Positions 1 to 64,000 of a stretch of DNA of 64,000 nucleotides are shown piece after piece. The first letter of the stretch is position 1. The number at the start of each line of letters is the position of its first letter. The position numbers and the translations under genes were made by a program. The notes beneath the pieces were generated by a model. It was not told the DNA's origin, searched no databases, and saw only the letters and a program-made list of their open reading frames with translations. The stretch is taken from positions 202,750-266,749 of the forward strand of contig JAEWRI010000046.1 of assembly GCA_023460085.1 (NCBI GenBank), given 5' to 3'. The stretch is from Bacillota bacterium (GTDB lineage: Bacteria; Bacillota; Clostridia; Christensenellales; SZUA-584).

Positions 1-77
1 CGTCGCGGTCATAGCCCAGCTCGAAAGATTTAATGCCCACTGTCTCCCATTCCTTTACGATGTTGTTCGTCTCCGGC

Positions 78-1028
78 TTATACCCTTTTATTGCGCCGGC
101 TCAGGCTGTCGAATACGACCACGACAAAGAGCACGATACCGGTAATTACCTTCTGCCAATAATCGTTTGCGCCGATGATGGACATGCCATTGTTCAAAAC
201 GCCAATAATCGCCGCGCCGATAATTGCACCGGGGATATTGCCCTTTCCGCCGTTTACGCTGACGCCGCCTAAAACCGCCGCGGTCAGCACGTTCATCTCA
301 AACCCTTCCGCGATATTCGGCTGCCCCGAACCTACGCGGCTCAGCATCACCAGCCCGGCAATACCCGTCAGAAATCCCAGCAGCGTATAGGTCATGGTAC
401 GGGTAAAATGAATGTTTATTCCGGCCAGTCTGGTCGCTTCCGTATTGCTTCCCAGCGCATAAAAGTGTCGTCCGATATAGGTCTTGGTCAGCAGTATGAT
501 ACCAAATGCAATGACCGCGGCCATTATCACCCCGGGTATGGGAATTACCTTGAAAACATACCCCTGACCAATCACTTTCAAATAGTCGGGTATTCCATAT
601 ACCGGATACCCCTTTGACAGCAGAAAGGTTGCGCCGCGCAGTGCGGTCATCATCGCCAGCGTTGCAATCAGCGGCGGTATCCCCGTTTTGCTAATCGTAA
701 AACCGTTGAACCATCCTATTCCCGTCGTCAGCGCAATACCGAGTATGACGGCAAGTATCGGGTTGAATTTCAGGCTGTCAATCATCAGCGCGACAGAGAT
801 GTTCATAATCGCTATCTGCGAACCGACAGACAAGTCCAGGCCGCCGCCCAGCAGAACGAACGTAAACCCGACCGTTACAATGCTCATCATGGATATTTGC
901 CGGACGATGTTCATGGCATTGCCCAATGTGGAAAATGCGGGCGACAGAATTGAAAATACGACCACCAGCAATATCAATACGACGATAATCGCATATTTCT
1001 TTACAAATCTTGAAAGCGTCTGTGTCAT
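78..1028 (-). CDS. Monosaccharide ABC transporter permease (RbsC/AraH type)
   Basis: 316-aa polytopic membrane ORF with ATG at 1026-1028. Last gene of a binding-protein / double-NBD ATPase / permease operon. Sequence pattern fits the ribose/xylose-type permease family. Confidence 0.85.
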   Translation of the reverse strand: MTQTLSRFVKKYAIIVVLILLVVVFSILSPAFSTLGNAMNIVRQISMMSIVTVGFTFVLLGGGLDLSVGSQIAIMNISVALMIDSLKFNPILAVILGIALTTGIGWFNGFTISKTGIPPLIATLAMMTALRGATFLLSKGYPVYGIPDYLKVIGQGYVFKVIPIPGVIMAAVIAFGIILLTKTYIGRHFYALGSNTEATRLAGINIHFTRTMTYTLLGFLTGIAGLVMLSRVGSGQPNIAEGFEMNVLTAAVLGGVSVNGGKGNIPGAIIGAAIIGVLNNGMSIIGANDYWQKVITGIVLFVVVVFDSLSRRNKRV

Positions 1029-1037
1029 AAAACCCTC

Positions 1038-2540
1038 CTAAGCAATGCCCGATGCCATGGTGAGCACCTTATTTTGCGAGAACTCTTCTCTGTCCAGAAA
1101 ACCAACGATTCTTTTTTCATTCAGAACCATCAGCCGGTCGGAAATATTGAGCAGCTCATCCAGCTCTGAAGAAATGAATATGATTGCCATGCCTTGTTTG
1201 GCAAACTCCCCGATCAGGTGATAAATCTCCTGTTTTGCGTTGACATCCACGCCTCTCGTCGGCTCGTCCAGAATCAGAATGCCCGGTTTGCTGGCAAGCC
1301 ACTTGGCCAGTACCACCTTTTGCTGATTGCCGCCGCTGAGACTCTCGGCATTGTCGTTCATGCTCGCCGCTTTGATCATCAGGTTGCACTTTTGAGCATC
1401 CACGATGGCTTTTTCCCGGCTCTTGCTGAGAAAGCCCCTGTTCGAAATCCTTTGCAAGATAGGCAGCGTGATATTCCAGGAGATTGGCAGGGAAAGTATC
1501 GCGCCATGCTGCTTCCTGTCTTCGGGGACATAGGCGATGCCAAATGAGACTGCCTGTTTGGGAGTCCTTATCGAAACCGGCTTTCCGTTGATAAGGATTT
1601 TCCCGCACTCCGCTTTGTCTGCTCCGAAAAGTATGCGTGCCAGCTCCGTTCTCCCGGCACCCAGCAGACCGGCGATCCCCAGTATTTCTCCGCTGCGTAC
1701 CTTGAACGAGATGTCCTCCAGCCCGTTTCCGCCGAGCTCCTGGGTCTCCAGCACGACCTCCCCCTTCTCCCAGGTGGATTCAAATTCGATTTCCTCCACC
1801 TCTCGGTTGGCCATATGGCGAATCAGTTCCTGACGGGTGATGTCCTCCGTACGGGTGGTCAGTATCTTTTTCCCGTCCCGCAGCACCGTCACGCGATCCG
1901 AGATGCGATAAAGCTCATCCAGACGATGAGAAATATAAATGATGGTTACGCCCTGTCGCTTCAGATGGCCTATCAGTTCAAACAGATCCTCGGTCTCTTT
2001 CGTGGACAAGGGAGCGGTAGGCTCATCCATAATCAGAATATTGGCATTCTTGGCAATCGCTTTTGCGATTTCGACCAGCTGCATCTTGGCGGTCGTCATA
2101 TCCTCAATCAGTTCCGCGGGACTGATATTGATTTTCATGCTGTCCAGAACCTTCCGGGCTCTTTCGATATATTTCTTCTTATGATAAAAGCGGCTCTTAT
2201 CATCCGATATTTTTTCGTCACCCATATAGATGTTTTCTGCTACTGACAGCGAAGGAAACAAATTAAATTCCTGATAAATGGTAGAGACGCCCACATTTTG
2301 GGCAAGGTGCGGCGTCATCTTTTCAAAAACCTGATCCTTGAACACCAGCCTGCCGGAATCCGCCACCTCCGCGCCCGATATAATTTTGATTAACGTCGAT
2401 TTTCCGGCGCCGTTCTCACCGACCAGCGCATGGGTCTCCCCTTTGTGAAAATCGATAGACACATCATCCAGGGCTTGTATGCCCGCGTAGCGTTTGGAAA
2501 TATTCTGTATAGACAGCACATTGTCTGCGATGTTCGTCAT
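1038..2540 (-). CDS. Sugar ABC transporter ATP-binding protein with duplicated NBDs (RbsA/MglA type)
   Basis: Walker A GENGAGKST in the first half. Second NBD has GLLGAGRTE and signature LSGGNQQK. Start moved to MTNIADN (ATG 2538-2540), directly behind GGAGGAAAG, rather than the track start at 2570. Confidence 0.9.
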   Translation of the reverse strand: MTNIADNVLSIQNISKRYAGIQALDDVSIDFHKGETHALVGENGAGKSTLIKIISGAEVADSGRLVFKDQVFEKMTPHLAQNVGVSTIYQEFNLFPSLSVAENIYMGDEKISDDKSRFYHKKKYIERARKVLDSMKINISPAELIEDMTTAKMQLVEIAKAIAKNANILIMDEPTAPLSTKETEDLFELIGHLKRQGVTIIYISHRLDELYRISDRVTVLRDGKKILTTRTEDITRQELIRHMANREVEEIEFESTWEKGEVVLETQELGGNGLEDISFKVRSGEILGIAGLLGAGRTELARILFGADKAECGKILINGKPVSIRTPKQAVSFGIAYVPEDRKQHGAILSLPISWNITLPILQRISNRGFLSKSREKAIVDAQKCNLMIKAASMNDNAESLSGGNQQKVVLAKWLASKPGILILDEPTRGVDVNAKQEIYHLIGEFAKQGMAIIFISSELDELLNISDRLMVLNEKRIVGFLDREEFSQNKVLTMASGIA

Positions 2541-2671
2541 TCTTTCCTCCCTCTTTCTATGATCCATCAAGCTGCGCAGCCTGATTTCGAAAACCGCACT
2601 GTACGCATTTCCTCATACGAAATGCGTACAGTACAGGCGTTCTTTTAATAGAAAGTCCCAGCTCGTGCTTG

Positions 2672-3688
2672 TTATTTGTTCAAATAATCCTGAACGTTAG
2701 CCATTGTCACGGGCACCGTATCATAGATGATGTTTCCTTCAACGGATTCCCCTTTGCTTGCCGCCACGCAGATGTCGACAGCACCGGGCAGCGCGTCATA
2801 CGCACCCGACATCACGGTTCCGCGATAGCACGTACCCGCCCCAATCAGTTCCAGCGCCTTCGGATCGCCGTCCGCTCCGAAGAGACCGATGGTATCGCCG
2901 ACATGTCCTTCCGCGTTCCAAACTTCATACGCGCCCAGAACACCGGTGTCATTGATACCGCAGATGATCTGCATGTTGGGATGCGCCTGCAGGAAATTCT
3001 CTCCGAGTACGACGCCTTCGTCGCCCACACCGGCCTTCTGCCTGTCTACAATCTGCACATTCGGAGCTTTTTCTGCCAGGGCGTCGGCAATACCGTTTGC
3101 TCTGTCGATGATGATGGGGATGTCCGGATAATCGAAGATACCGGCTTCAATGACTTCCTGTGCCTTAAGCTCCGAATTCGCGTTTACCCAGTCCGCCGCC
3201 ATGGTTCCCACCTGATACCCATACAGGTAGTTGTCCAGATTCAGCGAGCCCTGCGCGCCTTCCACAAAACCATCATACGTCATCACGAAGATACCTTTGT
3301 CGACCGCGGCCTTAACAGCATCCGCAATTCCAACATCGTCAAAAACGACCATGATGATTGCCGTGCATCCCATGGAAATGAAGTTTTCCAGTGACGAAAT
3401 CTGCTTGTTCAAATCATAATTTTCATCGGATACAACCACATCTACTCCCAGTTCATCGCACCGGCCCTGAATGATTTCCACCATCTTTGAGTAGAAAAGA
3501 TTCTGGGTAGTTCCCATGGAAACGCCAATTTTCACGGGACGGGCATCCGCAGACGGACTTTCATTGGCTGCCGAAGAGGACGCGCTCACGGCCGCAGAGG
3601 AACCATCCCCGGACACTTTCGCACCGCATCCAGCCGCCATAACAAGCAGCATCGCAACAGCCAAACCAATCAAAACAAATTTTTTCAC
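2672..3688 (-). CDS. Sugar-binding lipoprotein of the ABC transporter (RbsB-like periplasmic-binding fold)
   Basis: GTG start preceded by AAAGGAGGAG. Signal peptide with lipobox (..MAAGC). Ser/Ala-rich linker followed by a type-I periplasmic binding protein pattern. First gene of the ABC operon. Confidence 0.8.
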   Translation of the reverse strand: MKKFVLIGLAVAMLLVMAAGCGAKVSGDGSSAAVSASSSAANESPSADARPVKIGVSMGTTQNLFYSKMVEIIQGRCDELGVDVVVSDENYDLNKQISSLENFISMGCTAIIMVVFDDVGIADAVKAAVDKGIFVMTYDGFVEGAQGSLNLDNYLYGYQVGTMAADWVNANSELKAQEVIEAGIFDYPDIPIIIDRANGIADALAEKAPNVQIVDRQKAGVGDEGVVLGENFLQAHPNMQIICGINDTGVLGAYEVWNAEGHVGDTIGLFGADGDPKALELIGAGTCYRGTVMSGAYDALPGAVDICVAASKGESVEGNIIYDTVPVTMANVQDYLNK

Positions 3689-4129
3689 ACCTAATCTCCT
3701 CCTTTTTCTATGTTTCCATCCTTCGGCCTGCTGACCGAAATATAAATCAAAACGAAATACACCCGGCTCGTATGATGCGCTGCCGCAGCCTACGCGGCAT
3801 CAAACCGGCGGCCGTGCAATCATCATATACTCCGCATTGCTGTGATAGAAAGCGGTTAAATTCGCCATCTGTCTCTTTTTGTTTTTTTACATTGCGAAAG
3901 CCGTTCCCCAATAACCCTTTCCGGTATTCCAACCTCTTTTTTCGCTGCACGCAGCCTGTCAAACTGACATGGGCGCAGGCAACATTGTATTGGGTAAATG
4001 AAACTTGTTTTGGTTGATACTTAACACTATCATTTAATTTTAAGTATGATTATAGGACCTCTTTTTCGGTATGTCAAGCCATGAATAGATACATTTTTCT
4101 CTTTTTTTATTGCGTTTATAAAGAGGTTT

Positions 4130-5305
4130 ATGTTAAAGTATAAGTGTAATTTCCAACTTGAACCGGGGGCGACTGACGTGGAGAATAAAGGTGTAACTTC
4201 GCTGAACGTAAAAATGATAAACCGAAATAATGTCTATAACCTGATATACAAGGAAATTTCCACGTCGAAACTTCAAATTGTTCAGAAGCTGGAGATGGGT
4301 ATATCCACCGTAAGTCAGAACATCAAGACGCTGGAAGAGGATGGCCTCGTCGAACGGAATGGGTCCTTTGATTCCACAGGCGGACGCAAGGCGGACATCA
4401 TTCAGATTATTCGCACGGCCCGGGTTTCCATCGGAGTCGGTATTTTAAAGGAATCGGTATTTATTGTCGCGGTCGATTTGTACGGAACCGTAATGCAGTC
4501 TGTTGCATTGAATATTCCCTATGAAACTACCCGGGACTATTATAAAACGCTGGGAGACAGAATCAATGAGTTTATCCGGGACAACCGGATCGATCCCGAA
4601 TCCGTATTGGGCGTTTCCATTGCGACCCAGGGCATTATCTCGTCTGACGGACAGTCTGTCAGTTACGGCGTCATTATGGATAACTCCGAAATGAAGCTGT
4701 CCCGCTTCTCGGAATTCATTCCTTATCCATGCCGTCTGGAGCATGACTGTAAGGCGGCAGCGTATCTGGAACTGTGGAAAAACAAGGACATCGACAGCGC
4801 GGCCGTTTTGCTTCTGAACCGCAATTTCGGCGGTTCCATTATCATCAACCGGCAAATTCACCAAGGAGCCCATATGCACGGCGGTGCTATCGAGCATTTA
4901 TGCATCAATAAGGACGGTCCTCTTTGCTACTGCGGAAATCGCGGCTGTCTGGAAACGTATTGCTCCGCAAACACGATTGAAAACTCATCCGGCATGAACA
5001 TTCAAACTTTTTTTGGGAATCTGAGAAAAGGCGTCAACACCTGCATTCAAATCTGGTCGGACTATCTGGACAAGCTGGCGTTTGCCATACGTAATCTGGG
5101 CATCATCGTAGACGGCCACATCATTATAAGCGGCTATCTGGCACCGTTCTTTGTCGAAGACGATATCACCTATCTGCTGCACGCAACAAACTCCCCTCCC
5201 TTCCCGGTAGAGCGGAGTCAGATACTTGTAGGAACATACGGACAGTACACCCCCGCTGCCGGAGCTGCCCTGTATTACTTGGAAGAATTCCTGAAATCCG
5301 TATAG
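4130..5305 (+). CDS. ROK-family transcriptional regulator (XylR/NagC-like)
   Basis: N-terminal winged-helix region (NRNNVYNLIYKE..ISTVSQNIKTLEEDGLV) plus a ROK sugar-kinase-like domain with Cys cluster CYCGNRGCLE. Divergent from the sugar ABC operon. The true start could be an internal Met (MINRNN). Confidence 0.8.
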   Translation: MLKYKCNFQLEPGATDVENKGVTSLNVKMINRNNVYNLIYKEISTSKLQIVQKLEMGISTVSQNIKTLEEDGLVERNGSFDSTGGRKADIIQIIRTARVSIGVGILKESVFIVAVDLYGTVMQSVALNIPYETTRDYYKTLGDRINEFIRDNRIDPESVLGVSIATQGIISSDGQSVSYGVIMDNSEMKLSRFSEFIPYPCRLEHDCKAAAYLELWKNKDIDSAAVLLLNRNFGGSIIINRQIHQGAHMHGGAIEHLCINKDGPLCYCGNRGCLETYCSANTIENSSGMNIQTFFGNLRKGVNTCIQIWSDYLDKLAFAIRNLGIIVDGHIIISGYLAPFFVEDDITYLLHATNSPPFPVERSQILVGTYGQYTPAAGAALYYLEEFLKSV

Positions 5306-5344
5306 CTCATTCCCCTCAATGTAAAGCGTCAAAGCGCAAGGCGC

Positions 5345-6073
5345 TCAGTTTTGCTGCGAGGCCTTGCGGCGCTTCGCTGTCAGGGCGCCAATCATCTTCA
5401 ATATCTTGTTCTTGAATTTCGCCAGCAGAAAAACCAGTATACACAGCACAGCCAGCAATATCCCCGACATCAGATAGCCCCCCTTAAGTATCTTGCTGCC
5501 TGCAGCGCAAAGCACGAGCACCGGAAGGAAACTGCCGCAGTACACCGCCAGCGCATAGTGCAGTGTGCGGATCTTCGTTTTCGCGGCCACATAAGGAATA
5601 AAGCCGTTGGGCAAAATCGGGATGAGGCAGGCCACCACCGTCATGTATGCAGGCGTATCGGATTTTAGCAGAAAGTCGAGCTTGGAGTCCTTTCTTTCTA
5701 TGGGCCTGAGCTTATCCATCTGCACCCCGAACCGCCGCGCCGCCATGAAAACAATCACGCTGGCCGCCACTGAGGAGAGATGGCACACGAAAAAGCTGCG
5801 CCACGCGCCGTATACGATACCGGCGGCAATCTGTATCGGCGCGCCCGGCAACACCACGGAGACAACCTGCACCACCTGAAGCAGCGCGGTGCACACCAGT
5901 CCGGAAAGCCTGTCGCTTGAGCGCAGATAATGCTCTATCTCGGCAACATTGCCGCTCTGCAGCAGCGGTATCAATTCCGGCATGGCCTGCAAAAACGCAA
6001 AATAAACAAGCCCTGTGGCGAGAAACAGAATAATCACCGCGGCAGCCATGCGAATCAACAGATTCTTGATCAT
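5345..6073 (-). CDS. TVP38/TMEM64 (DedA-related) membrane protein
   Basis: 242-aa multi-TM ORF with the VLPGAPIQIAAGIVYG-type core typical of the SNARE-associated/TVP38 family. Confidence 0.6.
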   Translation of the reverse strand: MIKNLLIRMAAAVIILFLATGLVYFAFLQAMPELIPLLQSGNVAEIEHYLRSSDRLSGLVCTALLQVVQVVSVVLPGAPIQIAAGIVYGAWRSFFVCHLSSVAASVIVFMAARRFGVQMDKLRPIERKDSKLDFLLKSDTPAYMTVVACLIPILPNGFIPYVAAKTKIRTLHYALAVYCGSFLPVLVLCAAGSKILKGGYLMSGILLAVLCILVFLLAKFKNKILKMIGALTAKRRKASQQN

Positions 6074-6243
6074 CCGAATCTCTCTTTCCCGAATCAGAAA
6101 AATATCCTTGTATGTTTTGATTATATACCAACGCAGCCATAAATATCTATATTTTTATCCTTTCGTATGCCAACCTGCGCACGATATCCGTGGCCTTTTG
6201 ATACGCTTTCTGATATAATTCACGCAATTACAGGAGATAGCCG

Positions 6244-7011
6244 ATGAAAGAATACATTGTCAGCCGCACCGGAGCTGCGCTTCGATTTCATGATCTTCCG
6301 GGAGAGGGTACCCCCATACTGTTTGTTCACGGTCTCGGGTGCGCAAGCTCATCGGACTATCCGCAGGTGGCGGCCCAGCCGCAGCTGAACAGCCACCGCC
6401 GAATACTTGTAGATCTGCTGGGCGCGGGTTTCAGCGACAAACCGGAGGATTTCGGCTATACCGCCGACGACCACGCGGAAACGCTTGCAGAGCTTGTGGA
6501 GGGTCTCGGTATTCAGCGTTTCGTTCTGTTTGGCCATAGTCTGGGCGGCGCCGTCGCAATCACATTGGTGGTTAAAAGCAAAAAGCAGGTCGATCGGCTC
6601 ATACTGAGCGAAGCCAACCTCGACGCGAGCGGAGAGGGCTCAACGAGCAAAACGATTGCCGGATTTGAACTGCAGGAATTTCTGACCAATGGCTTCAGGG
6701 AGCTCATTCGGAGCAGCCGGGAAGAAGGAAACGGAACATGGGCAGCCTCTCTTTCGCTGTGGCTGCCCAAAGCCGCTTACCGGCTCTCGCGCTGTGCCGC
6801 AGAAAATCGCCGCCCCTCGTGGCGCGACATGCTGTACTCGCTGGACTGCCCCCGGACATTCATCTTCGGGGAGAGGTCTCTGCCTGATACGGATACGGAA
6901 GCGCTGGCTGCACACGGCATCCGCATCGAAATCGTTCGCGGCGCAGGCCATTCGATGGCATGGGAAAATCCCGCCGGACTGGCACAGGCGATACAAGCCG
7001 GAATGCAATAA
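6244..7011 (+). CDS. Alpha/beta hydrolase
   Basis: HGLG oxyanion region (LFVHGLGC), nucleophile elbow GHSLGG and a C-terminal GAGH histidine motif. Confidence 0.8.
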   Translation: MKEYIVSRTGAALRFHDLPGEGTPILFVHGLGCASSSDYPQVAAQPQLNSHRRILVDLLGAGFSDKPEDFGYTADDHAETLAELVEGLGIQRFVLFGHSLGGAVAITLVVKSKKQVDRLILSEANLDASGEGSTSKTIAGFELQEFLTNGFRELIRSSREEGNGTWAASLSLWLPKAAYRLSRCAAENRRPSWRDMLYSLDCPRTFIFGERSLPDTDTEALAAHGIRIEIVRGAGHSMAWENPAGLAQAIQAGMQ

Positions 7012-7041
7012 CGCTCCCATCCTGTTTTTGAGGAGGTTTCA

Positions 7042-7530
7042 ATGGATATACACTTTGGCAGCATCGGCAGGGATCAGCTGGAAGCATGCGCCGCGCTGAT
7101 CCGTGAAAGCTTTTTAACCGTCGCGGAGGAATTCGGATTGACACAGGAGAACTGCCCCACGAACGGCGCCTTTCTCAAAGCGGATCGCCTCGCCACGGAT
7201 ATGGACAAGGGCAACGCGCTGTTCGGCCTGTACGAGGGCACTGCGCTGGTGGGCTTTATGGAACTGGAGCAGGGCAGGGATGACGCGGTAATACTGGAGA
7301 AGCTGGCTGTGCTGCCCGCCTGCCGACACCGCGGATACGGCAAAAATCTGTTGGACTACGCCAAGGGAACGGCGCACGGCATGGGCGCCCGCAAACTGCT
7401 CGCTGCAATCATTGAGGAGAACACGGTGCTGAAGCAGTGGTATCTGGACAACGGATTTATCCATACCGGCATGAGAAAGTTTGACCACTTGCCTTTCACC
7501 GTAGGTTTTTTGGAATGTGAAATATTCTAA
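7042..7530 (+). CDS. GNAT family N-acetyltransferase
   Basis: AGGAGG RBS 5 nt upstream of the ATG. Acetyl-CoA binding motif region (RHRGYGKNLL). Confidence 0.75.
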   Translation: MDIHFGSIGRDQLEACAALIRESFLTVAEEFGLTQENCPTNGAFLKADRLATDMDKGNALFGLYEGTALVGFMELEQGRDDAVILEKLAVLPACRHRGYGKNLLDYAKGTAHGMGARKLLAAIIEENTVLKQWYLDNGFIHTGMRKFDHLPFTVGFLECEIF

Positions 7531-7544
7531 CCGGAGGATTCAGT

Positions 7545-7979
7545 TTGATAACACTGCGGGAAATTGACCGGAACAACTTCTGGGACTGCGTATCGCTTTC
7601 CGTGGCGGACGTGCAGCAGGAGTTCGTTACAACCAACGCTGTTTCCATCGCGCAGGCGAAGGTGCAGCCGGAGTGCATGCCTCTGGCCGTTTACGACGGC
7701 GATACGATGGTAGGGTTTCTGATGTACTGCATTGACGAGGATGACGGCGAATACTGGATCTATCGCATGATGATCGACAAAGCGCATCAATCGCGTGGAT
7801 ATGGCGCACAGGCGCTGAAGCTTCTGCTGGATGTCATCCGGCAGGACGCCTCCCGCCATTGCGTATACCTGGGCGTGCATCCCGAAAGCATTGCCGCCGT
7901 AAAGCTCTACGAGCATGCGGGCTTTGCATTCACCGGGCAGGTATTCGGCAGCGAACATATTATGAAGCTGGAGTATTGA
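7545..7979 (+). CDS. GNAT family N-acetyltransferase (spermidine/diamine acetyltransferase-like)
   Basis: TTG start behind GGAGGA. Q/RxxGxG/A-type motif (HQSRGYGAQAL). Confidence 0.7.
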   Translation: MITLREIDRNNFWDCVSLSVADVQQEFVTTNAVSIAQAKVQPECMPLAVYDGDTMVGFLMYCIDEDDGEYWIYRMMIDKAHQSRGYGAQALKLLLDVIRQDASRHCVYLGVHPESIAAVKLYEHAGFAFTGQVFGSEHIMKLEY

Positions 7980-7983
7980 GGGT

Positions 7984-8292
7984 ATGGATAAAAGCCTGAC
8001 AGGGATATGCGGTGCGTACTGCGGCTATTGCGAATGGAAGGACAGAATGAACTGTCCCGGCTGCCCCGCGTGTCACGGCAACCCATTCTGGGGAGAGTGC
8101 GCCATCGCGCGGTGCGCAATGGACCGCGATTTCACGCACTGCGGGGAATGCCCCGCGCTTCCCTGTGCCGCGCGTCAGGCCGCCTTCGATCATCCGGAAC
8201 ACGGCGATCGCGGCGAAAGGCTGTGCAATCTGAAGCACTGGGCGCAAGGAGTTGATACCTGCCTGCGGCTGCGGGCATTGCCGAAAAAATAA
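7984..8292 (+). CDS. Cys-rich small protein (DUF3795-like)
   Basis: 102 aa with CGxYCxxC...CxGC..C...C.IxxC...C.xCxxxPC spacing, as seen in DUF3795 proteins. Confidence 0.55.
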   Translation: MDKSLTGICGAYCGYCEWKDRMNCPGCPACHGNPFWGECAIARCAMDRDFTHCGECPALPCAARQAAFDHPEHGDRGERLCNLKHWAQGVDTCLRLRALPKK

Positions 8293-8399
8293 CACGCGCA
8301 AGGCCCCTTATTCATCCGTCGATGCCGAGAAAACAGCATGAACATCCTCCCCGTGAAGGTGGGGTGGCATCCATGCCGTTTCCTCCCCTACTATCGGCT

Positions 8400-8951
8400 T
8401 CAGGCCTGTGTATCTACCCCGCCGTTTTCAGCCCAGTCGTCCAGCTTTTTCATCACCGCGTCATACGTCTGATTGCAGATATCGGGAAGCGTGCCGCCCA
8501 GCGCGCTGCCCGCCAGCTTGAACCCCTTGTCAATTGCCGCTTTAAGTTCCGCCAGCTTGGATGTGTCGTTGCCGGAAACCGCGATGGCAAACGCCACGAT
8601 ACGGTCACTCACGGCGTTAACGCCCCAGTATCCGTCCTCGGATATAGCCTGCTGCGCTTCCGCCGGGGTCATTTCGCTGTCAAATTCAATGGGGTCGAAT
8701 GCCGCGTTGTACACGCTACCCTGCTTGGAAAGCAGCTTCTCCACCAGCGCTCTCAGCGACGCGTTCTGCGCCTCCACCTGCTTTTTGATTGCGGCGATCT
8801 GCTCTGCGGTCGGCTTGCCGCTTCCCTGCGTATTGCTCAAATCCACAACATACGCATCTTCTTCACTCTGGCCGGCGACGCCCGCATCCCGCGTGCTTTT
8901 CACACCGGAAGAGTAATCGACTCCCCCTACGGGTTTTACTGAGTCAATCAT
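8400..8951 (-). CDS. Hypothetical protein (possibly DUF5610-like)
   Basis: 183-aa ORF with AAGGAGGG RBS. No TM segment or signal peptide. Family assignment is from memory only. Confidence 0.45.
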   Translation of the reverse strand: MIDSVKPVGGVDYSSGVKSTRDAGVAGQSEEDAYVVDLSNTQGSGKPTAEQIAAIKKQVEAQNASLRALVEKLLSKQGSVYNAAFDPIEFDSEMTPAEAQQAISEDGYWGVNAVSDRIVAFAIAVSGNDTSKLAELKAAIDKGFKLAGSALGGTLPDICNQTYDAVMKKLDDWAENGGVDTQA

Positions 8952-9129
8952 GATTTACCCTCCTTAAACCATGGTTATATTTGTTATATCGATAAATTTT
9001 CGCAAAAGATTACGCCCCTTCACATATTATCATATATTCATTGCGCCCGAAGAACAAAAGGCGCCACCTCCCGGCGGTTTCATGGTATGATAGCAGCATG
9101 ATTACGTATTTATTGCGTGCGAGGCAGCT

Positions 9130-9972
9130 ATGTGGATAGCCGCAGGCCTTCTGGCACTGCTTCTGCTCTTCTGCTTTTTTCAGAACAGCAGGGCAAGAAT
9201 CCGGCAGATTGAATACCGCAGCCGCCTCCTGCCAAAGGTACTGGACGGCTTCCTCATTGCGCATGTATCGGACGTACACAACCGCCCCGCGGGCGGGCCG
9301 GAGAGGCTGGTATCCGCACTGCGCGCACAGCGGCCCGGCCTCATCGCCATAACGGGCGATCTCATTGACCGGGATTATCCCGATATCGACGCGGCGGCAG
9401 CGCTGGTACGCGCCCTTGCCGCCATCGCGCCTGTCTGCTTCGTTTCGGGAAACCACGAATACCGCTCGGAGCGGTACGAAGAATTGCTTCCGCTGCTGCG
9501 AAAAGCGGGGGCACGCGTTTTGGACGACGGCGCGGCAATGATGGAAATCGGCGGAGTGCGTTTGACGGTTGCCGGGCTGCGCGATCCGGCCTGCTTCAAC
9601 AACCTATCGGGCCGAACCGACGATGCGGTGCGCCATGAGCGCGAAAAGACGCTGAAGACGCTGCTTCCGAAAGACGCCGCGTTCTGTCTGCTGCTCTCAC
9701 ACCGGCCGGAGTTTTTCGATATCTATGCGCGCTGCGGCGTGCCGCTGGTGCTCAGCGGACACGCCCACGGCGGACAGGCACGCTTTCCCATACCCCTGTT
9801 CTCGCCGGGGCAGGGCATGTTCCCGCGCTACACCGGAGGCATGTACCGCCGCGGCGACACCGCGATGGTGGTCAGCCGCGGCCTCGGCGGCAGGCTCACG
9901 CGTCTGCGCGTGTTCAATCCGCCGGAGGTGGTGATGGTAAGGTTGTCCAGCAAGCCTCCCTCTTTTTCTTGA
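9130..9972 (+). CDS. Membrane-anchored metallophosphoesterase (YkuE-like)
   Basis: N-terminal TM segment, then the calcineurin-like motifs SDVH, GDLID, GNHE and GHAHGG. Confidence 0.8.
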   Translation: MWIAAGLLALLLLFCFFQNSRARIRQIEYRSRLLPKVLDGFLIAHVSDVHNRPAGGPERLVSALRAQRPGLIAITGDLIDRDYPDIDAAAALVRALAAIAPVCFVSGNHEYRSERYEELLPLLRKAGARVLDDGAAMMEIGGVRLTVAGLRDPACFNNLSGRTDDAVRHEREKTLKTLLPKDAAFCLLLSHRPEFFDIYARCGVPLVLSGHAHGGQARFPIPLFSPGQGMFPRYTGGMYRRGDTAMVVSRGLGGRLTRLRVFNPPEVVMVRLSSKPPSFS

Positions 9973-10027
9973 CGCACCGCGCAAATTGCCATAATATAAG
10001 TAACAAATCCCGTTCAGGAGGACAGTC

Positions 10028-10579
10028 ATGAACGAAAACCTGTTGCAGATTTCCAGCCGCATTCGTGAGCTGAGGGAGGTGCTCGGCATCGAGGCGGAAG
10101 ACCTCGCGTCCCGCATCGGCGTTTCGCCCAAGGTGTACATGCAGTACGAAGCAGGCAGCATTGATATCCCCATCAGCAAGCTCTATGATATCGCGTATCA
10201 CCTGAACACCGACATGACGGTGCTGCTGACAGGCGAGCAGCCGCGCATGGACACGCACTGCATCGTGCGCGCGGGCCACGGCATCGACATCGAGCGCTAC
10301 CCGGGCTACCAGTATTCCAGCATCGCGTTCAACTTCAAGAACCGCGAGATGGAGCCGCTGCTGGTGACGTTGTCGCCGGAGGACAAACCCGCGCTGCCGG
10401 TGGTGCACGACGGACAGGAATTCAATTACGTGCTGGAAGGCACCGTGCGCTTAACGCTGGGCAAGAACAGCTACGATCTCCACGCGGGCGATTCCGTTTA
10501 CTTCGACCCGCGCATACCGCACGCGCAGGCAGCGGCGGGCGGCACGGCAAAGTTTCTGACCGTGATCAAAGAGAGCTGA
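10028..10579 (+). CDS. XRE-family HTH regulator with C-terminal cupin domain
   Basis: HTH region (IRELREVLGIEAEDLASRIGVSPKVY) plus cupin motifs (GQEFNYVLEG ... GDSVYFDPRIPH). Confidence 0.8.
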   Translation: MNENLLQISSRIRELREVLGIEAEDLASRIGVSPKVYMQYEAGSIDIPISKLYDIAYHLNTDMTVLLTGEQPRMDTHCIVRAGHGIDIERYPGYQYSSIAFNFKNREMEPLLVTLSPEDKPALPVVHDGQEFNYVLEGTVRLTLGKNSYDLHAGDSVYFDPRIPHAQAAAGGTAKFLTVIKES

Positions 10580-10590
10580 GGAGAGACATC

Positions 10591-12267
10591 ATGAGTGAAC
10601 TGATGCGCCGTTACTGTCCCCGCATAGAATTCGACTCGTACGAGGACTTCAAACAAAATTACCGCTGCAATGAGCCGGAGCGCTTCAACTTCGCCTACGA
10701 CATCGTGGACGAATGGGCCGCGCTTCAGCCGGACAAGCTCGCGCTCGTCTGGACGGACGACGCGGGCAATATGAAGCGCTACACGTTTACCGACGTGAAG
10801 CGCGAAAGCGAGAAGGCCGCCGCCCTGTTCGCCGCGCATGGCGTGAAGAAAGGCGACGTGGTGATGCTGGTGCTGAGGCAGCGCCCGGAGGTATGGTTCT
10901 GCATGGTTGCGCTGATGCGCATCGGCGCGGTGTGTATCCCCGCCAGCTACCAGCTGACGCCCAAGGACATCTCCTACCGCTGCAACATCGCGGGCGTCTC
11001 CGTGCTGGTCTCCGTGGACGAGCCGGAAATCATCGGACACATCCGAGGCGCGCTGCCGGAATGTGAAACACTGCGCCATCTCATGTCCGTGGGCGACACC
11101 GTGCCGGAGGGCTTCATCGACTTCCGCGCGGAGATGGCCAAAACCGCGCCCGGCTTCCCGAGGCCGCAAGGGCCGGACGCGCCGGACAACACCGACATGA
11201 TGCTGGTCTACTTCTCGTCCGGCACCACAGGAATGCCCAAGATGGTCTGGCACGACTTCGCCTTCCCGCTGGGCCATATCGTCACGGCCAAGTACTGGCA
11301 GTGCGCGCAGGACGACGGCATTCACATGACGCAGACCGACTCGGGCTGGGCCAAGTTTGCGTGGGGCAAAATCTTCGGGCAGTGGATCTGCGGCTCCGCC
11401 ATCGGCGCATACGATACGCAGAAGTTCGTGCCGCACGCGCTGCTGGAAGCGGTGATGCGCATCCGCCCCACCACCTTCTGCGCCCCCGCCACCATCTACC
11501 GCTACCTCATCAAAGAGGATTTGTCCGGCTATGACCTCAGCTTCATCGCGCACGCGAGCCTCGCGGGCGAACCGCTGAACCCAGAGGTACTGCGAAAGAT
11601 AAAAGACCTTACCGGGCTTACGGTGCACGAAGGCTTCGGACAGACCGAGAGCTCCGTACTGCTGGCCAACTTCGCGTGGTTCCCCATCCGCCCTGGCTCC
11701 ACAGGCAAGCCCTCGCCGCTGTACGATATCGACCTCATCGACGCCGACGGCAACTCCTGCGAAGACGGCATCGTGGGCTCCATCGTCGTCAAGAATACCG
11801 ACAAAGCGCACCCGCTGGGCCTCTTCCGCGGTTACTGGAAGGACGACGCTGCCATGCAAAAGAGCTGGACAAGCGGCGTCTACAACACGGGCGACATGGC
11901 CTGGCGCGACGCCGACGGTTACTTCTGGTTTGTGGGCCGCAGCGACGACGTGATCAAGTGCTCCGGCTACCGCATCGGCCCCTTCGAGGTAGAGAGCGTG
12001 CTCATCGAGCACCCCGCCGTGCTGGAGTGCGCCGTCACCGCCGCGCCCGATCCCGTGCGCGGTCAGGTGGTGAAAGCCACCATCGTGCTGGCCAAGGGCT
12101 ACGCCGCAAGCGACGCGCTCAAGAAGGAGCTGCAGGAGCACGTGAAGCGCACCACCGCGCCGTATAAATACCCGCGCATCGTGGAATTTGTGGACGCGCT
12201 GCCCAAGACCATCAGCGACAAGATACAGCGGGGCGTCATCCGTTCGCGCGACGAGCGCAAAGGCTGA
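10591..12267 (+). CDS. AMP-dependent synthetase/ligase (medium-chain acyl-CoA synthetase-like)
   Basis: AMP-binding signature YFSSGTTGMPK, plus the TGD..DGYFWFVGRSDD and C-terminal PKTISDKIQR motifs. Confidence 0.9.
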   Translation: MSELMRRYCPRIEFDSYEDFKQNYRCNEPERFNFAYDIVDEWAALQPDKLALVWTDDAGNMKRYTFTDVKRESEKAAALFAAHGVKKGDVVMLVLRQRPEVWFCMVALMRIGAVCIPASYQLTPKDISYRCNIAGVSVLVSVDEPEIIGHIRGALPECETLRHLMSVGDTVPEGFIDFRAEMAKTAPGFPRPQGPDAPDNTDMMLVYFSSGTTGMPKMVWHDFAFPLGHIVTAKYWQCAQDDGIHMTQTDSGWAKFAWGKIFGQWICGSAIGAYDTQKFVPHALLEAVMRIRPTTFCAPATIYRYLIKEDLSGYDLSFIAHASLAGEPLNPEVLRKIKDLTGLTVHEGFGQTESSVLLANFAWFPIRPGSTGKPSPLYDIDLIDADGNSCEDGIVGSIVVKNTDKAHPLGLFRGYWKDDAAMQKSWTSGVYNTGDMAWRDADGYFWFVGRSDDVIKCSGYRIGPFEVESVLIEHPAVLECAVTAAPDPVRGQVVKATIVLAKGYAASDALKKELQEHVKRTTAPYKYPRIVEFVDALPKTISDKIQRGVIRSRDERKG

Positions 12268-12770
12268 TGGACGCTCTCTGCGGTTTCCCGCCCATCGCGG
12301 ACACGCGCAGCCGCATCCTCATACTCGGCTCCATGCCGAGCGAGGCGTCGCTGCGCAAGCAGCAGTACTACGGCCATCCGCAAAATACGTTCTGGAAGCT
12401 CATGCCCGCGCTGCTGGACGAGGCGTTTGCCGAAGACTACGGCGAACGAAAAGCGATGCTGCTGCGCCACGGCATCGCGCTGTGGGACGTGCTGCGCCGC
12501 TGCGAGCGCGAAGGCAGCCTGGATTCCAACATCAAAAAGCCGGAGGTCAACGACTTCCCGGCTTTTTTCGCGGAGCATCCGGGCATTCGCCGCGTGTACC
12601 TTAACGGCGGCATGGCGTACAGCCTGTTCAAGAAGCATGTGGGCTTTGCGCCGGGCATGGAGTATGTGCGCGTCGGTTCCACGAGCCCGGCGCACGCGAT
12701 ATCGTTTGAGACGCGCCTGGCGGACTGGCGGCGCATGCTGCCGCTGCCCGAAGGCGGGGAAGCGAAGTGA
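12267..12770 (+). CDS. DNA-deoxyinosine glycosylase / UDG-superfamily protein
   Basis: ILILGSMPS..S......YYGHPQNTFW N-terminal pattern. ATG overlaps the upstream stop codon (TGATG). Confidence 0.6.
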   Translation: MDALCGFPPIADTRSRILILGSMPSEASLRKQQYYGHPQNTFWKLMPALLDEAFAEDYGERKAMLLRHGIALWDVLRRCEREGSLDSNIKKPEVNDFPAFFAEHPGIRRVYLNGGMAYSLFKKHVGFAPGMEYVRVGSTSPAHAISFETRLADWRRMLPLPEGGEAK

Positions 12771-13132
12771 TGGGTGAATTTCCGGAATTCATGAAGCGCG
12801 CGGGCAGGCCGGTGGATACCGCGCAGCAAAACACCGCGGATGTGGAAGGATACTGGTTCGACGGCGCGGAAGGCCAGATGGCCTTCTGGACGTGCCATAA
12901 GTCGCGCGAATCCACGCCGCACACGCACGGCTTCGACGAGTATATTGTCGTGCTGGAAGGCGAATATATTCTCTGTACGGACGAAGGCGAAAAGCTGCTG
13001 CGTCCCGGCGATGAAGCCATAATCCCGCGCGGTACGCGCCAGTGGGGACGCTGCGCCGCGGGTACGCGCACCATCCACGCCTTTGGCGGACAGCGCATCC
13101 GCCCACAAGAACACAAAGGAGAAACCGAATGA
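12770..13132 (+). CDS. Cupin domain protein
   Basis: 120 aa with cupin His motifs (PHTHGFDEYIVVLEGE). ATG at 12770 overlaps the upstream stop codon. Confidence 0.6.
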   Translation: MGEFPEFMKRAGRPVDTAQQNTADVEGYWFDGAEGQMAFWTCHKSRESTPHTHGFDEYIVVLEGEYILCTDEGEKLLRPGDEAIIPRGTRQWGRCAAGTRTIHAFGGQRIRPQEHKGETE

Positions 13133-14364
13133 AACCCTACGACGAAACCTGCCGCGATGTGACGGAAGCCGCGGTAAAACGCAGCCTCGGCACCATTTTC
13201 GGTTCGTCCGAATACGACGAGCGCCAGCTCTCCTGCCTGACCAATCCCAAGGCCTGCGCGCCCGTGGTGCGTCTGGGCCCGTGCCGCTGCGGCGACGACC
13301 CGAAGTGCGCCAGCGTATGTTTCTTCGACGCCCTCTCCCGCGACGCGGACGGGCATGCGGTGGTTTCCGCACAGAACTGCGCGGGCTGCGGTGAGTGCAT
13401 TGTCGCGTGCGAAAACCACAACCTTGGCGAGATCCGGGAGGTTGTACCCCTGTTCGCGCGCGTGGACGCGGGCGATCCCGTGTACGCCATGATCGCGCCC
13501 GCATACGTCAATCAGTTTGGCAGCGACGTGACGCCCGGCAAGCTGCGCAGCGCCTTCAAGCAACTGGGCTTCGCGGGCATGATTGAAGTGGCGCTGTTCG
13601 CGGACATACTGACGCTGAAGGAGGCGCTGGAATTCGACGCGGCGGTTCAAACCAAAGAAGACTTCGTGCTGACCAGCTGCTGCTGCCCCATGTGGGTGGC
13701 GATGATACAGAAGGTATACAACCGGCTGCTGCCGCACATGCCGCCCTCCGTGTCGCCCATGGCGGCGTGCGGGCGCGCGGTGAAGCGCCTGACGCCCGGC
13801 GCGAAGACGGTATTCATCGGCCCGTGCCTCGCCAAGAAGGCCGAGGCGCGCCAGCCCGACATCTCGGAAGCGGTGGACTTCGTGCTGACGTTTACCGAAA
13901 TGGAAGAGATTTTCCGCGCGGCGGGCATCGACCCGGCCGCATTGGATGAAGATCAGCGTGACCATTCGTCCGCAGGGGGGCGCATGTACGCGCGCACGGG
14001 CGGCGTCTCCGCCTCGGTGGACGAAACCGTAAAGCGCCTCAAGCCCGACCGCGCCATCCCCGTCCGCGCGCGCCAGGCCGACGGCGTTCCGGCGTGCAAG
14101 GCGATGCTGGCGGACATTCAGGCGGGCAGCTTTGACGCCAACTTCCTCGAGGGCATGGGCTGTGTTCGCGGCTGCGTCGGCGGTCCGCGCGCGCTTATTG
14201 ACCGCGACCTCGGCGCGCAGCACGTGGACGAATACGCCGGGCAGGCGGCTTACCGGACGCCCGCGGACAACCCGTACGTGCTGGAGCTATTGCATAGCCT
14301 CGGGTTTGATACCATCGAGAGCCTCATCAAGGGCGAGAACATGTTTACGAGAAGGTTTGAGTAG
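13129..14364 (+). CDS. [FeFe]-hydrogenase-like protein (ferredoxin-type Cys cluster plus H-cluster-domain motifs)
   Basis: Start moved to MKPYDE (ATG 13129, RBS AAAGGAGAAA, ATGA overlap with the cupin stop codon). Contains CAGCGECIVAC, a TSCCCPMW (L1-like) motif, GPCLAKKAE (L2-like) and EGMGCVRGCVGGP (L3-like). Confidence 0.7.
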   Translation: MKPYDETCRDVTEAAVKRSLGTIFGSSEYDERQLSCLTNPKACAPVVRLGPCRCGDDPKCASVCFFDALSRDADGHAVVSAQNCAGCGECIVACENHNLGEIREVVPLFARVDAGDPVYAMIAPAYVNQFGSDVTPGKLRSAFKQLGFAGMIEVALFADILTLKEALEFDAAVQTKEDFVLTSCCCPMWVAMIQKVYNRLLPHMPPSVSPMAACGRAVKRLTPGAKTVFIGPCLAKKAEARQPDISEAVDFVLTFTEMEEIFRAAGIDPAALDEDQRDHSSAGGRMYARTGGVSASVDETVKRLKPDRAIPVRARQADGVPACKAMLADIQAGSFDANFLEGMGCVRGCVGGPRALIDRDLGAQHVDEYAGQAAYRTPADNPYVLELLHSLGFDTIESLIKGENMFTRRFE

Positions 14365-14405
14365 GCGGTTATAGCGTATATTGGTGGGCTAAGGGAGGAG
14401 CAGCG

Positions 14406-14996
14406 ATGATAGACCTGGAACAGTATTTGTATGACAGGGTTAAACCGGTCATTGAACAGTGGACAGCGGACGACATTTACGCAATTTCATTCTTTGTGTA
14501 TTCCAATGAATTAAATGAATATCAGGGCTGCCAGAATGTCAGTGAGTTTTCGATTGGCTATAATACAGAAAAGGACTGCAGCGGCGCGTCACAGGGCAGC
14601 GAGGAAAGATGGAATTTTGCGTTTTGGAACCAGCACATGATTCCGATTATCGAACCGTCCGCTGACGATGAAGGGATAAGAACCCTGTTCAAATGGTATC
14701 AGGAAAACGCAATAGAGAATATCGGATATGAAGATGATGATTCATGTTATGATAAAAACACGAATTATATTGGAAAAGGTCCGGTTGGATACTACGAATT
14801 ACTGATGGCGGTTTCCAATGTGGCCAAAAGGCTCCAGATGGAAAACGTTACCCTTCAAACGTTTGGTAAACGAATCCCCATTATAGTTCATGACTTAGAA
14901 TATCCTTGGTATATCGAACAAGCAACCGAAAACGCCAATCCAAACGGTGAAGCCGCTGCCTTCTTAGCCGCTTTGCGATCCGGATATTCAGAATAA
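14406..14996 (+). CDS. Hypothetical protein (DUF4303-like?) in a low-GC islet
   Basis: 196-aa ORF with GGGAGGAG RBS. Visibly AT-richer than its flanks. No recognisable catalytic motif. Confidence 0.5.
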   Translation: MIDLEQYLYDRVKPVIEQWTADDIYAISFFVYSNELNEYQGCQNVSEFSIGYNTEKDCSGASQGSEERWNFAFWNQHMIPIIEPSADDEGIRTLFKWYQENAIENIGYEDDDSCYDKNTNYIGKGPVGYYELLMAVSNVAKRLQMENVTLQTFGKRIPIIVHDLEYPWYIEQATENANPNGEAAAFLAALRSGYSE

Positions 14997-15452
14997 CGAA
15001 AATTCCATCGGGACAAAGCGGATGCCGTTCTGCGTTTGCTCGGCATCCGTTTCAGTAAATTTCAACCTGCGGTATATTTCCACGGCATACGGCGAGGAGT
15101 TGACGGTGACGCGCTCCGCGCCCGCCGCCCGGCACGCCTGTGCGCAGCATTCCCACAGTGCGCGCCCGATGCCCTGCCGGTGATACTCCTTTTCCACAAA
15201 GAACAGGCTGATGTGTGCTTCCCTGCGCAGCGCCAGCACGCCGCGCAGTTCGCCGCCCGCAAACGCGCCCCACAGACGCAGCTCCCCCGCGTCCTTCATG
15301 CGGTTGATTGCTTCCGGTTCGATAAACGCGCGGAACGTGTCCACGCCCTCCGCGCTGTATTCGGGCGCTTCAAATTCCGAGAATACCCGCCAGACAAGCG
15401 CCATCGCGGGCGGGATATCTTCCCTTTTCAGCAGCCGTATCTCCATGCTCAT
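14988..15452 (-). CDS. GNAT family N-acetyltransferase
   Basis: 154 aa with the acetyl-CoA motif HRQGIGRALW. Start overlaps the upstream methyltransferase stop codon (ATGA). Confidence 0.75.
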   Translation of the reverse strand: MSMEIRLLKREDIPPAMALVWRVFSEFEAPEYSAEGVDTFRAFIEPEAINRMKDAGELRLWGAFAGGELRGVLALRREAHISLFFVEKEYHRQGIGRALWECCAQACRAAGAERVTVNSSPYAVEIYRRLKFTETDAEQTQNGIRFVPMEFSLF

Positions 15453-16063
15453 CTTTCAAAGTCCAGACAGACGAGCTCCTTGCCATTCGGCAGCGGGCAG
15501 TCCTCCCGGCAGGTCTGTCGATAGCCGATGCGCGCCATGGCCTGTGCCAGCTTATCCGCATCCACGTCCCGGTGCAGCGCATCCAGGCACTGCAGTGCCT
15601 GCGCAGCGGGCGAAGCCGATACAAAGGAAGCGCCCCGGCTGCGCTGCACCGCGCAGCATATCGCCGCCGGCCGCGATTCATCCACCCTCTGCGCGAACGT
15701 TTCCACGCCGATATACTCAATTACGAGCGCTGCGATCACCAGATCCGTTTGAGGCAAGCGGCATTCGTCGTCTGTCAAATCCGCGTGCAGCAGCTCCAGC
15801 CGGTCACCGAAATATGCGAAACGCTGGCGGCACACCTCCAGATAATCCGCGCTGATGTCGACGCCGTATACCTTGCGCACGCCCGCGCCAATGTGTTCCA
15901 GCCCGTTGCCTCCCGCGACGCCCAGCACGCAGACGCTTTCCGGCGCATGGCGGAGCAGTTGACGGCGCATGATTTCACTCAGCGCCTGAAGCTGACCCAC
16001 CTGCTCCGACGCCATGTGCGTCTCGTAGTCATCCAGCGAAACGCTTTCCCATGGGGTTTTCAT
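15449..16063 (-). CDS. Class I SAM-dependent methyltransferase
   Basis: Motif I VLGVAGGNG. Start set to MKTPWES (ATG 16061-16063), which overlaps the sortase stop codon as ATGA. Confidence 0.75.
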   Translation of the reverse strand: MKTPWESVSLDDYETHMASEQVGQLQALSEIMRRQLLRHAPESVCVLGVAGGNGLEHIGAGVRKVYGVDISADYLEVCRQRFAYFGDRLELLHADLTDDECRLPQTDLVIAALVIEYIGVETFAQRVDESRPAAICCAVQRSRGASFVSASPAAQALQCLDALHRDVDADKLAQAMARIGYRQTCREDCPLPNGKELVCLDFER

Positions 16064-16725
16064 GACGCCAGATTGCAGCGCACCACAAGCCGCCCGTTGC
16101 CGTGTGACTCGCACGTCAGCAGCGTCAGCTCCCGGGCGTACTCCGTATCGTCCAGCTTTTCAGGCTGGTCCGGTTTGATGTGGTCGATGGCATATACGGT
16201 ATAGCGCTGCGTTACCCCCTGCGGGCTGGTCAGCAGCACCGTATCGCCCACCTTCACCTTGTCCAGCTGGCCGAATATGGAGCCGTTGGAATAGTTGTGG
16301 CCCGTGACCACCATGTTGCCATCCTCACCCGGCAGCGAACCCTCATAGTAACACGCCGACACCTTCAGCGCGGCATTCGTGGTCTCTGAAAGTACAGGCA
16401 GGTGTGCGTTTATAGCGTCGATATCCACCCGGGCTATTACATCATATCCCTGCAGCTCCGGCGTCAGTGTAGGCGCAGGCGCGGCAGAACTTTGTCCTTC
16501 TGCGGAGGGCGAAGTTCCGGACGACGAGTCCGCACCCGAAGCCTGCGGCGTCAGGCCGCTTGCGTCCAGTACCGCCTGCGCGTTCCGACCCGCGTTGACG
16601 CCCTCGGTCCACAGCACGGTAAACACCACGATGGCGGCGACAGCCAGCGCTCCCGCCAGCGAGAAAAGCACGATCCGCAGCGTTTTGGGGCTCATATGCG
16701 TGATTGCATGCCAAACCTTCTTCAT
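16060..16725 (-). CDS. Sortase (transpeptidase)
   Basis: Start set to MKKVWHA (ATG 16723-16725, AGGAGGAAAT RBS). N-terminal TM anchor, catalytic His (VVTGHN), TLLTC Cys motif and a distal Arg (LVVRC). The 110 upstream codons of the track ORF have no RBS support. Confidence 0.8.
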   Translation of the reverse strand: MKKVWHAITHMSPKTLRIVLFSLAGALAVAAIVVFTVLWTEGVNAGRNAQAVLDASGLTPQASGADSSSGTSPSAEGQSSAAPAPTLTPELQGYDVIARVDIDAINAHLPVLSETTNAALKVSACYYEGSLPGEDGNMVVTGHNYSNGSIFGQLDKVKVGDTVLLTSPQGVTQRYTVYAIDHIKPDQPEKLDDTEYARELTLLTCESHGNGRLVVRCNLAS

Positions 16726-16840
16726 GGCCCATTTCCTCCTGTATTGTGTCCATATCATACCATAAAATCGGCACCGTTTCACGCTTCGAATGATTTCTTT
16801 TGTGTAGGCAGAAAATAAGCACATTGAAGGGAGTAACGCG

Positions 16841-18355
16841 ATGGAAAACAGATCGATTTGGCAGGCGGATACCGTGTGGCATGGCTTTCCGTGCCTGACG
16901 GGTGATATCAAATGCGAGGTCGCGGTGGTGGGTGCGGGGATGACGGGCATCACGACTGCGCTGCTGCTGGCACAGGCCGGCATGGATGTGGCGGTGCTGG
17001 AAGCGGACGCGGTAGGCTGCGGCACCTCAGGCCGCACCACCGCCAAGATTACCATACAGCACGGGCTGTGCTACCAGGGCCTTTCGGAACAGCGCGCGGA
17101 ATGCTACATGCGCGCCAACGCGGCGGGCGCGGCGCTCATTGAGGCGCTGATCCGCGAGCACGCGATACAGTGCGATTACGAGAAGCAGTCCTCCTGTGTA
17201 TATTCACGCGGCGGAGAGGACGAAAGCGCGCTGGACAAGGAACTGGACGCGTACGAAAAGCTGGGGCTGAAGGCCAGCATTAGCATCCGTACCGGGCTGC
17301 CGTTCCCGGTGAAGGCCGCGCTCACGCTGGACAATCAGGCGCAGTTTCATCCGCTCAAATACCTGTACGCGCTGGCGGACGCGGCGGCGGCGGCCGGTGC
17401 CCAATGCTTTGAGCGCACGCGGGTCACGGGCTTCGAGCGCGACGATACCTGCGTACTGCATACACCGGGCGGGCAAGTGACCGCAAGTACCGTCATTTTC
17501 GCAACCAACTACCCGCTAATCGAGTTTCCCGGCCATTTCTTTCTGAGGCTGCATCAGGAGCGTTCTTACATTATCAGCGCGGACGCGGGCGCGCTGAGCC
17601 TTGCCGGGATGTATATCTCTGCCGAGGAGCCCGTCCATTCGGTGCGCGCTGCACGCATGGGCAGGCACACCCATCTGCTGCTGGGCGGCTTCGGACACCG
17701 CACCGGCAAGGAGGATGATGTCGGCGATTCCTATTCGCTGCTCGGACGCTTCTTGCAGGAGGATTTCCCGCAGGCCGGGCAGGAGCCGCAATACCAGTGG
17801 TCCGCACAGGACTGTCAGCCGCTGGACGGCATGCCTTACGTCGGCGCGGTGCATACGGAAACACCGCGCGTCTACGTGGCCACAGGATACAATAAGTGGG
17901 GCATGACCAACAGCGCGGCAGCCGCAGCCATGCTCTCGGACAGCATCGCGGGCTCCACGCGCATCGACCGGGAAACAGCGGAAGCGTTCTCTCCGCTGCG
18001 CTTTACGCCCTGCGCTTCGGCAAAAAACTTCTTCATGCAGGCGGGAGAGTCGGCAGGCGCTTTCACCGCGGGTTACATCGGGCTGCCGCGCGGCCGCTAC
18101 GAGGATATCGCGTCGGGCGAAGGGGCGGTGCTGCGTGTGGAGGGCGATGCGCAGGCGGTGTACCGCGACGAAGCGGGTAAGCTGCATGCCTTTCAGGGAA
18201 GCTGTACCCACCTCGGCTGCCCGCTGGAATACAATGCGCTCGAAAAATCCTTCGACTGCCGGTGCCACGGCTCGCGCTTCGGCGTGGACGGGCAGGTGCT
18301 GACCGGCCCCGCAAAGAAGCCGCTTCCGCGCATCGACACGGGCGATGAGGACTGA
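16841..18355 (+). CDS. FAD-dependent oxidoreductase with C-terminal Rieske [2Fe-2S] domain
   Basis: Dinucleotide fold VVGAGMTGITTA at the N-terminus. Rieske motifs CTHLGCP and CRCHGSRF at the C-terminus. Confidence 0.8.
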   Translation: MENRSIWQADTVWHGFPCLTGDIKCEVAVVGAGMTGITTALLLAQAGMDVAVLEADAVGCGTSGRTTAKITIQHGLCYQGLSEQRAECYMRANAAGAALIEALIREHAIQCDYEKQSSCVYSRGGEDESALDKELDAYEKLGLKASISIRTGLPFPVKAALTLDNQAQFHPLKYLYALADAAAAAGAQCFERTRVTGFERDDTCVLHTPGGQVTASTVIFATNYPLIEFPGHFFLRLHQERSYIISADAGALSLAGMYISAEEPVHSVRAARMGRHTHLLLGGFGHRTGKEDDVGDSYSLLGRFLQEDFPQAGQEPQYQWSAQDCQPLDGMPYVGAVHTETPRVYVATGYNKWGMTNSAAAAAMLSDSIAGSTRIDRETAEAFSPLRFTPCASAKNFFMQAGESAGAFTAGYIGLPRGRYEDIASGEGAVLRVEGDAQAVYRDEAGKLHAFQGSCTHLGCPLEYNALEKSFDCRCHGSRFGVDGQVLTGPAKKPLPRIDTGDED

Positions 18356-18433
18356 TGCCACACCGGTGAAATTTTTACGGAAAGAAACAGGGACGGCCCG
18401 CAAGGATCGTCCCTGTTGTATGTGCGTTGCGGG

Positions 18434-20311
18434 TTATGACGCCGTTTTGCGCGCGTCCGCCATCAGGCTCTCCATCGCGCCCTCCACAGCCTCGCGCATC
18501 TCTTCCACGCGGACACGCTCCGATCCGGACTGTGCGGGGTACTCCGGCGCCCCCACCGTGAGCGTCACCAGCGGCTTCTTGCGCAGCCTGCGCGTCAGCC
18601 ATCCTGCTTCGCGAAACGTGAACACCATCGGTACCACGGGGACATTTGAGCGCACCGCGAGGTGAAACGCGCCGTTCTTGAATGGGCGCAGCGTATCGTT
18701 CCACGGCCAGAGCGACGCCTCCGGGTAGAAGTGTACAATACGGCCCTTTCGCAGCTGCTCGCGCATGGCGTTCATGAACGCGCCCAGCGCCTTGGGAGAC
18801 TCCGGAATGGGTACGCCGCCCAGTATGCGCACCAGACGCCGCACCACCGGAATCTCAAAATTCGACTGCAGCGCGGCAAACAGCGGTCTGCGCGGGAACA
18901 GCGTGCACGCCACCATCGGAGAGTCCAGTATGTGCACGTGGTTGGTAACCGTCACCGCGCCGCCCCGAATGTAACGCAGGTTCCGTTTACCCACGATTTT
19001 CAGGCCGAACACGAGGCGCGACGCCACGCTGAGCACCGGAACGGCGATCAGGTAGAACAGCAGGTTAGATCCAAGGCGGAAGAACACGTTGCGGTTTACG
19101 AAACGGTAGTGCGCGTCCACGGGACACGCGAAAGGCGTCGGCATGTGGACGACGTGCCGGTTGAGGTTGCGCTCATCCTCCGGCACCGGACGCTGCTCCG
19201 CTATCACGCGGCGATAAACTGCTTCGATTTTGTCGATAGAACGGCTTATCGCATAACCCTCGGCGCGTTTGCTGTATTCCCCGCCCATTCGGGCGCGCTC
19301 TTCGGGATGCTCTATCCAGTAGTCAATCTTATTCGCGAGATCCTTGGCGCTCTTGTTTTTAAACAGGCTGCGTCCATCCATGGCGAACTGCCGTGCCGCG
19401 CTCATCTTCGCGTCCGCGATCACCGGTACGACGCCGCACGCGATGGCCTCAATGCACACGATGGCCTCAATTTCCGCCTCCGCGGCGTGCACATAGAGAT
19501 CCGCCTGATTGTACAGCCGTATGATCTCCTCCTGTCCTACGTAGCGGAACACCGGCACATTTTTCAGCCTGCGGCCCAGACGTTCGTACTGTTTTTGCTT
19601 GGGCCCTTTTCCAAGGAATATCAGCTGAATGTCGTCGGCATGCCTGGAGAGCCGTGCCGCCTTCAGTATGAGGTCCTGCCGCTTTTCGGCGGAGAGCCTG
19701 CCTACCATCATGATCACGAACTTGCCCTGCCATTCAGGCGGCTTCTGAACCTCCGTCGGCTTAAAGGCTTCATCCACGCCGTTGGAGATGACATGCAACC
19801 GCGCCTTATAGCCGTGCGCCTTCAGCTGATCCGCGATGAACTGCGACGGGCAGTGGATATCGCGGATGTAGCAGTAGAATCGCTGCCGGAACCACAGGTA
19901 CAGCAGGTGCGGCAGCAGCGTAAAGTGCTTCATACCGATGTTGTACGACACGTTTTCGGGCTGGCAATGGAACGCCGCCATGTGCGGACCCCCCATCTCC
20001 CGGCAGACTTCCCGCGCGCGCATACACAGCTTGTAGGGCAGAAACAGGTGTGCGACGTCGGCATCCTTCAGCGCCTCCCGAAGCACCGCCTTGTCGGGAT
20101 GCGCAAACATCATGCCCTGGCTGCTCACCAGCTTCTGAAAGGGTCCGAAGTTTGCTGAAGGTACAACAAACTTGTCCGGCGCAGGCGAACCGGTTGCGAC
20201 GACGCGCACCTCGTGACCCCTTTCGCGAAGATGCGCAATAAAACGGGCTGCGGAGACGGTCGTGCCGTTGTTGCGCTCGTCGTGCTGGTCCATGACGTAT
20301 ACAATTTTCAT
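18434..20311 (-). CDS. Fusion protein: GT4-type glycosyltransferase plus lysophospholipid acyltransferase (PlsC-like)
   Basis: N-terminal ~390 aa have a GT-B/GT4 pattern (MKIVYVMD.., GRLSAEKR, E-x7-E-like EAEIEAIVCIE). The C-terminal ~230 aa carry the acyltransferase H-x4-D block (NHVHILD) and a FYPEAS block. Confidence 0.75.
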   Translation of the reverse strand: MKIVYVMDQHDERNNGTTVSAARFIAHLRERGHEVRVVATGSPAPDKFVVPSANFGPFQKLVSSQGMMFAHPDKAVLREALKDADVAHLFLPYKLCMRAREVCREMGGPHMAAFHCQPENVSYNIGMKHFTLLPHLLYLWFRQRFYCYIRDIHCPSQFIADQLKAHGYKARLHVISNGVDEAFKPTEVQKPPEWQGKFVIMMVGRLSAEKRQDLILKAARLSRHADDIQLIFLGKGPKQKQYERLGRRLKNVPVFRYVGQEEIIRLYNQADLYVHAAEAEIEAIVCIEAIACGVVPVIADAKMSAARQFAMDGRSLFKNKSAKDLANKIDYWIEHPEERARMGGEYSKRAEGYAISRSIDKIEAVYRRVIAEQRPVPEDERNLNRHVVHMPTPFACPVDAHYRFVNRNVFFRLGSNLLFYLIAVPVLSVASRLVFGLKIVGKRNLRYIRGGAVTVTNHVHILDSPMVACTLFPRRPLFAALQSNFEIPVVRRLVRILGGVPIPESPKALGAFMNAMREQLRKGRIVHFYPEASLWPWNDTLRPFKNGAFHLAVRSNVPVVPMVFTFREAGWLTRRLRKKPLVTLTVGAPEYPAQSGSERVRVEEMREAVEGAMESLMADARKTAS

Positions 20312-20565
20312 TTTTCCGGATTAATAAAGGACGCTGTAAAATAAATGAATGATGGCGGTTCCCTTTATTAATGCAAACCTCCTTTCGATATTGATGACGG
20401 AATAAATGATTTCTGACGATGCCTTCATATTACACCCATGCGGACGATTGTGCAAACGCTTAAAGCACACAGGCATCCCGACCGGAGTCACGCCCGGGTA
20501 TTGTGTTTGTCCGCCGCCCATATTATAATCAGAAGCGCCGCAAAGGCGGACAAAGGAGAATACGA

Positions 20566-21309
20566 ATGCTGGAACTCAGGGGCATCACATTGCGTCTGGA
20601 CGACGGCCGTACCATACTGGACGGCGTCGACATGGCGCTGGAGGATAAAAAGATTATCGCGATCACCGGGCCGAACGGCAGCGGCAAGTCTTCGCTGGCA
20701 CGCATCATCATGGGCCTTCAGCAGCCCACCGCGGGACGCATGCTGCTGGACGGGCAGGACATTACCGATATGGACATCACGGAGCGCGCGCGCCTTGGCA
20801 TCGGCTACGCCTTCCAGAACCCGCCGCGCTTCAAGGGCATCAAGGTGGGCGAGCTGCTGAAGCTGGCAGCCGGCGGCAGTAAGGACAAGGGCGGCATCTG
20901 CGACATGCTCTACAGCGTAGGACTGTGCGCGCAGGACTACCTGAACCGCGACGCCGACGCCACGCTCTCCGGCGGCGAGGTAAAACGCATCGAGATCGCC
21001 ACCGTGCTTTCGCGCAACCTGAAGCTCGCGGTTTTTGACGAGCCCGAGGCGGGTATCGATTTGTGGAGCTTTCAAAAGCTCGCCGACACCTTCCGGGAGA
21101 TGCATGGCACCACCGATACCACCATCGTCATCATATCGCATCAGGAGCGCATATTGGAGCTGGCCGACGCAATATTATTGATGAAGGACGGCCTGCTGAC
21201 GCGTGTGCCGCGCGAAATCATACTTTCAGGCGAAGAGTATGACGCGCGCTGCAATTGCCGCCTCGGCTGCGGAAAGAGAGGACAGGATCATGCTGAGTGC
21301 ATTGGATAA
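20566..21309 (+). CDS. SufC-like ABC ATPase (Fe-S cluster assembly)
   Basis: Start set to MLELRG (ATG 20566, AAAGGAGAA RBS). Walker A GPNGSGKS, signature LSGGEVKR, Walker B AVFDEPEAG. Confidence 0.8.
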   Translation: MLELRGITLRLDDGRTILDGVDMALEDKKIIAITGPNGSGKSSLARIIMGLQQPTAGRMLLDGQDITDMDITERARLGIGYAFQNPPRFKGIKVGELLKLAAGGSKDKGGICDMLYSVGLCAQDYLNRDADATLSGGEVKRIEIATVLSRNLKLAVFDEPEAGIDLWSFQKLADTFREMHGTTDTTIVIISHQERILELADAILLMKDGLLTRVPREIILSGEEYDARCNCRLGCGKRGQDHAECIG

Positions 21310-22210
21310 GCTGCTGCTGGAAAAGGTGGCCGGGCTGCACGAAGTACCCAAGGGCGCGTACAACATCCGCCGTAACGGCGAGGGCGCGGGACGCAACACC
21401 ACGGCCAATATCGACATCGTCACCAAGCAGGACAAACCGGGCATCGATATCCTCGTAAAACCCGGCACAAAGGGCGAAAGCGTCCATATCCCGGTCATAC
21501 TCTCTGCCGAGGGCATGAAGGACGTGGTATATAACACATTCGAAATCGGCGAAGGCGCGGACGTGCTCATCGTCGCGGGCTGCGGCATACACAACGCCAG
21601 CGACAAAACCGAACAGCACGACGGTGTCCACGAATTTTTCATCCGCAAGGGCGCGCGCGTGCGCTACGTGGAAAAGCACTACGGTCAGGGCGAGGGTACC
21701 GGCAAGCGGGTACTGAATCCCGTTACGCTGATACACGCGGAGGAAGGTGCCACGGTAGAGCTGGAGCTGGTACAGATCATGGGCGTGGACGACACAAAAC
21801 GCGATACGAAAATCGAACTGGCTGACCGGGCAAAGCTGATTGTGACGGAGCGTCTGCTCACTGATTTCAGCCAGACCGCAGGTTCGCTCATCGATATTCG
21901 CATGGACGGCGAGGGCTCCTCCGCGCAGGTGATCTCGCGCTCGGTGGCGCGCGGACACTCGCGGCAGGAATTCCTGTTCAACCTCGATGGGTACAGCCGC
22001 TGCCGCGGCCACATACAATGCGATGCCATCATCATGGACAGCGCCGTGGTGATCTCCACACCGAAGATCTCCGCATTCAGCGAGCACGCACAGCTGGTGC
22101 ACGAAGCAGCCATCGGCAGACTGGAATCGCAGCAGCTGCTGAAGCTGATGTCCCTCGGGCTTTCCGAAAAGGATGCGGAGGACACGATACTGAAGGGATT
22201 CCTCAAATAA
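21290..22210 (+). CDS. SufB/SufD-family Fe-S assembly protein
   Basis: Start set to MLSALDK (ATG 21290), overlapping the sufC-like 3' end. Beta-helix-type SufBD core and C-terminal region (RLESQQLLKLMSLGLSEKDAE). Confidence 0.7.
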   Translation: MLSALDKLLLEKVAGLHEVPKGAYNIRRNGEGAGRNTTANIDIVTKQDKPGIDILVKPGTKGESVHIPVILSAEGMKDVVYNTFEIGEGADVLIVAGCGIHNASDKTEQHDGVHEFFIRKGARVRYVEKHYGQGEGTGKRVLNPVTLIHAEEGATVELELVQIMGVDDTKRDTKIELADRAKLIVTERLLTDFSQTAGSLIDIRMDGEGSSAQVISRSVARGHSRQEFLFNLDGYSRCRGHIQCDAIIMDSAVVISTPKISAFSEHAQLVHEAAIGRLESQQLLKLMSLGLSEKDAEDTILKGFLK

Positions 22211-22229
22211 CGATACGGCTCAGCCCAAG

Positions 22230-22251
22230 GCCCGCTCCGGCGGGCTTTTTT
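22230..22251 (+). terminator. Rho-independent terminator after the sufCBD-like pair
   Basis: GCCCGC-tccg-GCGGGC stem followed by TTTTTT. Confidence 0.6.
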
Positions 22252-22319
22252 GATGCAGGTCTACAATCCTCCAAATACAAGTACAATGTAGCGTACCATC
22301 ACACACCCGCGGAGCGTTT

Positions 22320-22724
22320 ATGAACAAGAAGCCTGTATACCCGCCCGGATATCGCACGCGCATGGTTTATCCGGATGATAAAAAGAATATCACAGACGAT
22401 AAGACGAAACCGGGGGCAAACCATGAAAACTCGGATACTGCGGTCGCCTGCGAAAAAGATAATGAAGACACCGATGATGAGGACACCGGCCTTGCGGAAA
22501 CCGATGAAAACGAGGAGGACAGCGATGTCGACGAGGAGGATGAGGAATCAAGCTGCAAAATGTGGTTGGAGGTGCTGCCTTCCAAGGGCGGCTTGCTGCT
22601 GGCGGTGCTGATTACGGAGATCATGACCGAAGGAATGACGCCCTCCCAGATGAACATATTGGGCAATTTCGTATCCGCAATCGGATCGCTGATCGCGTAC
22701 AAAGCGTCGAGGGATGAACTCTGA
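22320..22724 (+). CDS. Hypothetical acidic protein with C-terminal hydrophobic segment
   Basis: 134-aa ORF with an Asp/Glu-rich stretch (DTDDEDTGLAETDENEEDSDVDEEDEES), then a TM-like region (LLLAVLITEIM...). Confidence 0.4.
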   Translation: MNKKPVYPPGYRTRMVYPDDKKNITDDKTKPGANHENSDTAVACEKDNEDTDDEDTGLAETDENEEDSDVDEEDEESSCKMWLEVLPSKGGLLLAVLITEIMTEGMTPSQMNILGNFVSAIGSLIAYKASRDEL

Positions 22725-22727
22725 CGC

Positions 22728-23369
22728 TCAGTCTCTCACAAGATATTTCAATACAATTTTGCCGCGCTTCAGCGTGAGTATCCCCTTCTCCGCCATCTTC
22801 TGAAGCTGGCGCGTAATCACCTCGCGCGAGGAGCCCAGTTCCACCGCGAGCTGCTCGTGCGTGATTCTCACCTCACCTGCCGCATTGGCAACGCGCTGCA
22901 GATATTCTATCAGCCGCTCCTCAATGCTCATGAATATGAGCATCTCGATGGTATCGATGGACAGTATCAGCCGCGAAGCCAGCGCGTTGAACACATGGGT
23001 GCGAAAGGCATCACTGCGATACAGGAGCTCTCTGAAAATGTCCGGCGGAATGATGGCCAGGCTGCTGTCCTTCTCCGCCTCGATGGTAAAGTTATACTCC
23101 ATATCCCCCAGCGCACACACCGCCGCGAGTATGCACAGCTCGCCCTCGCCGATTCGATAAAGCGTCAGCTCGCGGCCCTTGTCGGAGGTGCGGAAGAGCC
23201 GAAGACGTCCCCGCATCACCATGGGAATGCCCGTACAGCGGCTGTTGTCCCCCATCATGATTTGGCTTCTGGCAATCTCCCGGGGAGATACGCTGCTGCG
23301 CAGCAGCGCCCTTTCCGCTTCGTCCATGGCCATATAGAACGGGAACTTTGCGTAATCGCTTTCCTTCAT
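22728..23369 (-). CDS. Crp/Fnr-family transcriptional regulator
   Basis: cNMP-binding-like beta-barrel N-terminus and C-terminal HTH (THEQLAVELGSSREVITRQLQKM). Confidence 0.8.
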   Translation of the reverse strand: MKESDYAKFPFYMAMDEAERALLRSSVSPREIARSQIMMGDNSRCTGIPMVMRGRLRLFRTSDKGRELTLYRIGEGELCILAAVCALGDMEYNFTIEAEKDSSLAIIPPDIFRELLYRSDAFRTHVFNALASRLILSIDTIEMLIFMSIEERLIEYLQRVANAAGEVRITHEQLAVELGSSREVITRQLQKMAEKGILTLKRGKIVLKYLVRD

Positions 23370-23505
23370 GTCCGTTGCCCCCCCAGTCTGCGTCTTCTTT
23401 TATTATAGCGGCGCGTCACGGCGCTTGTAAAGCAAAGTGAGCAGAAGGGGGTTGAAAATTCTGTCGCTTATTGTATCATAAGGGAAAAGCCTCGCGGAGA
23501 ATATT

Positions 23506-23793
23506 ATGAAAAAACTGCTGTCTTTGGTACTCGTGCTGTGCCTGATGCTGACGGCTTGCGCACCCGAAACCGTACGCGAAGGCGGCGTGGTGCTGCATGG
23601 CAATCCGCGTGAAACCGCGGACTACTTATCTTACTATCAGGATGAAACCATCGTTTACGTTACGAAAAGCGGTGAAAAGTACCACACGGCCGACTGCTCG
23701 TACCTCACCGATTCCGCAATACCGGTGTCGCTGGAACAGGCGATTGCGGAAGGAAAAACGCCTTGCAGCCGCTGTCACCCCGGCGGTGAGTAG
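23506..23793 (+). CDS. Small lipoprotein with C-terminal Cys pair
   Basis: Signal peptide with lipobox LTAC. C-terminal YHTADCSYL...PCSRCHP motif. Confidence 0.5.
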   Translation: MKKLLSLVLVLCLMLTACAPETVREGGVVLHGNPRETADYLSYYQDETIVYVTKSGEKYHTADCSYLTDSAIPVSLEQAIAEGKTPCSRCHPGGE

Positions 23794-23802
23794 CCTTTGA
23801 AA

Positions 23803-23828
23803 GCCTTTACAGCCTGCAAAGGCTTTTT
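23803..23828 (+). terminator. Rho-independent terminator
   Basis: GCCTTT-acagcctgc-AAAGGC stem followed by TTTTT. Confidence 0.55.
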
Positions 23829-23995
23829 ATCGCATAAAACAACTGAACAGCTTGGCAGGCAGCAAAAATGCTTTCCCAAGCTTTTATTTTTGCCTGAAAT
23901 GTTCACAGATTGATTAAAAATTACACAGGTTGCTGTAATCCGCCTCGTTTATCATATCTGCGTATAAAACGAATGTTCATAAGGAGAACAACGAT

Positions 23996-24673
23996 ATGAT
24001 ACGAAAAGCATGGGCGGCGACAGCAAGCCTGGCGCTGATCTTGATGATGGCAGCGGGTTGCCAGTCCAGCGCAGGCAGCACCATCAGTGCCTCCGCCGCG
24101 GGAGAAACAACGATATACGGACAGGTCACAGCAATTGACGGCAGCAGCATTACGCTCGCTCTGGCCACAGTGTCACAGAATGCTCCTTCCGGCGAAATGC
24201 CGTCGGGTGAAATGCCGTCGGGAGATATGCCCGCAATGCCATCGGACGGCTCAATCCCTTCCGAAGGTGCACAGCCTTCGGGTAGCCAGGATACTGACGC
24301 AGTCAGCAGTGCAACGCAGAATACGGAAGGCGAACAGCCCTCTGGCGAGGTCCCTTCAATGCCTTCAGGCGGACAGGGCGGTCAGCGCGGCGGCGTGGAA
24401 CTGACTGGAGAAGAACAGACGATCACCATAAGCGACAATACGGCAATCACGATACAAAGCAGGGATGGCAGCACGGAAGGCGCGCTTTCTGATATCGAAG
24501 TGGGAGATATCCTCTCCGTCACAATGTCTGGTAACAGCGTCACCGCAATCACCATCATGCAGCTGGGCGGCGGTATGGCAGGCGGACAGCCAGGCGGCGG
24601 CATGGGGGGACCAGACAGCTCAGGTGCGGCTCCTTCCGGTATGGCCTCCCCGGAAACCAGCAGCGAAGTCTGA
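23996..24673 (+). CDS. Secreted low-complexity lipoprotein
   Basis: AAGGAGA RBS, lipobox MAAGC and a PSGEMPSGEMPSGDMP micro-repeat. Gly/Ser/Pro-rich. Confidence 0.55.
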   Translation: MIRKAWAATASLALILMMAAGCQSSAGSTISASAAGETTIYGQVTAIDGSSITLALATVSQNAPSGEMPSGEMPSGDMPAMPSDGSIPSEGAQPSGSQDTDAVSSATQNTEGEQPSGEVPSMPSGGQGGQRGGVELTGEEQTITISDNTAITIQSRDGSTEGALSDIEVGDILSVTMSGNSVTAITIMQLGGGMAGGQPGGGMGGPDSSGAAPSGMASPETSSEV

Positions 24674-24743
24674 CGCATTGAACACAATAGGGTGGCCAGC
24701 GCATGCTATGCCTGCGCCATAGCCATCCTTCAATACCTCCTTA

Positions 24744-24779
24744 ACAACAAAAACCGGCACCAAGCCGGCTTTTGTTGTA
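24744..24779. terminator. Bidirectional terminator between convergent genes
   Basis: ACAACAAAAACCGGC-accaa-GCCGGCTTTTGTTGT: an A-tract, GC stem and T-tract that read the same on both strands. Confidence 0.6.
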
Positions 24780-24786
24780 TATACGA

Positions 24787-25374
24787 TTATATGCTTTGAT
24801 TGAAGCGGTGTATCCGCCATTCTCCGCCAGTGTATTCCACCATGGTAATGCCTCCCATGGTGGTAATAAACTTATACCGCATCCATACCGGCAGGCCAAG
24901 GATATTGCACAGCAGAACACGGATAAACCCGTCGTGGCTGACAACAAGCACATCCTCCGCTTCCTGCCGCATGTCGTCTAAAAAGAGGTTCTGCCTCGCG
25001 ATGACATCCGCGCCGCTTTCACCGCCCGGAAAACGAAGGTCGTGCGTATGCGCGACGAACTCCCGCCAAAAATCCGGATAGGCTGTCCTGGCCTCCTCCT
25101 CGCTCAAGCGATGGAACTCGCCGCCGTTGATCTCGTTTACGCGCTTGTCTACGGTAACGGGCAGGCGCTTCATGCGCGCCGCGGGCGCGGCGGTCTGCTG
25201 CGTTCGCACGTATTCACTGGCGAAAATCTTCGCGATGGGAATATCGCGGAAGTGCGCCGCGATGCGCTCCGCATCCTCAAGCCCCTTCTCGTTCAAGGGG
25301 TCGTCGGCGATCCGCAGCGTCTCATTGTAGTAATCCCCGATTGCTTTATGTCCATGCCGCGCAAAGTAAATCAT
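24787..25374 (-). CDS. Histidine phosphatase family protein (phosphoglycerate mutase-like)
   Basis: N-terminal RHG motif (MIYFARHGH) and a distal SHDG His motif. Confidence 0.8.
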   Translation of the reverse strand: MIYFARHGHKAIGDYYNETLRIADDPLNEKGLEDAERIAAHFRDIPIAKIFASEYVRTQQTAAPAARMKRLPVTVDKRVNEINGGEFHRLSEEEARTAYPDFWREFVAHTHDLRFPGGESGADVIARQNLFLDDMRQEAEDVLVVSHDGFIRVLLCNILGLPVWMRYKFITTMGGITMVEYTGGEWRIHRFNQSI

Positions 25375-25384
25375 ACGATTTTCC

Positions 25385-27196
25385 TCAGCCCCGGTTGGCT
25401 GCCCTCGCCCGATCGCCTTTGCCGAGTATGGCCTTGCGCAGCCGGATGCTGACAGGCGTCACCTCCACCAGTTCGTCGTCCGCGATGAACTCCAGAGACT
25501 GCTCCAGGCTGAGTATCGTCGCAGGTGTCAGACGCAGCGCCTCATCGCTGCCCGACGCGCGCATGTTGGTGAGCTGCTTCTTGCGGCACACATTGACGAC
25601 AATGTCGTCCTGCCGCGCGTTCTCGCCTACGATCATCCCCTCGTACACCGCCATGCCCGGCCCGACAAACAGCCGACCGCGCTCCTGCGCACCGTAAAGG
25701 CCGTAGGCCGTGGTCTCTCCCGTCTCATGCACCACCAGGGAACCGCGGGAACGCTCCGGAATCTCGCCCGCCCAGGGCTCGTAGCCGCTGAAGATATGGT
25801 TCATTACGCCGTTGCCGCGTGTATCGGTCATAAATTCGTTGCGGTAGCCGATAAGACCGCGCGCCGGAATCTTAAACTCCAGCCGCGTGCTACCCGCCTC
25901 GCTGCCCATGTTCACCATCACCGCTTTGCGCACGGCGATTTTATCCATCACCACGCCCGCATACTCTGCGGGAACGTCGATCATCAGCAGCTCGTAAGGC
26001 TCCATCGTTACGCCGTTTTCTTCCTTCGTGATGACCCTCGGGCGCGACACGGAGAACTCATAGCCTTCGCGCCTCATGGTTTCAATGAGTATGGAAAGAT
26101 GCAGCTCGCCGCGGCCCGATACCTTGAACGTGTCGGTGCTATCCGTCTCCTCCACCCGCAGGCTGACGTTGGTCTCCAGCTCCTTCATCAGCCGGTCGCG
26201 CAGGTTGCGCGAGGTGACATACTTGCCCTCGCGCCCGGCGAACAGGCTATTGTTGACGATAAAGTTCATGGACACGGTAGGCTCGTCGATCTTGACGAAC
26301 GGCATGGGCTCCACGTGCTCCGGATCGCACACCGTCTCTCCGATGCCCACGTCCGGCAGCCCCGCGATGGCAATGATGTCGCCGAAGTTACCCATCTCCG
26401 TCTCGATGCGTTTTAACCCCTTGAACGTAAACAGCTTGGTAATCTTCACGTTTTCAGACTTGCCTGCTTCGCTGCACAGCACAGCGGGCATGCCGCGCTT
26501 CACGCTGCCGCGCTCCACACGGCCGATGGCAATGCGCCCCAGATATTCGTCGTAGTCCACGTTCGATACGAGAAACTGCAGCGGGCCTTCCATGTCACCT
26601 TCCGGCGCCGGAATGTATTCCAGTATCGCGTCGAACAGTGCAAACACGTCGCTTTCCTGTCCGTCGGGCCGCATAGACGCCGTGCCTTCCTTGGCAGAAG
26701 CGTATACCACGGGAAACTCCAGCTGGTCCTCATCCGCGCCCAGCTCTATGAACAGGTCGATGATGCCGTCCAGCACGGCTTCGGGCCGCGCGCCCGGCCT
26801 GTCCACCTTGTTGATCACCGCCATGACGTGCTTTTTGAGCCCCAGCGCCTTGCGCAGCACAAAGCGCGTCTGCGGCATGCAGCCCTCAAACGCGTCCACG
26901 AGCAGCAACACGCCGTCCACCATGGTCAGCACGCGCTCCACCTCGCCGCCGAAATCCGCGTGACCCGGCGTATCGACGATGTTTATTTTTACTCCCTTGT
27001 ATTCCACTGCCGTATTCTTCGCCAGTATCGTGATGCCGCGCTCCTGTTCCAGATCCTCGCTGTCCATCACGCGCTCGCGTACCGCCTCATTGGCGCGGAA
27101 TATGCCTGTCTGACGCAGCATCTGATCGACCAGCGTGGTTTTGCCGTGGTCCACGTGCGCCACGATGGCGATGTTGCGTATGTTTTGCTGTTGCAT
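25385..27196 (-). CDS. typA: Translational GTPase TypA/BipA
   Basis: 603 aa with NIAIVAHVDHGKTTLVD, DTPGHADF and NKVD G-motifs. Full-length BipA architecture. Confidence 0.95.
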   Translation of the reverse strand: MQQQNIRNIAIVAHVDHGKTTLVDQMLRQTGIFRANEAVRERVMDSEDLEQERGITILAKNTAVEYKGVKINIVDTPGHADFGGEVERVLTMVDGVLLLVDAFEGCMPQTRFVLRKALGLKKHVMAVINKVDRPGARPEAVLDGIIDLFIELGADEDQLEFPVVYASAKEGTASMRPDGQESDVFALFDAILEYIPAPEGDMEGPLQFLVSNVDYDEYLGRIAIGRVERGSVKRGMPAVLCSEAGKSENVKITKLFTFKGLKRIETEMGNFGDIIAIAGLPDVGIGETVCDPEHVEPMPFVKIDEPTVSMNFIVNNSLFAGREGKYVTSRNLRDRLMKELETNVSLRVEETDSTDTFKVSGRGELHLSILIETMRREGYEFSVSRPRVITKEENGVTMEPYELLMIDVPAEYAGVVMDKIAVRKAVMVNMGSEAGSTRLEFKIPARGLIGYRNEFMTDTRGNGVMNHIFSGYEPWAGEIPERSRGSLVVHETGETTAYGLYGAQERGRLFVGPGMAVYEGMIVGENARQDDIVVNVCRKKQLTNMRASGSDEALRLTPATILSLEQSLEFIADDELVEVTPVSIRLRKAILGKGDRARAANRG

Positions 27197-27287
27197 AAAA
27201 ATCCCCGGTCTCCTTCCAAAATAGCCGAAGATGATTATATGCTTTTGGCGAAGTGATTACAAGCATTTTTCTGTAAACCCTGATGGA

Positions 27288-28799
27288 TTACAGAGCATAA
27301 AACAACACCGATGCGGCGCAGAACAGCGCAATGAGTAAGCAGCCCGCCCAATAAATGACGTTCGCGGCCGCTTTGCGCTTTGCGCGGAGGGCATCCAGCG
27401 CGATGCCAAGGTACAGCGCACCGGTAACGGCAGCGGGCATGATATAACGAAAATCCATGGTGCAGCCGAAGGGATAGCGGATATTGAATATGAGAAAAGC
27501 GCCCATCTGCACCAACCAAATCCACAGCAGCCCCCAGCGCGCAAAGCCTTCCGCCTCGCGGCAGCGCGTCAGCACATACACCATGGCCGCCAGCGACGCA
27601 AGTATCAGCGCGAGATTCAGTATTACCAGCGCGGCGGCAGCCCAGTCGTTACCCTGGAACGAGAACTCGCCGAAGAGCGAGCTCTTGAGCACATAGAGCC
27701 AGATATTACAATCCTCCCCCGACGAACAGTACAACGGATGAAAAAGCTGTTCCAGCGGAAACGACAGAAAGCGGCTGACAGCGGATTGATCCCCGCAGTA
27801 CAGCCACGAGTTGTCGGCAAAACGCACCACGTAACCGAAGGGCTGACCGAACAGCACGTAGTTGCGCACGGAATACCAGAGGCCCAGCGGCGCGCACACC
27901 GCGGCAAACGCTGCGAACTGGCCGATCAGTTTTTTCGTACGCCGTTCGCGCCAGCCTTTAATCAGCACGGCAAGAAATACCGGCGCGGTAAACAACGCCG
28001 CGAGGCCGCCCGAGAGCTTGGTCATCATTGAAAGTCCGATGGACAGCGCAATGAGCAGCATGTGCTTCATGCCGGGCGCACGGTACCAGCGCACCGTGTA
28101 CAGCACGGATACCATGAAGAAAAACACCGTCAGCGCGTCGTTGTTGACGCGCGCCGACAGCTGGTAGAACGCCGGATGAAACGCCAGCACCGCAATCGCT
28201 GCGGTACGGGCGCGGCGCGGCATTCCCAGTTCCCCGCAGAGGCTGCGGCATACCCACAGCAGTGCGCATGACGCGAAGCACGGCACTATCTTCGCAGCCT
28301 CGAACACCGCTATCAGCTCACGTTGCGGCTGAAAAAGCGCGAACACCCTGACGACGAGTGCCTGCACGAAATGCTGGAAAGGCGGATGATAGAACTGGTA
28401 GTCATAGCTTGCGGGCAGCGCGCCCTGGGAATACAGGCGATACATATACGCAAAATGCCCGCTGCCCTCCAGCGTCGAAACGTCATAGTCGCGAACCGCA
28501 AAGGGCGTATAGAGCATGTAACCCACGCGCATGATGATGCCCGCGATAATCAGCACGGTGACGACGGTCTCCGCGCTGATCCCGTTCCTTTTCGGAATGC
28601 GTTTTATCAGCAGGAAGGCGAAACACAGCCCCGCGCCGGAAAGCATGACCGCCCTCACAGCGCGCTCGTCCGCGTCCAGCACAAGCGCAAACAGAATATA
28701 GCTGATGACGATGGTGATAGCGGTAATCAGATATGGGCGCATGCCCATGAAAAAGCCTGAGGCTGCGGATGCCTTGTTGATGTCATTCCCTTTTTGCAT
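27288..28799 (-). CDS. GT-C fold membrane glycosyltransferase (GT39/ArnT/PMT-like), copy 1
   Basis: 503 aa with more than 10 TM segments. Conserved first-loop region (YMLYTPF..D....GHFAYMY...YQFYHPPF). Paralogous to 28839..30332. Confidence 0.7.
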   Translation of the reverse strand: MQKGNDINKASAASGFFMGMRPYLITAITIVISYILFALVLDADERAVRAVMLSGAGLCFAFLLIKRIPKRNGISAETVVTVLIIAGIIMRVGYMLYTPFAVRDYDVSTLEGSGHFAYMYRLYSQGALPASYDYQFYHPPFQHFVQALVVRVFALFQPQRELIAVFEAAKIVPCFASCALLWVCRSLCGELGMPRRARTAAIAVLAFHPAFYQLSARVNNDALTVFFFMVSVLYTVRWYRAPGMKHMLLIALSIGLSMMTKLSGGLAALFTAPVFLAVLIKGWRERRTKKLIGQFAAFAAVCAPLGLWYSVRNYVLFGQPFGYVVRFADNSWLYCGDQSAVSRFLSFPLEQLFHPLYCSSGEDCNIWLYVLKSSLFGEFSFQGNDWAAAALVILNLALILASLAAMVYVLTRCREAEGFARWGLLWIWLVQMGAFLIFNIRYPFGCTMDFRYIMPAAVTGALYLGIALDALRAKRKAAANVIYWAGCLLIALFCAASVLFYAL

Positions 28800-28838
28800 G
28801 TCATCCTGTCTGAGTCTGAAGAACCCTTGAGCCTGCGG

Positions 28839-30332
28839 CTATGCCGCGTAAAACAGCGCGGACGCGATACCAAAAAGCGCTATCGCCGCCACGCCGACAT
28901 AGAAAAGCGCATTCGCCCAGGCGTTGTTCTTTGCCTTGATGCGATCCAGCGCAATGCCGAGGAAAAGCGCGCCAACGATGGCCGTGGGTACGATGTAGCG
29001 GTAGTCCATCGTGCAGCCATACGGAAAACGCACATTAAATACGACGAACGAGAGCATCTGCGTCAGCCAGATCCAGAAAAGTCCCCAGCGTGCAAACCCA
29101 TTTACTTCTCGCCCGCGCACCATGACGTAGATCATCGCCACCAGCGACAGCAGTATGAGCGCAAAGTTTGCGATGATCAGCAGCGCCGCGAAGCCCTCCG
29201 GCGCGTCGAAGCCAAACTCCCCGAATACGGAGCACTTGACGGTATACAGCCACAGGTTGTAATCGCCATACGGCTGGCAGTAAAGCGGATTCGTCAGCTG
29301 ATCCAGCGGAAACGAGAAGAAGCGCTCCGTAAATGTCCGGGTGCCGCAATACAGCTTGGACTCCGTGGAGATGGTGAACACATGCCCGAACGCCTGATCG
29401 AACTTCAGGTAGTTGCGCACCGGATACCAAAGACCCAGCGGCGCGCACACGCCGAGGAACGCCGCAAACTGGCCGAAGATGCGGCCTGCCCGGCCCTCCC
29501 TGAAGGATTTGACGAACACCGCCAAGAACACGGGCGCGGTAAACAGCGCCACTGCCGCTGCCGAGAGCTTAGTCATCATGCCAAGGCCGATGGCCAGCGC
29601 TATAAGCAGTATGTTCTTCATCGTGGGCGCGTAATACCAGCGGATGGTATACAGCACCGCCACCATAAACAGAAAGAGCATCACCGGGTCATTATTGACG
29701 CTGGCGGAGAAGATGAAGAATGTCGGCTGAAACGCCAGCACGGCAACGGACAGCGCCGTGGCGCGCGGCGAGAGGTTCATGGTGCGGGCGAGGCTGCGCA
29801 CCACCCACAGCAGTGCGCACATGGCGAAGCACGGGACCAGCTTCGCGGCCTCAAACAGCGAAGTAAGCTCCGCGCCGGGGCGGAACCACGAGAATACTTT
29901 GACGACCAATGCCTGCAAGATATGCTCGAAGGGCGGGTGATAGAATTGATACTCGTTGGTCTGCGGCAGTGTGCCAGAGGAAAACAGCTTATACATGTAG
30001 GCAAAATGACCGGTGCTGTCATACGCGCCGATGTCGTGGCCTCGCATCCCGAACGGTGTATAGAGCATGTAGCCCACGCGCATCACAATGCCCGCCGCAA
30101 TCAGCGCCACGATCAGCGCCTCGGTGCGGGAGGAACACTTCTTCGACAAACAGCGCAGCAGCAGCCAGAAGCCGCAGCCGGCGAGACCCAGCCACATCAG
30201 TGCGCGGGCTGCTGCTTCGGTTCCGTCCAGCACTTCGTACAGCGCATAGGCCGCCGCGATGACCGCAGCGGTAAGAATGTACGGGCGAAAACCCGTCCAA
30301 AGCGCTTTACTGTTTATCGTGCTTCTGTTCAT
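28839..30332 (-). CDS. GT-C fold membrane glycosyltransferase (GT39/ArnT/PMT-like), copy 2
   Basis: 497 aa, colinear with copy 1 and clearly homologous along its whole length. Confidence 0.7.
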
Positions 30333-31866
30333 GGTACTCTTCTTCCGTGTTCACACCCCATACCGCCGATTTGTCCGCGGAACCCGCGGCAAACAGCCTC
30401 GCGGCCTCCATCGCGGTCATCATGGAGTGATCCATGTTGTTGTAGCGGTGCTGGCCATTGCGCCCGATGCAGTATAGATTGTCGAAGCTGTCGAGGCAGG
30501 AACGCACCGCGTCAAACTGCTTGTACGAGCCGAAGTACGCGGGGTACGCCTTTTTCACGCGGATATGCGTGGCGTCCAGCACGTCTTCCTTGTCGATGAT
30601 GTCGATCTTCGCCAGCTCGTCCGTCGCGAAGCGGATGAAGTCCTCCGAAGGCATGTCCCACATGGCGTCGCCCTCCGTGCAAAAATACTCCAGCCCTATC
30701 CAGACGGTGTGCTCCAAGTCGTCCACCATGTAGGGCGACCAGTTATTGAAGATTTGCAGGCGGCCTATTTTGACATCGCGCTCCTGAATGTAAATCCAGC
30801 AGTCCGGCACGATTCCGCCCACGGTTTTAAGCTTGGTCTGGTTCTTGATCTTCAGCTTTTTCAGCAGCAGACCTACGGTGATAAAATCGCGGTAAGGCAG
30901 CCCGGACGCGACAGTGCGCACGTCCGCAGGCACCGCTTCGCCCAGTGCCTCCACAAGGTCCTTCACGGGCATGCTGGAAAATACGCCGTCGCCCTCATAT
31001 CCCTTTTCCTCACCGTTCTCCTGCACGCACACAGACTTTACGTGACCGTCCGCGGCGTCCACGCCGGTTACGCGGGCGTTCATGTGCAGCTCGCCGCCCA
31101 TCTCCACCACGCGCTGCGCCATCAGCTCCCAGTACTGCCCTGGCCCTTTTTTGGGGTAGACGTATTGCTCTATGAGCGAGGTCTCCTGCTTTTTGGCGTC
31201 CTTCCGGAAAGGCTTTGCCAGCACCGAAAGCACCGCCTTCATCAGCGAGAGGCCCTTGACGCGCTGCGCGCCCCAGTCGGGAGAAATCTGGCTGGGATGC
31301 ACGCCCCACAGCTTCTCGGTATAGTCCTCGAAAAACATTTCGTAGAGCGGCTTTCCGAAGCGGTTGATATAGAAATCCTCCAGCGATTTTTCCTCGCGCT
31401 TGAAAACGGCGGCACGAATGTACCCAAAGCCCGCCTTGATGGTGCGCGCGAGGCCCATGTTGGCAAATGTCTGCAGCTTTAAAGAGATGGGATAGTCGAA
31501 GAATTTGCGCAGATAGAATATGCGCGACACGCGGCCGCGCACGAGCATCACGTTGTCTTCCTTCTCAGGGTCAGGCCCTCCCGGCACCAGCGGCTTCTCA
31601 CGGTCCAACAGGATGTCGTCTTTGGAGGGCGCGCCCTGCGCGGGCATCAGCTCCTGCCACAGCGCCGTAACCTGTTCGCTTTTGGAGAAGAAGCGATGTC
31701 CGCCGATATCCATGCGGTTGTTCTTGTACACCGCCGTACGCGATATACCGCCGATGAATTCGCTCTCCTCGAAGATGACGGGAAGTATGTCGGTTTCCTT
31801 GAGCAGCGTGTAAGCGGCTGTCAGGCCCGCGGGTCCGGCTCCGATGATGATGGCTGTTTTTCGCAT
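30307..31866 (-). CDS. NAD(P)/FAD-dependent oxidoreductase (UDP-galactopyranose-mutase / amine-oxidase-like fold)
   Basis: N-terminal [13 protein letters not shown] dinucleotide fold. 519 aa. The 3' end overlaps the start of GT-C copy 2. Confidence 0.7.
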
Positions 31867-32375
31867 GTCTTGTCGTCCTTAAATATCAAAATCTTACGGG
31901 CAACGTAGTTCCAGATCAGCACGACGCCCGCGACGAATATCTTGACCAGCATGTAATAGTCCTTGCCCACCCAGCGTGTGCCCAATTCCATGCCGACCTC
32001 AGTCAGCAGCAGCCCGATGACGCCTATCACCGTGAATATGATGAAGGCGCCCACCGTCTTGCCTTTGTTCTGCTGCTGGGCGCTTCTGAACACCCAGAGC
32101 AGCGAAAAAATGTAGTTAAAAACGAGTCCGAGTATAAAGCCCGCAGCCGTAGCCGCGATCAGCCGCCAATCTCCAATGACAATAGAACCCGCAGCCGTGG
32201 GGATGGCGAGCTGCCGCCCCTCCAGGCCTGTAAATACATATTGAAAGGTAAGGAACAGCGTACCCCAATCGACCAGAAACGACGCGCCTCCGACGACGAG
32301 GTAGCGGGCAAACTCCTTCACAAGCGATGTCAGCTTGTCCTTATCCAGCTTCAACCGAAAACGCTCCTTATTCAT
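31821..32375 (-). CDS. GtrA-family membrane protein
   Basis: Start set to MNKERF (ATG 32373-32375). [17 protein letters not shown] motif and 4 TM segments. The 3' end overlaps the next gene. Confidence 0.7.
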
Positions 32376-32478
32376 TCGTGATGACGCGGCATATGCCGCA
32401 TGAGCATTATAGCAAACCCCAAGGGTAAATGCCACCTTTCGGAGTGACATTCTCAGAAATTTCACGGAATATGGAAAC

Positions 32479-32979
32479 TTACCGCCGGATGCCCTCAATG
32501 TGGAGGAATCGCAGCTTCAGGTATTCGTACGTCGAGAGCGGCCGGTCGAGGCTGTCGTAGGTGTGCGTGCAGACAAGGATGTCCTCAAGGCCGCCGCGCT
32601 TGCCCGCCTCCACGACGACCTGCGTATGCGAGAACCGCGCAGAGGTGCCCGCGAACTGCGAGATATCGCCCGGCTGCACGTCCGCAATGCCCACCTCGTG
32701 CGCGACGGGGCCGGGGCCTCCCGCCTTGCGTGTCAGAAAGTTGTAAAGGTATTCCACGCCCGTCCATGAGGGTGAGTGATCGTTGGCGCTGTTGTAATAC
32801 CAGCCGAATGTGGGCGTATGGTTCATCACGCCGCCGCCCGCCAAAACGCACTGCGACGCGAAATTCGTGCAGTCCCCGCCCAGCGGATCATAGTTGTAGT
32901 ATTTCGGGTTGCGCGAGAGCGCCCATTTGCGCGCATACTCCACAGCGGCTGCGCGATCATAGGGCAACAACAGCGGCAT
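32479..32979 (-). CDS. Putative amidase-domain protein (Amidase_6-like)
   Basis: YDRAAAVEYARKWA...NP.YY......GDCTNFASQCVLAGG pattern with the catalytic Cys context. Confidence 0.6.
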   Translation of the reverse strand: MPLLLPYDRAAAVEYARKWALSRNPKYYNYDPLGGDCTNFASQCVLAGGGVMNHTPTFGWYYNSANDHSPSWTGVEYLYNFLTRKAGGPGPVAHEVGIADVQPGDISQFAGTSARFSHTQVVVEAGKRGGLEDILVCTHTYDSLDRPLSTYEYLKLRFLHIEGIRR

Positions 32980-33024
32980 ACATTCACCCCCGCTTTCAGC
33001 ATATGCGAAAGTGATACCGCATGG

Positions 33025-34416
33025 TTACGCCTGCTCCTCCATGATGTCCTTCAGCAGCCGGATACCCTTTTCGATCTCCTCCGGTTCCAGATGCCCGTAT
33101 CCCAGCAGCAGCTTATCCTCATGAGCCCCTTTCCGGATGCAATGGTACTCCACCGGAACGACGCGCATTCCCCTTGCCAGACAGCGCTGCGCGAACGCGT
33201 CGTCAAACCGCCTCCCGCGAAACGCCACGCAAAGATGCAGCCCCGCCGCGTCGCCCCACGGCTCGAACCCGTCGCCAAACGCTGCCGACAAGCTTTTCAG
33301 CAGCGCCTCCCTGCGCAGCCCGTAGACACGGCGCATGCCGTGCACATGCCTGTCGAACCGGCGGGTGCGCAGCAGCTCCGCCAGCGCCGCCTGCTCCCAG
33401 GGCGGATTCTGCACGTCGGTATGCGTGCGCAGCGCGCCCCAGCGCTCCCGCAGCGTGCGCGGCAATATCACAAAGCCAATGCGCAACGCCGGGAACAGTG
33501 TTTTGCTGAACGTACCGACATAGATGACGCGCTGCGTGTCCATGGTATACAGCGGTGCAACGGGCTCTCCGCCGAAACGGAATTCGCTGTCATAGTCGTC
33601 CTCGATAACGAAGCAGCCGCATTCCTGCGCAACGCGCAGAAGCGCCGTACGCCGACCCGCCGGGAGTATGCCGCCCAGCGGGAACTGGTGCGAAGGCGTA
33701 ACATAAATGGCGGAGAGTTCCTGCCTGGCCAAAAGCTCCGTGCGGATGCCATGCCTGTCCACCGCCGCCGGGATTGCCTCGTACCCGCGTTCCAGAAACG
33801 TTTGCAGCATGCCCGTATGACATGGATCCTCCACGAGGATTTTGGCCCCCGGCGTATAAAGCAGATCGCTGACCACGTGCAGGCCCTGCGTCGCGCCCGC
33901 GCAGATGCAGATGTCTTCCGGATGGGCCGATATGCCCCGGCTTCTGTACAGCCAGGCGGATATCTCGGCACGCAGCTCGTACAACCCATGCGGGCCGGTA
34001 TACCCCATCTGCTCTGTACTCAGTTCTCGGGCCGCGCCAGCCAGCGCCTGCGCAAAGGCAAACCGGGGAAAGTGCCGCAAGTTCGGCTGCCCCGTCCGGA
34101 AATCTGCCTCGACCCAAGTCAGCACCTCATCGTGCGTCGAAGAAAGCGGGGGGTCCTCGGTGCGGCGAAGGCACAGGCCCGGTGCCACGCGCGTCGCCGC
34201 GCCCGTCTGACTCCGCGCGAACCCTTCCGCAATCAGCATATCGTACGCTTCGCAAACCGTATTGCGCGACACCGCCAGCTGCCTTGCCATCTCGCGCGTG
34301 GAGGGCAGCGCCTCGCCCTCGGGCAGCCTTCCATCCATCATGCGCTCCTTCAGCGCCATATAGATCTGACGCCGCAGCGCCACCTCGCCGCCACGGTCCA
34401 ACGCGATTCCCAGCAT
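33025..34416 (-). CDS. MocR/PdxR-type regulator (GntR wHTH fused to a fold-type I aminotransferase domain)
   Basis: Start set to MLGIAL (ATG 34414-34416 behind GGAGGATAT). wHTH region LPSTREMARQLAVSRNTV. Aminotransferase-like C-terminal domain with FSKTLFPALRIG. Confidence 0.85.
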   Translation of the reverse strand: MLGIALDRGGEVALRRQIYMALKERMMDGRLPEGEALPSTREMARQLAVSRNTVCEAYDMLIAEGFARSQTGAATRVAPGLCLRRTEDPPLSSTHDEVLTWVEADFRTGQPNLRHFPRFAFAQALAGAARELSTEQMGYTGPHGLYELRAEISAWLYRSRGISAHPEDICICAGATQGLHVVSDLLYTPGAKILVEDPCHTGMLQTFLERGYEAIPAAVDRHGIRTELLARQELSAIYVTPSHQFPLGGILPAGRRTALLRVAQECGCFVIEDDYDSEFRFGGEPVAPLYTMDTQRVIYVGTFSKTLFPALRIGFVILPRTLRERWGALRTHTDVQNPPWEQAALAELLRTRRFDRHVHGMRRVYGLRREALLKSLSAAFGDGFEPWGDAAGLHLCVAFRGRRFDDAFAQRCLARGMRVVPVEYHCIRKGAHEDKLLLGYGHLEPEEIEKGIRLLKDIMEEQA

Positions 34417-34500
34417 ATATCCTCCAACCGGACTGCTCAATTCAATCTATATCCGGTTCTTTACCATACCAGTTCGATCGGTATAATAATACCACAATGG

Positions 34501-35457
34501 ATGAAACGGAGAAGCATTTTGAAAAAACTCGGCGGATATTTATATCTGACATGCGCGTTTGTGCTGGCAGGAAGCTCTGTTATTTCCGCAAGGCTGGTGT
34601 CCCAACGGGTTGGAACGTTTACCATCACGGCAGTCAGCCTGCTGCTCGCGCTGCTTTTGCTGCTGCCGCTTTCCCGAAACAAGCTGGCTTCAGCCATTCG
34701 CCGCATGTCCTTGAAGGACTGGGCTCACGCCGCGCTGCAGGCGCTGTTTGGCATTGTGGTATTCCGTCTGCTGCTGCTTCAGGGGCTGTTACACACCAGC
34801 ACGTCCGAGGCTGGCGTACTGACGGGGGCAACGCCCGCCGTCACGGCAATGCTCGCGTGGATATGCCTCAGGGAGCCGGTGCGCCTTAAAAATGTCATCG
34901 GCATCGTCAGCACGGCGGCAGGCATCGCGCTCATTCAGGGTCTGCTGACGCAGTCGTTTTCGGCTGCGCATCTTGCCGGGAATCTGCTCGTGCTGGGCGC
35001 GGCAGTCAGCGAATCGGTGTTTAACGTGCTTTCACGCAAAGCCGCAGTTCGGTCCGATCAGGACAAGGCGTTTGATCCGCTCACGCAGACCACGCTGGTC
35101 ACCGCCATCGCGCTGGCATTCAGTCTGCCGCTTGCGCTGACGGAACAACCCGCCGCAGCGCTTGCCGGGCTGGATATGGCGGGATGGCTCGCGCTGCTGT
35201 GGTATGGCTGGTTCGTCACCGCCCTCGCGTTTATCTGCTGGTACGCCGGAATCAAACGGTGCCCGGCAAACATCGCCGCCGCTTTCACCGGGCTGATGCC
35301 CTTTACCGCCATGCTGCTGTCCGCGACGATGCTGCACGAGGCCATAGCGTGGTTCCAGTGGGCAGGCGCTGCGCTGGTCGTGCTGGGCATGGCGCTGATA
35401 GGCCTGAACAGCGCACCGCGGCGCGTTCCTGCCCGCGCTCCCGCAGAGCCCTGTTAA
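34501..35457 (+). CDS. EamA/DMT-family transporter
   Basis: Only the last 318 codons of the 893-aa track ORF are kept. They have 10 predicted TM segments and two EamA-like halves. Divergent from the MocR regulator, which is the classical pairing. Confidence 0.8.
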   Translation: MKRRSILKKLGGYLYLTCAFVLAGSSVISARLVSQRVGTFTITAVSLLLALLLLLPLSRNKLASAIRRMSLKDWAHAALQALFGIVVFRLLLLQGLLHTSTSEAGVLTGATPAVTAMLAWICLREPVRLKNVIGIVSTAAGIALIQGLLTQSFSAAHLAGNLLVLGAAVSESVFNVLSRKAAVRSDQDKAFDPLTQTTLVTAIALAFSLPLALTEQPAAALAGLDMAGWLALLWYGWFVTALAFICWYAGIKRCPANIAAAFTGLMPFTAMLLSATMLHEAIAWFQWAGAALVVLGMALIGLNSAPRRVPARAPAEPC

Positions 35458-35469
35458 CCGCGATCCGTG

Positions 35470-36165
35470 TTACAGCTTCAGCGCCGCCGCCTCGGCTTCG
35501 TGACCATACGGTACTGGGATCTCCACCCATTGCCGGATGTCCGTGCCCACCCGCCCGGCCCGATATCGGTAACGCACGCGCAGCATCGCCATGCCTCCGT
35601 TTTTAGCTGGCGCAAAATGCGCCTGTTCCGCCGTCAGCGCCACCCGATCGTTGATGCCGGGATACCGATTGGCCACCAGCAGGCTGCTTCTTCCGAGGAT
35701 TGATTCACAGGGAGTGCGGCGCACGGTATGCACTGCAACCGCGGGAGCAATCAAAACGCTGAGCCATGGCAATACAACACACGCGGCGGCCGCACCCGTC
35801 AGCGCAGGAGAGACAGCCCCCTCCTCCGCCGAGATGGCGATGAAGAACGCGAATAAAACAGCACAAGCAACACTGAAGAACAGGGACAGCCGCACGCTTC
35901 GCCCGCGTACTTCACGCCTGGCCACCGCCGAAATCGCATGCACCTCCGCAGCGCTGTACTCGAAGCGCAGCAGCGTATCCTGCCTATCCGCAATCTGCCT
36001 TCTGCGGCGCGCGCGTACCGCGATTGCAGGAGCCAGCGCAAGGCCAAGCAAAGCACCCGCCGCGCCCGCGCCCAATAACGGCTCATTCCCCGATACACCG
36101 CCCATCACTGCCGCCGCGGCAAAAACCGCTTCCGCCGCCGCCCATATCAACCAGGCTACTGACAT
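35470..36165 (-). CDS. Hypothetical membrane protein
   Basis: ATG at 36163-36165 behind AGGAGG. Several Ala-rich TM segments. No family recognised. Confidence 0.4.
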   Translation of the reverse strand: MSVAWLIWAAAEAVFAAAAVMGGVSGNEPLLGAGAAGALLGLALAPAIAVRARRRRQIADRQDTLLRFEYSAAEVHAISAVARREVRGRSVRLSLFFSVACAVLFAFFIAISAEEGAVSPALTGAAAACVVLPWLSVLIAPAVAVHTVRRTPCESILGRSSLLVANRYPGINDRVALTAEQAHFAPAKNGGMAMLRVRYRYRAGRVGTDIRQWVEIPVPYGHEAEAAALKL

Positions 36166-36198
36166 CAACGCCTCCTGATGCTCTTTTTATGTCTCCGT

Positions 36199-38274
36199 TT
36201 ACAACTGCCAGCCGTTATCCACCGGCAGTGTCAGTATGAAGCGCGAATAGCGGCCTTCCTCCGATTCCACCTCGATGCGTCCGTGGTGATCCTTCACAAT
36301 TCCGAAGCTGATGGAGAGCCCCAGGCCAGTGCCCTTGTCCTTGGGCTTGGTAGAGAAGAACGGCTCGAATATCCGCTCCCGAATGCGCTCCGATATGCCC
36401 ATGCCGCCGTCCTCCACGGTAAGGCGCAGCCACCGGCGATCCTCGGCTTCCAGTGCGCTGCATCTGACGCGAATCACCTTGTTGTCGTCATAATCGGGGT
36501 ACTTCTCGTTCAGCGAGTCGCGCGCGTTGGTCAGAAGATTCATGAGCACCTGCTGTATCTGCTGGCTGCGGCATTTGATCTCCGGCAGCCCCTCGTCGAT
36601 TTGAATATCGAGATGAATTTGGTCTTTCTTTATAATGGTCTTAATCAGAGACACCGTCTGCCCGATGATATCGTATATGCTGGCGTAGCTGTGCGTCTGC
36701 TTCTCCTGCCGCGAGAATTGCAGCAGATTTTTGACGATGGTTGCAATACGCTCCGTCTCCTCAATAATAGAGTGCGCATATTCCGCCGTGGGAGACGCCT
36801 TCTCCAGGTCCTCGCAGATAAGCTCCGCATAGTTCATAATACCACTCAGGGGATTGTTGATCTCGTGCGCGACACCGCCTGCCAGCGTACCGATGGCCTC
36901 CAGCTTTTGCTGCTGACGCTGGTACGCTTCCATTTCCAGCCGGATGCTCTCCACCCGCTTGCGTTCCGTAATGTCCCGCGAGAAAACTACCGCACTGTCC
37001 TTATTGTTGTACCGGATAGAAATTGCCGAAACATCCACGGGTACGGGCGTACCGTCCAGCCGGACAAATACTTCCTCGTTGACGGGTACGAAGGGTGCTC
37101 CGCCGCGCAGCTGCGCTATCCGCTCCGCGATAATATCGTGGTAGTTGGGATGGAACCGAGACATTACCGGCATTCCAATCAGCTCATTCGCTGTCTGCGC
37201 GCCGAAGAGCTGTATCGCGGCTTGATTGACAAACACAAACCGCTGGTCGGTTTCGATAAATATGGCTTCGGGTGCGGCCTCCACAAGCTGCCGGAAACGG
37301 ATCTCGCTCTCGGCAAGCGCACGCGCCGACGCGACGCGCTCCGAAACATCATGAACGATGGAATAGAGCAGCGTCTGCTGATTAACCGTAATGGGACCGC
37401 TGTATACCTCAACATCGGCAACTTCGCCGGACGCCTTATGATGCCGGAATTCAAAAAAGCTGCGCTCCTCGCTGACTGCGCTGGCCATTTCCGCCAGTAC
37501 CTCGTTGTGAGACAACGTATTGATCTCCGATATGTTTTTTGACTTGAACTCCTCGCTGGCCCAGCCGTAGTACCGGCAGGCCGCCGGATTCACCTCCACA
37601 ATGGTTCCATCCTCCGGGCGGATCAGCATCATCACCGCGCGATTGTTATGAAAAAGGCTTTTATACCGGTCTTCCGCCTCGGCAAGTCGCACAAGTTCTT
37701 CGTTTCGCTCTTTCTGGCGCAGGAGTACAAGCCCCAGAAGCACAGTCACCACCGGATAGATGATGATTACGGGCAGTGCGATGCTTTGCAATACATACAC
37801 GGGGTCAGGCATCAGCAGCATACACAACAGCATTGCCGCATGCACACACAAGCCCAGCAGATACAACGACAGCCAGCGGCGTTTGACAGGCCTTCTATCC
37901 AGCATGTACCGCCATAGCAGCCCGATAAGCACCGCAGACAAGATCACCGATACGCCGCCCAGCGTGCCCGCGCCGCCCACCGCAAATATACGATAGAGCA
38001 TTGCGATTGCGCCCGCGATTGCCGCGGGTATGGGGCCGTAAGCCAGCGCCGCCACGCTGAGCAATATGGAACGTGTGTCGAATATGATCCCTTCCGCCAG
38101 TTCTGCCGGAAAGGCGATGACGAGTATACCGATGCCCCCGATGAGTATGCCTCTGAGCAACGGAGACACACGTTTCATTTTGTCAGGAATAAAGTAACTG
38201 ATCTCGTAAACGAGCCCCAGTGCCAACAGCAGCGATGCGTTATACACCAGTTGAAGTACCAGTTTACTGTCCAT
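36199..38274 (-). CDS. Sensor histidine kinase (LytS-type 5TM receptor domain, 2 PAS, HisKA, HATPase)
   Basis: N-terminal ~190 aa are polytopic (5TMR-LYT-like). PAS regions follow. H-box GGVAHEINNPLSGI, N-box LMNLLTNARDS, G-boxes DGGMGI and GTGLGLS. Confidence 0.85.
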   Translation of the reverse strand: MDSKLVLQLVYNASLLLALGLVYEISYFIPDKMKRVSPLLRGILIGGIGILVIAFPAELAEGIIFDTRSILLSVAALAYGPIPAAIAGAIAMLYRIFAVGGAGTLGGVSVILSAVLIGLLWRYMLDRRPVKRRWLSLYLLGLCVHAAMLLCMLLMPDPVYVLQSIALPVIIIYPVVTVLLGLVLLRQKERNEELVRLAEAEDRYKSLFHNNRAVMMLIRPEDGTIVEVNPAACRYYGWASEEFKSKNISEINTLSHNEVLAEMASAVSEERSFFEFRHHKASGEVADVEVYSGPITVNQQTLLYSIVHDVSERVASARALAESEIRFRQLVEAAPEAIFIETDQRFVFVNQAAIQLFGAQTANELIGMPVMSRFHPNYHDIIAERIAQLRGGAPFVPVNEEVFVRLDGTPVPVDVSAISIRYNNKDSAVVFSRDITERKRVESIRLEMEAYQRQQQKLEAIGTLAGGVAHEINNPLSGIMNYAELICEDLEKASPTAEYAHSIIEETERIATIVKNLLQFSRQEKQTHSYASIYDIIGQTVSLIKTIIKKDQIHLDIQIDEGLPEIKCRSQQIQQVLMNLLTNARDSLNEKYPDYDDNKVIRVRCSALEAEDRRWLRLTVEDGGMGISERIRERIFEPFFSTKPKDKGTGLGLSISFGIVKDHHGRIEVESEEGRYSRFILTLPVDNGWQL

Positions 38275-38383
38275 TCAATGCCCCCATCCATTCGATATGA
38301 ATTTACGCATTATCCGTGTTGCTGATATCTTTAATAAAAGTATTTTACATTGTCCTGGATGCGCTGGCAAGCCTCTGGTAAGC

Positions 38384-38995
38384 TCATCGTTCCGCGTTTC
38401 GCTTCTTTATTGCCTCGTACGCGCCCAGCTTATAAAAATCAACCCATTCCTCTATTTCTTCGGGCGGATACGCCTCCAGCGCAGTGAGCACCTCGCGCGC
38501 GAACTCGAGATAAGCCGTGCCGTTTGCGGTAACTACGCCGCCGTCACAGACGGCCTGTTCACATACGTACTCTGCTTCGTTCGTATATGCTTCGCCCGCG
38601 GCCTCTTTCAGAGACACCAGACGGTTGCTTGTGTGGCGCACCGCGTTGAGAAAGCCATGCATGCCAAGAAAAACGGACGCGTCGCAAATACCGCCCACCA
38701 GCGCACCATTGGCCTGCGCGCGCCGCACGAATTCCGCCACAGGCGCGGCCTCGGGCTTGCGCCACGAATACCCGCCGATGAGCAGCACCGCCGCACACTC
38801 CTCCGGGGCGGACGCGAGGTCGTAATCCGGCAGCACGGTAAAGCCGCCGATGGATTTTACCGGCTCTCTGGTCAGCGATACCGTCTTCACGGCATACTTC
38901 GGTTCTCCCTCATCCGGATCGCTCAACGCCGCCGCGATGTGCGCGGCCTCCCAGTCGGCATACCTGTCCAGTATGACAAACAGCACTTCCCTCAT
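38384..38995 (-). CDS. DJ-1/PfpI-family (type 1 glutamine amidotransferase-like) protein
   Basis: Start set to MREVLFV (ATG 38993-38995, AAGGAG RBS). Nucleophile-elbow-like GGICDAS. Confidence 0.65.
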   Translation of the reverse strand: MREVLFVILDRYADWEAAHIAAALSDPDEGEPKYAVKTVSLTREPVKSIGGFTVLPDYDLASAPEECAAVLLIGGYSWRKPEAAPVAEFVRRAQANGALVGGICDASVFLGMHGFLNAVRHTSNRLVSLKEAAGEAYTNEAEYVCEQAVCDGGVVTANGTAYLEFAREVLTALEAYPPEEIEEWVDFYKLGAYEAIKKRNAER

Positions 38996-39191
38996 ATGAG
39001 ACACTCCTTCAATAGAACAGTTTTCAAGTCTATTTTGTTTCATAAACTCTTTATTTTTTTAATGCGGTGCCATTTTATTCGTCTCGTTATGTAATCGATT
39101 ACCATTATACCCGTGATTTTACAAAATAATTTCTCATGGATTTCCTCCACAGCCGTGAACAATATATTCATGTGGCGCTTCTCGAATCGCG

Positions 39192-42101
39192 CTACGCCTC
39201 CTGCGCCGTCACGCCGGGGCCGGACAGCGTACTTCGCCCGCCGGTGCGTTTGGTGACTACTACCTGTGCGCCGATGCTCTCCTTCATTGCCTCCACGTGC
39301 GATATGACGCCCACCAGCTTGCCCTCGCGCGCGCTCAGCGCGGACAACGTCTGCAAGGCGGCTTCCAGAAAATCTTCATCCAGCGATGCGAAGCCCTCGT
39401 CGATGAACAGCGAGTCAATGCGCGACCGGCCCGAGGACATCTCGGAAAGGCCCAGCGCCAGCGCCAGTGAAACGACGAAGCTTTCTCCGCCCGAGAGGTT
39501 CGATACGGGCCGCTTCAACCCCGCCTGATAGGTGTCGATGACCGCCATCTCCAGCGGCTTCGCGCCGCCCTCCGTCTCCCGCACGAGTATGTATCGATCC
39601 GTCATGCGACCGAGGCTCACGTTGGCGTAGCGCAGCAGCGCGTCGAACGTGATACCCTGCACCATGCGCGAAAACTTGGAGCCATCCCGGCTGCCGATGG
39701 CGAGGTTGAGCTGCGCCCACTTCTCGTATCGCTGCTTCTGCGCACGCTCGGCGGTTTTAAGCTCCTGCAGCGCCTTGCGATTTTGCGCCGCCTCCTTCAG
39801 CCGCTGCGTCAGCAGCGCGCGCTTCTCTGTCCCATCAGAAAGCAGCGCGTCCAGCGCATCCGCCAGCGCGGAGATGAGCCCCGGCTCCGGCGTTTCTCCC
39901 AGCGCCGCCCCGGCGCGCGCAAACGTTTCGCTCACTTCGTCGGCTTCCTCCGGCGCTTTCAGCTCCGCGATCTGCGTTTTTGCCTGCGCATAGGAAGCTG
40001 CCGCCGCCGAATTCTCTTTTTCCAGCGCGGTCTTCGTCCGCTCGACGTCGCGCGCGTTTTGCCCCAGCGCATTCGCGGCCTGCTCCTTCTCCGTGCGCCG
40101 CTGCTCCGCTTTTTGCTGCGCATCCTGTACGGATTTGACCGCCGCCGCTTCCTCCGTGTCGGCGTCCTTGCTGCCAAATAGCGCCGTGCGCTGCGCTGCC
40201 AGCGTGTCACATTCCGTCTGCGCCGCAGCATGCTCGCATTTCCGCTTTTCCATCTGCGCCTGTGCTTCGGCGATGCGCTGCTTATACCCGGCCACTGCCT
40301 GCACATCGCGTTCCACCGCGCTGAGCCGCGCTGCAATCTTCGCCGCCTCATCCGCTGCCATACCCTGCCGCTTCAGCAACGCGGGATATGCCGCGATACG
40401 CCTGTCGGCGTCCTGCAGTGCCGCGTGAAGCGCCTCCTGCGTGCCGGAGGGCATTTCACCGCCCAGTGCCTCCATCCGCTGTGCCACATCGTTTTCCATC
40501 TCGCGGATGCGCTTCTGAGCATCCGCGAGCCGCTGCGCGCCCTGCGCAAGCTCCCGCTCCACGCGCCGCAGTGCGGCATCCGCCTGCGCGCGCAGTGCCT
40601 CCGCTTCCGACAGGAAGTCCTTCCCGTCCCCGCGCTCCGCGAAGGGATGCTGCGTCGCGCCGCACAGCGGGCAGGGCTGCCCCTCCGTCAGTTTGCGGCG
40701 CTCATCGCCAAAGCGCTGCTCCAACAGCGCATATTCGTACCGCTGTGCTGCGATATCCGCTTCCGCTTTGGTCTTCCGCAACTGCTCCGTTCGTGCGGCC
40801 TGCGCCAGCTGCTCCTCCGCACCGTCCTGCTTTGCCTTGCCCAGTGCGGCAACCGTCTCTGTCAGCGCCACCGCTGCGCGCAGCGTATCGGCGCGAGCCC
40901 GCCATTGCGTTTCGTCTCGATCCTCCAGCAGTGCGCTTACTTCGCCCCGGAGCTCCTGCTGCTGCGCCGCGTTGGCATCCATCTCCGCCTGCACGCCCGC
41001 GCGCAGCAATGCCGACGCGTCCTCCGTCTCATACATTGCCTTCAGCTGCTCTTTGGATGCGTCCGGCACATAGTTCATAAACACCGCGAGTATGCGTCTT
41101 TTCTGCTCCCTCACGGCATCGTCCTGATCTTGGATGGCGGCCTCCAGCCGCGCGCACTCCTTTTTCTGCCCCTCCACGCGAATATCCAGCGCACGCACTG
41201 CGGTCAGTGTGGGGCGCAGCACCTCCAATGCCTCCTGCGCCGCAGCCGCGGCCTGCTGTGCCGCTTGCAACTGCGCACCGGCTTCATCCAGCGCTTTTTG
41301 AAGCGCGGGTGTCTCTGCGCCATACTGCGCCAGCGCCGCTCGCTGCTCCGCCGCGCGGGACAGCGCGCCTCCGCATTGCCGAAGGGTCTCCCGCAGCGCC
41401 GTCTGGCGCGGAAGCACGGCTTCCAGCCGGGCTTTCTCCTGCGCGTATGCCGTCTCCTGCGCCTGGTCCGGCACCGCAATCAGCTCCGACTGCATCCGGA
41501 TTTTCGTCAGCGCATCCTCCTCGCGCCGCGAGCGTTCGAACACCGCCGCGGAGATGCGCCGATAGATTTCCATATCCGTGACCTGCTCGAGAATCTCCGC
41601 GCGCTCGTTGGCATTGGCCTTTAAAAATTCCGCAAAGCGGAACTGCGCAAGCAGTATGGAGCGCGTAAAGCGCGTGTAGTCGAGTCCGGTCAGCTCCACA
41701 ATTTTGGCGTTCGCGCCGGTGATGCCCGAAACCACGGGCTGCACACCCTGCGCGGTGTACTCCACAATTTCGCGCTCCACCGGGCGGAAGGCGCCCTTGC
41801 TGTTGCGCCGGTGCGCCAGCGACGCCTTGTACCGCCTCCCGCGCGAAACAAACACCACCTCTGCACGACACGAATCCGCGCCTTTGCTCATCAGCTCGTT
41901 CTGCTCCGCGTTGACGCGCGATATGCGCGGCGTCTCACCGTACAACGCAAGGCATATAGCATCCAGCACGGTGGTTTTGCCCGCGCCCGACGGTCCCACG
42001 ATGGCAAAAAGCCCGCCCGAATAACCGCTGTCCGTAAGGTCCACCTCGAAGCGGCCCATGAGCGAGTTCAGATTCTCAATCACAACCTTCTCTATACGCA
42101 T
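39192..42101 (-). CDS. sbcC: Exonuclease SbcC (SMC-like ATPase)
   Basis: Walker A GPSGAGKTT, a long coiled coil with the zinc-hook CPLCG, signature LSGGESF, Walker B LFIDEGF. Overlaps sbcD. Confidence 0.85.
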   Translation of the reverse strand: MRIEKVVIENLNSLMGRFEVDLTDSGYSGGLFAIVGPSGAGKTTVLDAICLALYGETPRISRVNAEQNELMSKGADSCRAEVVFVSRGRRYKASLAHRRNSKGAFRPVEREIVEYTAQGVQPVVSGITGANAKIVELTGLDYTRFTRSILLAQFRFAEFLKANANERAEILEQVTDMEIYRRISAAVFERSRREEDALTKIRMQSELIAVPDQAQETAYAQEKARLEAVLPRQTALRETLRQCGGALSRAAEQRAALAQYGAETPALQKALDEAGAQLQAAQQAAAAAQEALEVLRPTLTAVRALDIRVEGQKKECARLEAAIQDQDDAVREQKRRILAVFMNYVPDASKEQLKAMYETEDASALLRAGVQAEMDANAAQQQELRGEVSALLEDRDETQWRARADTLRAAVALTETVAALGKAKQDGAEEQLAQAARTEQLRKTKAEADIAAQRYEYALLEQRFGDERRKLTEGQPCPLCGATQHPFAERGDGKDFLSEAEALRAQADAALRRVERELAQGAQRLADAQKRIREMENDVAQRMEALGGEMPSGTQEALHAALQDADRRIAAYPALLKRQGMAADEAAKIAARLSAVERDVQAVAGYKQRIAEAQAQMEKRKCEHAAAQTECDTLAAQRTALFGSKDADTEEAAAVKSVQDAQQKAEQRRTEKEQAANALGQNARDVERTKTALEKENSAAAASYAQAKTQIAELKAPEEADEVSETFARAGAALGETPEPGLISALADALDALLSDGTEKRALLTQRLKEAAQNRKALQELKTAERAQKQRYEKWAQLNLAIGSRDGSKFSRMVQGITFDALLRYANVSLGRMTDRYILVRETEGGAKPLEMAVIDTYQAGLKRPVSNLSGGESFVVSLALALGLSEMSSGRSRIDSLFIDEGFASLDEDFLEAALQTLSALSAREGKLVGVISHVEAMKESIGAQVVVTKRTGGRSTLSGPGVTAQEA

Positions 42102-43291
42102 GCGGCTTCCTCCTCCAACGAGGCCACAATCTCATTGAAGCATTCCAGCATGCCCTGCCGTTGATCCTCGCTGTAGCCGCCCTCCGTCAGGCATCGCAGA
42201 AACACATCCTGCACCGCCAGTGCCTCCAGCGTTTCCGCCTCGCCCGAAGCGCGGAGCGCGTCCCGTGTCGCTGCCGCATCGCGCACGCTCAGCAGCTGCG
42301 CCTGCCCGCCCTTTATGGCATCCTGCGCGTCCGCCATCAGGTGCGCGCAAATGGCATCGCCTGTGTGCGTCACCTCTACCCACGCATTCTCGCCCGCCAG
42401 CGCCGACAGCCTGTCCAGTATCTCCTCGCGGCTGCCCGCCACGCGTTCCAGCCGCTGAAAGCACGGCACTTCAATTTTCTCTGCCGCAAGGCCATCGCCG
42501 AGGCTTACTTCCAGCACCACCTTTTTCGCGGACGCCTCGGAAAAGCTCATGGGCAGCGGCGCGCCACTGTAGCGAATACGTTCCTGCCCGGCTACGCGCT
42601 GTGCGCCGTGGATGTGACCCAGCGCGATATAGTCAAATATCGGCGGAAATATCTCCGCGCTCACCTGCCCCAGCGTACCGACATACAGCTCGCGCACGCC
42701 GTCGCCCTCGGTGCGCGCCGCGCCCGCCGCAAACAGATGCCCCGTCGCGACGACGGGCAGATCTCCATACTTTCGTTTCGCAAGCTCCGCCGCCTGCGCG
42801 GCATTTTCGTACAGCTGCTTCGTGGCGAACGCCACGCGCTCTTCCCCCGGCATTTCGTCGTCCGTCCGCGCGATGTCGGTGCGGCGCAGATACGGCACCA
42901 TACAGCACAGCGCCTCCGGCTGTCCGCTTGCGCCAAGCAGCGGAATCACGCAGCGTTCCGCGTCCGGAAAACCCTTCACGTGGATATGCAGATGCTCCAG
43001 CGCACCCGAAGGCGCTTCCAGCAGTGCCGGAGAATCATGATTGCCCGCGATGACCACGATGGTTTTACAGCACGTCCCCAGCAGGGACGTCAGAAAATCG
43101 TAATAAAGCCGCTGAGACGCGCCACCCGGCGCGCCGGTGTCGAACACGTCGCCCGCGACCAACAGCGCGTCGATTTTCCGCGCCAGAATCGTCTCCCGCA
43201 GCCACGTGAGAAAAGCCGCATGCTCCTCATGCCGCCGCTTTCCGTACAGTGCCTGCCCGATGTGCCAGTCGGATGTGTGCAGTATCTTCAT
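42092..43291 (-). CDS. sbcD: Exonuclease SbcD (Mre11-like)
   Basis: MKILHTSDWHIG, GDVFD, GNHD and GHIHG phosphoesterase motifs. Confidence 0.9.
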   Translation of the reverse strand: MKILHTSDWHIGQALYGKRRHEEHAAFLTWLRETILARKIDALLVAGDVFDTGAPGGASQRLYYDFLTSLLGTCCKTIVVIAGNHDSPALLEAPSGALEHLHIHVKGFPDAERCVIPLLGASGQPEALCCMVPYLRRTDIARTDDEMPGEERVAFATKQLYENAAQAAELAKRKYGDLPVVATGHLFAAGAARTEGDGVRELYVGTLGQVSAEIFPPIFDYIALGHIHGAQRVAGQERIRYSGAPLPMSFSEASAKKVVLEVSLGDGLAAEKIEVPCFQRLERVAGSREEILDRLSALAGENAWVEVTHTGDAICAHLMADAQDAIKGGQAQLLSVRDAAATRDALRASGEAETLEALAVQDVFLRCLTEGGYSEDQRQGMLECFNEIVASLEEEAACV

Positions 43292-43405
43292 GCGCCCTCC
43301 CGTAAAGTCTGGCGTGTTTTCCCTTTGCTATCAGTTAATTGTAACATGTCATAAAAAATATTTTCAGGCCGACGGTTTAGCGGCTTTTTTCTATTCCTCA
43401 TGGCG

Positions 43406-44128
43406 TTATCCTTTCCGACTCACAGCATCTTCCCCGCCGCGCATGGCAGCGGCATACGCCATAAACTCCGGCGTTTCATTTTCGATATCCTCCCGCGTCA
43501 CGCCGCGCCACAGCATCACCTCGTCCATAAGTGTTTGGCAGCCGCCATCCAGCTGCCAATAGCCCGTCGACAGTTCGATGCCAAATACCATCTTTTTCGC
43601 ACGCACCGACGGCGCCTTCTTAACAAACAAGCGCTGACAAAAGCGCTTGCGCTGCAGTTCCTGTTCCCGTTCCGCCTCTGTGTAGAATCGTTCCGTCTTG
43701 CCGTTTCGCGGCACAGCAAGAAACAAATACTTAAGCCCATACAGCTCATCCGGAATGTCGCTGGCCGCCTGCATATCCATATGAGCCTGTTCCGCCCATT
43801 CCCGCCACGTTTTCAGTCCCGCGTTTTGCGGCGGCATGGGCGGCTGCGCCAGCGCTTCACTGTGATGGTTCATCAACACGCTCATTTTAAGGGCCATCCG
43901 CTTTCCGCGGGACACCGGCACCTCATACGCCCCGTATTGCTCTTTCAGGTGTTGCGCAAGCTCCTCTCCCGTCACGTGCGCCGCTCGGGGCTCAGCCGCC
44001 ATTTTACAGCTCGCCAGCGCCTTTTGCCATTGTCCGCCAGCGGGTGACTTTGCGACGAATACAGCGGTCGGCCCATCCGCGCCGCCGATGATACCGATAG
44101 AGCCAGCCTCGTTCATTTTCTTTCTCAT
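43406..44128 (-). CDS. Hypothetical protein
   Basis: 240-aa ORF. N-terminal SIGIIGGADGPTAVF peptide resembles a motif seen in Na+-decarboxylase beta subunits, but the protein has no TM segments. ATGA overlap with the upstream gene. Confidence 0.45.
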   Translation of the reverse strand: MRKKMNEAGSIGIIGGADGPTAVFVAKSPAGGQWQKALASCKMAAEPRAAHVTGEELAQHLKEQYGAYEVPVSRGKRMALKMSVLMNHHSEALAQPPMPPQNAGLKTWREWAEQAHMDMQAASDIPDELYGLKYLFLAVPRNGKTERFYTEAEREQELQRKRFCQRLFVKKAPSVRAKKMVFGIELSTGYWQLDGGCQTLMDEVMLWRGVTREDIENETPEFMAYAAAMRGGEDAVSRKG

Positions 44129-44970
44129 TCGTTTCTCTCCGGCACAACCAACCCAAAGAAGTACTGATACCCGCTGCTGCTCCCATCCGTTTCATTGAAG
44201 CAGTACTCCGCGGCGGCGACGTATCTGCCCGGTCCCGCGTGCCCGATGTACGTCCACGCCGCCATTCCGGAAGGGATAAAGTACTCCCGCTCCTCAAAAT
44301 TCTCATCATACAGTTTGAACGCTACGCCCGGAATCACTTCCCCGTCGATATACGGCGCAAAATCATCCGCCAGCGTGATATACTCGATGTCCTGCGACAC
44401 TTCCTGCGGCGTCAGCCGCATGCCGTCCGCCGCAACACCCTCATCCTGCGACCAGATCCAGTTGCGCAGTGCGTAAACGCTTTCTCCGCTTGATTGTATC
44501 ACCATCGTGCCCGGCAGATACCAGCCCATCGCCAGCTCATACAGCGGACGGTATACCTCTTCGCTGAGGAGGCTGTAGCGACCGGCCTGTGCCCATTGCA
44601 TACAGTGCTCGCCATCCTTGTCAAACACATCGAACTCCGCAATCTCTCCGTCCGTATACCGGATATAGATGTGGATGCGCGCATCCAGCGCCGTCGTATC
44701 CACCGCTTCCCACGCGGCGGATTTGAGCATGTATTCCTCCACCGCGTTCATGACGATGCTTTGCTGCTCCTCCGCCACCTCAATGCCGAGGTAGAAATTG
44801 CCCCGGTGCCGATCCACGCTGATGTACTCCGGCATGACGCTTTCCGCAGGCGATACAGCGGCAGGTGCGCCCTGTGAGCCGGCCACGGACGGCGGTACGG
44901 AGTTACCGGCGGCACAGCCAGCCAGAGTCAGCAACAGCAAAATCGCAGCGCAAAAACCCGTTCTCCTCAT
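44125..44970 (-). CDS. Hypothetical lipoprotein
   Basis: Signal peptide with lipobox LTLAGC. 281 aa. No family recognised. Confidence 0.5.
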   Translation of the reverse strand: MRRTGFCAAILLLLTLAGCAAGNSVPPSVAGSQGAPAAVSPAESVMPEYISVDRHRGNFYLGIEVAEEQQSIVMNAVEEYMLKSAAWEAVDTTALDARIHIYIRYTDGEIAEFDVFDKDGEHCMQWAQAGRYSLLSEEVYRPLYELAMGWYLPGTMVIQSSGESVYALRNWIWSQDEGVAADGMRLTPQEVSQDIEYITLADDFAPYIDGEVIPGVAFKLYDENFEEREYFIPSGMAAWTYIGHAGPGRYVAAAEYCFNETDGSSSGYQYFFGLVVPERNE

Positions 44971-45038
44971 CGTCTTCCTCCGGTTCGGTATTTACGGTCG
45001 TGTTTGCGTCATTCCCTCCGCGAAGAGAGCCTGTCCTC

Positions 45039-45545
45039 TCATTCCGCGTTCCCGCTGCCGGCACCAGCATGCCTCCGCCGTATTTTCATGATGCCTTGAA
45101 AAACTGTGAAGCCTGCCAGCGCGCCCGTCATGTTCAGTATAAAGTCGTCGATGTCGAAGCTGCCACGCCGAAGCAGCAGCTCGGCTGCCTCAACCGCAAA
45201 GATTAACGCGACCATGCAGATGCAAAACGCGCCCAGTGTGCGCAGGCGTTTGAAAAAGCCGGGCAGATACAACCCCATCGGAAGAAACATCAGGAGGTTG
45301 CCAAGCAGATTCTTAACGGGAGTGTCCATGTTCATGCTGTTGTCGCTCAGCGCGCGGATATAAGTCCCTATCGTCCTGAAGGGCACCAGATTGGTGTTGT
45401 ACCGAATATACTCCCATAGCGTCAAATCGGTCCAATACCTTCCGTGCATCACAAACATCAGATAGACCAGTACCAGAAGGTATCCCGCAAAGCTCGCAGC
45501 CAGCAATATACGCGGCAGCCCCCATCCTTTTATGCCTGATTTCAT
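45039..45545 (-). CDS. VanZ-family membrane protein
   Basis: 168 aa with 4-5 TM segments. VanZ-like pattern (NLVPFRT...N.LMFLPMGLYLP). Confidence 0.7.
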   Translation of the reverse strand: MKSGIKGWGLPRILLAASFAGYLLVLVYLMFVMHGRYWTDLTLWEYIRYNTNLVPFRTIGTYIRALSDNSMNMDTPVKNLLGNLLMFLPMGLYLPGFFKRLRTLGAFCICMVALIFAVEAAELLLRRGSFDIDDFILNMTGALAGFTVFQGIMKIRRRHAGAGSGNAE

Positions 45546-45584
45546 CCGGATCCCCTTAACTTACGTTCTCACCACCCCAACCGC

Positions 45585-46427
45585 TCACATTCCATCGTCT
45601 TCGAAATACCTTTTCAGCCCTGTCCACAGCGCGCCCTCGGGAGTGCCTGACGATACGGACAGCCCCTCGTACCGGGCCAGACTGAAGCCGCCCTCGAGCA
45701 CGGCGGATCTCAGCATGCCCGGCTGTATCGCACCCGCGGGACAGCCGTACACGCAGCGCGTGCACAGCGCGCATTGCTTTAAAAATTCCGGTTTGCCGTC
45801 CTTCATGCGAATGTTGGCACACGGGCATTCGCGCGCGCACCAGCCGCAGCCGATGCAGGCCTCCGCCACGCGAAGTCTCCTGCCCCACAGCGGCGCACCC
45901 TTGTGTTCCACCGTGAGCAGCGCCGACAGCGCGCGGTCCCGAAGCCGCGTCCTCACGCGGCGCTCCAGCCCGGAAAGTACGTCATCCGCAATGGCCGCCG
46001 CCCGGCGCGGCAGCACGCGAAGCAGCTCCGCCGCCCAGCCGTCCGGGGTGGCTTCCAGAAAATTAGAGGGCATCACGAGATCCTTCTCGTAAACGACGCG
46101 ATAGCCCTTACGCTCCAGCTTTTGAATGATTCTGGCGCGGCATCCCAAATTGGGAAATACCTCTCCGCCGCCCGAAACCGAAACCACCACGGCGGGAACG
46201 TCCCGTACGGCAGAGAGCCCATCCAGCCACTCGTGCACAGGCTTCGGCGCGTTCGCAGCATGCACCGGGTAGAGCAGCGCCAGCAGCTCGCCATCGGCTT
46301 TCGTTTGCCCGCCCCGGCGAATCTCCTGCACGTCCGCTTCCGCACCGCGCGCGGCAAAGGCCGATGCCAGAGCCTGCGCAGCACGAGCCGTTCCGCCCGT
46401 ACCCGAAAAGTATACAATGCGGATCAT
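45585..46427 (-). CDS. Flavodoxin-like / 2x[4Fe-4S] ferredoxin fusion (EFR1-family-like)
   Basis: Start set to MIRIVYFSGTGGTARAA (ATG 46425-46427). C-terminal CIGCGWCARECP and CALCTRCVYGCP clusters. The upstream 124 codons of the track ORF are an alternate frame of the neighbouring 39-bp repeat. Confidence 0.7.
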   Translation of the reverse strand: MIRIVYFSGTGGTARAAQALASAFAARGAEADVQEIRRGGQTKADGELLALLYPVHAANAPKPVHEWLDGLSAVRDVPAVVVSVSGGGEVFPNLGCRARIIQKLERKGYRVVYEKDLVMPSNFLEATPDGWAAELLRVLPRRAAAIADDVLSGLERRVRTRLRDRALSALLTVEHKGAPLWGRRLRVAEACIGCGWCARECPCANIRMKDGKPEFLKQCALCTRCVYGCPAGAIQPGMLRSAVLEGGFSLARYEGLSVSSGTPEGALWTGLKRYFEDDGM

Positions 46428-46440
46428 CTTCAACGCCGCC

Positions 46441-47775
46441 TTATTCTGCCTTATCCTGCTTGTCCGACGTATCCTCCGGCCCTTTGCCCTCGCCTGTCTG
46501 CTCAGGCGGCTGTCCATACGGCGGCACGTTAGGCGTGCCATACGGCGGCTGTCCATACGGCGGCACGTTGGGCGCGCCATACGGCGGCTGTCCATACGGC
46601 GGCACGTTGGGCGCGCCATACGGCGGCTGTCCGTACGGCGGCACGGTGGGCGCGCCATACGGCGGCTGTCCGTACGGCGGCACGTTGGGCGCGCCATACG
46701 GCGGCTGTCCGTACGGCGGCACGTTGGGCGCGCCATACGGCGGCTGTCCGTACGGCGGCATCGGCGGCGCGGCGGCGTCCAGCGGCAGCAACCCCGCACA
46801 CTTCTCCGTCATAAAATGATCCGCCCCAAAACGCACCAGCACGCGCGTCCCCGCTTGTACGGAAAAATACAGCGGTTGCGCTTCGTGACCGCTGCCGTCC
46901 ACGGCGCGCAGCGCATTCTGCTGCTGCGCCGTCTGTGCAGAAAGCAGCTGCCCGTCCGCAATGGGGCCCAGCGTAAACCCGTTCAGGGAAAATGTCCAGC
47001 TCAAATCACACCCTTCGCCTTCACCGTCACGCAGTATATCGATGAGCGCGGGCCTTGCCAGCGGGACAAAACGAATCCCCGCGGGCGGCGCGGCAGGCTG
47101 CGTCTGTGCGGGCGGTGCGGGCGGAGTAATGCCCGTGGAGGCTTCCGGTACAAAACGGTCCACCTTGAAATGGATCTCGGCCTGGCCGCCGCTTTCCACA
47201 TTAAAGCGCAGCGGCATGCACTGTGTGCCGTCGTCGCTGACCGCGGTCAGCGTATTCTGGCGCTGCTTCGTGCCGGTGCGGCGGGACGCGCCGTTGCCGA
47301 GGCTGCCCACCGTCTCGTCGTTCAGTGCAAATGTCCAGCTGGTAATATCGCCGCGCAGGCTGGCGTCACGCACGATTTCCAGCGTGGCAGGCTCGTCCAG
47401 CGGATCCGCCGGTGCCTCGGGCTGCGCACCAAACGGCGGCGCGCCCCAGGGCTGTGCACCGTACGGCGGCATGGGCGCGTACGCACCCATCGGCTGCGAC
47501 GGATAATAATCGCCCGGCTTACAACTCTTGGCAGCAAGATATGCGGCCAAGCCGCCCAATCCCGCCATGCCGTAAGACAGCAACAGCAGGTATAACATAC
47601 TGCTCAACTCATCAATACTCCATCCAAACAGGGACACGCCGATAATCGCCCCGGTAATCTCAAGCCCGAACCATAGTATGAGCGTCAGAAAGATAAACAG
47701 ACCGGGACGGCGGCCCCGCGCCAACGCCAGCTTCTTATTGTGCATGGCCAGCAATACGCCGATTACGATATCCAT
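46441..47775 (-). CDS. Membrane protein with duplicated internal domain and C-terminal ([13 protein letters not shown])n tail
   Basis: Start set to MDIVIG (ATG 47773-47775 behind AGGAGG). 3-4 N-terminal TM segments. Two homologous ~85-aa domains (..[21 protein letters not shown].. and ..[22 protein letters not shown]..). 6.5 copies of a 13-aa Pro/Tyr/Gly repeat. Confidence 0.65.
46504..46758 (-). repeat. In-frame 39-bp tandem repeat, about 6.5 copies, encoding PPYGQPPYG[AT]P[NT]V
   Basis: Direct reading: ccatacggcggctgtcc[ag]tacggcggcacg[tg]t[ga]ggcg[cg]g is repeated head-to-tail with only a few substitutions. Confidence 0.9.
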
Positions 47776-47818
47776 TCCCAAAACCTCCTGCGCCGATAGC
47801 GGCGCGCTACGATGCTCT

Positions 47819-47827
47819 ATTATATCA
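47819..47827 (-). promoter_or_regulatory. Candidate extended -10 promoter element (TGATATAAT) for 46441..47775
   Basis: The minus strand reads TGATATAAT about 45 nt upstream of the ATG. No good -35 element is seen. Confidence 0.35.
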
Positions 47828-47857
47828 CAGATACCCCGCCGCCCGCACGGGGCGGGA

Positions 47858-47893
47858 CGGAAAATGCAAAGGCCGCCCGGCAGGGACGGCCCT
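47858..47893 (-). terminator. Candidate terminator after dapL
   Basis: The minus strand reads GGGCCG-tccctgccgg-CGGCC, followed by UUUGCAUUUU. Confidence 0.45.
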
Positions 47894-47897
47894 TGTT

Positions 47898-49115
47898 TCA
47901 CACATGAAGCTTTGCGAATCGTTCCATGGCGCGCGCGGTGTTCTCCTGCGTATTGAACGCGGTCAGGCGGAAGTACCCCTCGCCCGCGCTTCCAAAGCCC
48001 GCGCCCGGTGTTCCGGCCACACCCGCGTCCAGCAGCGCGTCAAAGAAGTCCCACGAGGGCATGCCGCCCGGCGTCTTCAGCCAGATGTAGGGCGAGCTGA
48101 CGCCGCCGTAACACGCGATGCCCAACGCCGTAAGCCCTTCGCGGATGAGCTTTGCGTTGCCAAGGTAATAGTCGATGGTATCCCGAAGCTGCGCCTTGCC
48201 TTCTTCGGAATAGCAGGCCAGCGCGCCCTTCTGCGTCACATACGGCACGCCGTTGAACTTCGTGGTGTGCCGACGGTTCCACATCGCGTTGAGGCTGTGC
48301 AGATTGCCGTCCTCGTCCGCGCCCTGCAACTCCCGCGGGATGACGGTGAACGCGCAGCGCGTACCCGTGAAGCCTGCTGTCTTGGAGTAGCTGCGGAACT
48401 CGATGGCCACTTCCTTCGCGCCCTCAATCTCGTAAATGCTGTGCGGCACGTCGTCCTCGCGGATAAACGCCTCGTACGCCGCGTCAAACAGTATGAGCGC
48501 GCCGGTTTTGCGCGCGTAATCCACCCATTCCTTCAGCTCGGCGGTATGCAGCACCGTACCGGTGGGATTGTTGGGATAGCACAGGTAGATGATGTCCACG
48601 TCGCGCTGCGGCAACGCGGGCTTGAAGCCGTTCTCCGCGGTGCACGGCAGGTAGGTGATATTGCTGTATTGGCTGGTCGCTTCATCGAAGTCGCCCGAAC
48701 GGCCCGCCATCACGTTGGTATCCACATACACGGGGTAAACCGGGTTCAGCACGGCGATATCACACATGGGAGAGAACAGCTCCTGAATGTTGCCCGTATC
48801 GCACTTCGCACCGTCCGACACAAAAATTTCGTCGGGCGCGATGCCAAGGCCCGCATAGTCGCTGCCCGCGATGGCCTCGCGAAGCCAGTCATACCCCTGC
48901 TCCGGCCCGTAACCGTGAAAGCCTCCCTGCGATGCCATATCATCCACGGCCTTGTGCATTGCCTCGGTAACGGCCTTGGGCAGCGGGCGCGTCACGTCGC
49001 CGATGCCCAGCTTGATAATATCCTTGCTTCGGGGATGCGCCGCGATTCGTTTTGCCATCTCAGAAAACAGATAGCTGCCGCGCAGCCGGGTATAGTTGTC
49101 GTTGATCAGTACCAT
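47898..49115 (-). CDS. dapL: LL-diaminopimelate aminotransferase
   Basis: 405 aa. N-terminal [15 protein letters not shown] pattern. PLP-lysine context [13 protein letters not shown]. Full-length DapL-type fold-I aminotransferase. Confidence 0.85.
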
Positions 49116-49129
49116 GCGGTTTCTCCTTC

Positions 49130-49400
49130 TATTTAAAAAGTAATCTGATATCGTTTCTTCCCCCTCGGAAACAGCCGCCCCTCAAAGCCGAAACGCCACG
49201 TAACCCCGGGCAGACCACCAACCGCAACGGTCTCCGCAGTGGGGCCTGACGCGTATCCCGTCCGGCATGACGACCCATCCCCTTCATTCTAGCGTCCGAG
49301 CCGCCCCGCGTCAATATTGCCCCCGGCACTCGCTGTCGATGTTTCCCGTTTATTACCATACAATTCCATCCTCAACCTGGTTTTGCCCTGTTTCGTTTTC
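49130..49400 (-). promoter_or_regulatory. Long GC-rich structured 5' leader of dapL (candidate riboswitch, possibly lysine-type)
   Basis: About 270 nt without a credible ORF between a TATAAT box (minus strand, 49431-49436) and the dapL RBS. Many complementary G/C segments. Partial resemblance to the L-box core (GAAGGGGA..GUCG..GCCGGA). Not confirmed. Confidence 0.3.
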
Positions 49401-49447
49401 CCAAAAAGCGTTTATATGAAGCATAAGCGTATTATAAGGAAACGTGT

Positions 49448-50230
49448 ATGGAATGGTTTATCGGAATTTTTGTATTCATGATCGGCATTGTGATTGGCAG
49501 CTTTCTGAACGTCTGCATCTACAGGGTGCCGCTGGGCGTCTCCATTGCCAAGGGGCGCTCCGCATGCCCGCAGTGCGGCGCGACGCTGACTGCGCTCGAT
49601 CTGGTGCCGGTACTCAGCTACCTCGCGCTGCGCGGTAAGTGCCGCCATTGCGGCGCGCATATTTCGCCCATATACCCTGTTGTAGAGGGCGCAACGGGCG
49701 TGCTGTTTCTGCTGCTTTATTTGAAAACGGGGCTGAGCTGGGATCTTCCGGTGTATGCGGCGCTTGTCTCGCTGCTCATTGCCATCGCCTTTGTTGACTA
49801 CAAACACATGATCATCCCGAATGGCTTTGTGATAGCGGGGCTGATCATCGGCATCATCAAGCTGGCAGTCTCCATATTCACGGATGCATTTGGTTCCTGG
49901 ACACTGTACGCCATCGGCTTCGCTGCGGGCGCGCTGCCGTTGCTGCTTGTGATGGTCTTCTGCGCATTGATCTTGAAAAAGGAAGCCGTCGGCGGCGGCG
50001 ATATCAAGCTGATGGCCTTCGCGGGGCTGATACTGGGCTGGCAGCTCATCATTCCCGCATACCTCATCGGTGTTGTAGCCGGGGCTGTCGCCGGATTGGC
50101 GCTGATGGCGGCAGGAAAGAAGCGGCGCGGCGATGAAATCCCCTTCGGCCCCTTCCTGTGCTTTGGCATACTCGTCAGCGTATTCTTCGGCAACGAGCTC
50201 ATCCTTTGGTACCTGGGGCTGCTGAGATGA
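49448..50230 (+). CDS. pilD: Prepilin peptidase (A24 family, PilD)
   Basis: N-terminal Cys pairs CPQCG/CRHCG. Catalytic Asp contexts AFVDYKH and GGGDIKLMA. 260 aa, polytopic. Confidence 0.85.
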   Translation: MEWFIGIFVFMIGIVIGSFLNVCIYRVPLGVSIAKGRSACPQCGATLTALDLVPVLSYLALRGKCRHCGAHISPIYPVVEGATGVLFLLLYLKTGLSWDLPVYAALVSLLIAIAFVDYKHMIIPNGFVIAGLIIGIIKLAVSIFTDAFGSWTLYAIGFAAGALPLLLVMVFCALILKKEAVGGGDIKLMAFAGLILGWQLIIPAYLIGVVAGAVAGLALMAAGKKRRGDEIPFGPFLCFGILVSVFFGNELILWYLGLLR

Positions 50231-50973
50231 AGCGGTTACGTTCTGAAAAAGGCTTTACGCTGTTAGAAACCCTCCTCGCGATTGCCATCATTGCGGCGAT
50301 CGCGCTGCCGCTTTTTTCAATCTTTCTGCAGTCCGTCAAAACCCAGCAGGCCGCTAAGGGCATACTCAGCGCGAACTACATCTCGCAGGATTATATCGAA
50401 AAGCTGGATACGATGACCTACAGCGATGCGCTGTCGACACTGCCCAGCCGTACCTACACCAACGGGTATTACCTCAGCGCCGCGATCGAACCGTACGGAT
50501 CGGGAGGCGGGCTGTTCGATGGTTCCTGCGACTACGCGCAGCTGTTGTTTTATGACGACGGGCGCATGCTCGCGGTGCTGCCCGATGGGAAATGGCATCT
50601 TTATTCCGCGGTTCCGGCAACCATCTTGCTAAGCTCCAGCGGCGCGTCCTACTCCTTCATGGCCGGCGGCGTTACGCTGACCGGAAGCATGGAAAGCCTG
50701 AACTGTGTGGTCGTCATCAACGCCATGGCCAAGCCCTCCGGCACCGCGTGCAATATTACGCTGAACTCCGCTTTTAAGGCGCTGCGTTATTGTCTGAAAT
50801 ATGACGCGGCGGATATTGCGCTGGCGGGTACGGGCGAGACCTACTGCGATCTGATGGCAGGCGATACGTCTCTCGTCCATGTGACGACGCGTGTTTACGA
50901 GGATGCGGCGGGCGGCACGCCGGTCGCCACCGCGGAAGGCTATATCAGCATCAGGAACTGGAATGAAGACTAA
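50227..50973 (+). CDS. Type IV (pseudo)pilin with prepilin cleavage/methylation motif
   Basis: Start set to MKRLRSEKG|FTLLETLLAIAIIA (ATG 50227 overlaps the pilD stop codon). Classic G-FTLxE class III signal. Confidence 0.7.
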   Translation: MKRLRSEKGFTLLETLLAIAIIAAIALPLFSIFLQSVKTQQAAKGILSANYISQDYIEKLDTMTYSDALSTLPSRTYTNGYYLSAAIEPYGSGGGLFDGSCDYAQLLFYDDGRMLAVLPDGKWHLYSAVPATILLSSSGASYSFMAGGVTLTGSMESLNCVVVINAMAKPSGTACNITLNSAFKALRYCLKYDAADIALAGTGETYCDLMAGDTSLVHVTTRVYEDAAGGTPVATAEGYISIRNWNED

Positions 50974-51379
50974 GCGCGGATTTACATTGATAGAAGCTCT
51001 CCTGGCGCTGGCGCTCTTAACGGTCACAGCGGGGCTGATGTATACCTTTTTCTTTCAGGGCTTCACGCTGTACACCTCGGAGACAAAGACCGCAGCGGAG
51101 CAGGCGTCCCTGCGGCAGGTGCTTTCCGACATCACGAACCGCGTAAGGCTGACTGATAAGGATGACATCCGCTATACCGACGGCGTTCTGTGCATTCAGG
51201 ATGCGCGGTATACCTACGACAGCGCGGAGCATCGTGTACAGCGCGGCGACAGCATACTCGCGGATAACATCGCGGCGTTCCGCGTGACACTGAGTGACGA
51301 CCTGCTCGAGATCCGCATCGAAAGCACCTCGGGTACCGTCATGACCACCTCGCTCTCGCTGGTGGACTCAGGCGGATAA
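50963..51379 (+). CDS. Type IV (pseudo)pilin with prepilin cleavage/methylation motif
   Basis: Start set to MKTKRG|FTLIEALLALALL (ATG 50963), overlapping the upstream gene end. Confidence 0.7.
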   Translation: MKTKRGFTLIEALLALALLTVTAGLMYTFFFQGFTLYTSETKTAAEQASLRQVLSDITNRVRLTDKDDIRYTDGVLCIQDARYTYDSAEHRVQRGDSILADNIAAFRVTLSDDLLEIRIESTSGTVMTTSLSLVDSGG

Positions 51380-51477
51380 CAGATTGAACGGATTTTGTAC
51401 AGCGGGCAGCTTACTCCTGAGGCAATGCATCGGAAGGAAGACAGAATTACCGGATGATGTACAGGAAGGTGTATGGT

Positions 51478-52941
51478 ATGAAAAAAAAGGTGAAAAGAAA
51501 TCGCAATGGCTCTGCAATCATCATGGCGATGGTGACGATGATGGTACTTCTGCTGCTGGGGCTTGCCGTCGCAACGGTATCGATGGGCACGCTCCGCACC
51601 AACGTAGCGGATGCCGTCAACAACGACGCCTACTACGCAGCGGAGTCGGCCGTCGCCAGCGCCATCGAACAGCTTAAATACGAAGTCTCGGCATATTACG
51701 CCGACATGCTGGAGGCCAGTAGCAGCGAATGCGGCACGCTGTATTCGGCGTTCTTTGAAGGCATTAATCAAAACGCGAAGTGGAATTTTCACGAACCTTC
51801 TTTCAATGGAATCATCACCTCCACCACGTTCACCACGGGCAGCTACGACAGCGAAGACGAGGTCTGCGAATTTCTCGTATCATGCACGGCCAAAGCGGAC
51901 AACGGCACACGCTACCGCGTGGACGGCGCGCTGTACGTCAAGAAGGTGGATGTGCGCACAACCAGCGCCGTCTGGCTGGAGATCGATGATGCGGCACTCA
52001 AGGCGGGGGGCACGATCGCGCTCGGCAGCACCAACGGCATGAGCATATCAGGCGGCAACGTCTACACCTCCGCGCTCACCTATACGCGCTCCTGGCTGCC
52101 CTACAACATTTCAGGCGGCCAGTTGATCCTCAGTCCAGGGGTGGCCGCCACCATCAACGACTGCCTCACCTACCCCTCCTATTCGGACCCGGTGATGAGC
52201 GATATCGATCTGTACTGCACCGCCAATACCACGGTCAACTGGTCCAACGTACCCGCCGCCACCGTAGGCATCACCACCGCGCCGGGTGTGACGTTGACCG
52301 TAACCTCCTGCACCGTGCCCGCCGGCATCATCTACGGACGGGGCAATACGGTAATCAAGGACTGCAATGTATATTCCGATGTATACAGCGACGGAACCCT
52401 CTCCATCAGCAACCAGAGCCTGTACGGAGACGTTCATTGCCGCGGTAACTTAACCATCAGCAACTGCACCGTGTATGGCGACGTGTACTGCGACGGCACC
52501 GTAACGTTCTACAGCGCCGCGCTCAAGGGCTCCATATTCTCCTCGGGCGCCATCAAGATGAACGATGGCTCGATGACGGGCAGCCTGCTCTCCATGAGTA
52601 CGGTCACGGTATCCAGCGCGAGCATCGTCAAGGGCATCGTCTATTCTCACACCAAAATCTACTGCGGCAACATGAGCGCAAGCGCCGTATTTTTCTCCGG
52701 CGGGGATATCGAGATTACCGGCAGCATGTCGCTGTCGGGTGCGATGATCGCCAAGGGCAACATCGGCTTCGGAGGGGAAAGCTCTCGCTGGCTCACCATC
52801 AGCTACTCGCATTCCAAGATACAGGATGTCATGTCCAACGAAAACAACGCCGCCATGTTCAGCATCAGCGGCGGCCAACCGAAGCTGGACGAGGACGTAT
52901 TCGTGCGGCAGAGCATCACCGCACAAGGCAGACTATCATAA
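51478..52941 (+). CDS. PilX-N-like membrane-anchored protein with beta-helical repeat C-terminal region
   Basis: Start set to MKKKVKRNRNGSAIIMAMVTMMVLLLLG (PilX_N-like, no G-F-T-L-E). The C-terminal half carries degenerate ~17-20-aa repeats (GDVHCRGNLTISN / GDVYCDGTVTFYS / GSIFSSGAIKMND / GSLLSMSTVTVSS / GIVYSHTKIYCGN), as in bactofilin/polymer-forming beta-helices. Confidence 0.55.
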   Translation: MKKKVKRNRNGSAIIMAMVTMMVLLLLGLAVATVSMGTLRTNVADAVNNDAYYAAESAVASAIEQLKYEVSAYYADMLEASSSECGTLYSAFFEGINQNAKWNFHEPSFNGIITSTTFTTGSYDSEDEVCEFLVSCTAKADNGTRYRVDGALYVKKVDVRTTSAVWLEIDDAALKAGGTIALGSTNGMSISGGNVYTSALTYTRSWLPYNISGGQLILSPGVAATINDCLTYPSYSDPVMSDIDLYCTANTTVNWSNVPAATVGITTAPGVTLTVTSCTVPAGIIYGRGNTVIKDCNVYSDVYSDGTLSISNQSLYGDVHCRGNLTISNCTVYGDVYCDGTVTFYSAALKGSIFSSGAIKMNDGSMTGSLLSMSTVTVSSASIVKGIVYSHTKIYCGNMSASAVFFSGGDIEITGSMSLSGAMIAKGNIGFGGESSRWLTISYSHSKIQDVMSNENNAAMFSISGGQPKLDEDVFVRQSITAQGRLS

Positions 52942-52951
52942 GGAGAACGCT

Positions 52952-53989
52952 ATGATCAGGCAAACCCCAACCGTGGCCATCGACATCGGCCATTCGAATC
53001 TCAAGATGGTTCATACCGCGCCGGACGGCCGCATACTCCGCTTTGTGGTGCATAAAATGCCCGAGGGCTGCGTGGAGGACGTGAGCATACTTTCGGAAGA
53101 CGCGCTGATAAGCTCACTGAAAAACGCGCGGCACACCGCACACCTGACGGCAGGCAAGTGCAATCTGGTGCTGAGCGGCAGCGACATCATTATCCGCCAT
53201 TTCACGCTGCCCGTGCTGCCCGAAGACGAGCTGTACCAGAACATCATCAACGAGATGTCCGGCTACCTGCCCGTTGATCCGGACAAGTACTGCATCGATT
53301 ATAAGATAGCCGGACGTGTACAGGAGGACGGCGTGGACATGTACCGTGTGCTCGTCACCACGGCCCACCGGCGGATCGTCAGCGGATACCGCAAGGCGCT
53401 GCGCCATGCGGGGTACGGCATCCGCGTCATTGATACCTGCGAAAACGCCATTGAAAAGCTGCTGCGCATCCGCTTCGAGAAGGAAGGCCAGTTCTGCGCG
53501 GATGAGGGCATTGCCGTTATCGACTTTGGCACGGCACACACCCGCGTACACCTTTACTATAAGGGCAGCTTCTTTGTGAGCAACGTCATCAAGCGGGCGG
53601 GAGAAAAAATTACCGAAGCCATTTCTCAGACGTCCGGCAAGGATGTGCTGACCGCCGAAACGATGAAGCGCGAAAACGACTTCCTGAGCGGCAGTCATAA
53701 GAACACCGATATCACCGCGGCAGTTACCTACGAGGTGGACTCGCTGCTGTTTGAGATTGCGCGCGTATTTGACTATTTTAAAAACCGCACCAAAAAAATG
53801 GTGGGCGCGATCTACATTGCAGGCGGCGGGTCGCTGCTCCCCGGTCTTCCGGAATATTTGTCGATGCATTTGAAGATGCCGGTTCGCTTTGCGAGCGAAC
53901 TGATGGTACTGCCCGGCAACGTGGACCCCAAGGGCTTTTCTTTCATGCTCAACGCCTATGCCGCCACCTTCAGGGAGGATGCCAAATGA
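52952..53989 (+). CDS. pilM: Type IV pilus assembly protein PilM (actin-like ATPase fold)
   Basis: Start set to MIRQTPTVAIDIGHSNLKMV (ATG 52952, AAGGAGA RBS). VIDFGTAHT and IYIAGGGSLLPGL phosphate-binding motifs. Confidence 0.8.
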   Translation: MIRQTPTVAIDIGHSNLKMVHTAPDGRILRFVVHKMPEGCVEDVSILSEDALISSLKNARHTAHLTAGKCNLVLSGSDIIIRHFTLPVLPEDELYQNIINEMSGYLPVDPDKYCIDYKIAGRVQEDGVDMYRVLVTTAHRRIVSGYRKALRHAGYGIRVIDTCENAIEKLLRIRFEKEGQFCADEGIAVIDFGTAHTRVHLYYKGSFFVSNVIKRAGEKITEAISQTSGKDVLTAETMKRENDFLSGSHKNTDITAAVTYEVDSLLFEIARVFDYFKNRTKKMVGAIYIAGGGSLLPGLPEYLSMHLKMPVRFASELMVLPGNVDPKGFSFMLNAYAATFREDAK

Positions 53990-54591
53990 AAAGCGACATC
54001 AATCTGCTGCAAAAGAAGAAAGGCAAGCAGTATTCCGCGCAGAAGATAGCGCTGATGCTGGTTTTCCTCGTGTTTTTCGCGGGGGCTGTTTACGCGGGCT
54101 TCACGCTGCCGCAGAACGCGCTCACCGCCGCCCAACTGAAAGCCGCGGGGCTCAACCGGGAGCTCACAGGCTCTTCGGGCGCCGGAGACAGCCTGAGTGA
54201 ACTGACCCAGAACTACCTGACGCGCAGCGAGCAGCTGGAAGCGCTCACCGCCATCGACGGGGCGCGCTCCGATATCAACGGCTATCTGGAAGCTGTGGAA
54301 AAATCGCTGCCCACCAGCGCCAATCTCTCTACGCTGACACTCTCCGGCAAGGAAATGTCCATTACGGGCGTCGCGCTGAGCGATGCGGACGTCGCCGCGT
54401 TCTGTCTGCGGCTGCGCGAGACCGGCGCGTTTGCCAATGTATTTCTGCAAAACAGCATTGCCCTGGAGGATTACGGCGTCACCTTCTCTCTTCTGGCCGA
54501 ACTGCCCGCTACGCTGGACAGCAGCGGTATACTGCCCGAGGAAACCGAGGCCGCAGAGAGTGCCGCCACTGCGGAGGAAACAGCATCATGA
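53986..54591 (+). CDS. pilN: PilN-like pilus assembly protein
   Basis: ATGA overlap with pilM. N-terminal INLLQ motif, then a single TM segment and a periplasmic-type domain. Confidence 0.65.
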   Translation: MKSDINLLQKKKGKQYSAQKIALMLVFLVFFAGAVYAGFTLPQNALTAAQLKAAGLNRELTGSSGAGDSLSELTQNYLTRSEQLEALTAIDGARSDINGYLEAVEKSLPTSANLSTLTLSGKEMSITGVALSDADVAAFCLRLRETGAFANVFLQNSIALEDYGVTFSLLAELPATLDSSGILPEETEAAESAATAEETAS

Positions 54592-55253
54592 GTATTTCAA
54601 AACGGGAAAAAGTACTGATCATCGTCGTCGTGCTGCTTGCGCTGCTGGGTGTATACTATCTGTATTACCTGAAGCCGTGCATGGAAAAAATTGAAGACCT
54701 GAAAGTGGAAATCGCCAGCAGCCAGGCGGAGCTTTCCACCCTGGCCCTGCAGAAAAGCCAGCAGGGAACGCTGGAGGAACAGCTGGCGGAGGTGGACGCG
54801 GGGCTTGCCAAATACGCGGACGGCAGCGCGCAGGCGTTCGATCAGCCGCCGATACTCGTATACCTCAGCAAGACCGCCGGGGATAACGCCATCAAGGGCG
54901 CTATCTACTTTGACTTTCCGGTGCAGGTGGGCCAGATTCAACGCTGCCCCATCACCATCACGGTGACATGCACCTACGACGGGCTGCGGAAGCTGCTCAG
55001 CGATTTATCCAGCGCGCCCTATCTGCTGCGCGTCACCTCAATATCCGCCGGTTTGCCCACCGAAGACGACGGTACGGATGAAACCGCCTCCGGCGATACG
55101 TCCGGAAGCACCGAACCTCAAACGCCGCTCATTCCCAATGGGCTGGAGGTCAAGCTGTCGCTGGATTTCTTCTGCCTCTCGGGTGAAATCCCCGTGGATA
55201 CCGTATATGAATTTGATACCGGACGTCAGTACGGCGGCGATATCTTCTATTAA
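54588..55253 (+). CDS. pilO: PilO-like pilus assembly protein
   Basis: ATGA overlap with pilN. TM segment plus coiled coil (MEKIEDLKVEIASSQAELSTL). Position after pilMN. Confidence 0.55.
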   Translation: MSISKREKVLIIVVVLLALLGVYYLYYLKPCMEKIEDLKVEIASSQAELSTLALQKSQQGTLEEQLAEVDAGLAKYADGSAQAFDQPPILVYLSKTAGDNAIKGAIYFDFPVQVGQIQRCPITITVTCTYDGLRKLLSDLSSAPYLLRVTSISAGLPTEDDGTDETASGDTSGSTEPQTPLIPNGLEVKLSLDFFCLSGEIPVDTVYEFDTGRQYGGDIFY

Positions 55254-55270
55254 TGGCATAAACCAAACCG

Positions 55271-55289
55271 GGGCCTTCGGGCCCTTTTT
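55271..55289 (+). terminator. Rho-independent terminator after pilO
   Basis: GGGCC-ttcg-GGCCC followed by TTTTT. Confidence 0.7.
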
Positions 55290-55332
55290 CTTTGCAGCCG
55301 CACGGCTTTCCCTTCCGCGAATCCCACATAAA

Positions 55333-55358
55333 CAGCCGCGGACCGATGCCCGCGGCTG
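55333..55358 (-). terminator. Terminator-like hairpin after the minus-strand surface-protein operon
   Basis: Perfect 9-bp stem CAGCCGCGG / CCGCGGCTG with an 8-nt loop. The minus strand continues UUUAUGU. Confidence 0.5.
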
Positions 55359-55384
55359 CTCTTCCATGCCTGGCGCAGACAGCG

Positions 55385-57211
55385 CTATTGAACAATCAGC
55401 GAGATACTGACCTCCGCCGAGTTCAGCGCGCTGCCATCCTCCGCGTCATAGGCTTCGTATCTTATGATGGCGGCATAAACCCCCTGCGGCAGCGGCGGGA
55501 GTGCCACGACACCCACACTCTCTCCCGGATTCAGCAGCCCCGAGGTAAATACCACGGTTCCATCGTTCAGCATCAGACTGACAACCATCTGGCAGCGGTT
55601 TTCCGCCGGGTTGGCAATGCTCACACTCGCGCTGCCTCCGCCGGACGGCAGTGTCAGAGACGCCATGCCCGGTATGGAGATGGACGGCTGCACGCGATAT
55701 TGTGCCGTTGCGATAAAGCGTTCGTCGGCCAGCACAGCACCCGTACCCACTTCGACGAACTGCACCTCTATGGCCTTCATGCCGATGCCCGAAACGGTTG
55801 CCCGGAACGTATAATCGGCATCCGCGGCCGCGAATCCGGCAGGCGGGCCGTACGCGTCCGTAAGGGGCAGCCAGCCGCCCGTATCTTCATCCAGATACTC
55901 CAGCGTTACATCGGAGGGCATGGTGAAGTAGGCGCGCACCTTCTTGCCCGCGTCGTCGTGGGCAGTGGTGGTGAGCATAAATGTCTGCGGCTCGCCGGCA
56001 AAGAATTCCGGCAGATCGGCGGTGACGGCCATGGGCTGCTCCACCGTCACGGCAATGTCCGTGCCGGCCAGCACGATACCCGTCCCCACCTCGACATACT
56101 CCACGCCTATCGTTTTCGCGCCGGGTTCAGTAAATTGAGCGCGCAGCGAAAGCGTTCCGTCTGCCACCGCAAAGCCCGTGTCCGGGCCGAATACCGCGGG
56201 AAGGGGCAGCCAGTTCCCCGTGGCGCTGTCCAGATATTCGACAGCAACGCCGGATGGAATGGCAAAGTACGCCCGCACCATCCTGCCCGCATCGCCGTTG
56301 GCTATCGTGGTCAGGCTGAACTGCGCGGGCCGTCCGACACGGAACGTCGGCACAGTGGCAGTCAGCTGCATCGCGCCGGTTACGGCAACGCCTTCAACCT
56401 GCTCGGCAAGCACTTCGCCGCCGTCCGTCTTCAGCTGAAATTTCAGGCTGTACGCGCCGGTACTGTGCGCGGTAAAGCGCACGTTCATCGAAGCCGTCCA
56501 GTCGGGCGTAATGCTCGCAAACGAACCCAGCGTGCCATCCGTCACAGTCTGCCAGACACCGCCGGTTTCCACCTCCAGCGTGCCGCTGCCGCCGGTAACC
56601 TCACAGCTGAGCGATCCCGCCAGCGTATCACAGCCCAAATCATCGCTTGTCACCGAAAGTGAAAATCCCGTCGGGGCGTTCGCGGCGATCTCTTCCGGCA
56701 CCGTGGTATCCAGCGCATAGACGGAGCGCCGGATGATATAGCCGTTGGTATTGACATAATACCGCCCGGTTACCGCACCACCCGCGTCCAGCACCCATAC
56801 CTTCGTAATGGCCGAAAAGGCAGGAGTCGCATCCACGCTGTTAAACCACGTGTACGTGGAATCCACATTTTCAGATTCCATATACTTGCGGATGATTTCA
56901 CGAAAATTGACGAATTTCGTGGTAACCCCGCTTACATACGCCTGGAATCGATCCATGACGTTGCTTCCCAGCGTATCAAAGTAAAACTTTGCCAGTTTCG
57001 CGCTGTCCGCGTCCGGTTCATCCTCATATACCATATAGGAAGTGAGAAGGTCATCATAGTCGATATAATAACAGTCGGTGCCGTCTGAAATCACGTACGC
57101 AACGGGAATATCCGTCGAGCCCGTGCCAAACACAACCCGCGCGGTGCCGAAAAGCGCCGCAACGGTCAGCAAGCCTATGATCGCAATCATCAACGCTTTA
57201 TTTCTCATCAT
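55385..57211 (-). CDS. Large membrane-anchored/secreted protein with tandem Ig-like repeats
   Basis: The track start is GTG. I prefer ATG at 57209-57211 or 57206-57208 behind GGAGAAG. N-terminal hydrophobic anchor (ALMIAIIGLLTVAALFG). Two clearly homologous ~110-aa repeats (..VRAYFAIPSGVAVEYLDSATGNWLPL.. and ..VRAYFTMPSDVTLEYLDEDTGGWLPL..). Confidence 0.6.
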   Translation of the reverse strand: MMRNKALMIAIIGLLTVAALFGTARVVFGTGSTDIPVAYVISDGTDCYYIDYDDLLTSYMVYEDEPDADSAKLAKFYFDTLGSNVMDRFQAYVSGVTTKFVNFREIIRKYMESENVDSTYTWFNSVDATPAFSAITKVWVLDAGGAVTGRYYVNTNGYIIRRSVYALDTTVPEEIAANAPTGFSLSVTSDDLGCDTLAGSLSCEVTGGSGTLEVETGGVWQTVTDGTLGSFASITPDWTASMNVRFTAHSTGAYSLKFQLKTDGGEVLAEQVEGVAVTGAMQLTATVPTFRVGRPAQFSLTTIANGDAGRMVRAYFAIPSGVAVEYLDSATGNWLPLPAVFGPDTGFAVADGTLSLRAQFTEPGAKTIGVEYVEVGTGIVLAGTDIAVTVEQPMAVTADLPEFFAGEPQTFMLTTTAHDDAGKKVRAYFTMPSDVTLEYLDEDTGGWLPLTDAYGPPAGFAAADADYTFRATVSGIGMKAIEVQFVEVGTGAVLADERFIATAQYRVQPSISIPGMASLTLPSGGGSASVSIANPAENRCQMVVSLMLNDGTVVFTSGLLNPGESVGVVALPPLPQGVYAAIIRYEAYDAEDGSALNSAEVSISLIVQ

Positions 57212-57225
57212 ACTTCTCCGGGCCA

Positions 57226-57903
57226 CTAACTTTTCCGGACCCTGACGTGAGAACGGTACCCTCCGTCTTCCAGCGCCGGTACAGTCAAATAATACTTGCT
57301 CCCGTTAAACTCCATCGCCTGACCGTCATACGTGACCGTGTAGTCGCCCGCCGGATTTACCACGACCGTAACGATCATATACCCTGCCGGTGCAACCCCC
57401 TGCTTAGCGGATACCGAATACGTAAACTCGGGAGTCGGTTCCACAGACTCGCTGGGAGAGGTGGAAGGGGATGTAGACGTCGACGGTGACGCGGTCGCCG
57501 TGGACGTGGGGCGCGGGGTTGTAGAAGGCCGCGGGGTACCGGAAGGCCTTGGAGTTGAAGTCGGAGGCGCGGGGGTTGCCGTTGTGCTCTCCGTTACAGT
57601 AGCGGTTGCACTCGCCGATACCGTTGCGGTCGGCGTTGAAACCCCTCCGGATATGCTCACCGTGGGCGTGGGCGTGGGCCCTGCCAACGGCACCGATTCC
57701 TGGGGCAGTGATTCCACCGGGACAGGCGTAGGTATCATGGTGATCTGCGAAATCTGATGCTGCGCCCTGACCAGCGCGCCAACCAGAAACGCGATGCCGA
57801 CGATGACAACAATATGCAGGGGAATCAGCACCAGCCTTCTTCTTCTTTTTTTCTCTTCTTCAGGGTCTTGGCTTCTCGTGCTGCGTTTATTATCTTCAGC
57901 CAT
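57226..57903 (-). CDS. Single-pass membrane protein with Pro/Thr/Ser-rich stalk and small C-terminal domain
   Basis: Start set to MAEDNKRS (ATG 57901-57903 behind GGAGGG). Basic cytoplasmic head, TM segment (LVLIPLHIVVIVGIAFLVGALV), ~110-aa PT/ST-rich linker and a ~70-aa beta-rich end. Confidence 0.55.
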   Translation of the reverse strand: MAEDNKRSTRSQDPEEEKKRRRRLVLIPLHIVVIVGIAFLVGALVRAQHQISQITMIPTPVPVESLPQESVPLAGPTPTPTVSISGGVSTPTATVSASATATVTESTTATPAPPTSTPRPSGTPRPSTTPRPTSTATASPSTSTSPSTSPSESVEPTPEFTYSVSAKQGVAPAGYMIVTVVVNPAGDYTVTYDGQAMEFNGSKYYLTVPALEDGGYRSHVRVRKS

Positions 57904-57969
57904 GGGTTTGCCCTCCAATACGGATTTCGTACAAATGCAGGCTATGGGGACCATATATTTAAGGAAGAA

Positions 57970-58650
57970 CTACTGCCCTTCTTCAGGGGGTGAACCTTCC
58001 CGAACATCCCTGCGTGTTTTTCTTTTCCGGATTACTTGATGCAGCAGCAGCGATATCCCCGCGACAGCCGCCGCTCCCGCTGCCCACCACCAGTATGGCA
58101 CGGATGCCAGAAAGCCAGTGGACGGCACGGCTTCATCGCCGCCGTCGCCCGCTTTGACGACGGTAAGAACCGTCTCCTTTTCCCATACCGTCTTATCCGC
58201 CGGGCGGGATACCACAGTGAACCGCAAGAATGCGGTGTATGTCCCGTCTGCTGCTGCCCGGAACGCTTCCGCATCGATTTCTACAGAGACGCTGTAGGCC
58301 TCCCCCGCCTCTCTTTCGTCAAACGACTCCGGTGGATCGAACGCTACGGCATACGGTATCGCATTGCCGTCCGCCGCTGCCAGCGCCCCGGAGGACAGCC
58401 CAATGCTGAGCGTCTCCCCGCTTGCCAGCAACAGCTCGCCTATGGCAAACTCGCCCAGCGTCATGCGCGTGTTGGGATAATACAGTTCCGCGTCAGGCGG
58501 CGGCGTGAACGAATACATGGGTTCAACCACGCACTGTACGTCACTGGATGTCAGCCCCGCGCTGGCAGACGCCGCCGAAACGCCCGCAGGCAGCCACGCC
58601 AAAGTAAGCAGGACTGCCGCAGCAACGTAAAAATTGCGTCTGTGCTTCAA
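57970..58650 (-). CDS. Cell-wall-sorted protein: stand-alone copy of the FT[IV]-module plus VPSTG sorting signal
   Basis: TTG start behind AAGGAGAG. Signal peptide (..PAGVSAAS). ~130-aa module ending DGTYTAFLRFTVVS. VPSTG (58114..58128), then a 28-aa hydrophobic stretch and RKRKTRR. Confidence 0.65.
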   Translation of the reverse strand: MKHRRNFYVAAAVLLTLAWLPAGVSAASASAGLTSSDVQCVVEPMYSFTPPPDAELYYPNTRMTLGEFAIGELLLASGETLSIGLSSGALAAADGNAIPYAVAFDPPESFDEREAGEAYSVSVEIDAEAFRAAADGTYTAFLRFTVVSRPADKTVWEKETVLTVVKAGDGGDEAVPSTGFLASVPYWWWAAGAAAVAGISLLLHQVIRKRKTRRDVREGSPPEEGQ

Positions 58651-58729
58651 GATGCTCTCCTTTGATGAGGCGCAGGCTGAGCGCGAGCCATGGTTCAGCC
58701 CGCGCCCCGCCTCCTGATTTCACTTTGTT

Positions 58730-59947
58730 TTAGCCGTTATACGTAATGGTAAATACCATGGTGCCGCTGTAGCTGCCCGCCTTGACGATAGCGCCCGTGT
58801 CCACGGTCACACGGCCATCCTGCACCCCATCGCCAGAGAACGAGGCAAACTGCGCGCCAGCAGTCAGCGGACTTCCGCCGGCTGCCGTATTATACAGCGA
58901 GTAATTCAGCGTCGTAGCGGGAGTAGCCCCATCGCTCATCTTAAAGGTGCTTTGAACCGCAACATCGATATGAGCGCCTGCCTCAATTACCGCGCCCGAC
59001 GCAGCAACATCGAATTCCTGCGTTTTGGTGCCGTTGTCCTTAATCAATGTGCCGAGATTTACCACCGCCGGTATGGTAATGGTATAGACAGGGTTAACGT
59101 TGGCCGAAACATCGGTTCCCTCATCGGCGGCCACAAGCGTCAGCGACGGGTGGTTGACCGCGGCGTTGAAGATGTCGATCCTGTGCTGGGACATCATCAG
59201 CGTGGAGTTGCTCACCGTGTACGCAACCCCGGCACGCGGCTGGAAGCCGATGAAGTCAGGCGCAGCCAGCAGCGATTCGGAAAAGTCGATAGTGACGCCG
59301 CTCATGATAAGCGTGCCATCGTTTTTCCCGGAGAGCGATACGCGGCCTTTGGAAAGATACACATTCTCCAGCTTGTCCACGCTGCCCTTGCCCGCGTTGC
59401 TGTAATAAATACTGCCCGCAAAATCGCCTCCGCCACGGGCTTCCACCCGGACGCTTTTGATATACGATCCGCTGCCCAGCACTTCGATTATCTTATTCGC
59501 GCCGTTTGAATCCCAATAGTACTGGTTGTTGTTCGCAATCAGCGTCAGACTGTCCAGCGTTACGTTATTCCCGGCGAGCGTGATAAAGTTCTGCCAGTGC
59601 CAGTTACCGCCGGAAGCCGCGTCCACGACCTTGCTGCTGGTGATGACCGTGCCCGTGCCGCCTTTGATCGTGAGGTTGTTCGCCGTAATCGGGAAAATAA
59701 AGTCGGTTCCGCCATTGATGCTGATGGAAGAATACGTTGCCACCAGTCCAGGCGTCAGATCGAACGTCTTGTGCGACGCAAGCACCCACGTCTGATCATC
59801 AGCGCCGCCGCCTGCCTGACTTGCGATTGCCGCCGCAAGCTGTTCTGCCGTGCTGATGTTTACCGTGGTGCCAGCCGCGAGCGCCGCTGCGGGTACCATT
59901 GTCAGCACCAGTGCAACCACCAGGATAAGTATGAATGACTTTTTCAT
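58730..59947 (-). CDS. Secreted beta-helix protein with conserved C-terminal ..GTMVFTITY module (paralog 1)
   Basis: Signal peptide MKKSFILILVVALVLTMVPAAALA. The variable N-region is homologous to that of paralog 4. The last 121 aa form the conserved module. Confidence 0.7.
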   Translation of the reverse strand: MKKSFILILVVALVLTMVPAAALAAGTTVNISTAEQLAAAIASQAGGGADDQTWVLASHKTFDLTPGLVATYSSISINGGTDFIFPITANNLTIKGGTGTVITSSKVVDAASGGNWHWQNFITLAGNNVTLDSLTLIANNNQYYWDSNGANKIIEVLGSGSYIKSVRVEARGGGDFAGSIYYSNAGKGSVDKLENVYLSKGRVSLSGKNDGTLIMSGVTIDFSESLLAAPDFIGFQPRAGVAYTVSNSTLMMSQHRIDIFNAAVNHPSLTLVAADEGTDVSANVNPVYTITIPAVVNLGTLIKDNGTKTQEFDVAASGAVIEAGAHIDVAVQSTFKMSDGATPATTLNYSLYNTAAGGSPLTAGAQFASFSGDGVQDGRVTVDTGAIVKAGSYSGTMVFTITYNG

Positions 59948-60043
59948 TTTTTCTCCTTCGTTTTCTTATTGATATTTGCGGACACGTGACAACGCGATGT
60001 CATCGCATTGCTGTCACGGTCTTATCCGTTCTTCATCAAAAAC

Positions 60044-60079
60044 GCAGCCTGGATAAGCGGGGCTGAAGCTCAGTCCCGC
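60044..60079 (-). terminator. Possible terminator/attenuator between paralog 2 and paralog 1
   Basis: Minus-strand hairpin GCGGGACUGA-gcu-UCAGCCCCGC (one mismatch), then CAGCC..GGCUG and CGUUUUU. This is the only long (146 bp) spacer in the array. Confidence 0.4.
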
Positions 60080-60093
60080 CCCGGCCTTCGTCG

Positions 60094-61248
60094 TCAGTCG
60101 ACATAGGTAATCGTAAATACCATGGTGCCGCTGTAGCTGCCCGCCTTGGTGATAGCGCCCGTATTCACGGTCACACGGCCATCCTGCACACCGTTGCCAA
60201 GGAACGAGGCAAACTGCGCGCCCGTAAGCAGAACGCTTCCGTCTACTGCCGTATTGTACAGCGAGTAAGCCAGCGTCGTAGCGGGGCTGGCGCCATCGCT
60301 CATTGTAAAGCTGCTTTGAACCGCTACGTCGATATGAGCGCCCGCCTCAATTACCGCGCCCGACGCGGCAACATCAAATTCGCGTGTTTCGATGCCGTTG
60401 TCTTTAATCAAGGTGCCGAAGTTAACCACCGCCGGAATGGTGATGGTATAGACGGGATCCACTTTGGAATTGACCGCGGTGGTTTTGCCGCTGTACCTCG
60501 GGAACACCAGCCCATTGGCGGCGGAATAACCGGTGACCTGATTTTCCACATAGGCACCGTTATTGGCCGCGCTGATGGCCGCCACATCGTCATACGCATG
60601 CGCGTCCGGTGCGCCCGCGTTGGCGATGACCGCGATATCCACCGTGTTGCCGCCAAAGATGTTGCCTGTAAATGTGCACGTCGCATCGGTGCATACCACC
60701 CAGCCGCGCGTTCCGTATACCTTATTGTTGATAATCTGACCCGTTACGCCGCCGTCGATATAAGCCGGCTGACGCAGCGCCCTGACGAGGTTCCCTTCTA
60801 TCAGGAGGCCTGTGGCGTGAGGCGTGAGCAGCATCGCACGGGCAACTTCAGCATCTCCCAGCACATACTGCCCGGTAAAGGAGCAGTTCTTGACGACACA
60901 GTTGGCCCTTACGTTTACGATTCCCGCCTGCGCGGTCTTGTCCGTCTTCAGAATGGTCAGGCCATCCAGTGTCGCACCTGTCTGCATATCAAACACGATG
61001 CTGCTGCCGGATACGGTGATTTCGACACCCGTTGCTGCCGTAAGCGTTACGCCGCTCTTAACGGTATACACGGTGTTCAAGCTCATATCCGCCATAACTT
61101 TAACGACGGTGCCGGAGCTCGCTCCGGCGAGAGCGGTAGCAAGATCCTCTTTGGTGCTCACTTCCACCGGTGCGTCCGCCAACGCAACGGTGGGCACAAG
61201 CACGAGCACCATGATCAGCGCCAACATCAATGCGAGAGTCTTTTTCAT
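60094..61248 (-). CDS. Secreted beta-helix protein with conserved C-terminal ..GTMVFTITY module (paralog 2)
   Basis: Signal peptide MKKTLALMLALIMVLVLVPTVALA. Beta-helix-type repeats (VVKNCSFTG.., LLIEGNLV.., IINNKVYG.., TFTGNIFGG). The module is nearly identical to that of paralog 1. Confidence 0.7.
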   Translation of the reverse strand: MKKTLALMLALIMVLVLVPTVALADAPVEVSTKEDLATALAGASSGTVVKVMADMSLNTVYTVKSGVTLTAATGVEITVSGSSIVFDMQTGATLDGLTILKTDKTAQAGIVNVRANCVVKNCSFTGQYVLGDAEVARAMLLTPHATGLLIEGNLVRALRQPAYIDGGVTGQIINNKVYGTRGWVVCTDATCTFTGNIFGGNTVDIAVIANAGAPDAHAYDDVAAISAANNGAYVENQVTGYSAANGLVFPRYSGKTTAVNSKVDPVYTITIPAVVNFGTLIKDNGIETREFDVAASGAVIEAGAHIDVAVQSSFTMSDGASPATTLAYSLYNTAVDGSVLLTGAQFASFLGNGVQDGRVTVNTGAITKAGSYSGTMVFTITYVD

Positions 61249-61293
61249 TGGTTCTTCTCCTTAATTATGATTTCTTTGCGGTAACCGCTTTAA

Positions 61294-62634
61294 TTAATCC
61301 AAATAGGAAATCGTAAATACCATGGTGCCCCGGTAACTGCCCGCGGCAGTGATTGCGGATGGATCCACGGTGGTACTGCCATCCTCCGTGCCATTGCCTG
61401 TAAAGGTTGCAAATGCGGCGGGCGGGGTTATCTGCCCCGATTCGTTGCTCAGCGTATATGCCAAGGGTACGGAACCCGCCCCGTTATCGTCCTTCATCAC
61501 GAAAGGACCCGCAACGGATACAACGATGGAAGCCCCGTCGCCGACAAGTACATCTCTCGCCTCAATGTCGAACTCCTTCGTAACCGGACTGCCTTCCCTG
61601 ACAAGCGTACCGAAATCTATGGCAGCCGGAATCACGATGGTGTAGGCAGGACTGACATCTGCCGTTACCTCGGTACTGTCAAAATGCGGACAGGGCGCGC
61701 TGTCCCTGAGATCCAGCATGCTCGCGGTAAAGCCGGTAAACGTGCCGCCCCAGTAGACATCCGTGGATGCAAGGTACACCGACAGCGCGGGCGCATTGAC
61801 CACATTGCCCAGGATATCCGAGCCCGTTATCACCACATTGACCTGTGTGGATGCCCTGAATACGATGGCGTCCCCGCCCGGGCAGGATAGTACACTGTCG
61901 GTAATGGTGAGGGTACCATTATTGGCTGTGCCCGCAGTCTCGCCCAGGCGTACCGCGTAATCCGGCGCGTTGGCGTTAATGCGCACATTCGTCAGTGTAA
62001 TATCGCTGCTGTTGTTGGCATTGATACCGGAATTCGTATCATTTGTGACGATATTCTCCACCGTAAGCGTGTGGCATCGGGCCTGAACGACACAGTCGAG
62101 CCGCGCAAACGTGCAGTTCCGTATCGTAGTGTTATAGGCCGTATTGCCGCCCGAGGAACCAGCCTGCACCGCAAAGGTGTATTCTCCCGATTCGTCCCCG
62201 GTGAAATCACAATCCTCAATGGTCACGTTGTGCGCGTACTTTTTCATATCGATTGTGTACACATGCGTCGTAAGAGTGATTCCCGTCTTATCAAACGCCA
62301 GCCCGCGGATGGTCAGCGTGTCCGTACCCGCGTTTCTGTTTGCGCCGTCGATGACCATATTGCCTTGGAATACAGCCCCGGTTTGTCCGGCAATGACGAT
62401 ACTCTTGTCTGCCTGCTGCAGTATCTGCACCGTCTCGTTATAGGTACCGGCTTTCACCACGATTTCCCACGTTCCCGCGGCACCTGCCTGCACCGCGTCA
62501 ACCGCGGACTGAAGGGTCGTGTACGCCTCACCCGGCCCTACGTTGAGGGTGTAATCCGCCGCCAGCGCAATTGTCGGCATGAGTACCAGCATCATCATCG
62601 CTGCCAGCAAAATGAAAAGCGCTTTTTTCATCAT
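61294..62634 (-). CDS. Secreted beta-helix protein with conserved C-terminal ..GTMVFTISY module (paralog 3)
   Basis: Signal peptide MMKKALFILLAAMMMLVLMPTIALA. Right-handed beta-helix-like repeats (NVTIEDCDF, NTTIRNCTF, TLTVENIV, ITLTNVRI, TLTITDSVL). This is the most divergent copy of the module. Confidence 0.7.
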   Translation of the reverse strand: MMKKALFILLAAMMMLVLMPTIALAADYTLNVGPGEAYTTLQSAVDAVQAGAAGTWEIVVKAGTYNETVQILQQADKSIVIAGQTGAVFQGNMVIDGANRNAGTDTLTIRGLAFDKTGITLTTHVYTIDMKKYAHNVTIEDCDFTGDESGEYTFAVQAGSSGGNTAYNTTIRNCTFARLDCVVQARCHTLTVENIVTNDTNSGINANNSSDITLTNVRINANAPDYAVRLGETAGTANNGTLTITDSVLSCPGGDAIVFRASTQVNVVITGSDILGNVVNAPALSVYLASTDVYWGGTFTGFTASMLDLRDSAPCPHFDSTEVTADVSPAYTIVIPAAIDFGTLVREGSPVTKEFDIEARDVLVGDGASIVVSVAGPFVMKDDNGAGSVPLAYTLSNESGQITPPAAFATFTGNGTEDGSTTVDPSAITAAGSYRGTMVFTISYLD

Positions 62635-62674
62635 TGTTCTCCTTTTGAACTGATATTGCTGAGCGCGCGCCCGC

Positions 62675-63934
62675 TCAGTCGATATAGGTAATGGTAAATA
62701 CCATGGTTCCGCTGTAACTGCCCGCCTTGGTAATAGCGCTGGTATCCACCGTCACCCGTCCATCCTTAGGGCCGCTTGCGGTGAACGACGCGAACTCTGC
62801 GTTATTGCTGAGTTTGCTGCCGCCTTCAGCCTGGTTGTATAACGAATATCCAAGCCACGTAGGCGGGGTCGCTCCGTCGCTCATCTTAAACTCGCTCTGG
62901 ACATTTACGTCGATATGCGCACCCGCCTCAATCACAACATCCTGCGCGACGATGCTAAAGTCCTTAGTTACAAGGCTGCTGCCTTTAACCATCGTTCCAA
63001 AATCTACGCTTGCCGGAATGATGATAGTATAGGTGGGGCTCACAGCGGCGGTTACATCTGTTCCGGTATCCTTAACCAGCGTAGTGCCCAGCGGCGCTTG
63101 TTCAAAGATCTGCTGCTGTTCATCCGCCAATTCGTCATAAATTATGGTGAAATCGACCGCGTTAATGACATCCGGGTTTTTGCTGATCACGCGGTAGAGA
63201 TCCGGTCTGTAGCCCGCATACCATGATCCGCGGAAGTCGATGGTGGTTCCGCCCGTCAGGTTCAGCGTACCGGCGCTGACATAGGAGGTGCCGCAGGAAA
63301 TCCAGGCCTGCGTTACCAGCACATTGTCCAGCGTCGCCGTACCGATATCCTTGTCGGAGTTCTGAGGGTTGAAGAAAATGCTGCCCGCAAAGTAGCTGGT
63401 GTAGCCTTCCCAATAATCTGTGTCCGATCCGACCGCTATACCCAGCTGAGCGCAGTAGTCCTCGTGGGTGACAACATTGTTGTGCAGAATATCAATGTTC
63501 CTCAGCGTTACATTCCGCCCCATCACTTCAAACGCTTTATTGGTGTCGATCTTTGGCCGGACGGTCAAATCCTGGACCGTCACGTCATCGCCGGCAATCG
63601 CAAACATATTCTGGCTTGCCCAGCTGCCGTTTCTTGAAACTTTAGAGCTCGTAATCACCGTTTTATCGGTGCCCGCGCCATTAATGGTGATACCGTTTTG
63701 AACGATTGGAAAATACCACCCGGTCTGTCCTCCATATGAAATGGTCATGTTTCTGCTGATGTCATAGACCCCGGCCGCAATATTCCACGTCTGGCCCGGT
63801 GCCTGATTGGCGATGGCCGTCTCCAGCTCCGCGGAGGTCGTGATGTTCACCGTTGTCCCCTCCGCGAGTGCCACGGCGGGCACCAGTGCCAATACCAGCG
63901 TAAGCGCCAACATCACTGCTAAAATCTTCTTCAT
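62675..63934 (-). CDS. Secreted beta-helix protein with conserved C-terminal ..GTMVFTITY module (paralog 4)
   Basis: Signal peptide MKKILAVMLALTLVLALVPAVALA. The N-region is homologous to paralog 1 (GTTVNI[ST]T..L..AIA.QA..QTW). Module present. Confidence 0.7.
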   Translation of the reverse strand: MKKILAVMLALTLVLALVPAVALAEGTTVNITTSAELETAIANQAPGQTWNIAAGVYDISRNMTISYGGQTGWYFPIVQNGITINGAGTDKTVITSSKVSRNGSWASQNMFAIAGDDVTVQDLTVRPKIDTNKAFEVMGRNVTLRNIDILHNNVVTHEDYCAQLGIAVGSDTDYWEGYTSYFAGSIFFNPQNSDKDIGTATLDNVLVTQAWISCGTSYVSAGTLNLTGGTTIDFRGSWYAGYRPDLYRVISKNPDVINAVDFTIIYDELADEQQQIFEQAPLGTTLVKDTGTDVTAAVSPTYTIIIPASVDFGTMVKGSSLVTKDFSIVAQDVVIEAGAHIDVNVQSEFKMSDGATPPTWLGYSLYNQAEGGSKLSNNAEFASFTASGPKDGRVTVDTSAITKAGSYSGTMVFTITYID

Positions 63935-63972
63935 TGGTTTTTCTCCTTCAAATGATTTTTAATCATCACCGA

Positions 63973-64000
63973 TTAATCCACATAGGTAATGGTAAATACC
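63973..64000 (-). CDS. 3' end of a fifth paralog (partial, runs off the window)
   Basis: The minus strand reads ..V F T I T Y V D stop, identical in style to the other module ends. It lies 38 bp upstream of the paralog 4 start. Confidence 0.5.

Follow-up and report, generated by a model that had tools for sequence, protein, structure and literature searches.

The pil module at positions 49448-55253 of the window (the whole 64,000-nt stretch of DNA that was analysed) very likely represents the distal seven genes of a Clostridia-type pilus operon (monoderm, T4aP-like) that was split in uncultured Christensenellales, with the machine being built from the products of both loci. The operon split explains why the module looks motor-less; it would therefore be wrong to list it among new minimal pseudopili, and the main value of this result is negative. 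The features of the module and its flanks are as follows.

47898-49115, divergent from the module: dapL (aminotransferase), upstream of pilD
49116..49447, no strand assigned: dapL-pilD intergenic region, 332 nt, between divergent genes
49448..50230, plus strand: pilD, bifunctional prepilin peptidase/N-methyltransferase, 260 aa (A24_N_bact 1.9e-33, Peptidase_A24 2.1e-16)
50227..50973, plus strand: minor prepilin of 248 aa (pp248), MKRLRSEKG/FTLLE (N_methyl 3.8e-6, TIGR02532)
50963..51379, plus strand: minor prepilin of 138 aa (pp138), MKTKRG/FTLIE (N_methyl 1e-6; ComGF-like 5.3e-9, below the cut-off)
51454..52941, plus strand: PilX-like modular minor pilin, 495 aa (PilX_N 4.2e-5, just under the Pfam cut-off; Bactofilin/FapA repeats below the cut-off)
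52952..53989, plus strand: pilM, actin-like cytoplasmic alignment protein, 345 aa (PilM_2 1.8e-25, TIGR01175 4e-33)
53986..54591, plus strand: pilN, bitopic membrane partner of PilM, 201 aa (PilN 1.9e-12)
54588..55253, plus strand: pilO/GspM-like bitopic membrane protein, 221 aa (T2SSM 1.6e-6; GspM 1e-8, below the cut-off; PilO 0.025)
55270..55293, plus strand: intrinsic terminator for pilD-pilO, GGGGCCTTCGGGCCC and then a run of T, 17 nt past the pilO stop

Gene calling carried out independently on the source scaffold concurred with the seven open reading frames, and the coordinates and profile matches bore out all seven assignments of an earlier note on this DNA, namely pilD, two pseudopilins, a PilX-like protein, and pilM-pilN-pilO. 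The tight packing with overlapping junctions that it described was also measured: the coordinates gave four overlaps, of 4 nt at pilD/pp248, pilM/pilN, and pilN/pilO and of 11 nt at pp248/pp138, and a gap of 10 nt between the PilX-like gene and pilM. PilD is an A24-family peptidase with both catalytic aspartates (D117 and GGGD185IK), the two minor prepilins carry class III signal peptides (G/F-x-x-x-E) and a hydrophobic helix at the N-terminus, and PilM, PilN, and the T2SSM/PilO-like product of the last gene correspond to a PilM-PilN-PilO alignment subcomplex.

At the downstream end, the terminator of the pilD-pilO unit consisted of GGGGCC-TTCG-GGCCC and then TTTTTCTTT, and a weaker hairpin of the minus-strand operon was located at about 55333-55362. 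The pilO stop at 55253 and the stop of the convergent 607-aa gene at 55385 are separated by a 131-nt gap, so that the convergent operons are indeed about 130 bp apart with back-to-back terminators, as had been claimed. At the upstream end, the gene coordinates also agreed with the claim that dapL is divergent there. The intergenic region between dapL and pilD corresponds to the breakpoint that parted pilA from pilD, and where relatives have the operon in full, pilA and pilD are roughly 100-200 nt apart according to the gene calls. The promoter of the pilD-pilO unit presumably lies within this region. A consensus scan upstream of pilD gave no convincing sigma-70-like site on the plus strand; the one site detected was on the minus strand only (49314..49286), facing dapL. 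Rfam at the gathering threshold gave zero matches across the window, including this region.

Subsequently, the components lacking in the module were considered. A six-frame search of the 64-kb window for the ATPase motif GxTGSGK[ST] found none, and the only prepilin signals in a six-frame search were those of pp248 and pp138. When PilB, PilT, PilC, and PilA from the partner locus described below were used as tblastn queries against the window, only chance matches of Walker-A size (E >= 0.02) were obtained. The statement that no PilB/PilT, PilC, or short pilin gene occurs in the 64 kb was thereby confirmed, and the further 7.6 kb up to the scaffold end proved equally free of ATPase, platform, and short pilin genes. 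In contrast to the window, a PilB homologue (P0092) was present on contig k141_7145 (414,508 bp) of ERZ27269013 and on Logan contig SRR13358366_9468, and the same assembly and run contained the window sequence (k141_57360; SRR13358366_3094 and _12467). The locus of this homologue (L017) consists of pilB-pilT-pilC-pilA followed by an ABC transporter and is devoid of pilD to pilO. Its pilB encodes 564 aa with MshEN and T2SSE domains, its pilC encodes 386 aa with a T2SSF domain, and its pilA encodes a 117-aa major pilin with the signal KKG/FTLIE. The gene immediately after pilB encodes a 349-aa T2SSE protein, PilT, here and at two related loci (L028 and L032). The earlier note had envisaged a second, complete operon that includes pilD and pilMNO. 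None was found: what the other locus lacks is precisely the set that the module supplies.

The partner locus had a GC content of 0.584, equal to that of the window, and its tetranucleotide profile correlated with that of the window at r = 0.978, compared with 0.982-0.986 among the window's own thirds and 0.03-0.93 for other organisms. Furthermore, the two halves showed parallel levels of identity to outside relatives, with the same relative (L023) being nearest for both. The two halves lie on separate contigs of 384 kb (window) and 414 kb (pilBTCA), which very probably belong to one genome; co-occurrence, composition, and complementarity are strong evidence for this, short of proof. The first of two alternatives offered earlier, that the motor genes are encoded elsewhere and a minor-pilin/alignment set lies here, is hence supported by a complementary pilBTCA locus from the same sample and run with matching composition. 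Two other PilB matches (P0141 and P0142, 62-63% identical) were rejected as partners because they came from more distant organisms with full operons.

The relatives, which are monoderm Christensenellales, showed how the two halves fit together. In the more distant ones (PilM 37-63% identical; L003, L004, L010, L012, and L022-L027 were examined), the genes formed a contiguous pilB-pilT-pilC-pilA-pilD-pp248-pp138-PilX-pilM-pilN-pilO operon wherever the contig extended that far. The window holds genes 5-11 of this 11-gene operon, exactly its last seven, and the second alternative offered earlier, a reduced pseudopilus, accordingly received no support. Orthologues of pp248, pp138, and pilO occupied conserved operon positions in all relatives, pilO always being last. 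Members of the split clade, within which PilM is 75-84% identical, had only pilD to pilO where the upstream side was present (L005/L021, L008, and L038; PilM 75-81% identical). The PilM clade of 13 sequences is mirrored by 12 PilB sequences that share 83-88% identity with P0092 and likewise form a clade, and pilBTCA alone was found in all three loci examined of this PilB clade, that of P0092 included. One of these, the P0200 locus, occurred in SRR13401006 and ERZ27269055, samples containing L005 and L007, and had a GC content of 0.522 versus 0.517 for its pairing counterpart. The two-locus arrangement thus recurs in a second lineage, and in a third (L032) pilBTCA again stands without pilD to pilO between the same flanks; the split is hence old, and both halves have been retained.

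In an ancestor of this lineage, the 11-gene operon very likely broke between pilA and pilD; pilB, pilT, pilC, and pilA stayed together at another chromosomal site, leaving the pilD-to-pilO block to stand alone. An assembly pathway can be proposed from what these protein families are known to do. PilD of the window would cleave and N-methylate PilA and the two minor prepilins, while PilM-PilN-PilO would form the membrane alignment complex that docks PilB and PilT on PilC. The two minor pilins and the PilX/ComZ-like solenoid pilin may prime assembly and finish at the tip of a putative filament, where the solenoid would be the likely ligand-binding part; PilB would then drive extension and PilT retraction. 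PilB, PilC, and PilT are all supplied by the partner locus if, as we infer, both contigs derive from one genome. Uncultured Christensenellales seem to possess all the genes for a retractile type IV pilus, a point relevant to their adhesion or DNA uptake. A search of the literature on Christensenellaceae gave nothing specific to type IV pili.

The component set is that of the monoderm type IV pili: PilD, PilB, PilT, PilC, a short major pilin, several minor pilins, and PilM-PilN-PilO, without a secretin. Clostridial pil operons have pilD, pilM, and pilN beside pilB and pilC, with pilin genes also found outside the biosynthetic operons (PMC3244431). The Clostridium perfringens operon reads pilD-pilB-pilC-pilA-pilM-pilN-pilO, and pil loci are also known in Clostridioides difficile and Streptococcus sanguinis (PMC3244431, PMC6916266). 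The relatives of the window likewise carry the set as one operon, whereas here a break between pilA and pilD has distributed the operon over two distant loci and the host is an uncultured member of the Christensenellales. Type IV pilus genes in more than one locus are already known from C. perfringens and many Gram-negative bacteria.

We also examined the 495-aa PilX-like protein, which is encoded by one or two copies of its gene in every related operon. Its N-terminus is a hydrophobic helix without Glu5 (..RNG/SAIIMAMV). The AlphaFold2 model (mean pLDDT 90.5) showed a helix at 12-79, a sheet at 112-155, a solenoid at about 172-442, and a closing strand at 475-486. The best PDB match by Foldseek was ComZ (6qvi; E 1.6e-4, probability 0.96), although the TM score was only 0.18 with 10-11% identity. 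ComZ of Thermus thermophilus is a competence-associated minor tip pilin in which a beta-solenoid is grafted on a pilin fold, and in the model of the 495-aa protein a pilin helix at the N-terminus is combined with a small sheet, a long solenoid, and a closing strand. Sequence models, by contrast, label this solenoid bactofilin/FapA-like. The protein is modelled with high confidence as a pilin carrying a beta-solenoid, and it is predicted to be a tip-associated subunit. ComZ-like beta-solenoid pilins of these operons are often labelled bactofilin or DUF583 in databases.

The neighbouring surface-protein operon, whose FTITY name refers to a conserved C-terminal motif of such loci, raised the question of a secretion or display link, which the earlier note had regarded as possible. 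A dedicated pseudopilus with its motor in trans, pushing the Sec-exported beta-helix/FTITY proteins through the wall, would resemble the T2SS and the T4P-dependent secretion reported for C. perfringens. In its favour, the nine-gene surface operon of the window adjoins the module, and its L005/L021 counterpart is located immediately upstream of pilD in the same direction, with 72%, 60%, 61%, and 73% identity for the 607-, 225-, 226-, and 445-aa proteins, respectively. However, a single inversion of the pilD-pilO block turns the L005 arrangement into that of the window; therefore, both adjacencies represent one inherited state rather than independent events. The operon is missing beside the module in the other two of the four split lineages (L008 and L038), even though the L038 PilM (81%) is nearer to that of the window than the L005 PilM is, and it was not found within 10 kb in any full-operon relative. 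Four distant FTITY loci, which retain the 277-aa gene and arrays of FTITY-domain genes, had no pil gene in the 4-11 kb of flank covered. Moreover, the two operons of the window are convergent and separately terminated, and the surface proteins have ordinary Sec signal peptides, one of them with a sortase-type VPSTG signal. Because the adjacency is seen in two of four split lineages only and the distant versions lack nearby pil genes, the functional link is unsupported, and such a device is very improbable.

The only precedent for this idea is C. perfringens, in which BsaC secretion is associated with the type IV pilus and a Gram-positive T4P gene set reportedly assists folded proteins in crossing the wall (PMC11580942). 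The present case differs in resting on a neighbourhood common to two of four lineages, and the surface proteins of the window are unrelated to the TasA-like BsaA/BsaB and the vWA-domain BsaC. A narrower version, in which the block was recruited beside the FTITY/beta-helix operon in the window/L005 sub-lineage to assist the passage of these large folded proteins through the wall or their attachment to it, with the motor in trans and the ComZ-like pilin as piston tip, is highly improbable; if true, a monoderm type IV pilus would have taken on a T2SS-like role. A 607-aa gene upstream of pilD in L008 was considered as a third surface-operon arrangement and was rejected, as tblastn showed no homology. 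The FTITY domain itself gave no Pfam match and no PDB sequence match, and the AlphaFold model of this C-terminal domain from the four window paralogues reached a pLDDT of only 53.6.

A pseudopilus of the competence (ComG) or T2SS type, rather than a true pilus, is very unlikely, even though the 138-aa prepilin is ComGF-like (5e-9, below the cut-off), the PilX-like protein resembles the competence-associated ComZ, and the last gene scores best as GspM/T2SSM. ComG operons are not known to contain PilT. They have no PilM/PilN/PilO homologues either (PMC3244431), whereas PilM, PilN, and PilO are encoded in the window, the partner locus encodes the PilT retraction ATPase together with a PilB bearing an MshEN N-domain, and the ComGF and ComGE matches were below their cut-offs. 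The likeness to a T2SS pseudopilus with its GspL/GspM platform extends to the prepilin peptidase, the minor pseudopilins, a GspK-like large subunit without Glu5, and the GspM-like last gene. Unlike the T2SS, this system belongs to a monoderm without an outer membrane and lacks conserved substrate genes, and no secretin (GspD), GspC, or GspL accompanied by the GspG-K families was found among the module genes or their neighbours. DNA uptake is possible as one function of the proposed retractile pilus, which would be a pilus function and not a different machine.

Finally, the notion that the seven genes are the non-functional leftover of a decaying system that lost its motor, platform, and major pilin fits their motor-less surroundings but is hardly tenable, given intact reading frames in at least four diverged lineages, the two mirrored clades, invariant catalytic and interaction motifs, and low dN/dS. 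Between split-clade members, dN/dS of the seven genes was 0.08-0.39 at saturated dS (> 1), except for pp248 versus L005, for which dS was not computable. The values were 0.09-0.15 for pilD, 0.08-0.11 for pilM, 0.20 for pp248 (versus L008), and 0.26 for pp138. The seven genes are under purifying selection. In PilD, Cys40/43/65/68, Asp117, and the G182-G-G-D185-I-K motif were invariant in eight orthologues, and the N-terminal D-[IL]-N-L motif of PilN (DINLLQ in the window) was present in all seven orthologues compared.

The families of the seven genes of the type IV pilus module were assigned with Pfam and NCBIfam as follows.

49448-50230, plus strand: pilD (A24_N_bact 1.9e-33; Peptidase_A24 2.1e-16)
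50227-50973, plus strand: 248-aa prepilin (N_methyl; G|FTLLE)
50963-51379, plus strand: 138-aa prepilin (N_methyl; G|FTLIE; ComGF-like)
51454-52941, plus strand: 495-aa protein (PilX_N-type N-terminus; bactofilin/FapA-like repeats)
52952-53989, plus strand: pilM (PilM_2 1.8e-25)
53986-54591, plus strand: pilN (PilN 1.9e-12)
54588-55253, plus strand: pilO (GspM/PilO-like)

The gene calls on the public scaffold containing the window (ENA ERZ28599896, LEMO22-1_SAMN17215516_METAG-scaffold_12, 384,285 bp; window base 1 at about record base 312,644) concurred with all seven open reading frames of the earlier note. The tight coupling described there was also observed, with a 4-nt overlap at three junctions and an 11-nt overlap at one, as were the divergent dapL upstream of pilD and the terminators at both operon ends, a clean one after pilO (55270-55293) and a weaker hairpin for the convergent operon. 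Adjoining dapL is a 486-aa ORF (46441-47901, minus strand) with two internally similar domains, a membrane segment and a C-terminal run of near-identical 13-letter repeats.

Motor, platform and major pilin genes had been reported missing from the 64 kb. In a six-frame motif scan of the window, neither a T2SSE-type Walker A motif nor any prepilin signal beyond the module's two was found, and tblastn with PilB, PilT, PilC and PilA of the partner locus described below gave chance-level matches only; hence their absence from the window holds. A decaying remnant was ruled out by the dN/dS values and the intact PilD and PilN motifs. All seven genes showed dN/dS of 0.08-0.39 with dS > 1 (window versus L008 or L005, loci of close relatives); one pair, the 248-aa prepilin versus that of L005, for which dS was not computable, is not covered by this range. 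The four zinc-binding cysteines, Asp117 and the GGGD185IK motif of PilD were kept in 8/8 orthologues compared, and PilN retained the N-terminal D-[IL]-N-L motif, which in this family is the PilM-binding part.

PilM homologues were found to form two groups, a close clade with 75-84% identity and a broader set with 54-64%, from organisms named as uncultured Christensenellaceae, Christensenellales or Clostridia MAGs in genome-collection matches. In the broader set and more distant relatives (L003, on a 3.30-Mb contig, L004, on a 2.47-Mb contig, L010, L012 and L022-L027), the pil genes formed a single block wherever the contig extends far enough. Its order was pilB (~565 aa, MshEN + T2SSE), pilT (~349 aa), pilC (~400 aa), pilA (117-158 aa), pilD, a 246-aa prepilin, a 135-aa prepilin, one or two PilX-like genes (470-510 aa), pilM, pilN and pilO. 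The window module corresponds exactly to genes 5 to 11 of this contiguous operon. Among the close-clade members whose contig covers the upstream side (L005/L021, MAG OH_SDB_141; L008; L038), pilD to pilO likewise occurred without the first four genes. The more distant operons L010-L013 carry an additional small DUF2992 gene (137-158 aa) between pilC and pilA, which the Christensenellales operons closer to the window lack.

The earlier note had offered as one possibility that the motor genes are encoded elsewhere, and this was supported. A search with the PilB of L003 led to P0092, a PilB homologue picked for its large contig distinct from all PilM contigs and found on ENA ERZ27269013 k141_7145 (414,508 bp) and Logan SRR13358366_9468; the same assembly and run contain the window sequence (k141_57360; SRR13358366_3094 and _12467). 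In the P0092 locus, pilB-pilT-pilC-pilA (117 aa, KKG|FTLIE) precede an ABC transporter, and pilD to pilO are lacking. With a GC of 0.584 and a tetranucleotide correlation of r = 0.978 to the window, its composition is about as close to that of the window as are the thirds of the window itself (0.982-0.986; loci of other organisms, 0.03-0.93). Furthermore, the identities of PilB, PilT, PilC and PilA to outside relatives paralleled those of the window PilD and PilM, L023 was the nearest relative of both halves, and 12 PilB sequences at 83-88% identity to P0092 mirrored the 13-member PilM clade.

In a second lineage, a pilBTCA-only locus (P0200) with the same flanks as at P0092 (PBP_like_2 upstream, ABC transporter downstream) was present in SRR13401006 and ERZ27269055, samples also containing L005 and L007, with a GC of 0.522 versus 0.517. 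A third lineage (P0106) showed the same locus with the same flanks. The split of the operon is therefore older than the divergence of the clade, with both halves kept. Judged by gene content, neither locus is self-sufficient, and the two combined restore exactly the ancestral operon. The two halves, which lie on separate contigs, very probably belong to one genome.

The confident AlphaFold2 model of the 495-aa PilX-like protein, built with 63 homologues (mean pLDDT 90.5), comprised a 68-residue N-terminal helix, a three-stranded sheet, a ~270-residue beta-solenoid and a closing strand. The top solved match was Thermus thermophilus ComZ (PDB 6qvi; Foldseek E 1.6e-4, probability 0.96), a competence-associated pilin, followed by ice-binding and tapirin beta-helices; because the TM was only 0.18, the ComZ match indicates shared architecture, not close superposition. 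The protein lacks Glu5 (..RNG|SAIIMAMV), as is typical of GspK/PilX-type capping subunits. It is a putative tip-associated modular minor pilin, with the beta-solenoid as the predicted ligand-binding part. Every related pil operon contained such a gene (homologues P0218-P0286), duplicated in L003, L008 and L023. In public sources they go by bactofilin (CcmA), DUF583, DUF342 acyltransferase or hypothetical, labels that probably misannotate a modular pilin.

The system is of a known kind: component by component, it matches the type IV pilus operons of Clostridia. In published surveys, Clostridia pil operons carry pilD, pilM and pilN alongside pilB and pilC, and pilin genes may sit outside biosynthetic operons (PMC3244431). 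Its particular features are the lineage-restricted split into two loci and a ComZ-like solenoid pilin that is always present.

We also examined the proposed functional link to the neighbouring secreted proteins of the convergent FTITY operon, for which type IV pilus-dependent secretion in C. perfringens offers a precedent (PMC11580942). In L005/L021 the surface operon lies directly upstream of pilD in the same direction, and a single inversion of the pil block converts this arrangement to that of the window; accordingly, the two adjacencies represent one inherited state. In L008 and L038 the surface operon was absent at the module; L038 has a cNMP-binding gene in its place and, at 81% identity, a PilM nearer to that of the window than the PilM of L005 is. 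Nor did the surface operon occur within 10 kb of the pil operon in any relative with a full operon. A functional link is not supported, as it would be argued from a neighbourhood that is itself not conserved. In L012/L013 (1355-7259), from a distant relative whose operon is full, a tandem array of three LRR_5/Flg_new_2 surface proteins (607-621 aa), unrelated to FTITY proteins, lies near the pil operon; a divergent leucyl-tRNA synthetase gene separates it from pilB. Surface-protein arrays may often accompany pil loci, though non-homologous between lineages.

The surface operon (55385-64000, minus strand, continuing into L015 5469-7756) has nine genes, none of them a pil gene, and starts beyond the window, adjoining the divergent rplM-rpsI. 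Five paralogues share a Sec signal peptide, a beta-helix N-domain and a ~130-aa C-terminal domain that ends GTMVFTITY[VI]D and had no Pfam or PDB sequence match. Four distant metagenome loci (L034-L037) keep a homologue of the operon's 277-aa membrane protein and arrays of FTITY-domain genes; hence the operon looks like a conserved, undescribed surface-protein system in its own right. These four loci showed no pil genes within the 4-11 kb covered. In the surface operon itself, the last ~100 aa of the 277-aa protein are similar to the C-terminal end of the 607-aa product of the last gene. A 226-aa protein of the operon (57970-58650, minus strand) ends in a sortase-type sorting signal (VPSTG, hydrophobic stretch, RKRKTRR); 40 kb from it, at 16060-17055 (minus strand), is a gene whose product has a sortase-like TLLTCES motif.

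Follow-up and report, generated by a model that had tools for sequence, protein, structure and literature searches.

The locus analyzed here raises the question of how a tandem set of secreted proteins, which share a C-terminal module and are encoded beside a single protein with a sortase-type signal, is held at the cell surface, and whether the system is of a new kind. It lies at the end of a window of 64,000 nt from an uncultured Clostridia bacterium (GCA_023460085.1, contig JAEWRI010000046.1, forward-strand positions 202,750-266,749). The original prediction proposed an undescribed Gram-positive surface complex, in which exchangeable beta-helix heads dock via their modules onto one wall-anchored base. 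The tandem minus-strand genes on which it was based, four complete head genes and a partial fifth one, were recovered exactly as ORFs and are followed by the anchor gene (Table 1). The gaps from the partial head gene through the anchor gene measure 38, 40, 45, 146 and 79 bp. The partial gene corresponds to a 470-aa head in the same genome (locus L001, 3266..4678).

Table 1. Features of the display locus and other features of the window that bear on it (positions within the window).
Feature	Position	Strand	Description
Fifth head gene, 3' end	63973..64000	-	ends with the last module strand, VFTITYVD, and the stop codon
Head, 419 aa	62675..63934	-	signal peptide, beta-helix-type N-terminal region, C-terminal module 62678..63061
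Head, 446 aa	61294..62634	-	signal peptide, right-handed beta-helix, C-terminal module 61297..61674
Head, 384 aa	60094..61248	-	signal peptide, variable region, C-terminal module 60097..60480
Head, 405 aa	58730..59947	-	signal peptide, variable region, C-terminal module 58733..59116
Anchor, 226 aa	57970..58650	-	signal peptide, divergent module 58204..58545, extra strand, VPSTG, TM, basic tail
Extra conserved anchor strand	within 58129..58203	-	PADKTVWEKETVLTVVK
Sorting-like motif of the anchor	58114..58128	-	VPSTG
TM and tail of the anchor	57973..58113	-	28 mostly hydrophobic residues, then RKRKTRR
242-aa protein	57226..57954	-	basic N-terminus, TM helix, Pro/Thr/Ser-rich linker, C-terminal domain of about 70 aa
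613-aa protein	55385..57226	-	N-terminal signal anchor, domain of about 130 aa, Ig-like repeats, C-terminal partner domain 55388..55684
Terminator-like hairpin	55270..55285		between the type IV pilus-like operon and the display locus
Type IV pilus-like operon	49448..55253	+	PilD peptidase, two N_methyl pseudopilins, 495-aa PilX_N protein, PilM, PilN, PilO/T2SSM-like
Sortase, 331 aa	16060..17055	-	TLLTC motif; PF04203, E 3e-26

The predicted architecture of the heads was confirmed: each begins with MKK, a hydrophobic stretch and ALA, continues with a variable region and stops one or two residues past a conserved module of about 127 aa (46-81% identity among the window paralogs). At the DNA level, the module regions are direct repeats, as are the signal-peptide/RBS regions. 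An HMM of the module matched the window heads with E-values of 1e-45 to 1e-50 (9e-50 for the 419-aa head), so the sharing of the module is far beyond chance. Beta-helices had been expected in all heads and could be directly detected in two of them, the 446-aa head (Pfam Beta_helix PF13229, E 1.6e-6) and the 419-aa head (TIGR03805, E 8e-9), whereas the 384-aa head has only a weak NosD-family match and nothing was found in Pfam and NCBIfam for the variable region of the 405-aa head. As predicted, the heads gave no LPXTG, SLH or choline-binding matches in these two databases.

The module itself is unannotated in Pfam and NCBIfam, and no match by sequence was obtained in Pfam, NCBIfam or PDB. It is not rare, as its family comprises 1086 representative clusters at 50% identity (E<=1e-3). 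In the family members, the module is nearly always located at the C-terminus, behind a signal peptide and heads as varied as RCC1, Big_2, LRR, Flg_new, beta-helix and pectate-lyase-like adhesive domains, which fits the idea of an anchored base with exchangeable heads. It is also found alone in secreted proteins of about 160-200 aa, which are present in L005 and L013-L016.

The module of the 405-aa head was modeled with AlphaFold (AF2), resulting in a monomer with a pLDDT of 90.9; as it was confidently predicted without a complementing strand, the fold may be complete. The first 11 residues of the model form a coil (pLDDT about 67), which would suit either a strand left free or one acting in cis. 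In a Foldseek search against PDB, the top 28 matches were all chaperone-usher (CU) pilins or pilin-containing subunits. The best of these were CsuA/B 7zl4 (E 1e-3) and 6fqa (6fqa_B, TMq 0.67), with TMq values of 0.58-0.67, and CfaB, FimG, FimA and PapE were among the other top matches. The modeled fold matches the Ig-like fold of CU pilins, nearest to the archaic Csu/SCPU type. This agrees with the earlier remark that the last strand recalls CU/SCPU pilins: the module ends in G-x-Y-x-G-x-h-x-F-x-h-x-Y plus 0-6 residues, which we take to be the classical C-terminal signature of CU pilins with its Gly and penultimate Tyr. At the sequence level, the similarity stays under the family thresholds for the window proteins (Pfam SCPU, PF05229: E 0.03, 15.1 bits, gathering cutoff 22.4), and SCPU was weakly matched by 12 of 141 module-family members at E<=0.1 (best 2.7e-5). 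The N-terminal strand with its alternating small and hydrophobic residues is likewise found in CU pilins, and the combination of head and module resembles the two-domain plan of adhesin and pilin domain in FimH and CsuE. In contrast to the CU systems (Csu of Acinetobacter; Fim, Pap, CFA/I), the host is a Clostridia MAG with a presumably monoderm wall, sortase-type signals provide the anchors, and donor-strand exchange to complete a missing G strand is a proposal, for which the strand shared with the anchors offers indirect support. Neither an usher nor a PapD-like chaperone gene accompanies the modules, with no PapD_N/PapD_C or Usher match in any locus protein in Pfam and NCBIfam.

The gene following the heads had been read as the module alone with a sortase sorting signal. 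The signal was found as described, the encoded protein consisting of a signal peptide, a module opening with the strand SDVQCVVEP, the extra strand, VPSTG, a TM segment and RKRKTRR. The module part is homologous but divergent. It is only 21-24% identical to the module and was not significantly detected with a small heads-only HMM, but hhalign of a 148-sequence head profile (anchors left out) against the anchor alignment gave 92% and E 6.9e-7 over 107 columns, end to end, and identifies it as a divergent homolog.

The anchor of Ruminococcus-type loci measures about 105 aa, and in most related loci the anchor lacks a module and retains just the shared N-terminal strand and a sorting-like signal. 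These mini-anchors (84-114 aa) are 23-32% identical overall, and their invariant columns are the start Met, T-E-V-x-A-x-I, one D and the TG of the sorting-like motif; the TEVxAxI strand also opens module proteins. Since most related anchors have no module, contact between modules, as first suggested, is probably not the general principle of docking. The N-terminal strands of anchor and heads in the window have 4 of 9 residues in common (D-V-x-x-x-V-x-P), which is no better than the background between systems, and therefore the strand argument rests on the Ruminococcus-type and WxL loci. The shared strand of the heads sits inside the chain, at the junction of head and module, where a donor strand would not usually be expected.

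The sorting motifs are non-canonical (VPSTG, VKTG, ISTG, ILTG), and as the anchor orthologs P0010 and P0154 have no recognizable motif, some bases may be only membrane-anchored. In a search with TIGR01167 (LPXTG_anchor), a mini-anchor just reached the cutoff (16.0 vs 15.9). A candidate enzyme for the VPSTG anchor is the only sortase of the window, encoded 41 kb from the locus.

The most tightly linked component, the partner, had been overlooked. It is a membrane-tethered Ig-like domain of about 100 aa at the C-terminus of the 613-aa protein (partner HMM 1e-45), and a second copy is encoded by a 277-aa gene just past the window edge. It is a generic Ig-like sandwich, with CU chaperones but also CBMs, CopC and cadherins among its matches. 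Of 12 genome or MAG loci with upstream sequence, 11 have the partner gene directly ahead of the first module gene; in the remaining one (L016) it lies between two module genes. Metagenome loci were seeded with the partner alone and counted if at least 500 bp followed downstream. A module ORF follows the partner in all 45 of these loci (within 200 bp in 44), and a mini-anchor could be identified in 33 by regex and in two more by eye. The core order of partner, module and anchor is near-obligatory, being conserved in about 60 loci whatever the head type, and L003, L004 and L009 have the same gene order as the window, so that the expected conservation of the locus was borne out.

On balance, we lean towards a Gram-positive surface display or fimbria-like system, in which the heads are docked or polymerized by beta-strand complementation onto an anchored base. 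It would comprise secreted SCPU/Csu-like modules of about 127 aa, here behind five differing and partly beta-helical heads, a base that is held at the cell by a sorting-like signal and carries the N-terminal beta-strand of the module proteins, and the membrane-tethered Ig-like partner (the 613-aa and again the 277-aa protein). For docking, we infer that the module, after Sec export, would offer a strand-accepting edge or groove beside its last strand (AGSYSGTMVFTITY), into which the anchored base would insert its N-terminal strand, tying the head to the wall. Because the module proteins carry the same strand, they may also chain together. The partner would serve as a membrane-bound holder or chaperone, as AlphaFold predicts for WxLIP (DUF916) with WxL domains: with AF2-multimer, a strand of WxLIP enters a gap in the WxL sandwich and runs parallel to one of the WxL strands (PMC10599100).

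The WxL/Csc clusters, already brought up in the original prediction, are the closest system; those of Lactobacillales, Listeria and Bacillus encode small and large WxL proteins, WxLIP (DUF916-DUF3324-TM) and a small LPXTG protein (CscD/EF2685). Both systems combine domain-only paralogs and paralogs with a head and C-terminal domain, an Ig-like protein tethered to the membrane, and a small protein that is sorted in WxL clusters and putatively so here; the five heads and the module-only anchor of the window stand side by side as WxL paralogs do. Some types of head occur in both (beta-helix, pectate-lyase-like adhesive domain, Ig-like), and the last strand of both domains follows the pattern G-x-Y-x-x-T-[LM]-x-[WF]-x-[LI]. 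In both, this small protein has its N-terminal strand in common with the domain proteins. In WxL clusters from plasmids, the mature LPXTG protein starts with a copy of the N-terminus found in the WxL proteins of its own cluster type (YDSNGVTAF vs YDSNGVVEF; TSHAGIYF vs TSNATIKF), and one E. faecium WxL protein begins with TDVTAEII. Over its whole length, a mini-anchor matched NCBIfam NF053819, the family of small LPXTG proteins (EF2685/EF0750) from WxL clusters (E 9.6e-5; 22.9 bits, below the cutoff of 47); the window anchor had no NF053819 match despite its VPSTG, TM and basic tail. With hhalign, the module family could be aligned colinearly across the whole WxL domain (64%, E 6.5e-5; reversed control E 0.45), which lends weak support to a homology of the two domains.

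There are also clear differences. The module has neither W-x-L motifs, as noted before, nor the D-x-R-G...G-W-x-L turn, the window module did not match Pfam WxL (PF13731) at E<=10, and the 25 families listed for 141 module relatives do not include WxL (67 further families at E<=0.1 are unlisted). No Pfam match to DUF916/DUF3324 (WxLIP/CscA) was obtained in the locus, and hhalign of the partner against the DUF916-3324 ectodomain gave an E-value of 0.063, i.e., no detectable homology. Unlike WxLIP, the partner is N-terminally anchored and a single domain, and it is an analogous TM-tethered Ig-like protein. Furthermore, the window anchor carries a whole module, and the locus belongs to Clostridia, while Bacilli account for 99% of the WxL sequences in Firmicutes (PMC9772566). 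The locus is best read as a sister or analogue, within Clostridia, of the Bacilli WxL/Csc clusters, the module corresponding to the WxL domain, the mini-anchor to the small LPXTG protein and the partner to WxLIP. The complex is undescribed with regard to its families, yet as a system it is a variant of the WxL/Csc kind and not a wholly new one; it looks like an unannotated, widespread counterpart of WxL/Csc surface complexes in gut Clostridia.

Wall binding is the conventional view of WxL domains. Applied to the locus, the module would bind peptidoglycan or polysaccharide non-covalently, the heads would attach themselves without strand insertion, and anchor and partner would be separate surface proteins. 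This is rather unlikely. The C-terminal position behind adhesin- or enzyme-like heads corresponds to that in large WxL proteins, which reportedly bind peptidoglycan (PMC9772566), and the confident monomer model without a partner and the weak profile similarity to WxL are in line with it, but it leaves unexplained why anchors conserve only the N-terminal strand of the module proteins, why the gene order is near-obligatory, and why the module has the fold and C-terminal signature of CU pilins. More improbable still, the heads could be ordinary secreted polysaccharide-active enzymes (pectate-lyase/pectinesterase-like beta-helices), multiplied by tandem duplication, with the module as CBM or spacer. 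The Beta_helix and weak Pectinesterase and Pel9A-like matches, the tandem paralogs with their DNA-level repeats and the frequency of Ig-like folds among CBMs would fit, but the module also occurs alone or behind RCC1, Big_2, LRR and Flg_new heads and accompanies partner and anchor regardless of the head, its Foldseek matches are pilins and not CBMs, and apart from the generic Beta_helix no catalytic family exceeded the threshold. It is very improbable that the adjacent type IV pilus (T4P)/T2SS-like machinery carries the module proteins as cargo or decorations. In the window, L003, L004 and L009, the locus does have PilD, pseudopilin and PilMNO genes as direct neighbors, and C. perfringens reportedly secretes a matrix protein in association with T4P (PMC11580942), but the heads bear Sec-type signal peptides instead of prepilin leaders, the operon is convergent in the window and co-directional in L003 and L004, the terminator-like hairpin parts the two operons, and no T4P genes lie beside the partner-module-anchor core of L005, the Ruminococcus-type locus with Pfam-annotated neighbors; the operon, a neighbor of the locus in window-type loci alone, probably does not belong to the display system.

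The preferred display system by strand complementation can also be set against other surface structures. SpaA/Cna-type sortase-assembled pili are likewise Gram-positive structures with a wall-sorted base subunit, but the heads here have no sorting signal and the subunits would join non-covalently; a pilin motif, an E-box, Cna domains and a class C sortase were not found in the locus. The proposed strand complementation would be shared with TasA fibres of Bacillus subtilis and archaeal donor-strand filaments (threads, bundling pili), where it reportedly proceeds independently of chaperone and usher outside a single membrane (PMC9674648). TasA belongs to another fold family, the locus encodes an anchored base together with a membrane partner of its own, and Peptidase_M73/TasA and SipW were not matched there in Pfam or NCBIfam.

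More tentatively, and with some doubt, the module and the WxL domain could both be descendants or structural equivalents of CU pilins within one Gram-positive, usher-free fimbrial or display pathway. A membrane-tethered Ig-like protein (partner or WxLIP) would hold the incomplete subunit, an inserted N-terminal donor strand would lock the subunits, and a small sorted protein, little more than a donor strand on a stalk, would tie them to the wall. If true, the pathway would reassign the paradigm of WxL as peptidoglycan-binding and account for the so far unexplained LPXTG protein of Csc/WxL clusters.

Co-occurrence had also been suggested for the two genes downstream of the anchor. This could be verified for the partner domain of the 613-aa protein, which is widely linked, but not for the 242-aa gene, which is kept only in window-type loci (L004, L009) and is broken in L003. 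The 242-aa protein was called as 225 aa in L001, and the stop of its gene overlaps the start of the 613-aa gene by 1 nt.

The secreted heads, the anchor (226 aa) and the partner (an Ig-like domain of the 613-aa protein) very probably form a co-functioning surface system. The heads are encoded on the minus strand, where the five tandem ORFs and the 226-aa ORF following them have the coordinates originally predicted. All four complete heads possess a signal peptide (MKK, hydrophobic stretch, ALA) and a variable region, and over the C-terminal ~127 aa, termed the module, the paralogs are 46–81% identical. The last codons of the 28-nt fragment at the edge read VFTITYVD*. In the public data of the same genome (ENA ERZ28599896 scaffold_12, 384 kb; locus L001), this partial gene becomes a fifth head of 470 aa, and upstream of it a 277-aa membrane protein and then rplM-rpsI are encoded. 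A beta-helix had been proposed earlier for all heads; family searches detected it directly in two of them, a third head gave a weak signal, and the remaining complete head gave none.

Along the array the intergenic gaps are 38, 40, 45, 146, 79, and 15 bp and the final gene pair overlaps by 1 nt. Here the stop of the 242-aa TM protein gene overlaps the GTG start of the 613-aa protein gene by one base, which suggests translational coupling. In the 242-aa protein, which is confined to loci of the same type as that of the window, a long Pro/Thr/Ser linker leads to a small C-terminal domain (PEFTYSVSA...YRSHVRVRKS). The direct DNA repeats represent module segments and also signal-peptide/RBS segments.

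Coordinates of the features of the window and of the plasmid clusters used for comparison
Feature	Location	Coordinates	Strand	Remark
Sortase gene	window	16060..17055		within the window, away from the locus
Incomplete type IV pilus-like operon	window	49448..55253	+	PilD, two pseudopilins, 495-aa PilX_N protein, PilM, PilN, PilO-like protein
Hairpin	window	55270..55285	bidirectional	GC-rich, T tracts
613-aa protein	window	55385..57226	-	
Partner domain	window	55388..55684	-	C-terminal ~100 aa of the 613-aa protein
242-aa TM protein	window	57226..57954	-	
Anchor	window	57970..58650	-	226 aa
Head	window	58730..59947	-	405 aa
Head	window	60094..61248	-	384 aa
Head	window	61294..62634	-	446 aa
Head	window	62675..63934	-	419 aa
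Head, partial	window	63973..64000	-	
Genuine plasmid WxL cluster	L069	4412..7073		
Genuine plasmid WxL cluster	L072	721..5513		
Genuine plasmid WxL cluster	L065	5421..8295		
Genuine plasmid WxL cluster	L066	4060..6465		
Genuine plasmid WxL cluster	L071	4131..5435		

Searches of Pfam, NCBIfam and the PDB sequences with the module, the anchor, the 242-aa protein, the 613-aa protein and the partner resulted in no match above threshold. The lookup of the module suggested with the original prediction therefore revealed no already characterised family at that level. A near-unique status of the module, as indicated by a word-indexed homolog search (one match, then 17), was rejected as a sensitivity artefact, since an exhaustive HMM search of 1.84 billion representatives yielded 1086 clusters with E ≤ 1e-3, of which 253 reach E ≤ 1e-10. 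In nearly all cases the module forms the extreme C-terminus, with 0–6 residues after it, of a protein that starts with a Sec signal peptide. Module-only members comprise 150–200 aa, and the heads of other members include RCC1 propellers (16/141), Big_2, beta-helix, a pectate-lyase-like adhesive domain, Flg_new, and LRR. Reverse architectures, consisting of a signal peptide, the module and then either a ~110-aa uncharacterised C-terminal domain or a beta-helix, occur in a few proteins as well (P0066, P0071, P0098, P0120 with the module at residues ~30–160, and P0133, i.e., L009 6076..7470), so that the C-terminus of the module is not always free.

The module of the 405-aa head was modelled with AlphaFold2 (pLDDT 90.9), and essentially all top matches of the model in a Foldseek search against the PDB are chaperone-usher (CU) pilins. 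The best matches are to the archaic Csu pilin CsuA/B (6fqa_B, TMq 0.67; 7zl4, E 1e-3), followed by CfaB, FimG, FimA, and PapE. The Pfam family SCPU is weakly matched by the module of the window (E 0.03) and by 12 of 141 relatives (best 2.7e-5), and the module end A-G-S-Y-S-G-T-M-V-F-T-I-T-Y corresponds to the Gly...penultimate-Tyr strand typical of CU pilins. With these pilin and profile matches, the likeness to SCPU noted in the first reading proved a useful clue. In a host that is presumably monoderm, the module represents either a remote relative of SCPU pilins, below threshold, or their structural equivalent. That it is instead a plain wall-binding domain is regarded as unlikely. Neither an usher nor a PapD-like chaperone was found at the locus by Pfam and NCBIfam searches. 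The confident model is that of a monomer with no complementing strand supplied, and residues 1–11 are coil (pLDDT ~67).

Between the last module gene and the gene of the mini-anchor (the reduced anchor described below) a conserved 57-aa ORF was observed in other loci (L005 12006..12179, L013 11177..11350, L015 12542..12715, and several of L026–L048), in which a signal peptide is joined directly to the last ~40 residues of the module, i.e., its last two strands. It may have been left over from a deletion, or a "strand-only" product may be deliberate.

The partner is found again in ~170-aa signal-anchored proteins of distant loci and, in L001, as the C-terminal end of the 277-aa protein encoded upstream of the array. 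Of the 12 genome or MAG loci having upstream sequence (Clostridia and Bacillota MAGs, Christensenellaceae, Ruminococcus spp., Pseudoruminococcus massiliensis, Lachnospiraceae), 11 have a partner gene, as detected with a partner HMM, directly before the first module gene; in the twelfth, L016, it sits between two module genes. As an independent linkage test, metagenomes were scanned with the partner alone as seed, and loci with at least 500 bp downstream were counted. An ORF matching the module HMM follows the partner in 45/45 such loci, starting within -10 to +200 bp in 44 of them. The co-occurrence of the module with the domain of the downstream 613-aa gene, which had been marked for a check, is thus seen in both data sets. 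That the heads are simply secreted enzymes with a CBM-like tail appears improbable.

The partner family comprises at least 834 clusters at 90% identity, none of which carries a Pfam domain. The AlphaFold2 model (pLDDT 81) is a seven-strand Ig-like sandwich, and the top 50 Foldseek matches include CBM, CopC, and cadherins as well as MSP and the CU chaperones SafB, DraB, FimC, Caf1M, and FaeE. Because these matches are non-discriminating, they are not counted as evidence of a PapD-like chaperone, and by its predicted fold the partner is "Ig-like" and nothing more. Between the TM helix and the Ig-like domain, partner proteins share the short conserved motif G-V-x-G-K-I-x-x-x-W-D-x-G (e.g., L005 9450..9962, residues ~43–57), which in the 277-aa protein reads G-A-V-D-W-E-G at the same site.

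In the anchor, a signal peptide precedes a divergent module and an extra conserved strand, behind which VPSTG, a hydrophobic segment, and RKRKTRR make up a sorting-like signal. The anchor had been described as the same module alone. Neither a small HMM built from heads only (E 0.003–8) nor hhalign of 7 versus 9 sequences (E 0.018) showed significant homology to the module, whereas a 148-sequence head profile without anchors aligned to the anchor alignment end to end over 107 columns (92%, E 6.9e-7). The domain is hence homologous, but a divergent copy invisible to the small HMM. The extra strand after it is TVWEKETVLTVVK, with conserved V-W...T-x-T-x-x-K. Conservation of the locus in related genomes was confirmed by L003, L004, and L009, in which the order partner, heads, anchor (VPSTG/IPTTG), TM/PT-rich protein, and 613-aa protein is kept.

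In loci of the Ruminococcus type the anchor has shrunk to 84–114 aa. In these mini-anchors (peptide, e.g., GNTEVVAHIEAES), present in 33 loci by regular expression and in two more by eye, the signal peptide is followed by the strand G-x-T-E-V-[VI]-A-x-I-[ED], after which come a linker rich in acidic residues and Ser, x-x-T-G, and a TM segment with a short basic tail behind it. Identity among seven diverse members amounts to only 23–32%, and besides the start Met, the T, E, V, A, and I of the strand, one Asp, and TG are invariant. Stand-alone module proteins of the same loci have the strand right after the signal peptide (GNTEVTANIQ..., GSTDVTARIEG...), and the heads of the window carry T-[DE]-V-[TS]-A-x-V-x-P immediately before the module. 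That the sole conserved feature of the anchor is a strand common to it and the pilin-fold subunits would be expected if this strand were inserted in trans (donor-strand complementation). In a 9-mer comparison, the strand of the window anchor (S-D-V-Q-C-V-V-E-P) resembles those of the heads at 4/9 residues, which is no better than background, so co-variation of the strand is not claimed for the window. The canonical N-terminal TEVxAxV strand is missing in many RCC1-headed and some stand-alone members (e.g., P0073–P0075, P0079, P0087, P0093), recognised as module-profile matches beginning at profile position 8–9; if the strand is a donor, such members would be tip-only subunits.

WxL clusters consist of a small WxL protein, a large WxL protein, a DUF916-DUF3324-TM protein (WxLIP) and an LPxTG protein, and in the large WxL proteins the WxL domain lies C-terminal to adhesin heads, beta-helices included (PMC9772566, PMC10599100). 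By AlphaFold-Multimer, a WxLIP strand is predicted to enter a gap in the WxL sandwich, where it runs parallel to one of the WxL strands (PMC10599100). A Clostridial mini-anchor gave a full-length match, below the cutoff (E 9.6e-5), to NCBIfam NF053819, which covers the small LPXTG proteins (EF2685/EF0750) of WxL clusters, and it just reached the cutoff of TIGR01167. The module family (148 sequences) was aligned to 15 WxL domains by hhalign colinearly over the whole domain (64% probability, E 6.5e-5; reversed control E 0.45), with the second W-x-L (tWtL) on tFtI and the first on the I-x-V strand. This is suggestive of homology at the profile level, not proof.

Genuine WxL clusters were fetched from plasmids of E. 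faecium, E. faecalis, E. raffinosus, E. gilvus, Bacillus tropicus, Listeria, and lactobacilli. In every fetched cluster having an LPXTG protein, the mature N-terminus of this protein resembles those of the WxL proteins of the same cluster type: NYDSNGVTAFYG versus DYDSNGVVEFIP and NYDSNGVITFTP in E. raffinosus, HTSHAGIYFNG versus ATSNATIKFLPG in E. faecium, and TSQAGITFTGDG versus NSTGKVTFTAGD in pGTC3, whose anchored protein has LPKTG and bears the annotation SpaA isopeptide-forming pilin-related. The 9-mer identity matrix forms blocks by cluster type, and one E. faecium WxL protein begins with the Clostridial motif (HDTDVTAEIIEGG). This likeness, apparently not noted in PMC9772566 or PMC10599100, suggests a role for the LPXTG protein and parallels that between the Clostridial anchor strand and the module proteins. 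In contrast to WxLIP, the Clostridial partner has no detectable homology to DUF916/DUF3324 when only ectodomains are compared; partner-WxLIP homology was rejected, as a first match aligned TM helix with TM helix and the reversed control scored higher, and the analogy alone was kept. The related system pointed to originally thus reappears in the profile matches and in the strand sharing, and the system is best called a surface complex of the WxL/Csc type whose subunits have a chaperone-usher-type fold, by which this kind of complex is extended from Bacilli to gut Clostridia.

Strand complementation is put forward with moderate confidence as the mechanism of the surface system. After Sec export, the membrane-tethered partner would hold the pilin-like module, and the short motif of the partner might serve as a strand for the module, in analogy with the WxLIP hairpin. 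The N-terminal strand of the anchored protein would then insert beside the last strand of the module, tethering a head. Since module proteins carry the same strand as the anchor, they may also link up with one another, giving short heteropolymers with different heads. The extra strand of the window anchor may self-complement its own module, and in WxL clusters the LPXTG protein might likewise act as a donor strand on a stalk. WxL/Csc complexes are linked to adhesion and virulence in Enterococcus and Listeria, and strand sharing in both systems would provide a mechanism for them that is concrete and testable. It also suggests that strand complementation of the chaperone-usher type extends beyond diderm bacteria.

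All three families (module, anchor, and partner) are unannotated, every source-named match being a "hypothetical protein". They are common in gut and rumen Clostridia, with Ruminococcus, Pseudoruminococcus, Blautia, Lachnospiraceae, Acutalibacteraceae, and Christensenellaceae among the carriers and Pseudoruminococcus massiliensis Marseille-P3876 as a cultured one. The literature searched yielded no account of an SCPU-like or donor-strand system in Firmicutes/Clostridia. The families would explain the display of adhesins or glycan-active heads without LPXTG, SLH or cohesin-dockerin signals.

The type IV pilus (T4P)-like operon next to the locus, adjoined by no PilB/PilC/PilT ATPase or platform gene, is syntenic with it in four genomes; a role of the module proteins as its cargo is very improbable, as the T4P genes adjoin the locus only in window-type loci, in variable orientation, and a terminator-like hairpin separates the two operons. 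A functional T4P linkage was discarded in favour of lineage-specific synteny. Promoter and terminator scans of 55000..64000 remained at chance level except for this hairpin, which lies between the T4P-like operon and the 613-aa gene, whose convergent reading frames stop at 55253 and 55385, respectively, and which is the only terminator-like element making positional sense in the region. The 495-aa PilX_N protein contains a bactofilin-like beta-helical repeat region. In L005, a locus of the Ruminococcus type, the partner-module-anchor core is preceded (1027..9463) by a LytTR-type two-component system and a 2128-aa fn3/Glug surface protein, which ends in VVNTGD, a TM segment, and RRKK.

Follow-up and report, generated by a model that had tools for sequence, protein, structure and literature searches.

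Secreted two-part proteins encoded in a tandem array

Within the 64,000-nt stretch of DNA analyzed here (the window), which belongs to a gut-type Clostridia bacterium, the minus strand carries a tandem array of four complete genes, P1 to P4, each encoding a secreted protein of two parts. All share one layout, consisting of a Sec signal peptide, a variable head of ~230–300 aa and a C-terminal module of ~122 aa, and the module HMM matched all four (P4 module, E 9e-49). An earlier note on this DNA had counted five paralogous genes, of which four are complete and the fifth, P5, enters the window only with its last 28 nt. A comparison of all five genes is, therefore, impossible within the window. 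The array and its neighbors comprise the following features:

49448–55253, plus strand: type IV pilus gene set (prepilin peptidase, pilins, PilX-like, PilM, PilN and PilO/M-like)
55385–57226, minus strand: 613-aa protein, membrane-anchored, with internal repeats
55385–55759, minus strand: companion domain, the last ~100 aa of the 613-aa protein (HMM 1.7e-23)
57226–57954, minus strand: 242-aa protein with a membrane helix at its N terminus, then a linker rich in Ser, Thr and Pro and a small C-terminal domain
57970–58650, minus strand: anchor protein, 226 aa, with a signal peptide, a ~110-aa domain and a sortase-type sorting signal
58730–59947, minus strand: P1, 405 aa, signal peptide, head and module (58730–59110)
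60094–61248, minus strand: P2, 384 aa, signal peptide, head and module (60094–60474)
61294–62634, minus strand: P3, 446 aa, signal peptide, predicted right-handed β-helix head and module (61294–61668)
62675–63934, minus strand: P4, 419 aa, Sec signal peptide, putative β-helix head and C-terminal module (62675–63055)
63973–64000, minus strand: P5, 3′ end only, encoding ...VFTITYVD, with the stop codon at 63973–63975

The rest of P5 lies outside the window; positions 63969–64000, at the P5 end, match the 3′ end of P4 with 84% identity. The spacer between P2 and P1 measures 146 nt and contains a GC-rich hairpin. A promoter and terminator scan performed no better than on shuffled sequence. Among the signal peptides, those of P2 and P4 are closest to each other, a similarity that fits neither the head nor the module pattern described below.

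At its C terminus, the 226-aa anchor protein carries VPSTG, which is followed by a hydrophobic stretch and a KR-rich tail. Orthologs occupy the same position in four further loci (L001, L002, L004 and L005), and across loci the anchor proteins display VPxTG, PQTGD or VQTGD ahead of a membrane helix and a basic tail. The ~110-aa anchor domain shows a weak likeness to the module (hhalign E 0.002–0.007, probability 6–14%). In L001, a counterpart of the 242-aa protein adjoins the anchor gene (11187–11915) and the 613-aa protein likewise has a counterpart (11872–13758). The companion domain elsewhere forms a separate membrane-tethered protein, encoded by the first array gene in ten loci. It weakly resembles the PapD-like family PF14874 (E 0.002–0.005, two of 11 members), and its profile found no match among PDB sequences. 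Neither Pfam nor NCBIfam held a family for the 226-aa, 242-aa and 613-aa proteins or the companion domain. The type IV pilus genes are convergent on the array, an adjacency also present in L001 and absent from L002 and L004; they are only possibly part of the array system.

The module, too, was without a family in Pfam and NCBIfam scans, and all named members are ‘hypothetical proteins’. A word-indexed protein search returned one relative for a single module query and 21 short ‘hypothetical proteins’ for a profile. At E ≤ 1e-3, the family has at least 453 representatives (clusters at 50% identity) in Clostridia, with hosts that are Bacillota MAGs of monoderm families and include gut- or rumen-type Christensenellales, Oscillospiraceae and Lachnospiraceae. 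The module is C-terminal in 142 of 150 members and begins no more than 60 residues from an M start in 44 of the 150, a set made up of stand-alone subunits and some cut sequences. In loci L001–L012, module genes always occur in tandem arrays. The family has several invariant motifs and no conserved Trp, and a conserved V-x-A-x-V segment marks the head/module junction. This segment lies 4–10 residues past the predicted cleavage site in several stand-alone members and further away in others.

For the heads, the P3 sequence exceeded the Pfam Beta_helix cutoff (28.2 versus 25.9 bits), and P4 matched NCBIfam beta_helix_1 at 8e-9, under the cutoff. At least the P3 head is predicted to be a right-handed β-helix, and for the P4 and P2 heads the evidence is weaker. 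Full-length P3 and P4 gave no useful match among PDB sequences, and a single-sequence AlphaFold model of full-length P1 was unusable (pLDDT 44).

Discordant histories of heads and modules

P1 and P2 share a tract of high nucleotide identity at their 3′ ends:

58730–59101, minus strand: tract of high identity in P1, with 84.7% nt identity to P2 and a dS of 0.43
60094–60465, minus strand: the partner tract in P2

Ungapped comparison of 58730–59095 with 60094–60459 gave 310 identical positions out of 366 (84.7%), and identity in the same register just beyond the tract fell to 29–35%. The long identical runs quoted in the earlier note are real, as all four strings occur exactly twice at an offset of 1,364 nt (58749/60113, 58802/60166, 58967/60331 and 58980/60344). 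Its description of the module DNA as ‘near-identical’ was too strong; 63 of 381 module nucleotides differ between P1 and P2, with 33 of the differences in third codon positions, and the encoded modules are 82–84% identical. Mismatches are biased to third codon positions and transitions and fall on all bases (A 14, C 16, G 16, T 17). With 15% nt divergence, the module-sharing event is not recent. The longest identical run, 36 nt, is unexceptional at 85% identity (p ~0.10) and hence provides no evidence for a very recent sub-tract inside the module.

Upstream of the tract, the 5′ parts of P1 and P2 proved as unalignable as had been claimed, with heads at background identity and no BLASTP match at 1e-5. 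The proposed resemblance of the P1 head to that of P4 was also borne out (BLASTP, 33% over 294 aa, E 5e-19), including the motifs GTTVNI[ST]T and ITSSKV, and the P4 module is the more diverged one, at 66% nt identity to that of P1. Divergence is, thus, uneven along the gene; in a sliding-window profile of P1 against P2, identity stepped abruptly from ~45%, the alignment background, to 73–93% at the head/module junction. A triplet test counting sites with P1 = P2 against sites with P1 = P4 gave 68 versus 161 in the head and 84 versus 16 in the module (Fisher, 1.8e-20). The maximum-χ2 breakpoint fell at 59101/60465, the head/module junction (permutation p ≤ 0.001), with discordant signal on either side. 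The tract is bounded by the stop codon on one side and this junction on the other.

Synonymous divergence separates the P1/P2 modules from every other pair. Their dS is 0.42–0.43, compared to at least 1.2 for all other module pairs of the window and 1.6–1.9 for all head pairs; all heads and all intergenome comparisons are saturated at synonymous sites. Module dN/dS is 0.11–0.25.

Comparison with other Clostridia genomes identified the four head types as old paralogs with recognizable orthologs. Across ortholog pairs, heads are 56–79% identical in amino acid sequence and modules only 52–57%: 77% and 52% for P4 and L002_a, 65% and 53% for P2 and L002_b and 79% and 57% for P3 and L001_c; the P1 and L005_a heads share 56%. 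Correspondingly, ortholog dN is 0.32–0.45 in the module versus 0.12–0.35 in the head. The P2 head is likewise 65% identical to that of P0002, another P2-head ortholog, whose module is 72% identical to the P2 module. Because the P1 head has its own orthologs, a recent whole-gene duplication of P2 was ruled out. In genome L002, the modules of the P4-type and P2-type genes (L002_a and L002_b) are 84% identical to each other (dS 0.59), and the identity step sits at the same place as in P1 and P2.

The module tree groups sequences by genome lineage, in agreement with the suggestion that head and module phylogenies disagree. Bootstrap values were 98% for P1 with P2, 88% after addition of P0002, 94% after addition of P4 and 100% for L002_a with L002_b, compared to 0% for head-ortholog pairings (13% for P3 with L001_c). 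The P4 module belongs to the same lineage-specific clade as those of P1 and P2 (63–65% identity). Saturation of the P2 and P3 heads left a four-taxon head tree of the window genes alone with poor resolution. The P3 module is the most divergent, with 46–54% identity to the other window modules, and appears not to have been homogenized. Some adjacent gene pairs are not homogenized, among them L001_b/c (65% identical) and L013_a/b (~55–60% by eye), and P3 is an outlier. A metagenome scan for close relatives of P1 detected none, a separate search gave a best module identity of 54% and no preconversion state is, therefore, directly seen.

Probable gene conversion and competing explanations

The breakpoint, the dS of 0.43, the contrast between orthologous heads and modules and the module tree support the earlier proposal of recombination or concerted evolution acting on the module. 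We conclude that recurrent, module-limited concerted evolution is supported and is most simply explained by gene conversion between tandem paralogs, with the pattern independently present in a second genome, L002. In mechanistic terms, nonreciprocal homologous recombination between neighboring paralogs would have homogenized the modules and would have been confined to them, since they are the only parts with enough similarity for recombination. P2 was probably the donor and P1 the recipient of a P2-type module because the P2 module still resembles that of the P2-head ortholog P0002.

Concerted evolution by gene conversion is known in bacterial adhesin, pilin and outer-membrane protein families. 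Those cases likewise show within-genome similarity exceeding that between orthologs, sharp breakpoints, low dS in the tract and recurrence. The present array differs in that the constant attachment module is homogenized and the heads stay distinct, pointing to common fitting rather than antigenic variants, and in that the tract corresponds to one entire protein domain. Gene conversion between tandem paralogs is, thus, a known process in itself, of which this case is an unusually clean one, with homogenization confined to one domain and recurrent in independent genomes. The pattern reverses expectation, as, across species, conservation is lower in the ‘constant’ module than in the ‘variable’ heads. 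Such a reversal is a signature of a part that has to fit a coevolving partner.

Module conversion and head replacement lead to an identical end state and are separated by parsimony only. We, therefore, weighed a scenario in which modules stayed fixed and whole heads were exchanged by double crossover at the conserved 5′ end and the module, and consider it improbable. The product would be indistinguishable from that of module conversion, and both homology arms exist, namely the 3′ module and a conserved 5′ stretch (family D3, 60–76% over 88 nt) that would cover the ribosome-binding site and signal peptide; signal-peptide similarities following neither heads nor modules would also fit. However, this 5′ arm is short, with an identity of only 58–71%, and head order is kept between genomes, as the window and L002 both have the P4 type upstream of the P2 type. 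Modules, moreover, group by genome lineage whatever the head type, which under head swapping needs many coordinated moves, where a few local conversions suffice.

Far less credible is an explanation without recombination, in which the module is merely under stronger purifying selection than fast-diverging heads. The low module dN/dS and the invariant family motifs agree with strong constraint. Conservation alone is insufficient, however, because the P1/P2 modules have a low dS with every other pair saturated and because orthologous modules are more, not less, diverged than their heads; in addition, the step is abrupt and occupies the same location in two genomes. Finally, misassembly, repeat collapse or a diversity-generating retroelement can be set aside as having a negligible chance: a metagenome-assembled genome may be the source of the window and tandem paralogs are hard to assemble, but the 63 differing sites carry the third-position and transition bias of evolved coding DNA, neither reading frame is disrupted, this architecture recurs in 14 independent loci and the mismatches lack the adenine-specific pattern of a retroelement target.

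A pilin-like module and its possible role at the cell surface

AlphaFold modeled the module with a pLDDT of 97. Among the top 50 PDB matches in Foldseek, almost all were chaperone–usher pilin domains, including CsuA/B (6fqa_B, TM 0.66), CfaE, CfaB, CupE and Fim/Pap (TM 0.56–0.66, probability 1.0), and a search against viral structures gave nothing at E ≤ 0.001. According to this model, the module has an Ig-like pilin fold; being a monomer, the model cannot reveal strand exchange. Individual sequence matches to pilins stayed below significance. The SCPU family (PF05229) matched ten of 69 members at E ≤ 1 (best 2.8e-5) and DUF4402 eight of 69, all sub-threshold; the P1 module reached E 0.029 and 15.2 bits against SCPU, under the cutoff of 22.4, and a profile search against PDB CsuA/B was nonsignificant (E 0.29). 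The CsuA/B alignment shows common FGTL, LaY.lY and C-terminal G.Y.dT..ft motifs. From fold and motifs, we infer that the module is a remote relative of Csu/SCPU-type chaperone–usher pilin domains.

Our preferred reading, to which we assign a probability of about 0.7, combines a two-part array homogenized by gene conversion with a module that serves as a pilin-like device for surface attachment or polymerization. The module would attach or polymerize heads at the cell surface, probably through β-strand complementation, the partner being either another module or the sortase-signal anchor protein, and the membrane-tethered companion protein possibly helps module assembly. Heads would diversify in what they bind or degrade. 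Because all heads must fit one common partner, conversion that equalizes modules would be tolerated or favored, and docking or polymerization on the cell surface with a common partner driving homogenization is, in our interpretation, the likely basis of the pattern.

A more specific version is possible, although we hold it only tentatively: an undescribed Gram-positive fiber or display system in which usher-free, strand-complemented modules of the Csu/SCPU superfamily would be rooted by the sortase-signal anchor and assisted by an Ig-like companion chaperone, forming a ‘decorated pilus’ of β-helix heads whose compatibility is kept by conversion. If true, the Csu/SCPU pilin superfamily would extend to bacteria without an outer membrane (monoderms), and the module, companion and anchor genes would serve as markers for such loci. 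An assembly or docking device would also explain how abundant, poorly studied commensals display batteries of β-helices, which may be glycan-binding or glycan-cleaving. In any case, an unannotated pilin-like domain family with a conserved three-part gene cluster is now flagged, and the array may indicate an undescribed surface display or fiber system in Gram-positive bacteria, for which a limited literature search returned no relevant report on SCPU- or Csu-like proteins.

The comparison with Csu/SCPU and CFA/I pilins (CsuA/B, CsuE, CfaB and CfaE) extends beyond the predicted fold and the FGTL, aromatic-x-aromatic and G.Y.DT..ft motifs. Chaperone–usher tip adhesins similarly join an N-terminal head to a C-terminal pilin domain, shaft subunits resemble the small module-only proteins, and both systems are encoded in operon-like arrays. 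In contrast to these systems, the hosts are monoderm Clostridia without an outer membrane, usher or recognizable PapD-family chaperone, a sortase-signal anchor is present instead, almost every subunit of this subfamily bears a large head and sequence similarity remains under family thresholds. No usher gene was matched among the scanned cluster genes of the window and selected loci, and no PapD-family chaperone among the cluster genes of the window.

An alternative to surface docking or polymerization by a pilin-like module, which we regard as unlikely, is that the module is a noncovalent cell-wall-binding domain, following a WxL-, GW- or SLH-like logic, for a lineage-specific wall polymer. 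Homogenization would then track the wall polymer, with no strand-exchanging pilin involved. WxL (Csc) clusters of Lactobacillales and Listeria encode large proteins with variable, in some cases β-helical, heads and a common C-terminal domain, together with small domain-only proteins, an LPXTG-type protein and an accessory protein anchored in the membrane (PMC9772566, PMC10599100). The array studied here, with its large head proteins and small module-only proteins beside membrane-anchored and LPXTG-type proteins, matches this cluster logic (PMC9772566), and wall binding would suit a module that is nearly always C-terminal and clusters by lineage. It differs in its Clostridia hosts and in module size (~120 aa versus 160–180 aa for WxL). 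WxL (PF13731) was not matched at E ≤ 1 in the window proteins, ten stand-alone members or 69 modules, the Trp-x-Leu motifs are absent and no Pfam match to DUF916 or DUF3324 was found in the cluster genes; identity as a WxL domain was, therefore, rejected. Further arguments against wall binding are that structurally the module lies next to pilin domains, not next to known wall-binding folds, and that it has motifs in common with CsuA/B.

Returning to a pilin-like module, several other surface systems were compared. Sortase-assembled pilins were rejected, as P1–P4 end in ...FTITY(x)(x) without a sorting signal and only the 226-aa protein has one. To our knowledge, the subunits of F-ENA spore appendages lack Sec signal peptides. 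These appendages, which were also rejected, have a head–neck fold (PMC11844507). The TasA/BsaA matrix fibers of Firmicutes are chaperone-free strand-complementation polymers (PMC9674648; bioRxiv 10.1101/2024.11.04.621531) and, like the array, occur in Gram-positive bacteria; a type IV pilus set lies beside the array in the window and L001. The structural neighbors of the module, however, are chaperone–usher pilins and not TasA. With no Pfam match of the module to Peptidase_M73/TasA, no SipW or signal peptidase among the scanned cluster genes of the window and no pilus adjacency in L002 and L004, identity with these fibers was rejected. Dockerin/cohesin identity was rejected as well, as no match was found; dockerin is a calcium-binding helical domain, whereas the module is predicted to be all-β, Ig-like and ~120 aa long. 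Cohesin–dockerin display nonetheless follows the same logic, with varied heads, a small C-terminal docking module, a cell-anchored partner and lineage-specific compatibility.

An array of secreted two-part proteins

The paralogues P5, P4, P3, P2 and P1 are arranged head-to-tail in this order on the minus strand, with the upstream end of the array falling outside the window. Each gene is preceded by a GGAG-type ribosome-binding site and the encoded proteins start with typical Sec signal peptides whose last residues are ALA. P1–P4 are secreted two-part proteins comprising a variable N-terminal head and a shared C-terminal domain of ~122 aa, termed the module. Three further genes lie downstream of P1 on the same strand.

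Genes of the array and its surroundings
63973-64000, minus: P5, last 28 nt only within the window
62675-63934, minus: P4, 419 aa
61294-62634, minus: P3, 446 aa
60094-61248, minus: P2, 384 aa
58730-59947, minus: P1, 405 aa
57970-58650, minus: anchor protein, 226 aa; signal peptide, C-terminal VPSTG, hydrophobic stretch and KR-rich tail
57226-57954, minus: 242-aa protein; N-terminal membrane helix, Ser/Thr/Pro-rich linker
55385-57226, minus: 613-aa protein, membrane-anchored; its last part is the companion domain
49448-55253, plus: type IV pilus gene set, convergent with the array

Intergenic spacers in the array measure 40-45 nt, except for the 146 nt between P2 and P1 (59948-60093), which contains a GC-rich hairpin (GGCCGGGGCGGG…CAGCCCCGC) lacking a T-run. 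On the basis of the long spacer and hairpin, P1 and the anchor gene may form a transcription unit of their own, starting at P1; consensus scans of this spacer detected no promoter and no terminator.

The P3 head exceeded the Pfam Beta_helix threshold (28.2 bits), the P4 head matched NCBIfam beta_helix_1 below its cut-off (8e-9) and the P2 head gave a weak NosD match, while P1, with a head homologous to that of P4, matched no Pfam or NCBIfam family. PDB sequence searches with P3 and P4 returned nothing. Such beta-helix folds are typically found in polysaccharide-active enzymes and adhesins.

Homogenization of modules beneath unrelated heads

An earlier note on this DNA had described near-identical module DNA in P1 and P2 attached to unrelated heads. 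All four strings quoted there occur exactly twice, 1364 nt apart, and 58730-59095 aligns ungapped with 60094-60459 at 310 of 366 positions (84.7%). The sharing is thus real, but ‘near-identical’ overstates it, with 63 mismatches in 381 nt of module. These mismatches are biased as in ordinarily evolved coding DNA (33 at third codon positions; 38 transitions, 25 others), and the longest identical run of 36 nt is not unusual at this identity (p about 0.10). With register kept, identity in the flanks is 29-35%. A sliding-window profile of the aligned P1 and P2 genes remained at ~45% through the heads, the background level for optimized alignment of unrelated DNA, and stepped to 73-93% at the junction; on the 3' side, similarity stops at the stop codon. 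At the protein level, the modules are 84% identical and the heads 20%, with no BLASTP match between the two heads at 1e-5. The P1 head instead resembles that of P4, as the note had proposed (33% over 294 aa, BLASTP E 5e-19; 42% over MAFFT-aligned columns), and the P1 and P4 modules share 66% nucleotide identity.

The claimed disagreement between head and module was borne out by a triplet test, in which informative sites of a P1/P2/P4 codon alignment were split by region. Signal peptide and head contained 68 sites uniting P1 with P2 against P4 versus 161 uniting P1 with P4 against P2, and the module contained 84 versus 16 (Fisher's exact test, 1.8e-20). The maximum chi-square breakpoint fell at 59101 (P1) and 60465 (P2), three nucleotides off the module start, with a value matched by none of 1000 permutations. 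According to Nei-Gojobori estimates, the P1 and P2 modules differ by dS 0.42-0.43 and dN 0.10-0.12, as compared to dS of at least 1.2 for the remaining module pairs and 1.6-1.9 for all heads. These two modules therefore diverged from a common ancestor much later than any other part of the array. Purifying selection alone, which might be invoked for the likeness of the two modules, cannot produce a dS so far below that of all other pairs.

Scanning one genome per GTDB species recovered 12 array loci, all in Bacillota metagenome-assembled genomes (MAGs), and the contig encoding the database protein P0002 provided one further locus. Window heads have clear orthologues in these genomes, attached to modules that are mostly much less alike.

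Identity between window proteins and their head orthologues (suffixes denote single genes of a locus)
P4 and L002_a: head 77%, module 52%
P2 and L002_b: head 65%, module 53%
P2 and P0002: head 65%, module 72%
P3 and L001_c: head 79%, module 57%
P1 and L005_a: head 56%, module 53%

Across orthologue pairs, module dN (0.32-0.45) was greater than head dN (0.12-0.35), and DNA profiles fell at the junction from about 65-85% to 50-60%. Within locus L002, L002_a and L002_b combine unrelated heads of P4 and P2 type with modules that are 84% identical (dS 0.59), and their profile rises at the junction from about 48% to 83-91%. For 20 modules, neighbour-joining with bootstrapping united the P1 and P2 modules at 98% (88% on adding P0002, 94% on adding P4) and L002_a with L002_b at 100%, while the head-orthologue pairings P4 with L002_a, P2 with L002_b and P1 with L005_a received 0% and P3 with L001_c 13%. 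These supports and the orthologue identities reveal that modules track genome lineage and heads track head type. As read from the sequences, this is concerted evolution limited to one domain that has arisen at least twice. The P2 module is still nearest to that of a P2-head orthologue (P0002, 72%), whereas P1-head orthologues bear distant modules (41-53%), which makes conversion from P2 to P1 the more likely direction, with donor and recipient states inferred. Conversion appears to have bypassed the P3 module, which is 46-54% identical to the others, and other adjacent pairs are also less alike (L001_b/c, 65%; L013_a/b, ~55-60%, judged by eye). Homogenization is therefore episodic. Gene conversion itself is a textbook process. 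That it is confined here to a whole domain, that it recurs and that heads are conserved more strongly than modules between species deserve notice without being new in kind.

The module family, its fold and its partners

The module matched no Pfam or NCBIfam model. When 1.84 billion cluster representatives were searched with a profile of the window modules, 453 proteins matched at E<=1e-3, of which 171 reached <=1e-10, and the module was located C-terminally in 142 of the 150 best matches. Carriers mostly measure 350-580 aa and have very diverse heads. Stand-alone subunits of ~150-190 aa are among 44 M-start proteins whose module starts no more than 60 residues in. A minority show the reversed order of signal peptide, N-terminal module and beta-helix domain (L001 6070-7464; P0049, P0076, P0097, P0132). 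There are also giant relatives of 1200-3565 aa (P0041; L006 5-6253, L012 4275-9203, L009 16-3642); in P0041, 30 stretches resemble parts of the module, suggesting that the module's N-terminal half is also used as a generic repeat unit.

AlphaFold predicted an all-beta domain from a 69-sequence alignment (pLDDT 97), for which Foldseek retrieved almost exclusively chaperone-usher pilin domains from the PDB: the CfaE pilin domain, CsuA/B (TM 0.66), CfaB, CsuE, CupE, Caf1, FimA/F/G/I and PapE/H/G. Sequence leads, though each weak, agree with this fold. Pfam SCPU (CsuA/B family) was matched by 10 of the 69 modules (best 2.8e-5) and DUF4402 by eight, all individually weak, and CsuA/B headed a PDB profile search (E 0.29), pairing FGTL with FGTL, LaYslY with VAYNVY and, C-terminally, aGsYkgTmtFti with QGDYKDTLLVTV. 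In our view, the module is a putative remote member of the Csu/SCPU pilin superfamily or convergent on it. Conserved across the family as a C-terminal domain, it has a predicted pilin-like fold and is homogenized within genomes.

In every recovered locus, module genes form tandem arrays of 2-7. The module is accompanied by a gene for a membrane-tethered companion and by one for a protein with a sortase signal. The companion, a small gene ahead of the array in L001-L004, L007, L008 and L010-L013 (for example, L001 5194-6024, L002 7041-7865, L010 6693-7229 and L013 5660-6502), encodes an N-terminal membrane helix and a conserved ~100-aa domain (…IPGY.SIT…NPEGNPCYF…GEY…MNGA.V.I.LI). This domain also makes up the C-terminus of the window's 613-aa protein, which additionally has internal repeats of about 110 aa, and of its L001 orthologue. 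It belongs to no family and has no PDB relative by sequence, giving weak PapD-like Pfam matches only (E 0.002-0.005). The anchor, encoded after the array, is secreted and ends in a sorting motif (VPSTG, VPDTG, VPGTG, PQTGD, VQTGD or PNTGD), a hydrophobic stretch and a basic tail. In the window subfamily, its N-terminal domain aligned end-to-end with the module in hhalign (E 0.002-0.007, probability only 6-14%). The L002 (11503-12573) and L004 (11528-12610) anchors carry VPDTG/IPDTG ~45-50 residues before the membrane helix and continue for ~90 more residues beyond that helix, a layout atypical of sortase substrates, and may be held by membrane insertion rather than wall linkage.

Synteny between the window and L001 extends over the anchor gene, the genes for the 242-aa and 628-aa proteins and a type IV pilus set (prepilin peptidase, two N-methyl pilins, PilX-like, PilM, PilN, PilO/T2SS-M-like) that directly adjoins the array, convergent in the window and on the same strand in L001 (13927-19818); type IV pilus genes are absent beside the array in L002 and L004. 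In C. perfringens, some type IV pilus genes are needed to secrete oligomers of BsaA, a strand-exchange matrix protein, and secretion of BsaC, encoded in the BsaA operon, requires the type IV pilin PilA3 (bioRxiv 10.1101/2024.11.04.621531).

Proposed role of the module

We propose that the module is a fitting that mounts different heads on the cell surface. Mounting by beta-strand complementation, module to module or module to anchor, is favoured because the fold neighbours are strand-exchanging pilins, the layout of head plus C-terminal pilin domain matches that of the tip adhesins CfaE and CsuE, and the module-only proteins present in many arrays resemble shaft subunits. Moreover, stand-alone members have a conserved alternating V-x-A-x-V segment near their mature N-terminus (4-10 residues past the predicted cleavage site in several), and it also occurs at the head/module junction; these are the positions expected of a donor strand. 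The main functional rival is non-covalent wall binding, as proposed for WxL domains, whose loci follow a strikingly parallel cluster logic (PMC9772566); however, the defining WxL features are absent from the module. One common partner would account for module conversion being tolerated or favoured and for modules diverging between lineages faster than heads. Unlike Csu/SCPU pilin systems, the arrays occur in monoderm Clostridia; they come with a sortase-signal anchor, and the genes scanned in the window and at selected loci include no usher. The pilin reading, if true, would place a Csu/SCPU-like pilin domain at work in such a setting. The module family and gene cluster appear undescribed, since no Pfam or NCBIfam model exists, named members are all labelled ‘hypothetical protein’ and the searchable literature contained nothing on either.

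Elsewhere in the window, a 39-nt tandem repeat (46505-46760; 6.6 copies, 97% matches) encodes C-terminal 13-residue repeats in a membrane protein without a Pfam family (ORF 46441-47901, minus). The listed N-terminus of the neighbouring 4Fe-4S protein came from an overlapping frame, and the true start of that protein probably lies downstream of the repeat. GC content, about 0.58 on average, dips at 4001-5000 (0.45) and 14001-15000 (0.52). Its peak (0.67), with a strong AT skew, at 40-41 kb is ordinary and is explained by a gene (39192-42101, minus) for a 969-aa coiled-coil ATPase that resembles SbcC/Rad50 and bears a CPLCG zinc-hook motif.
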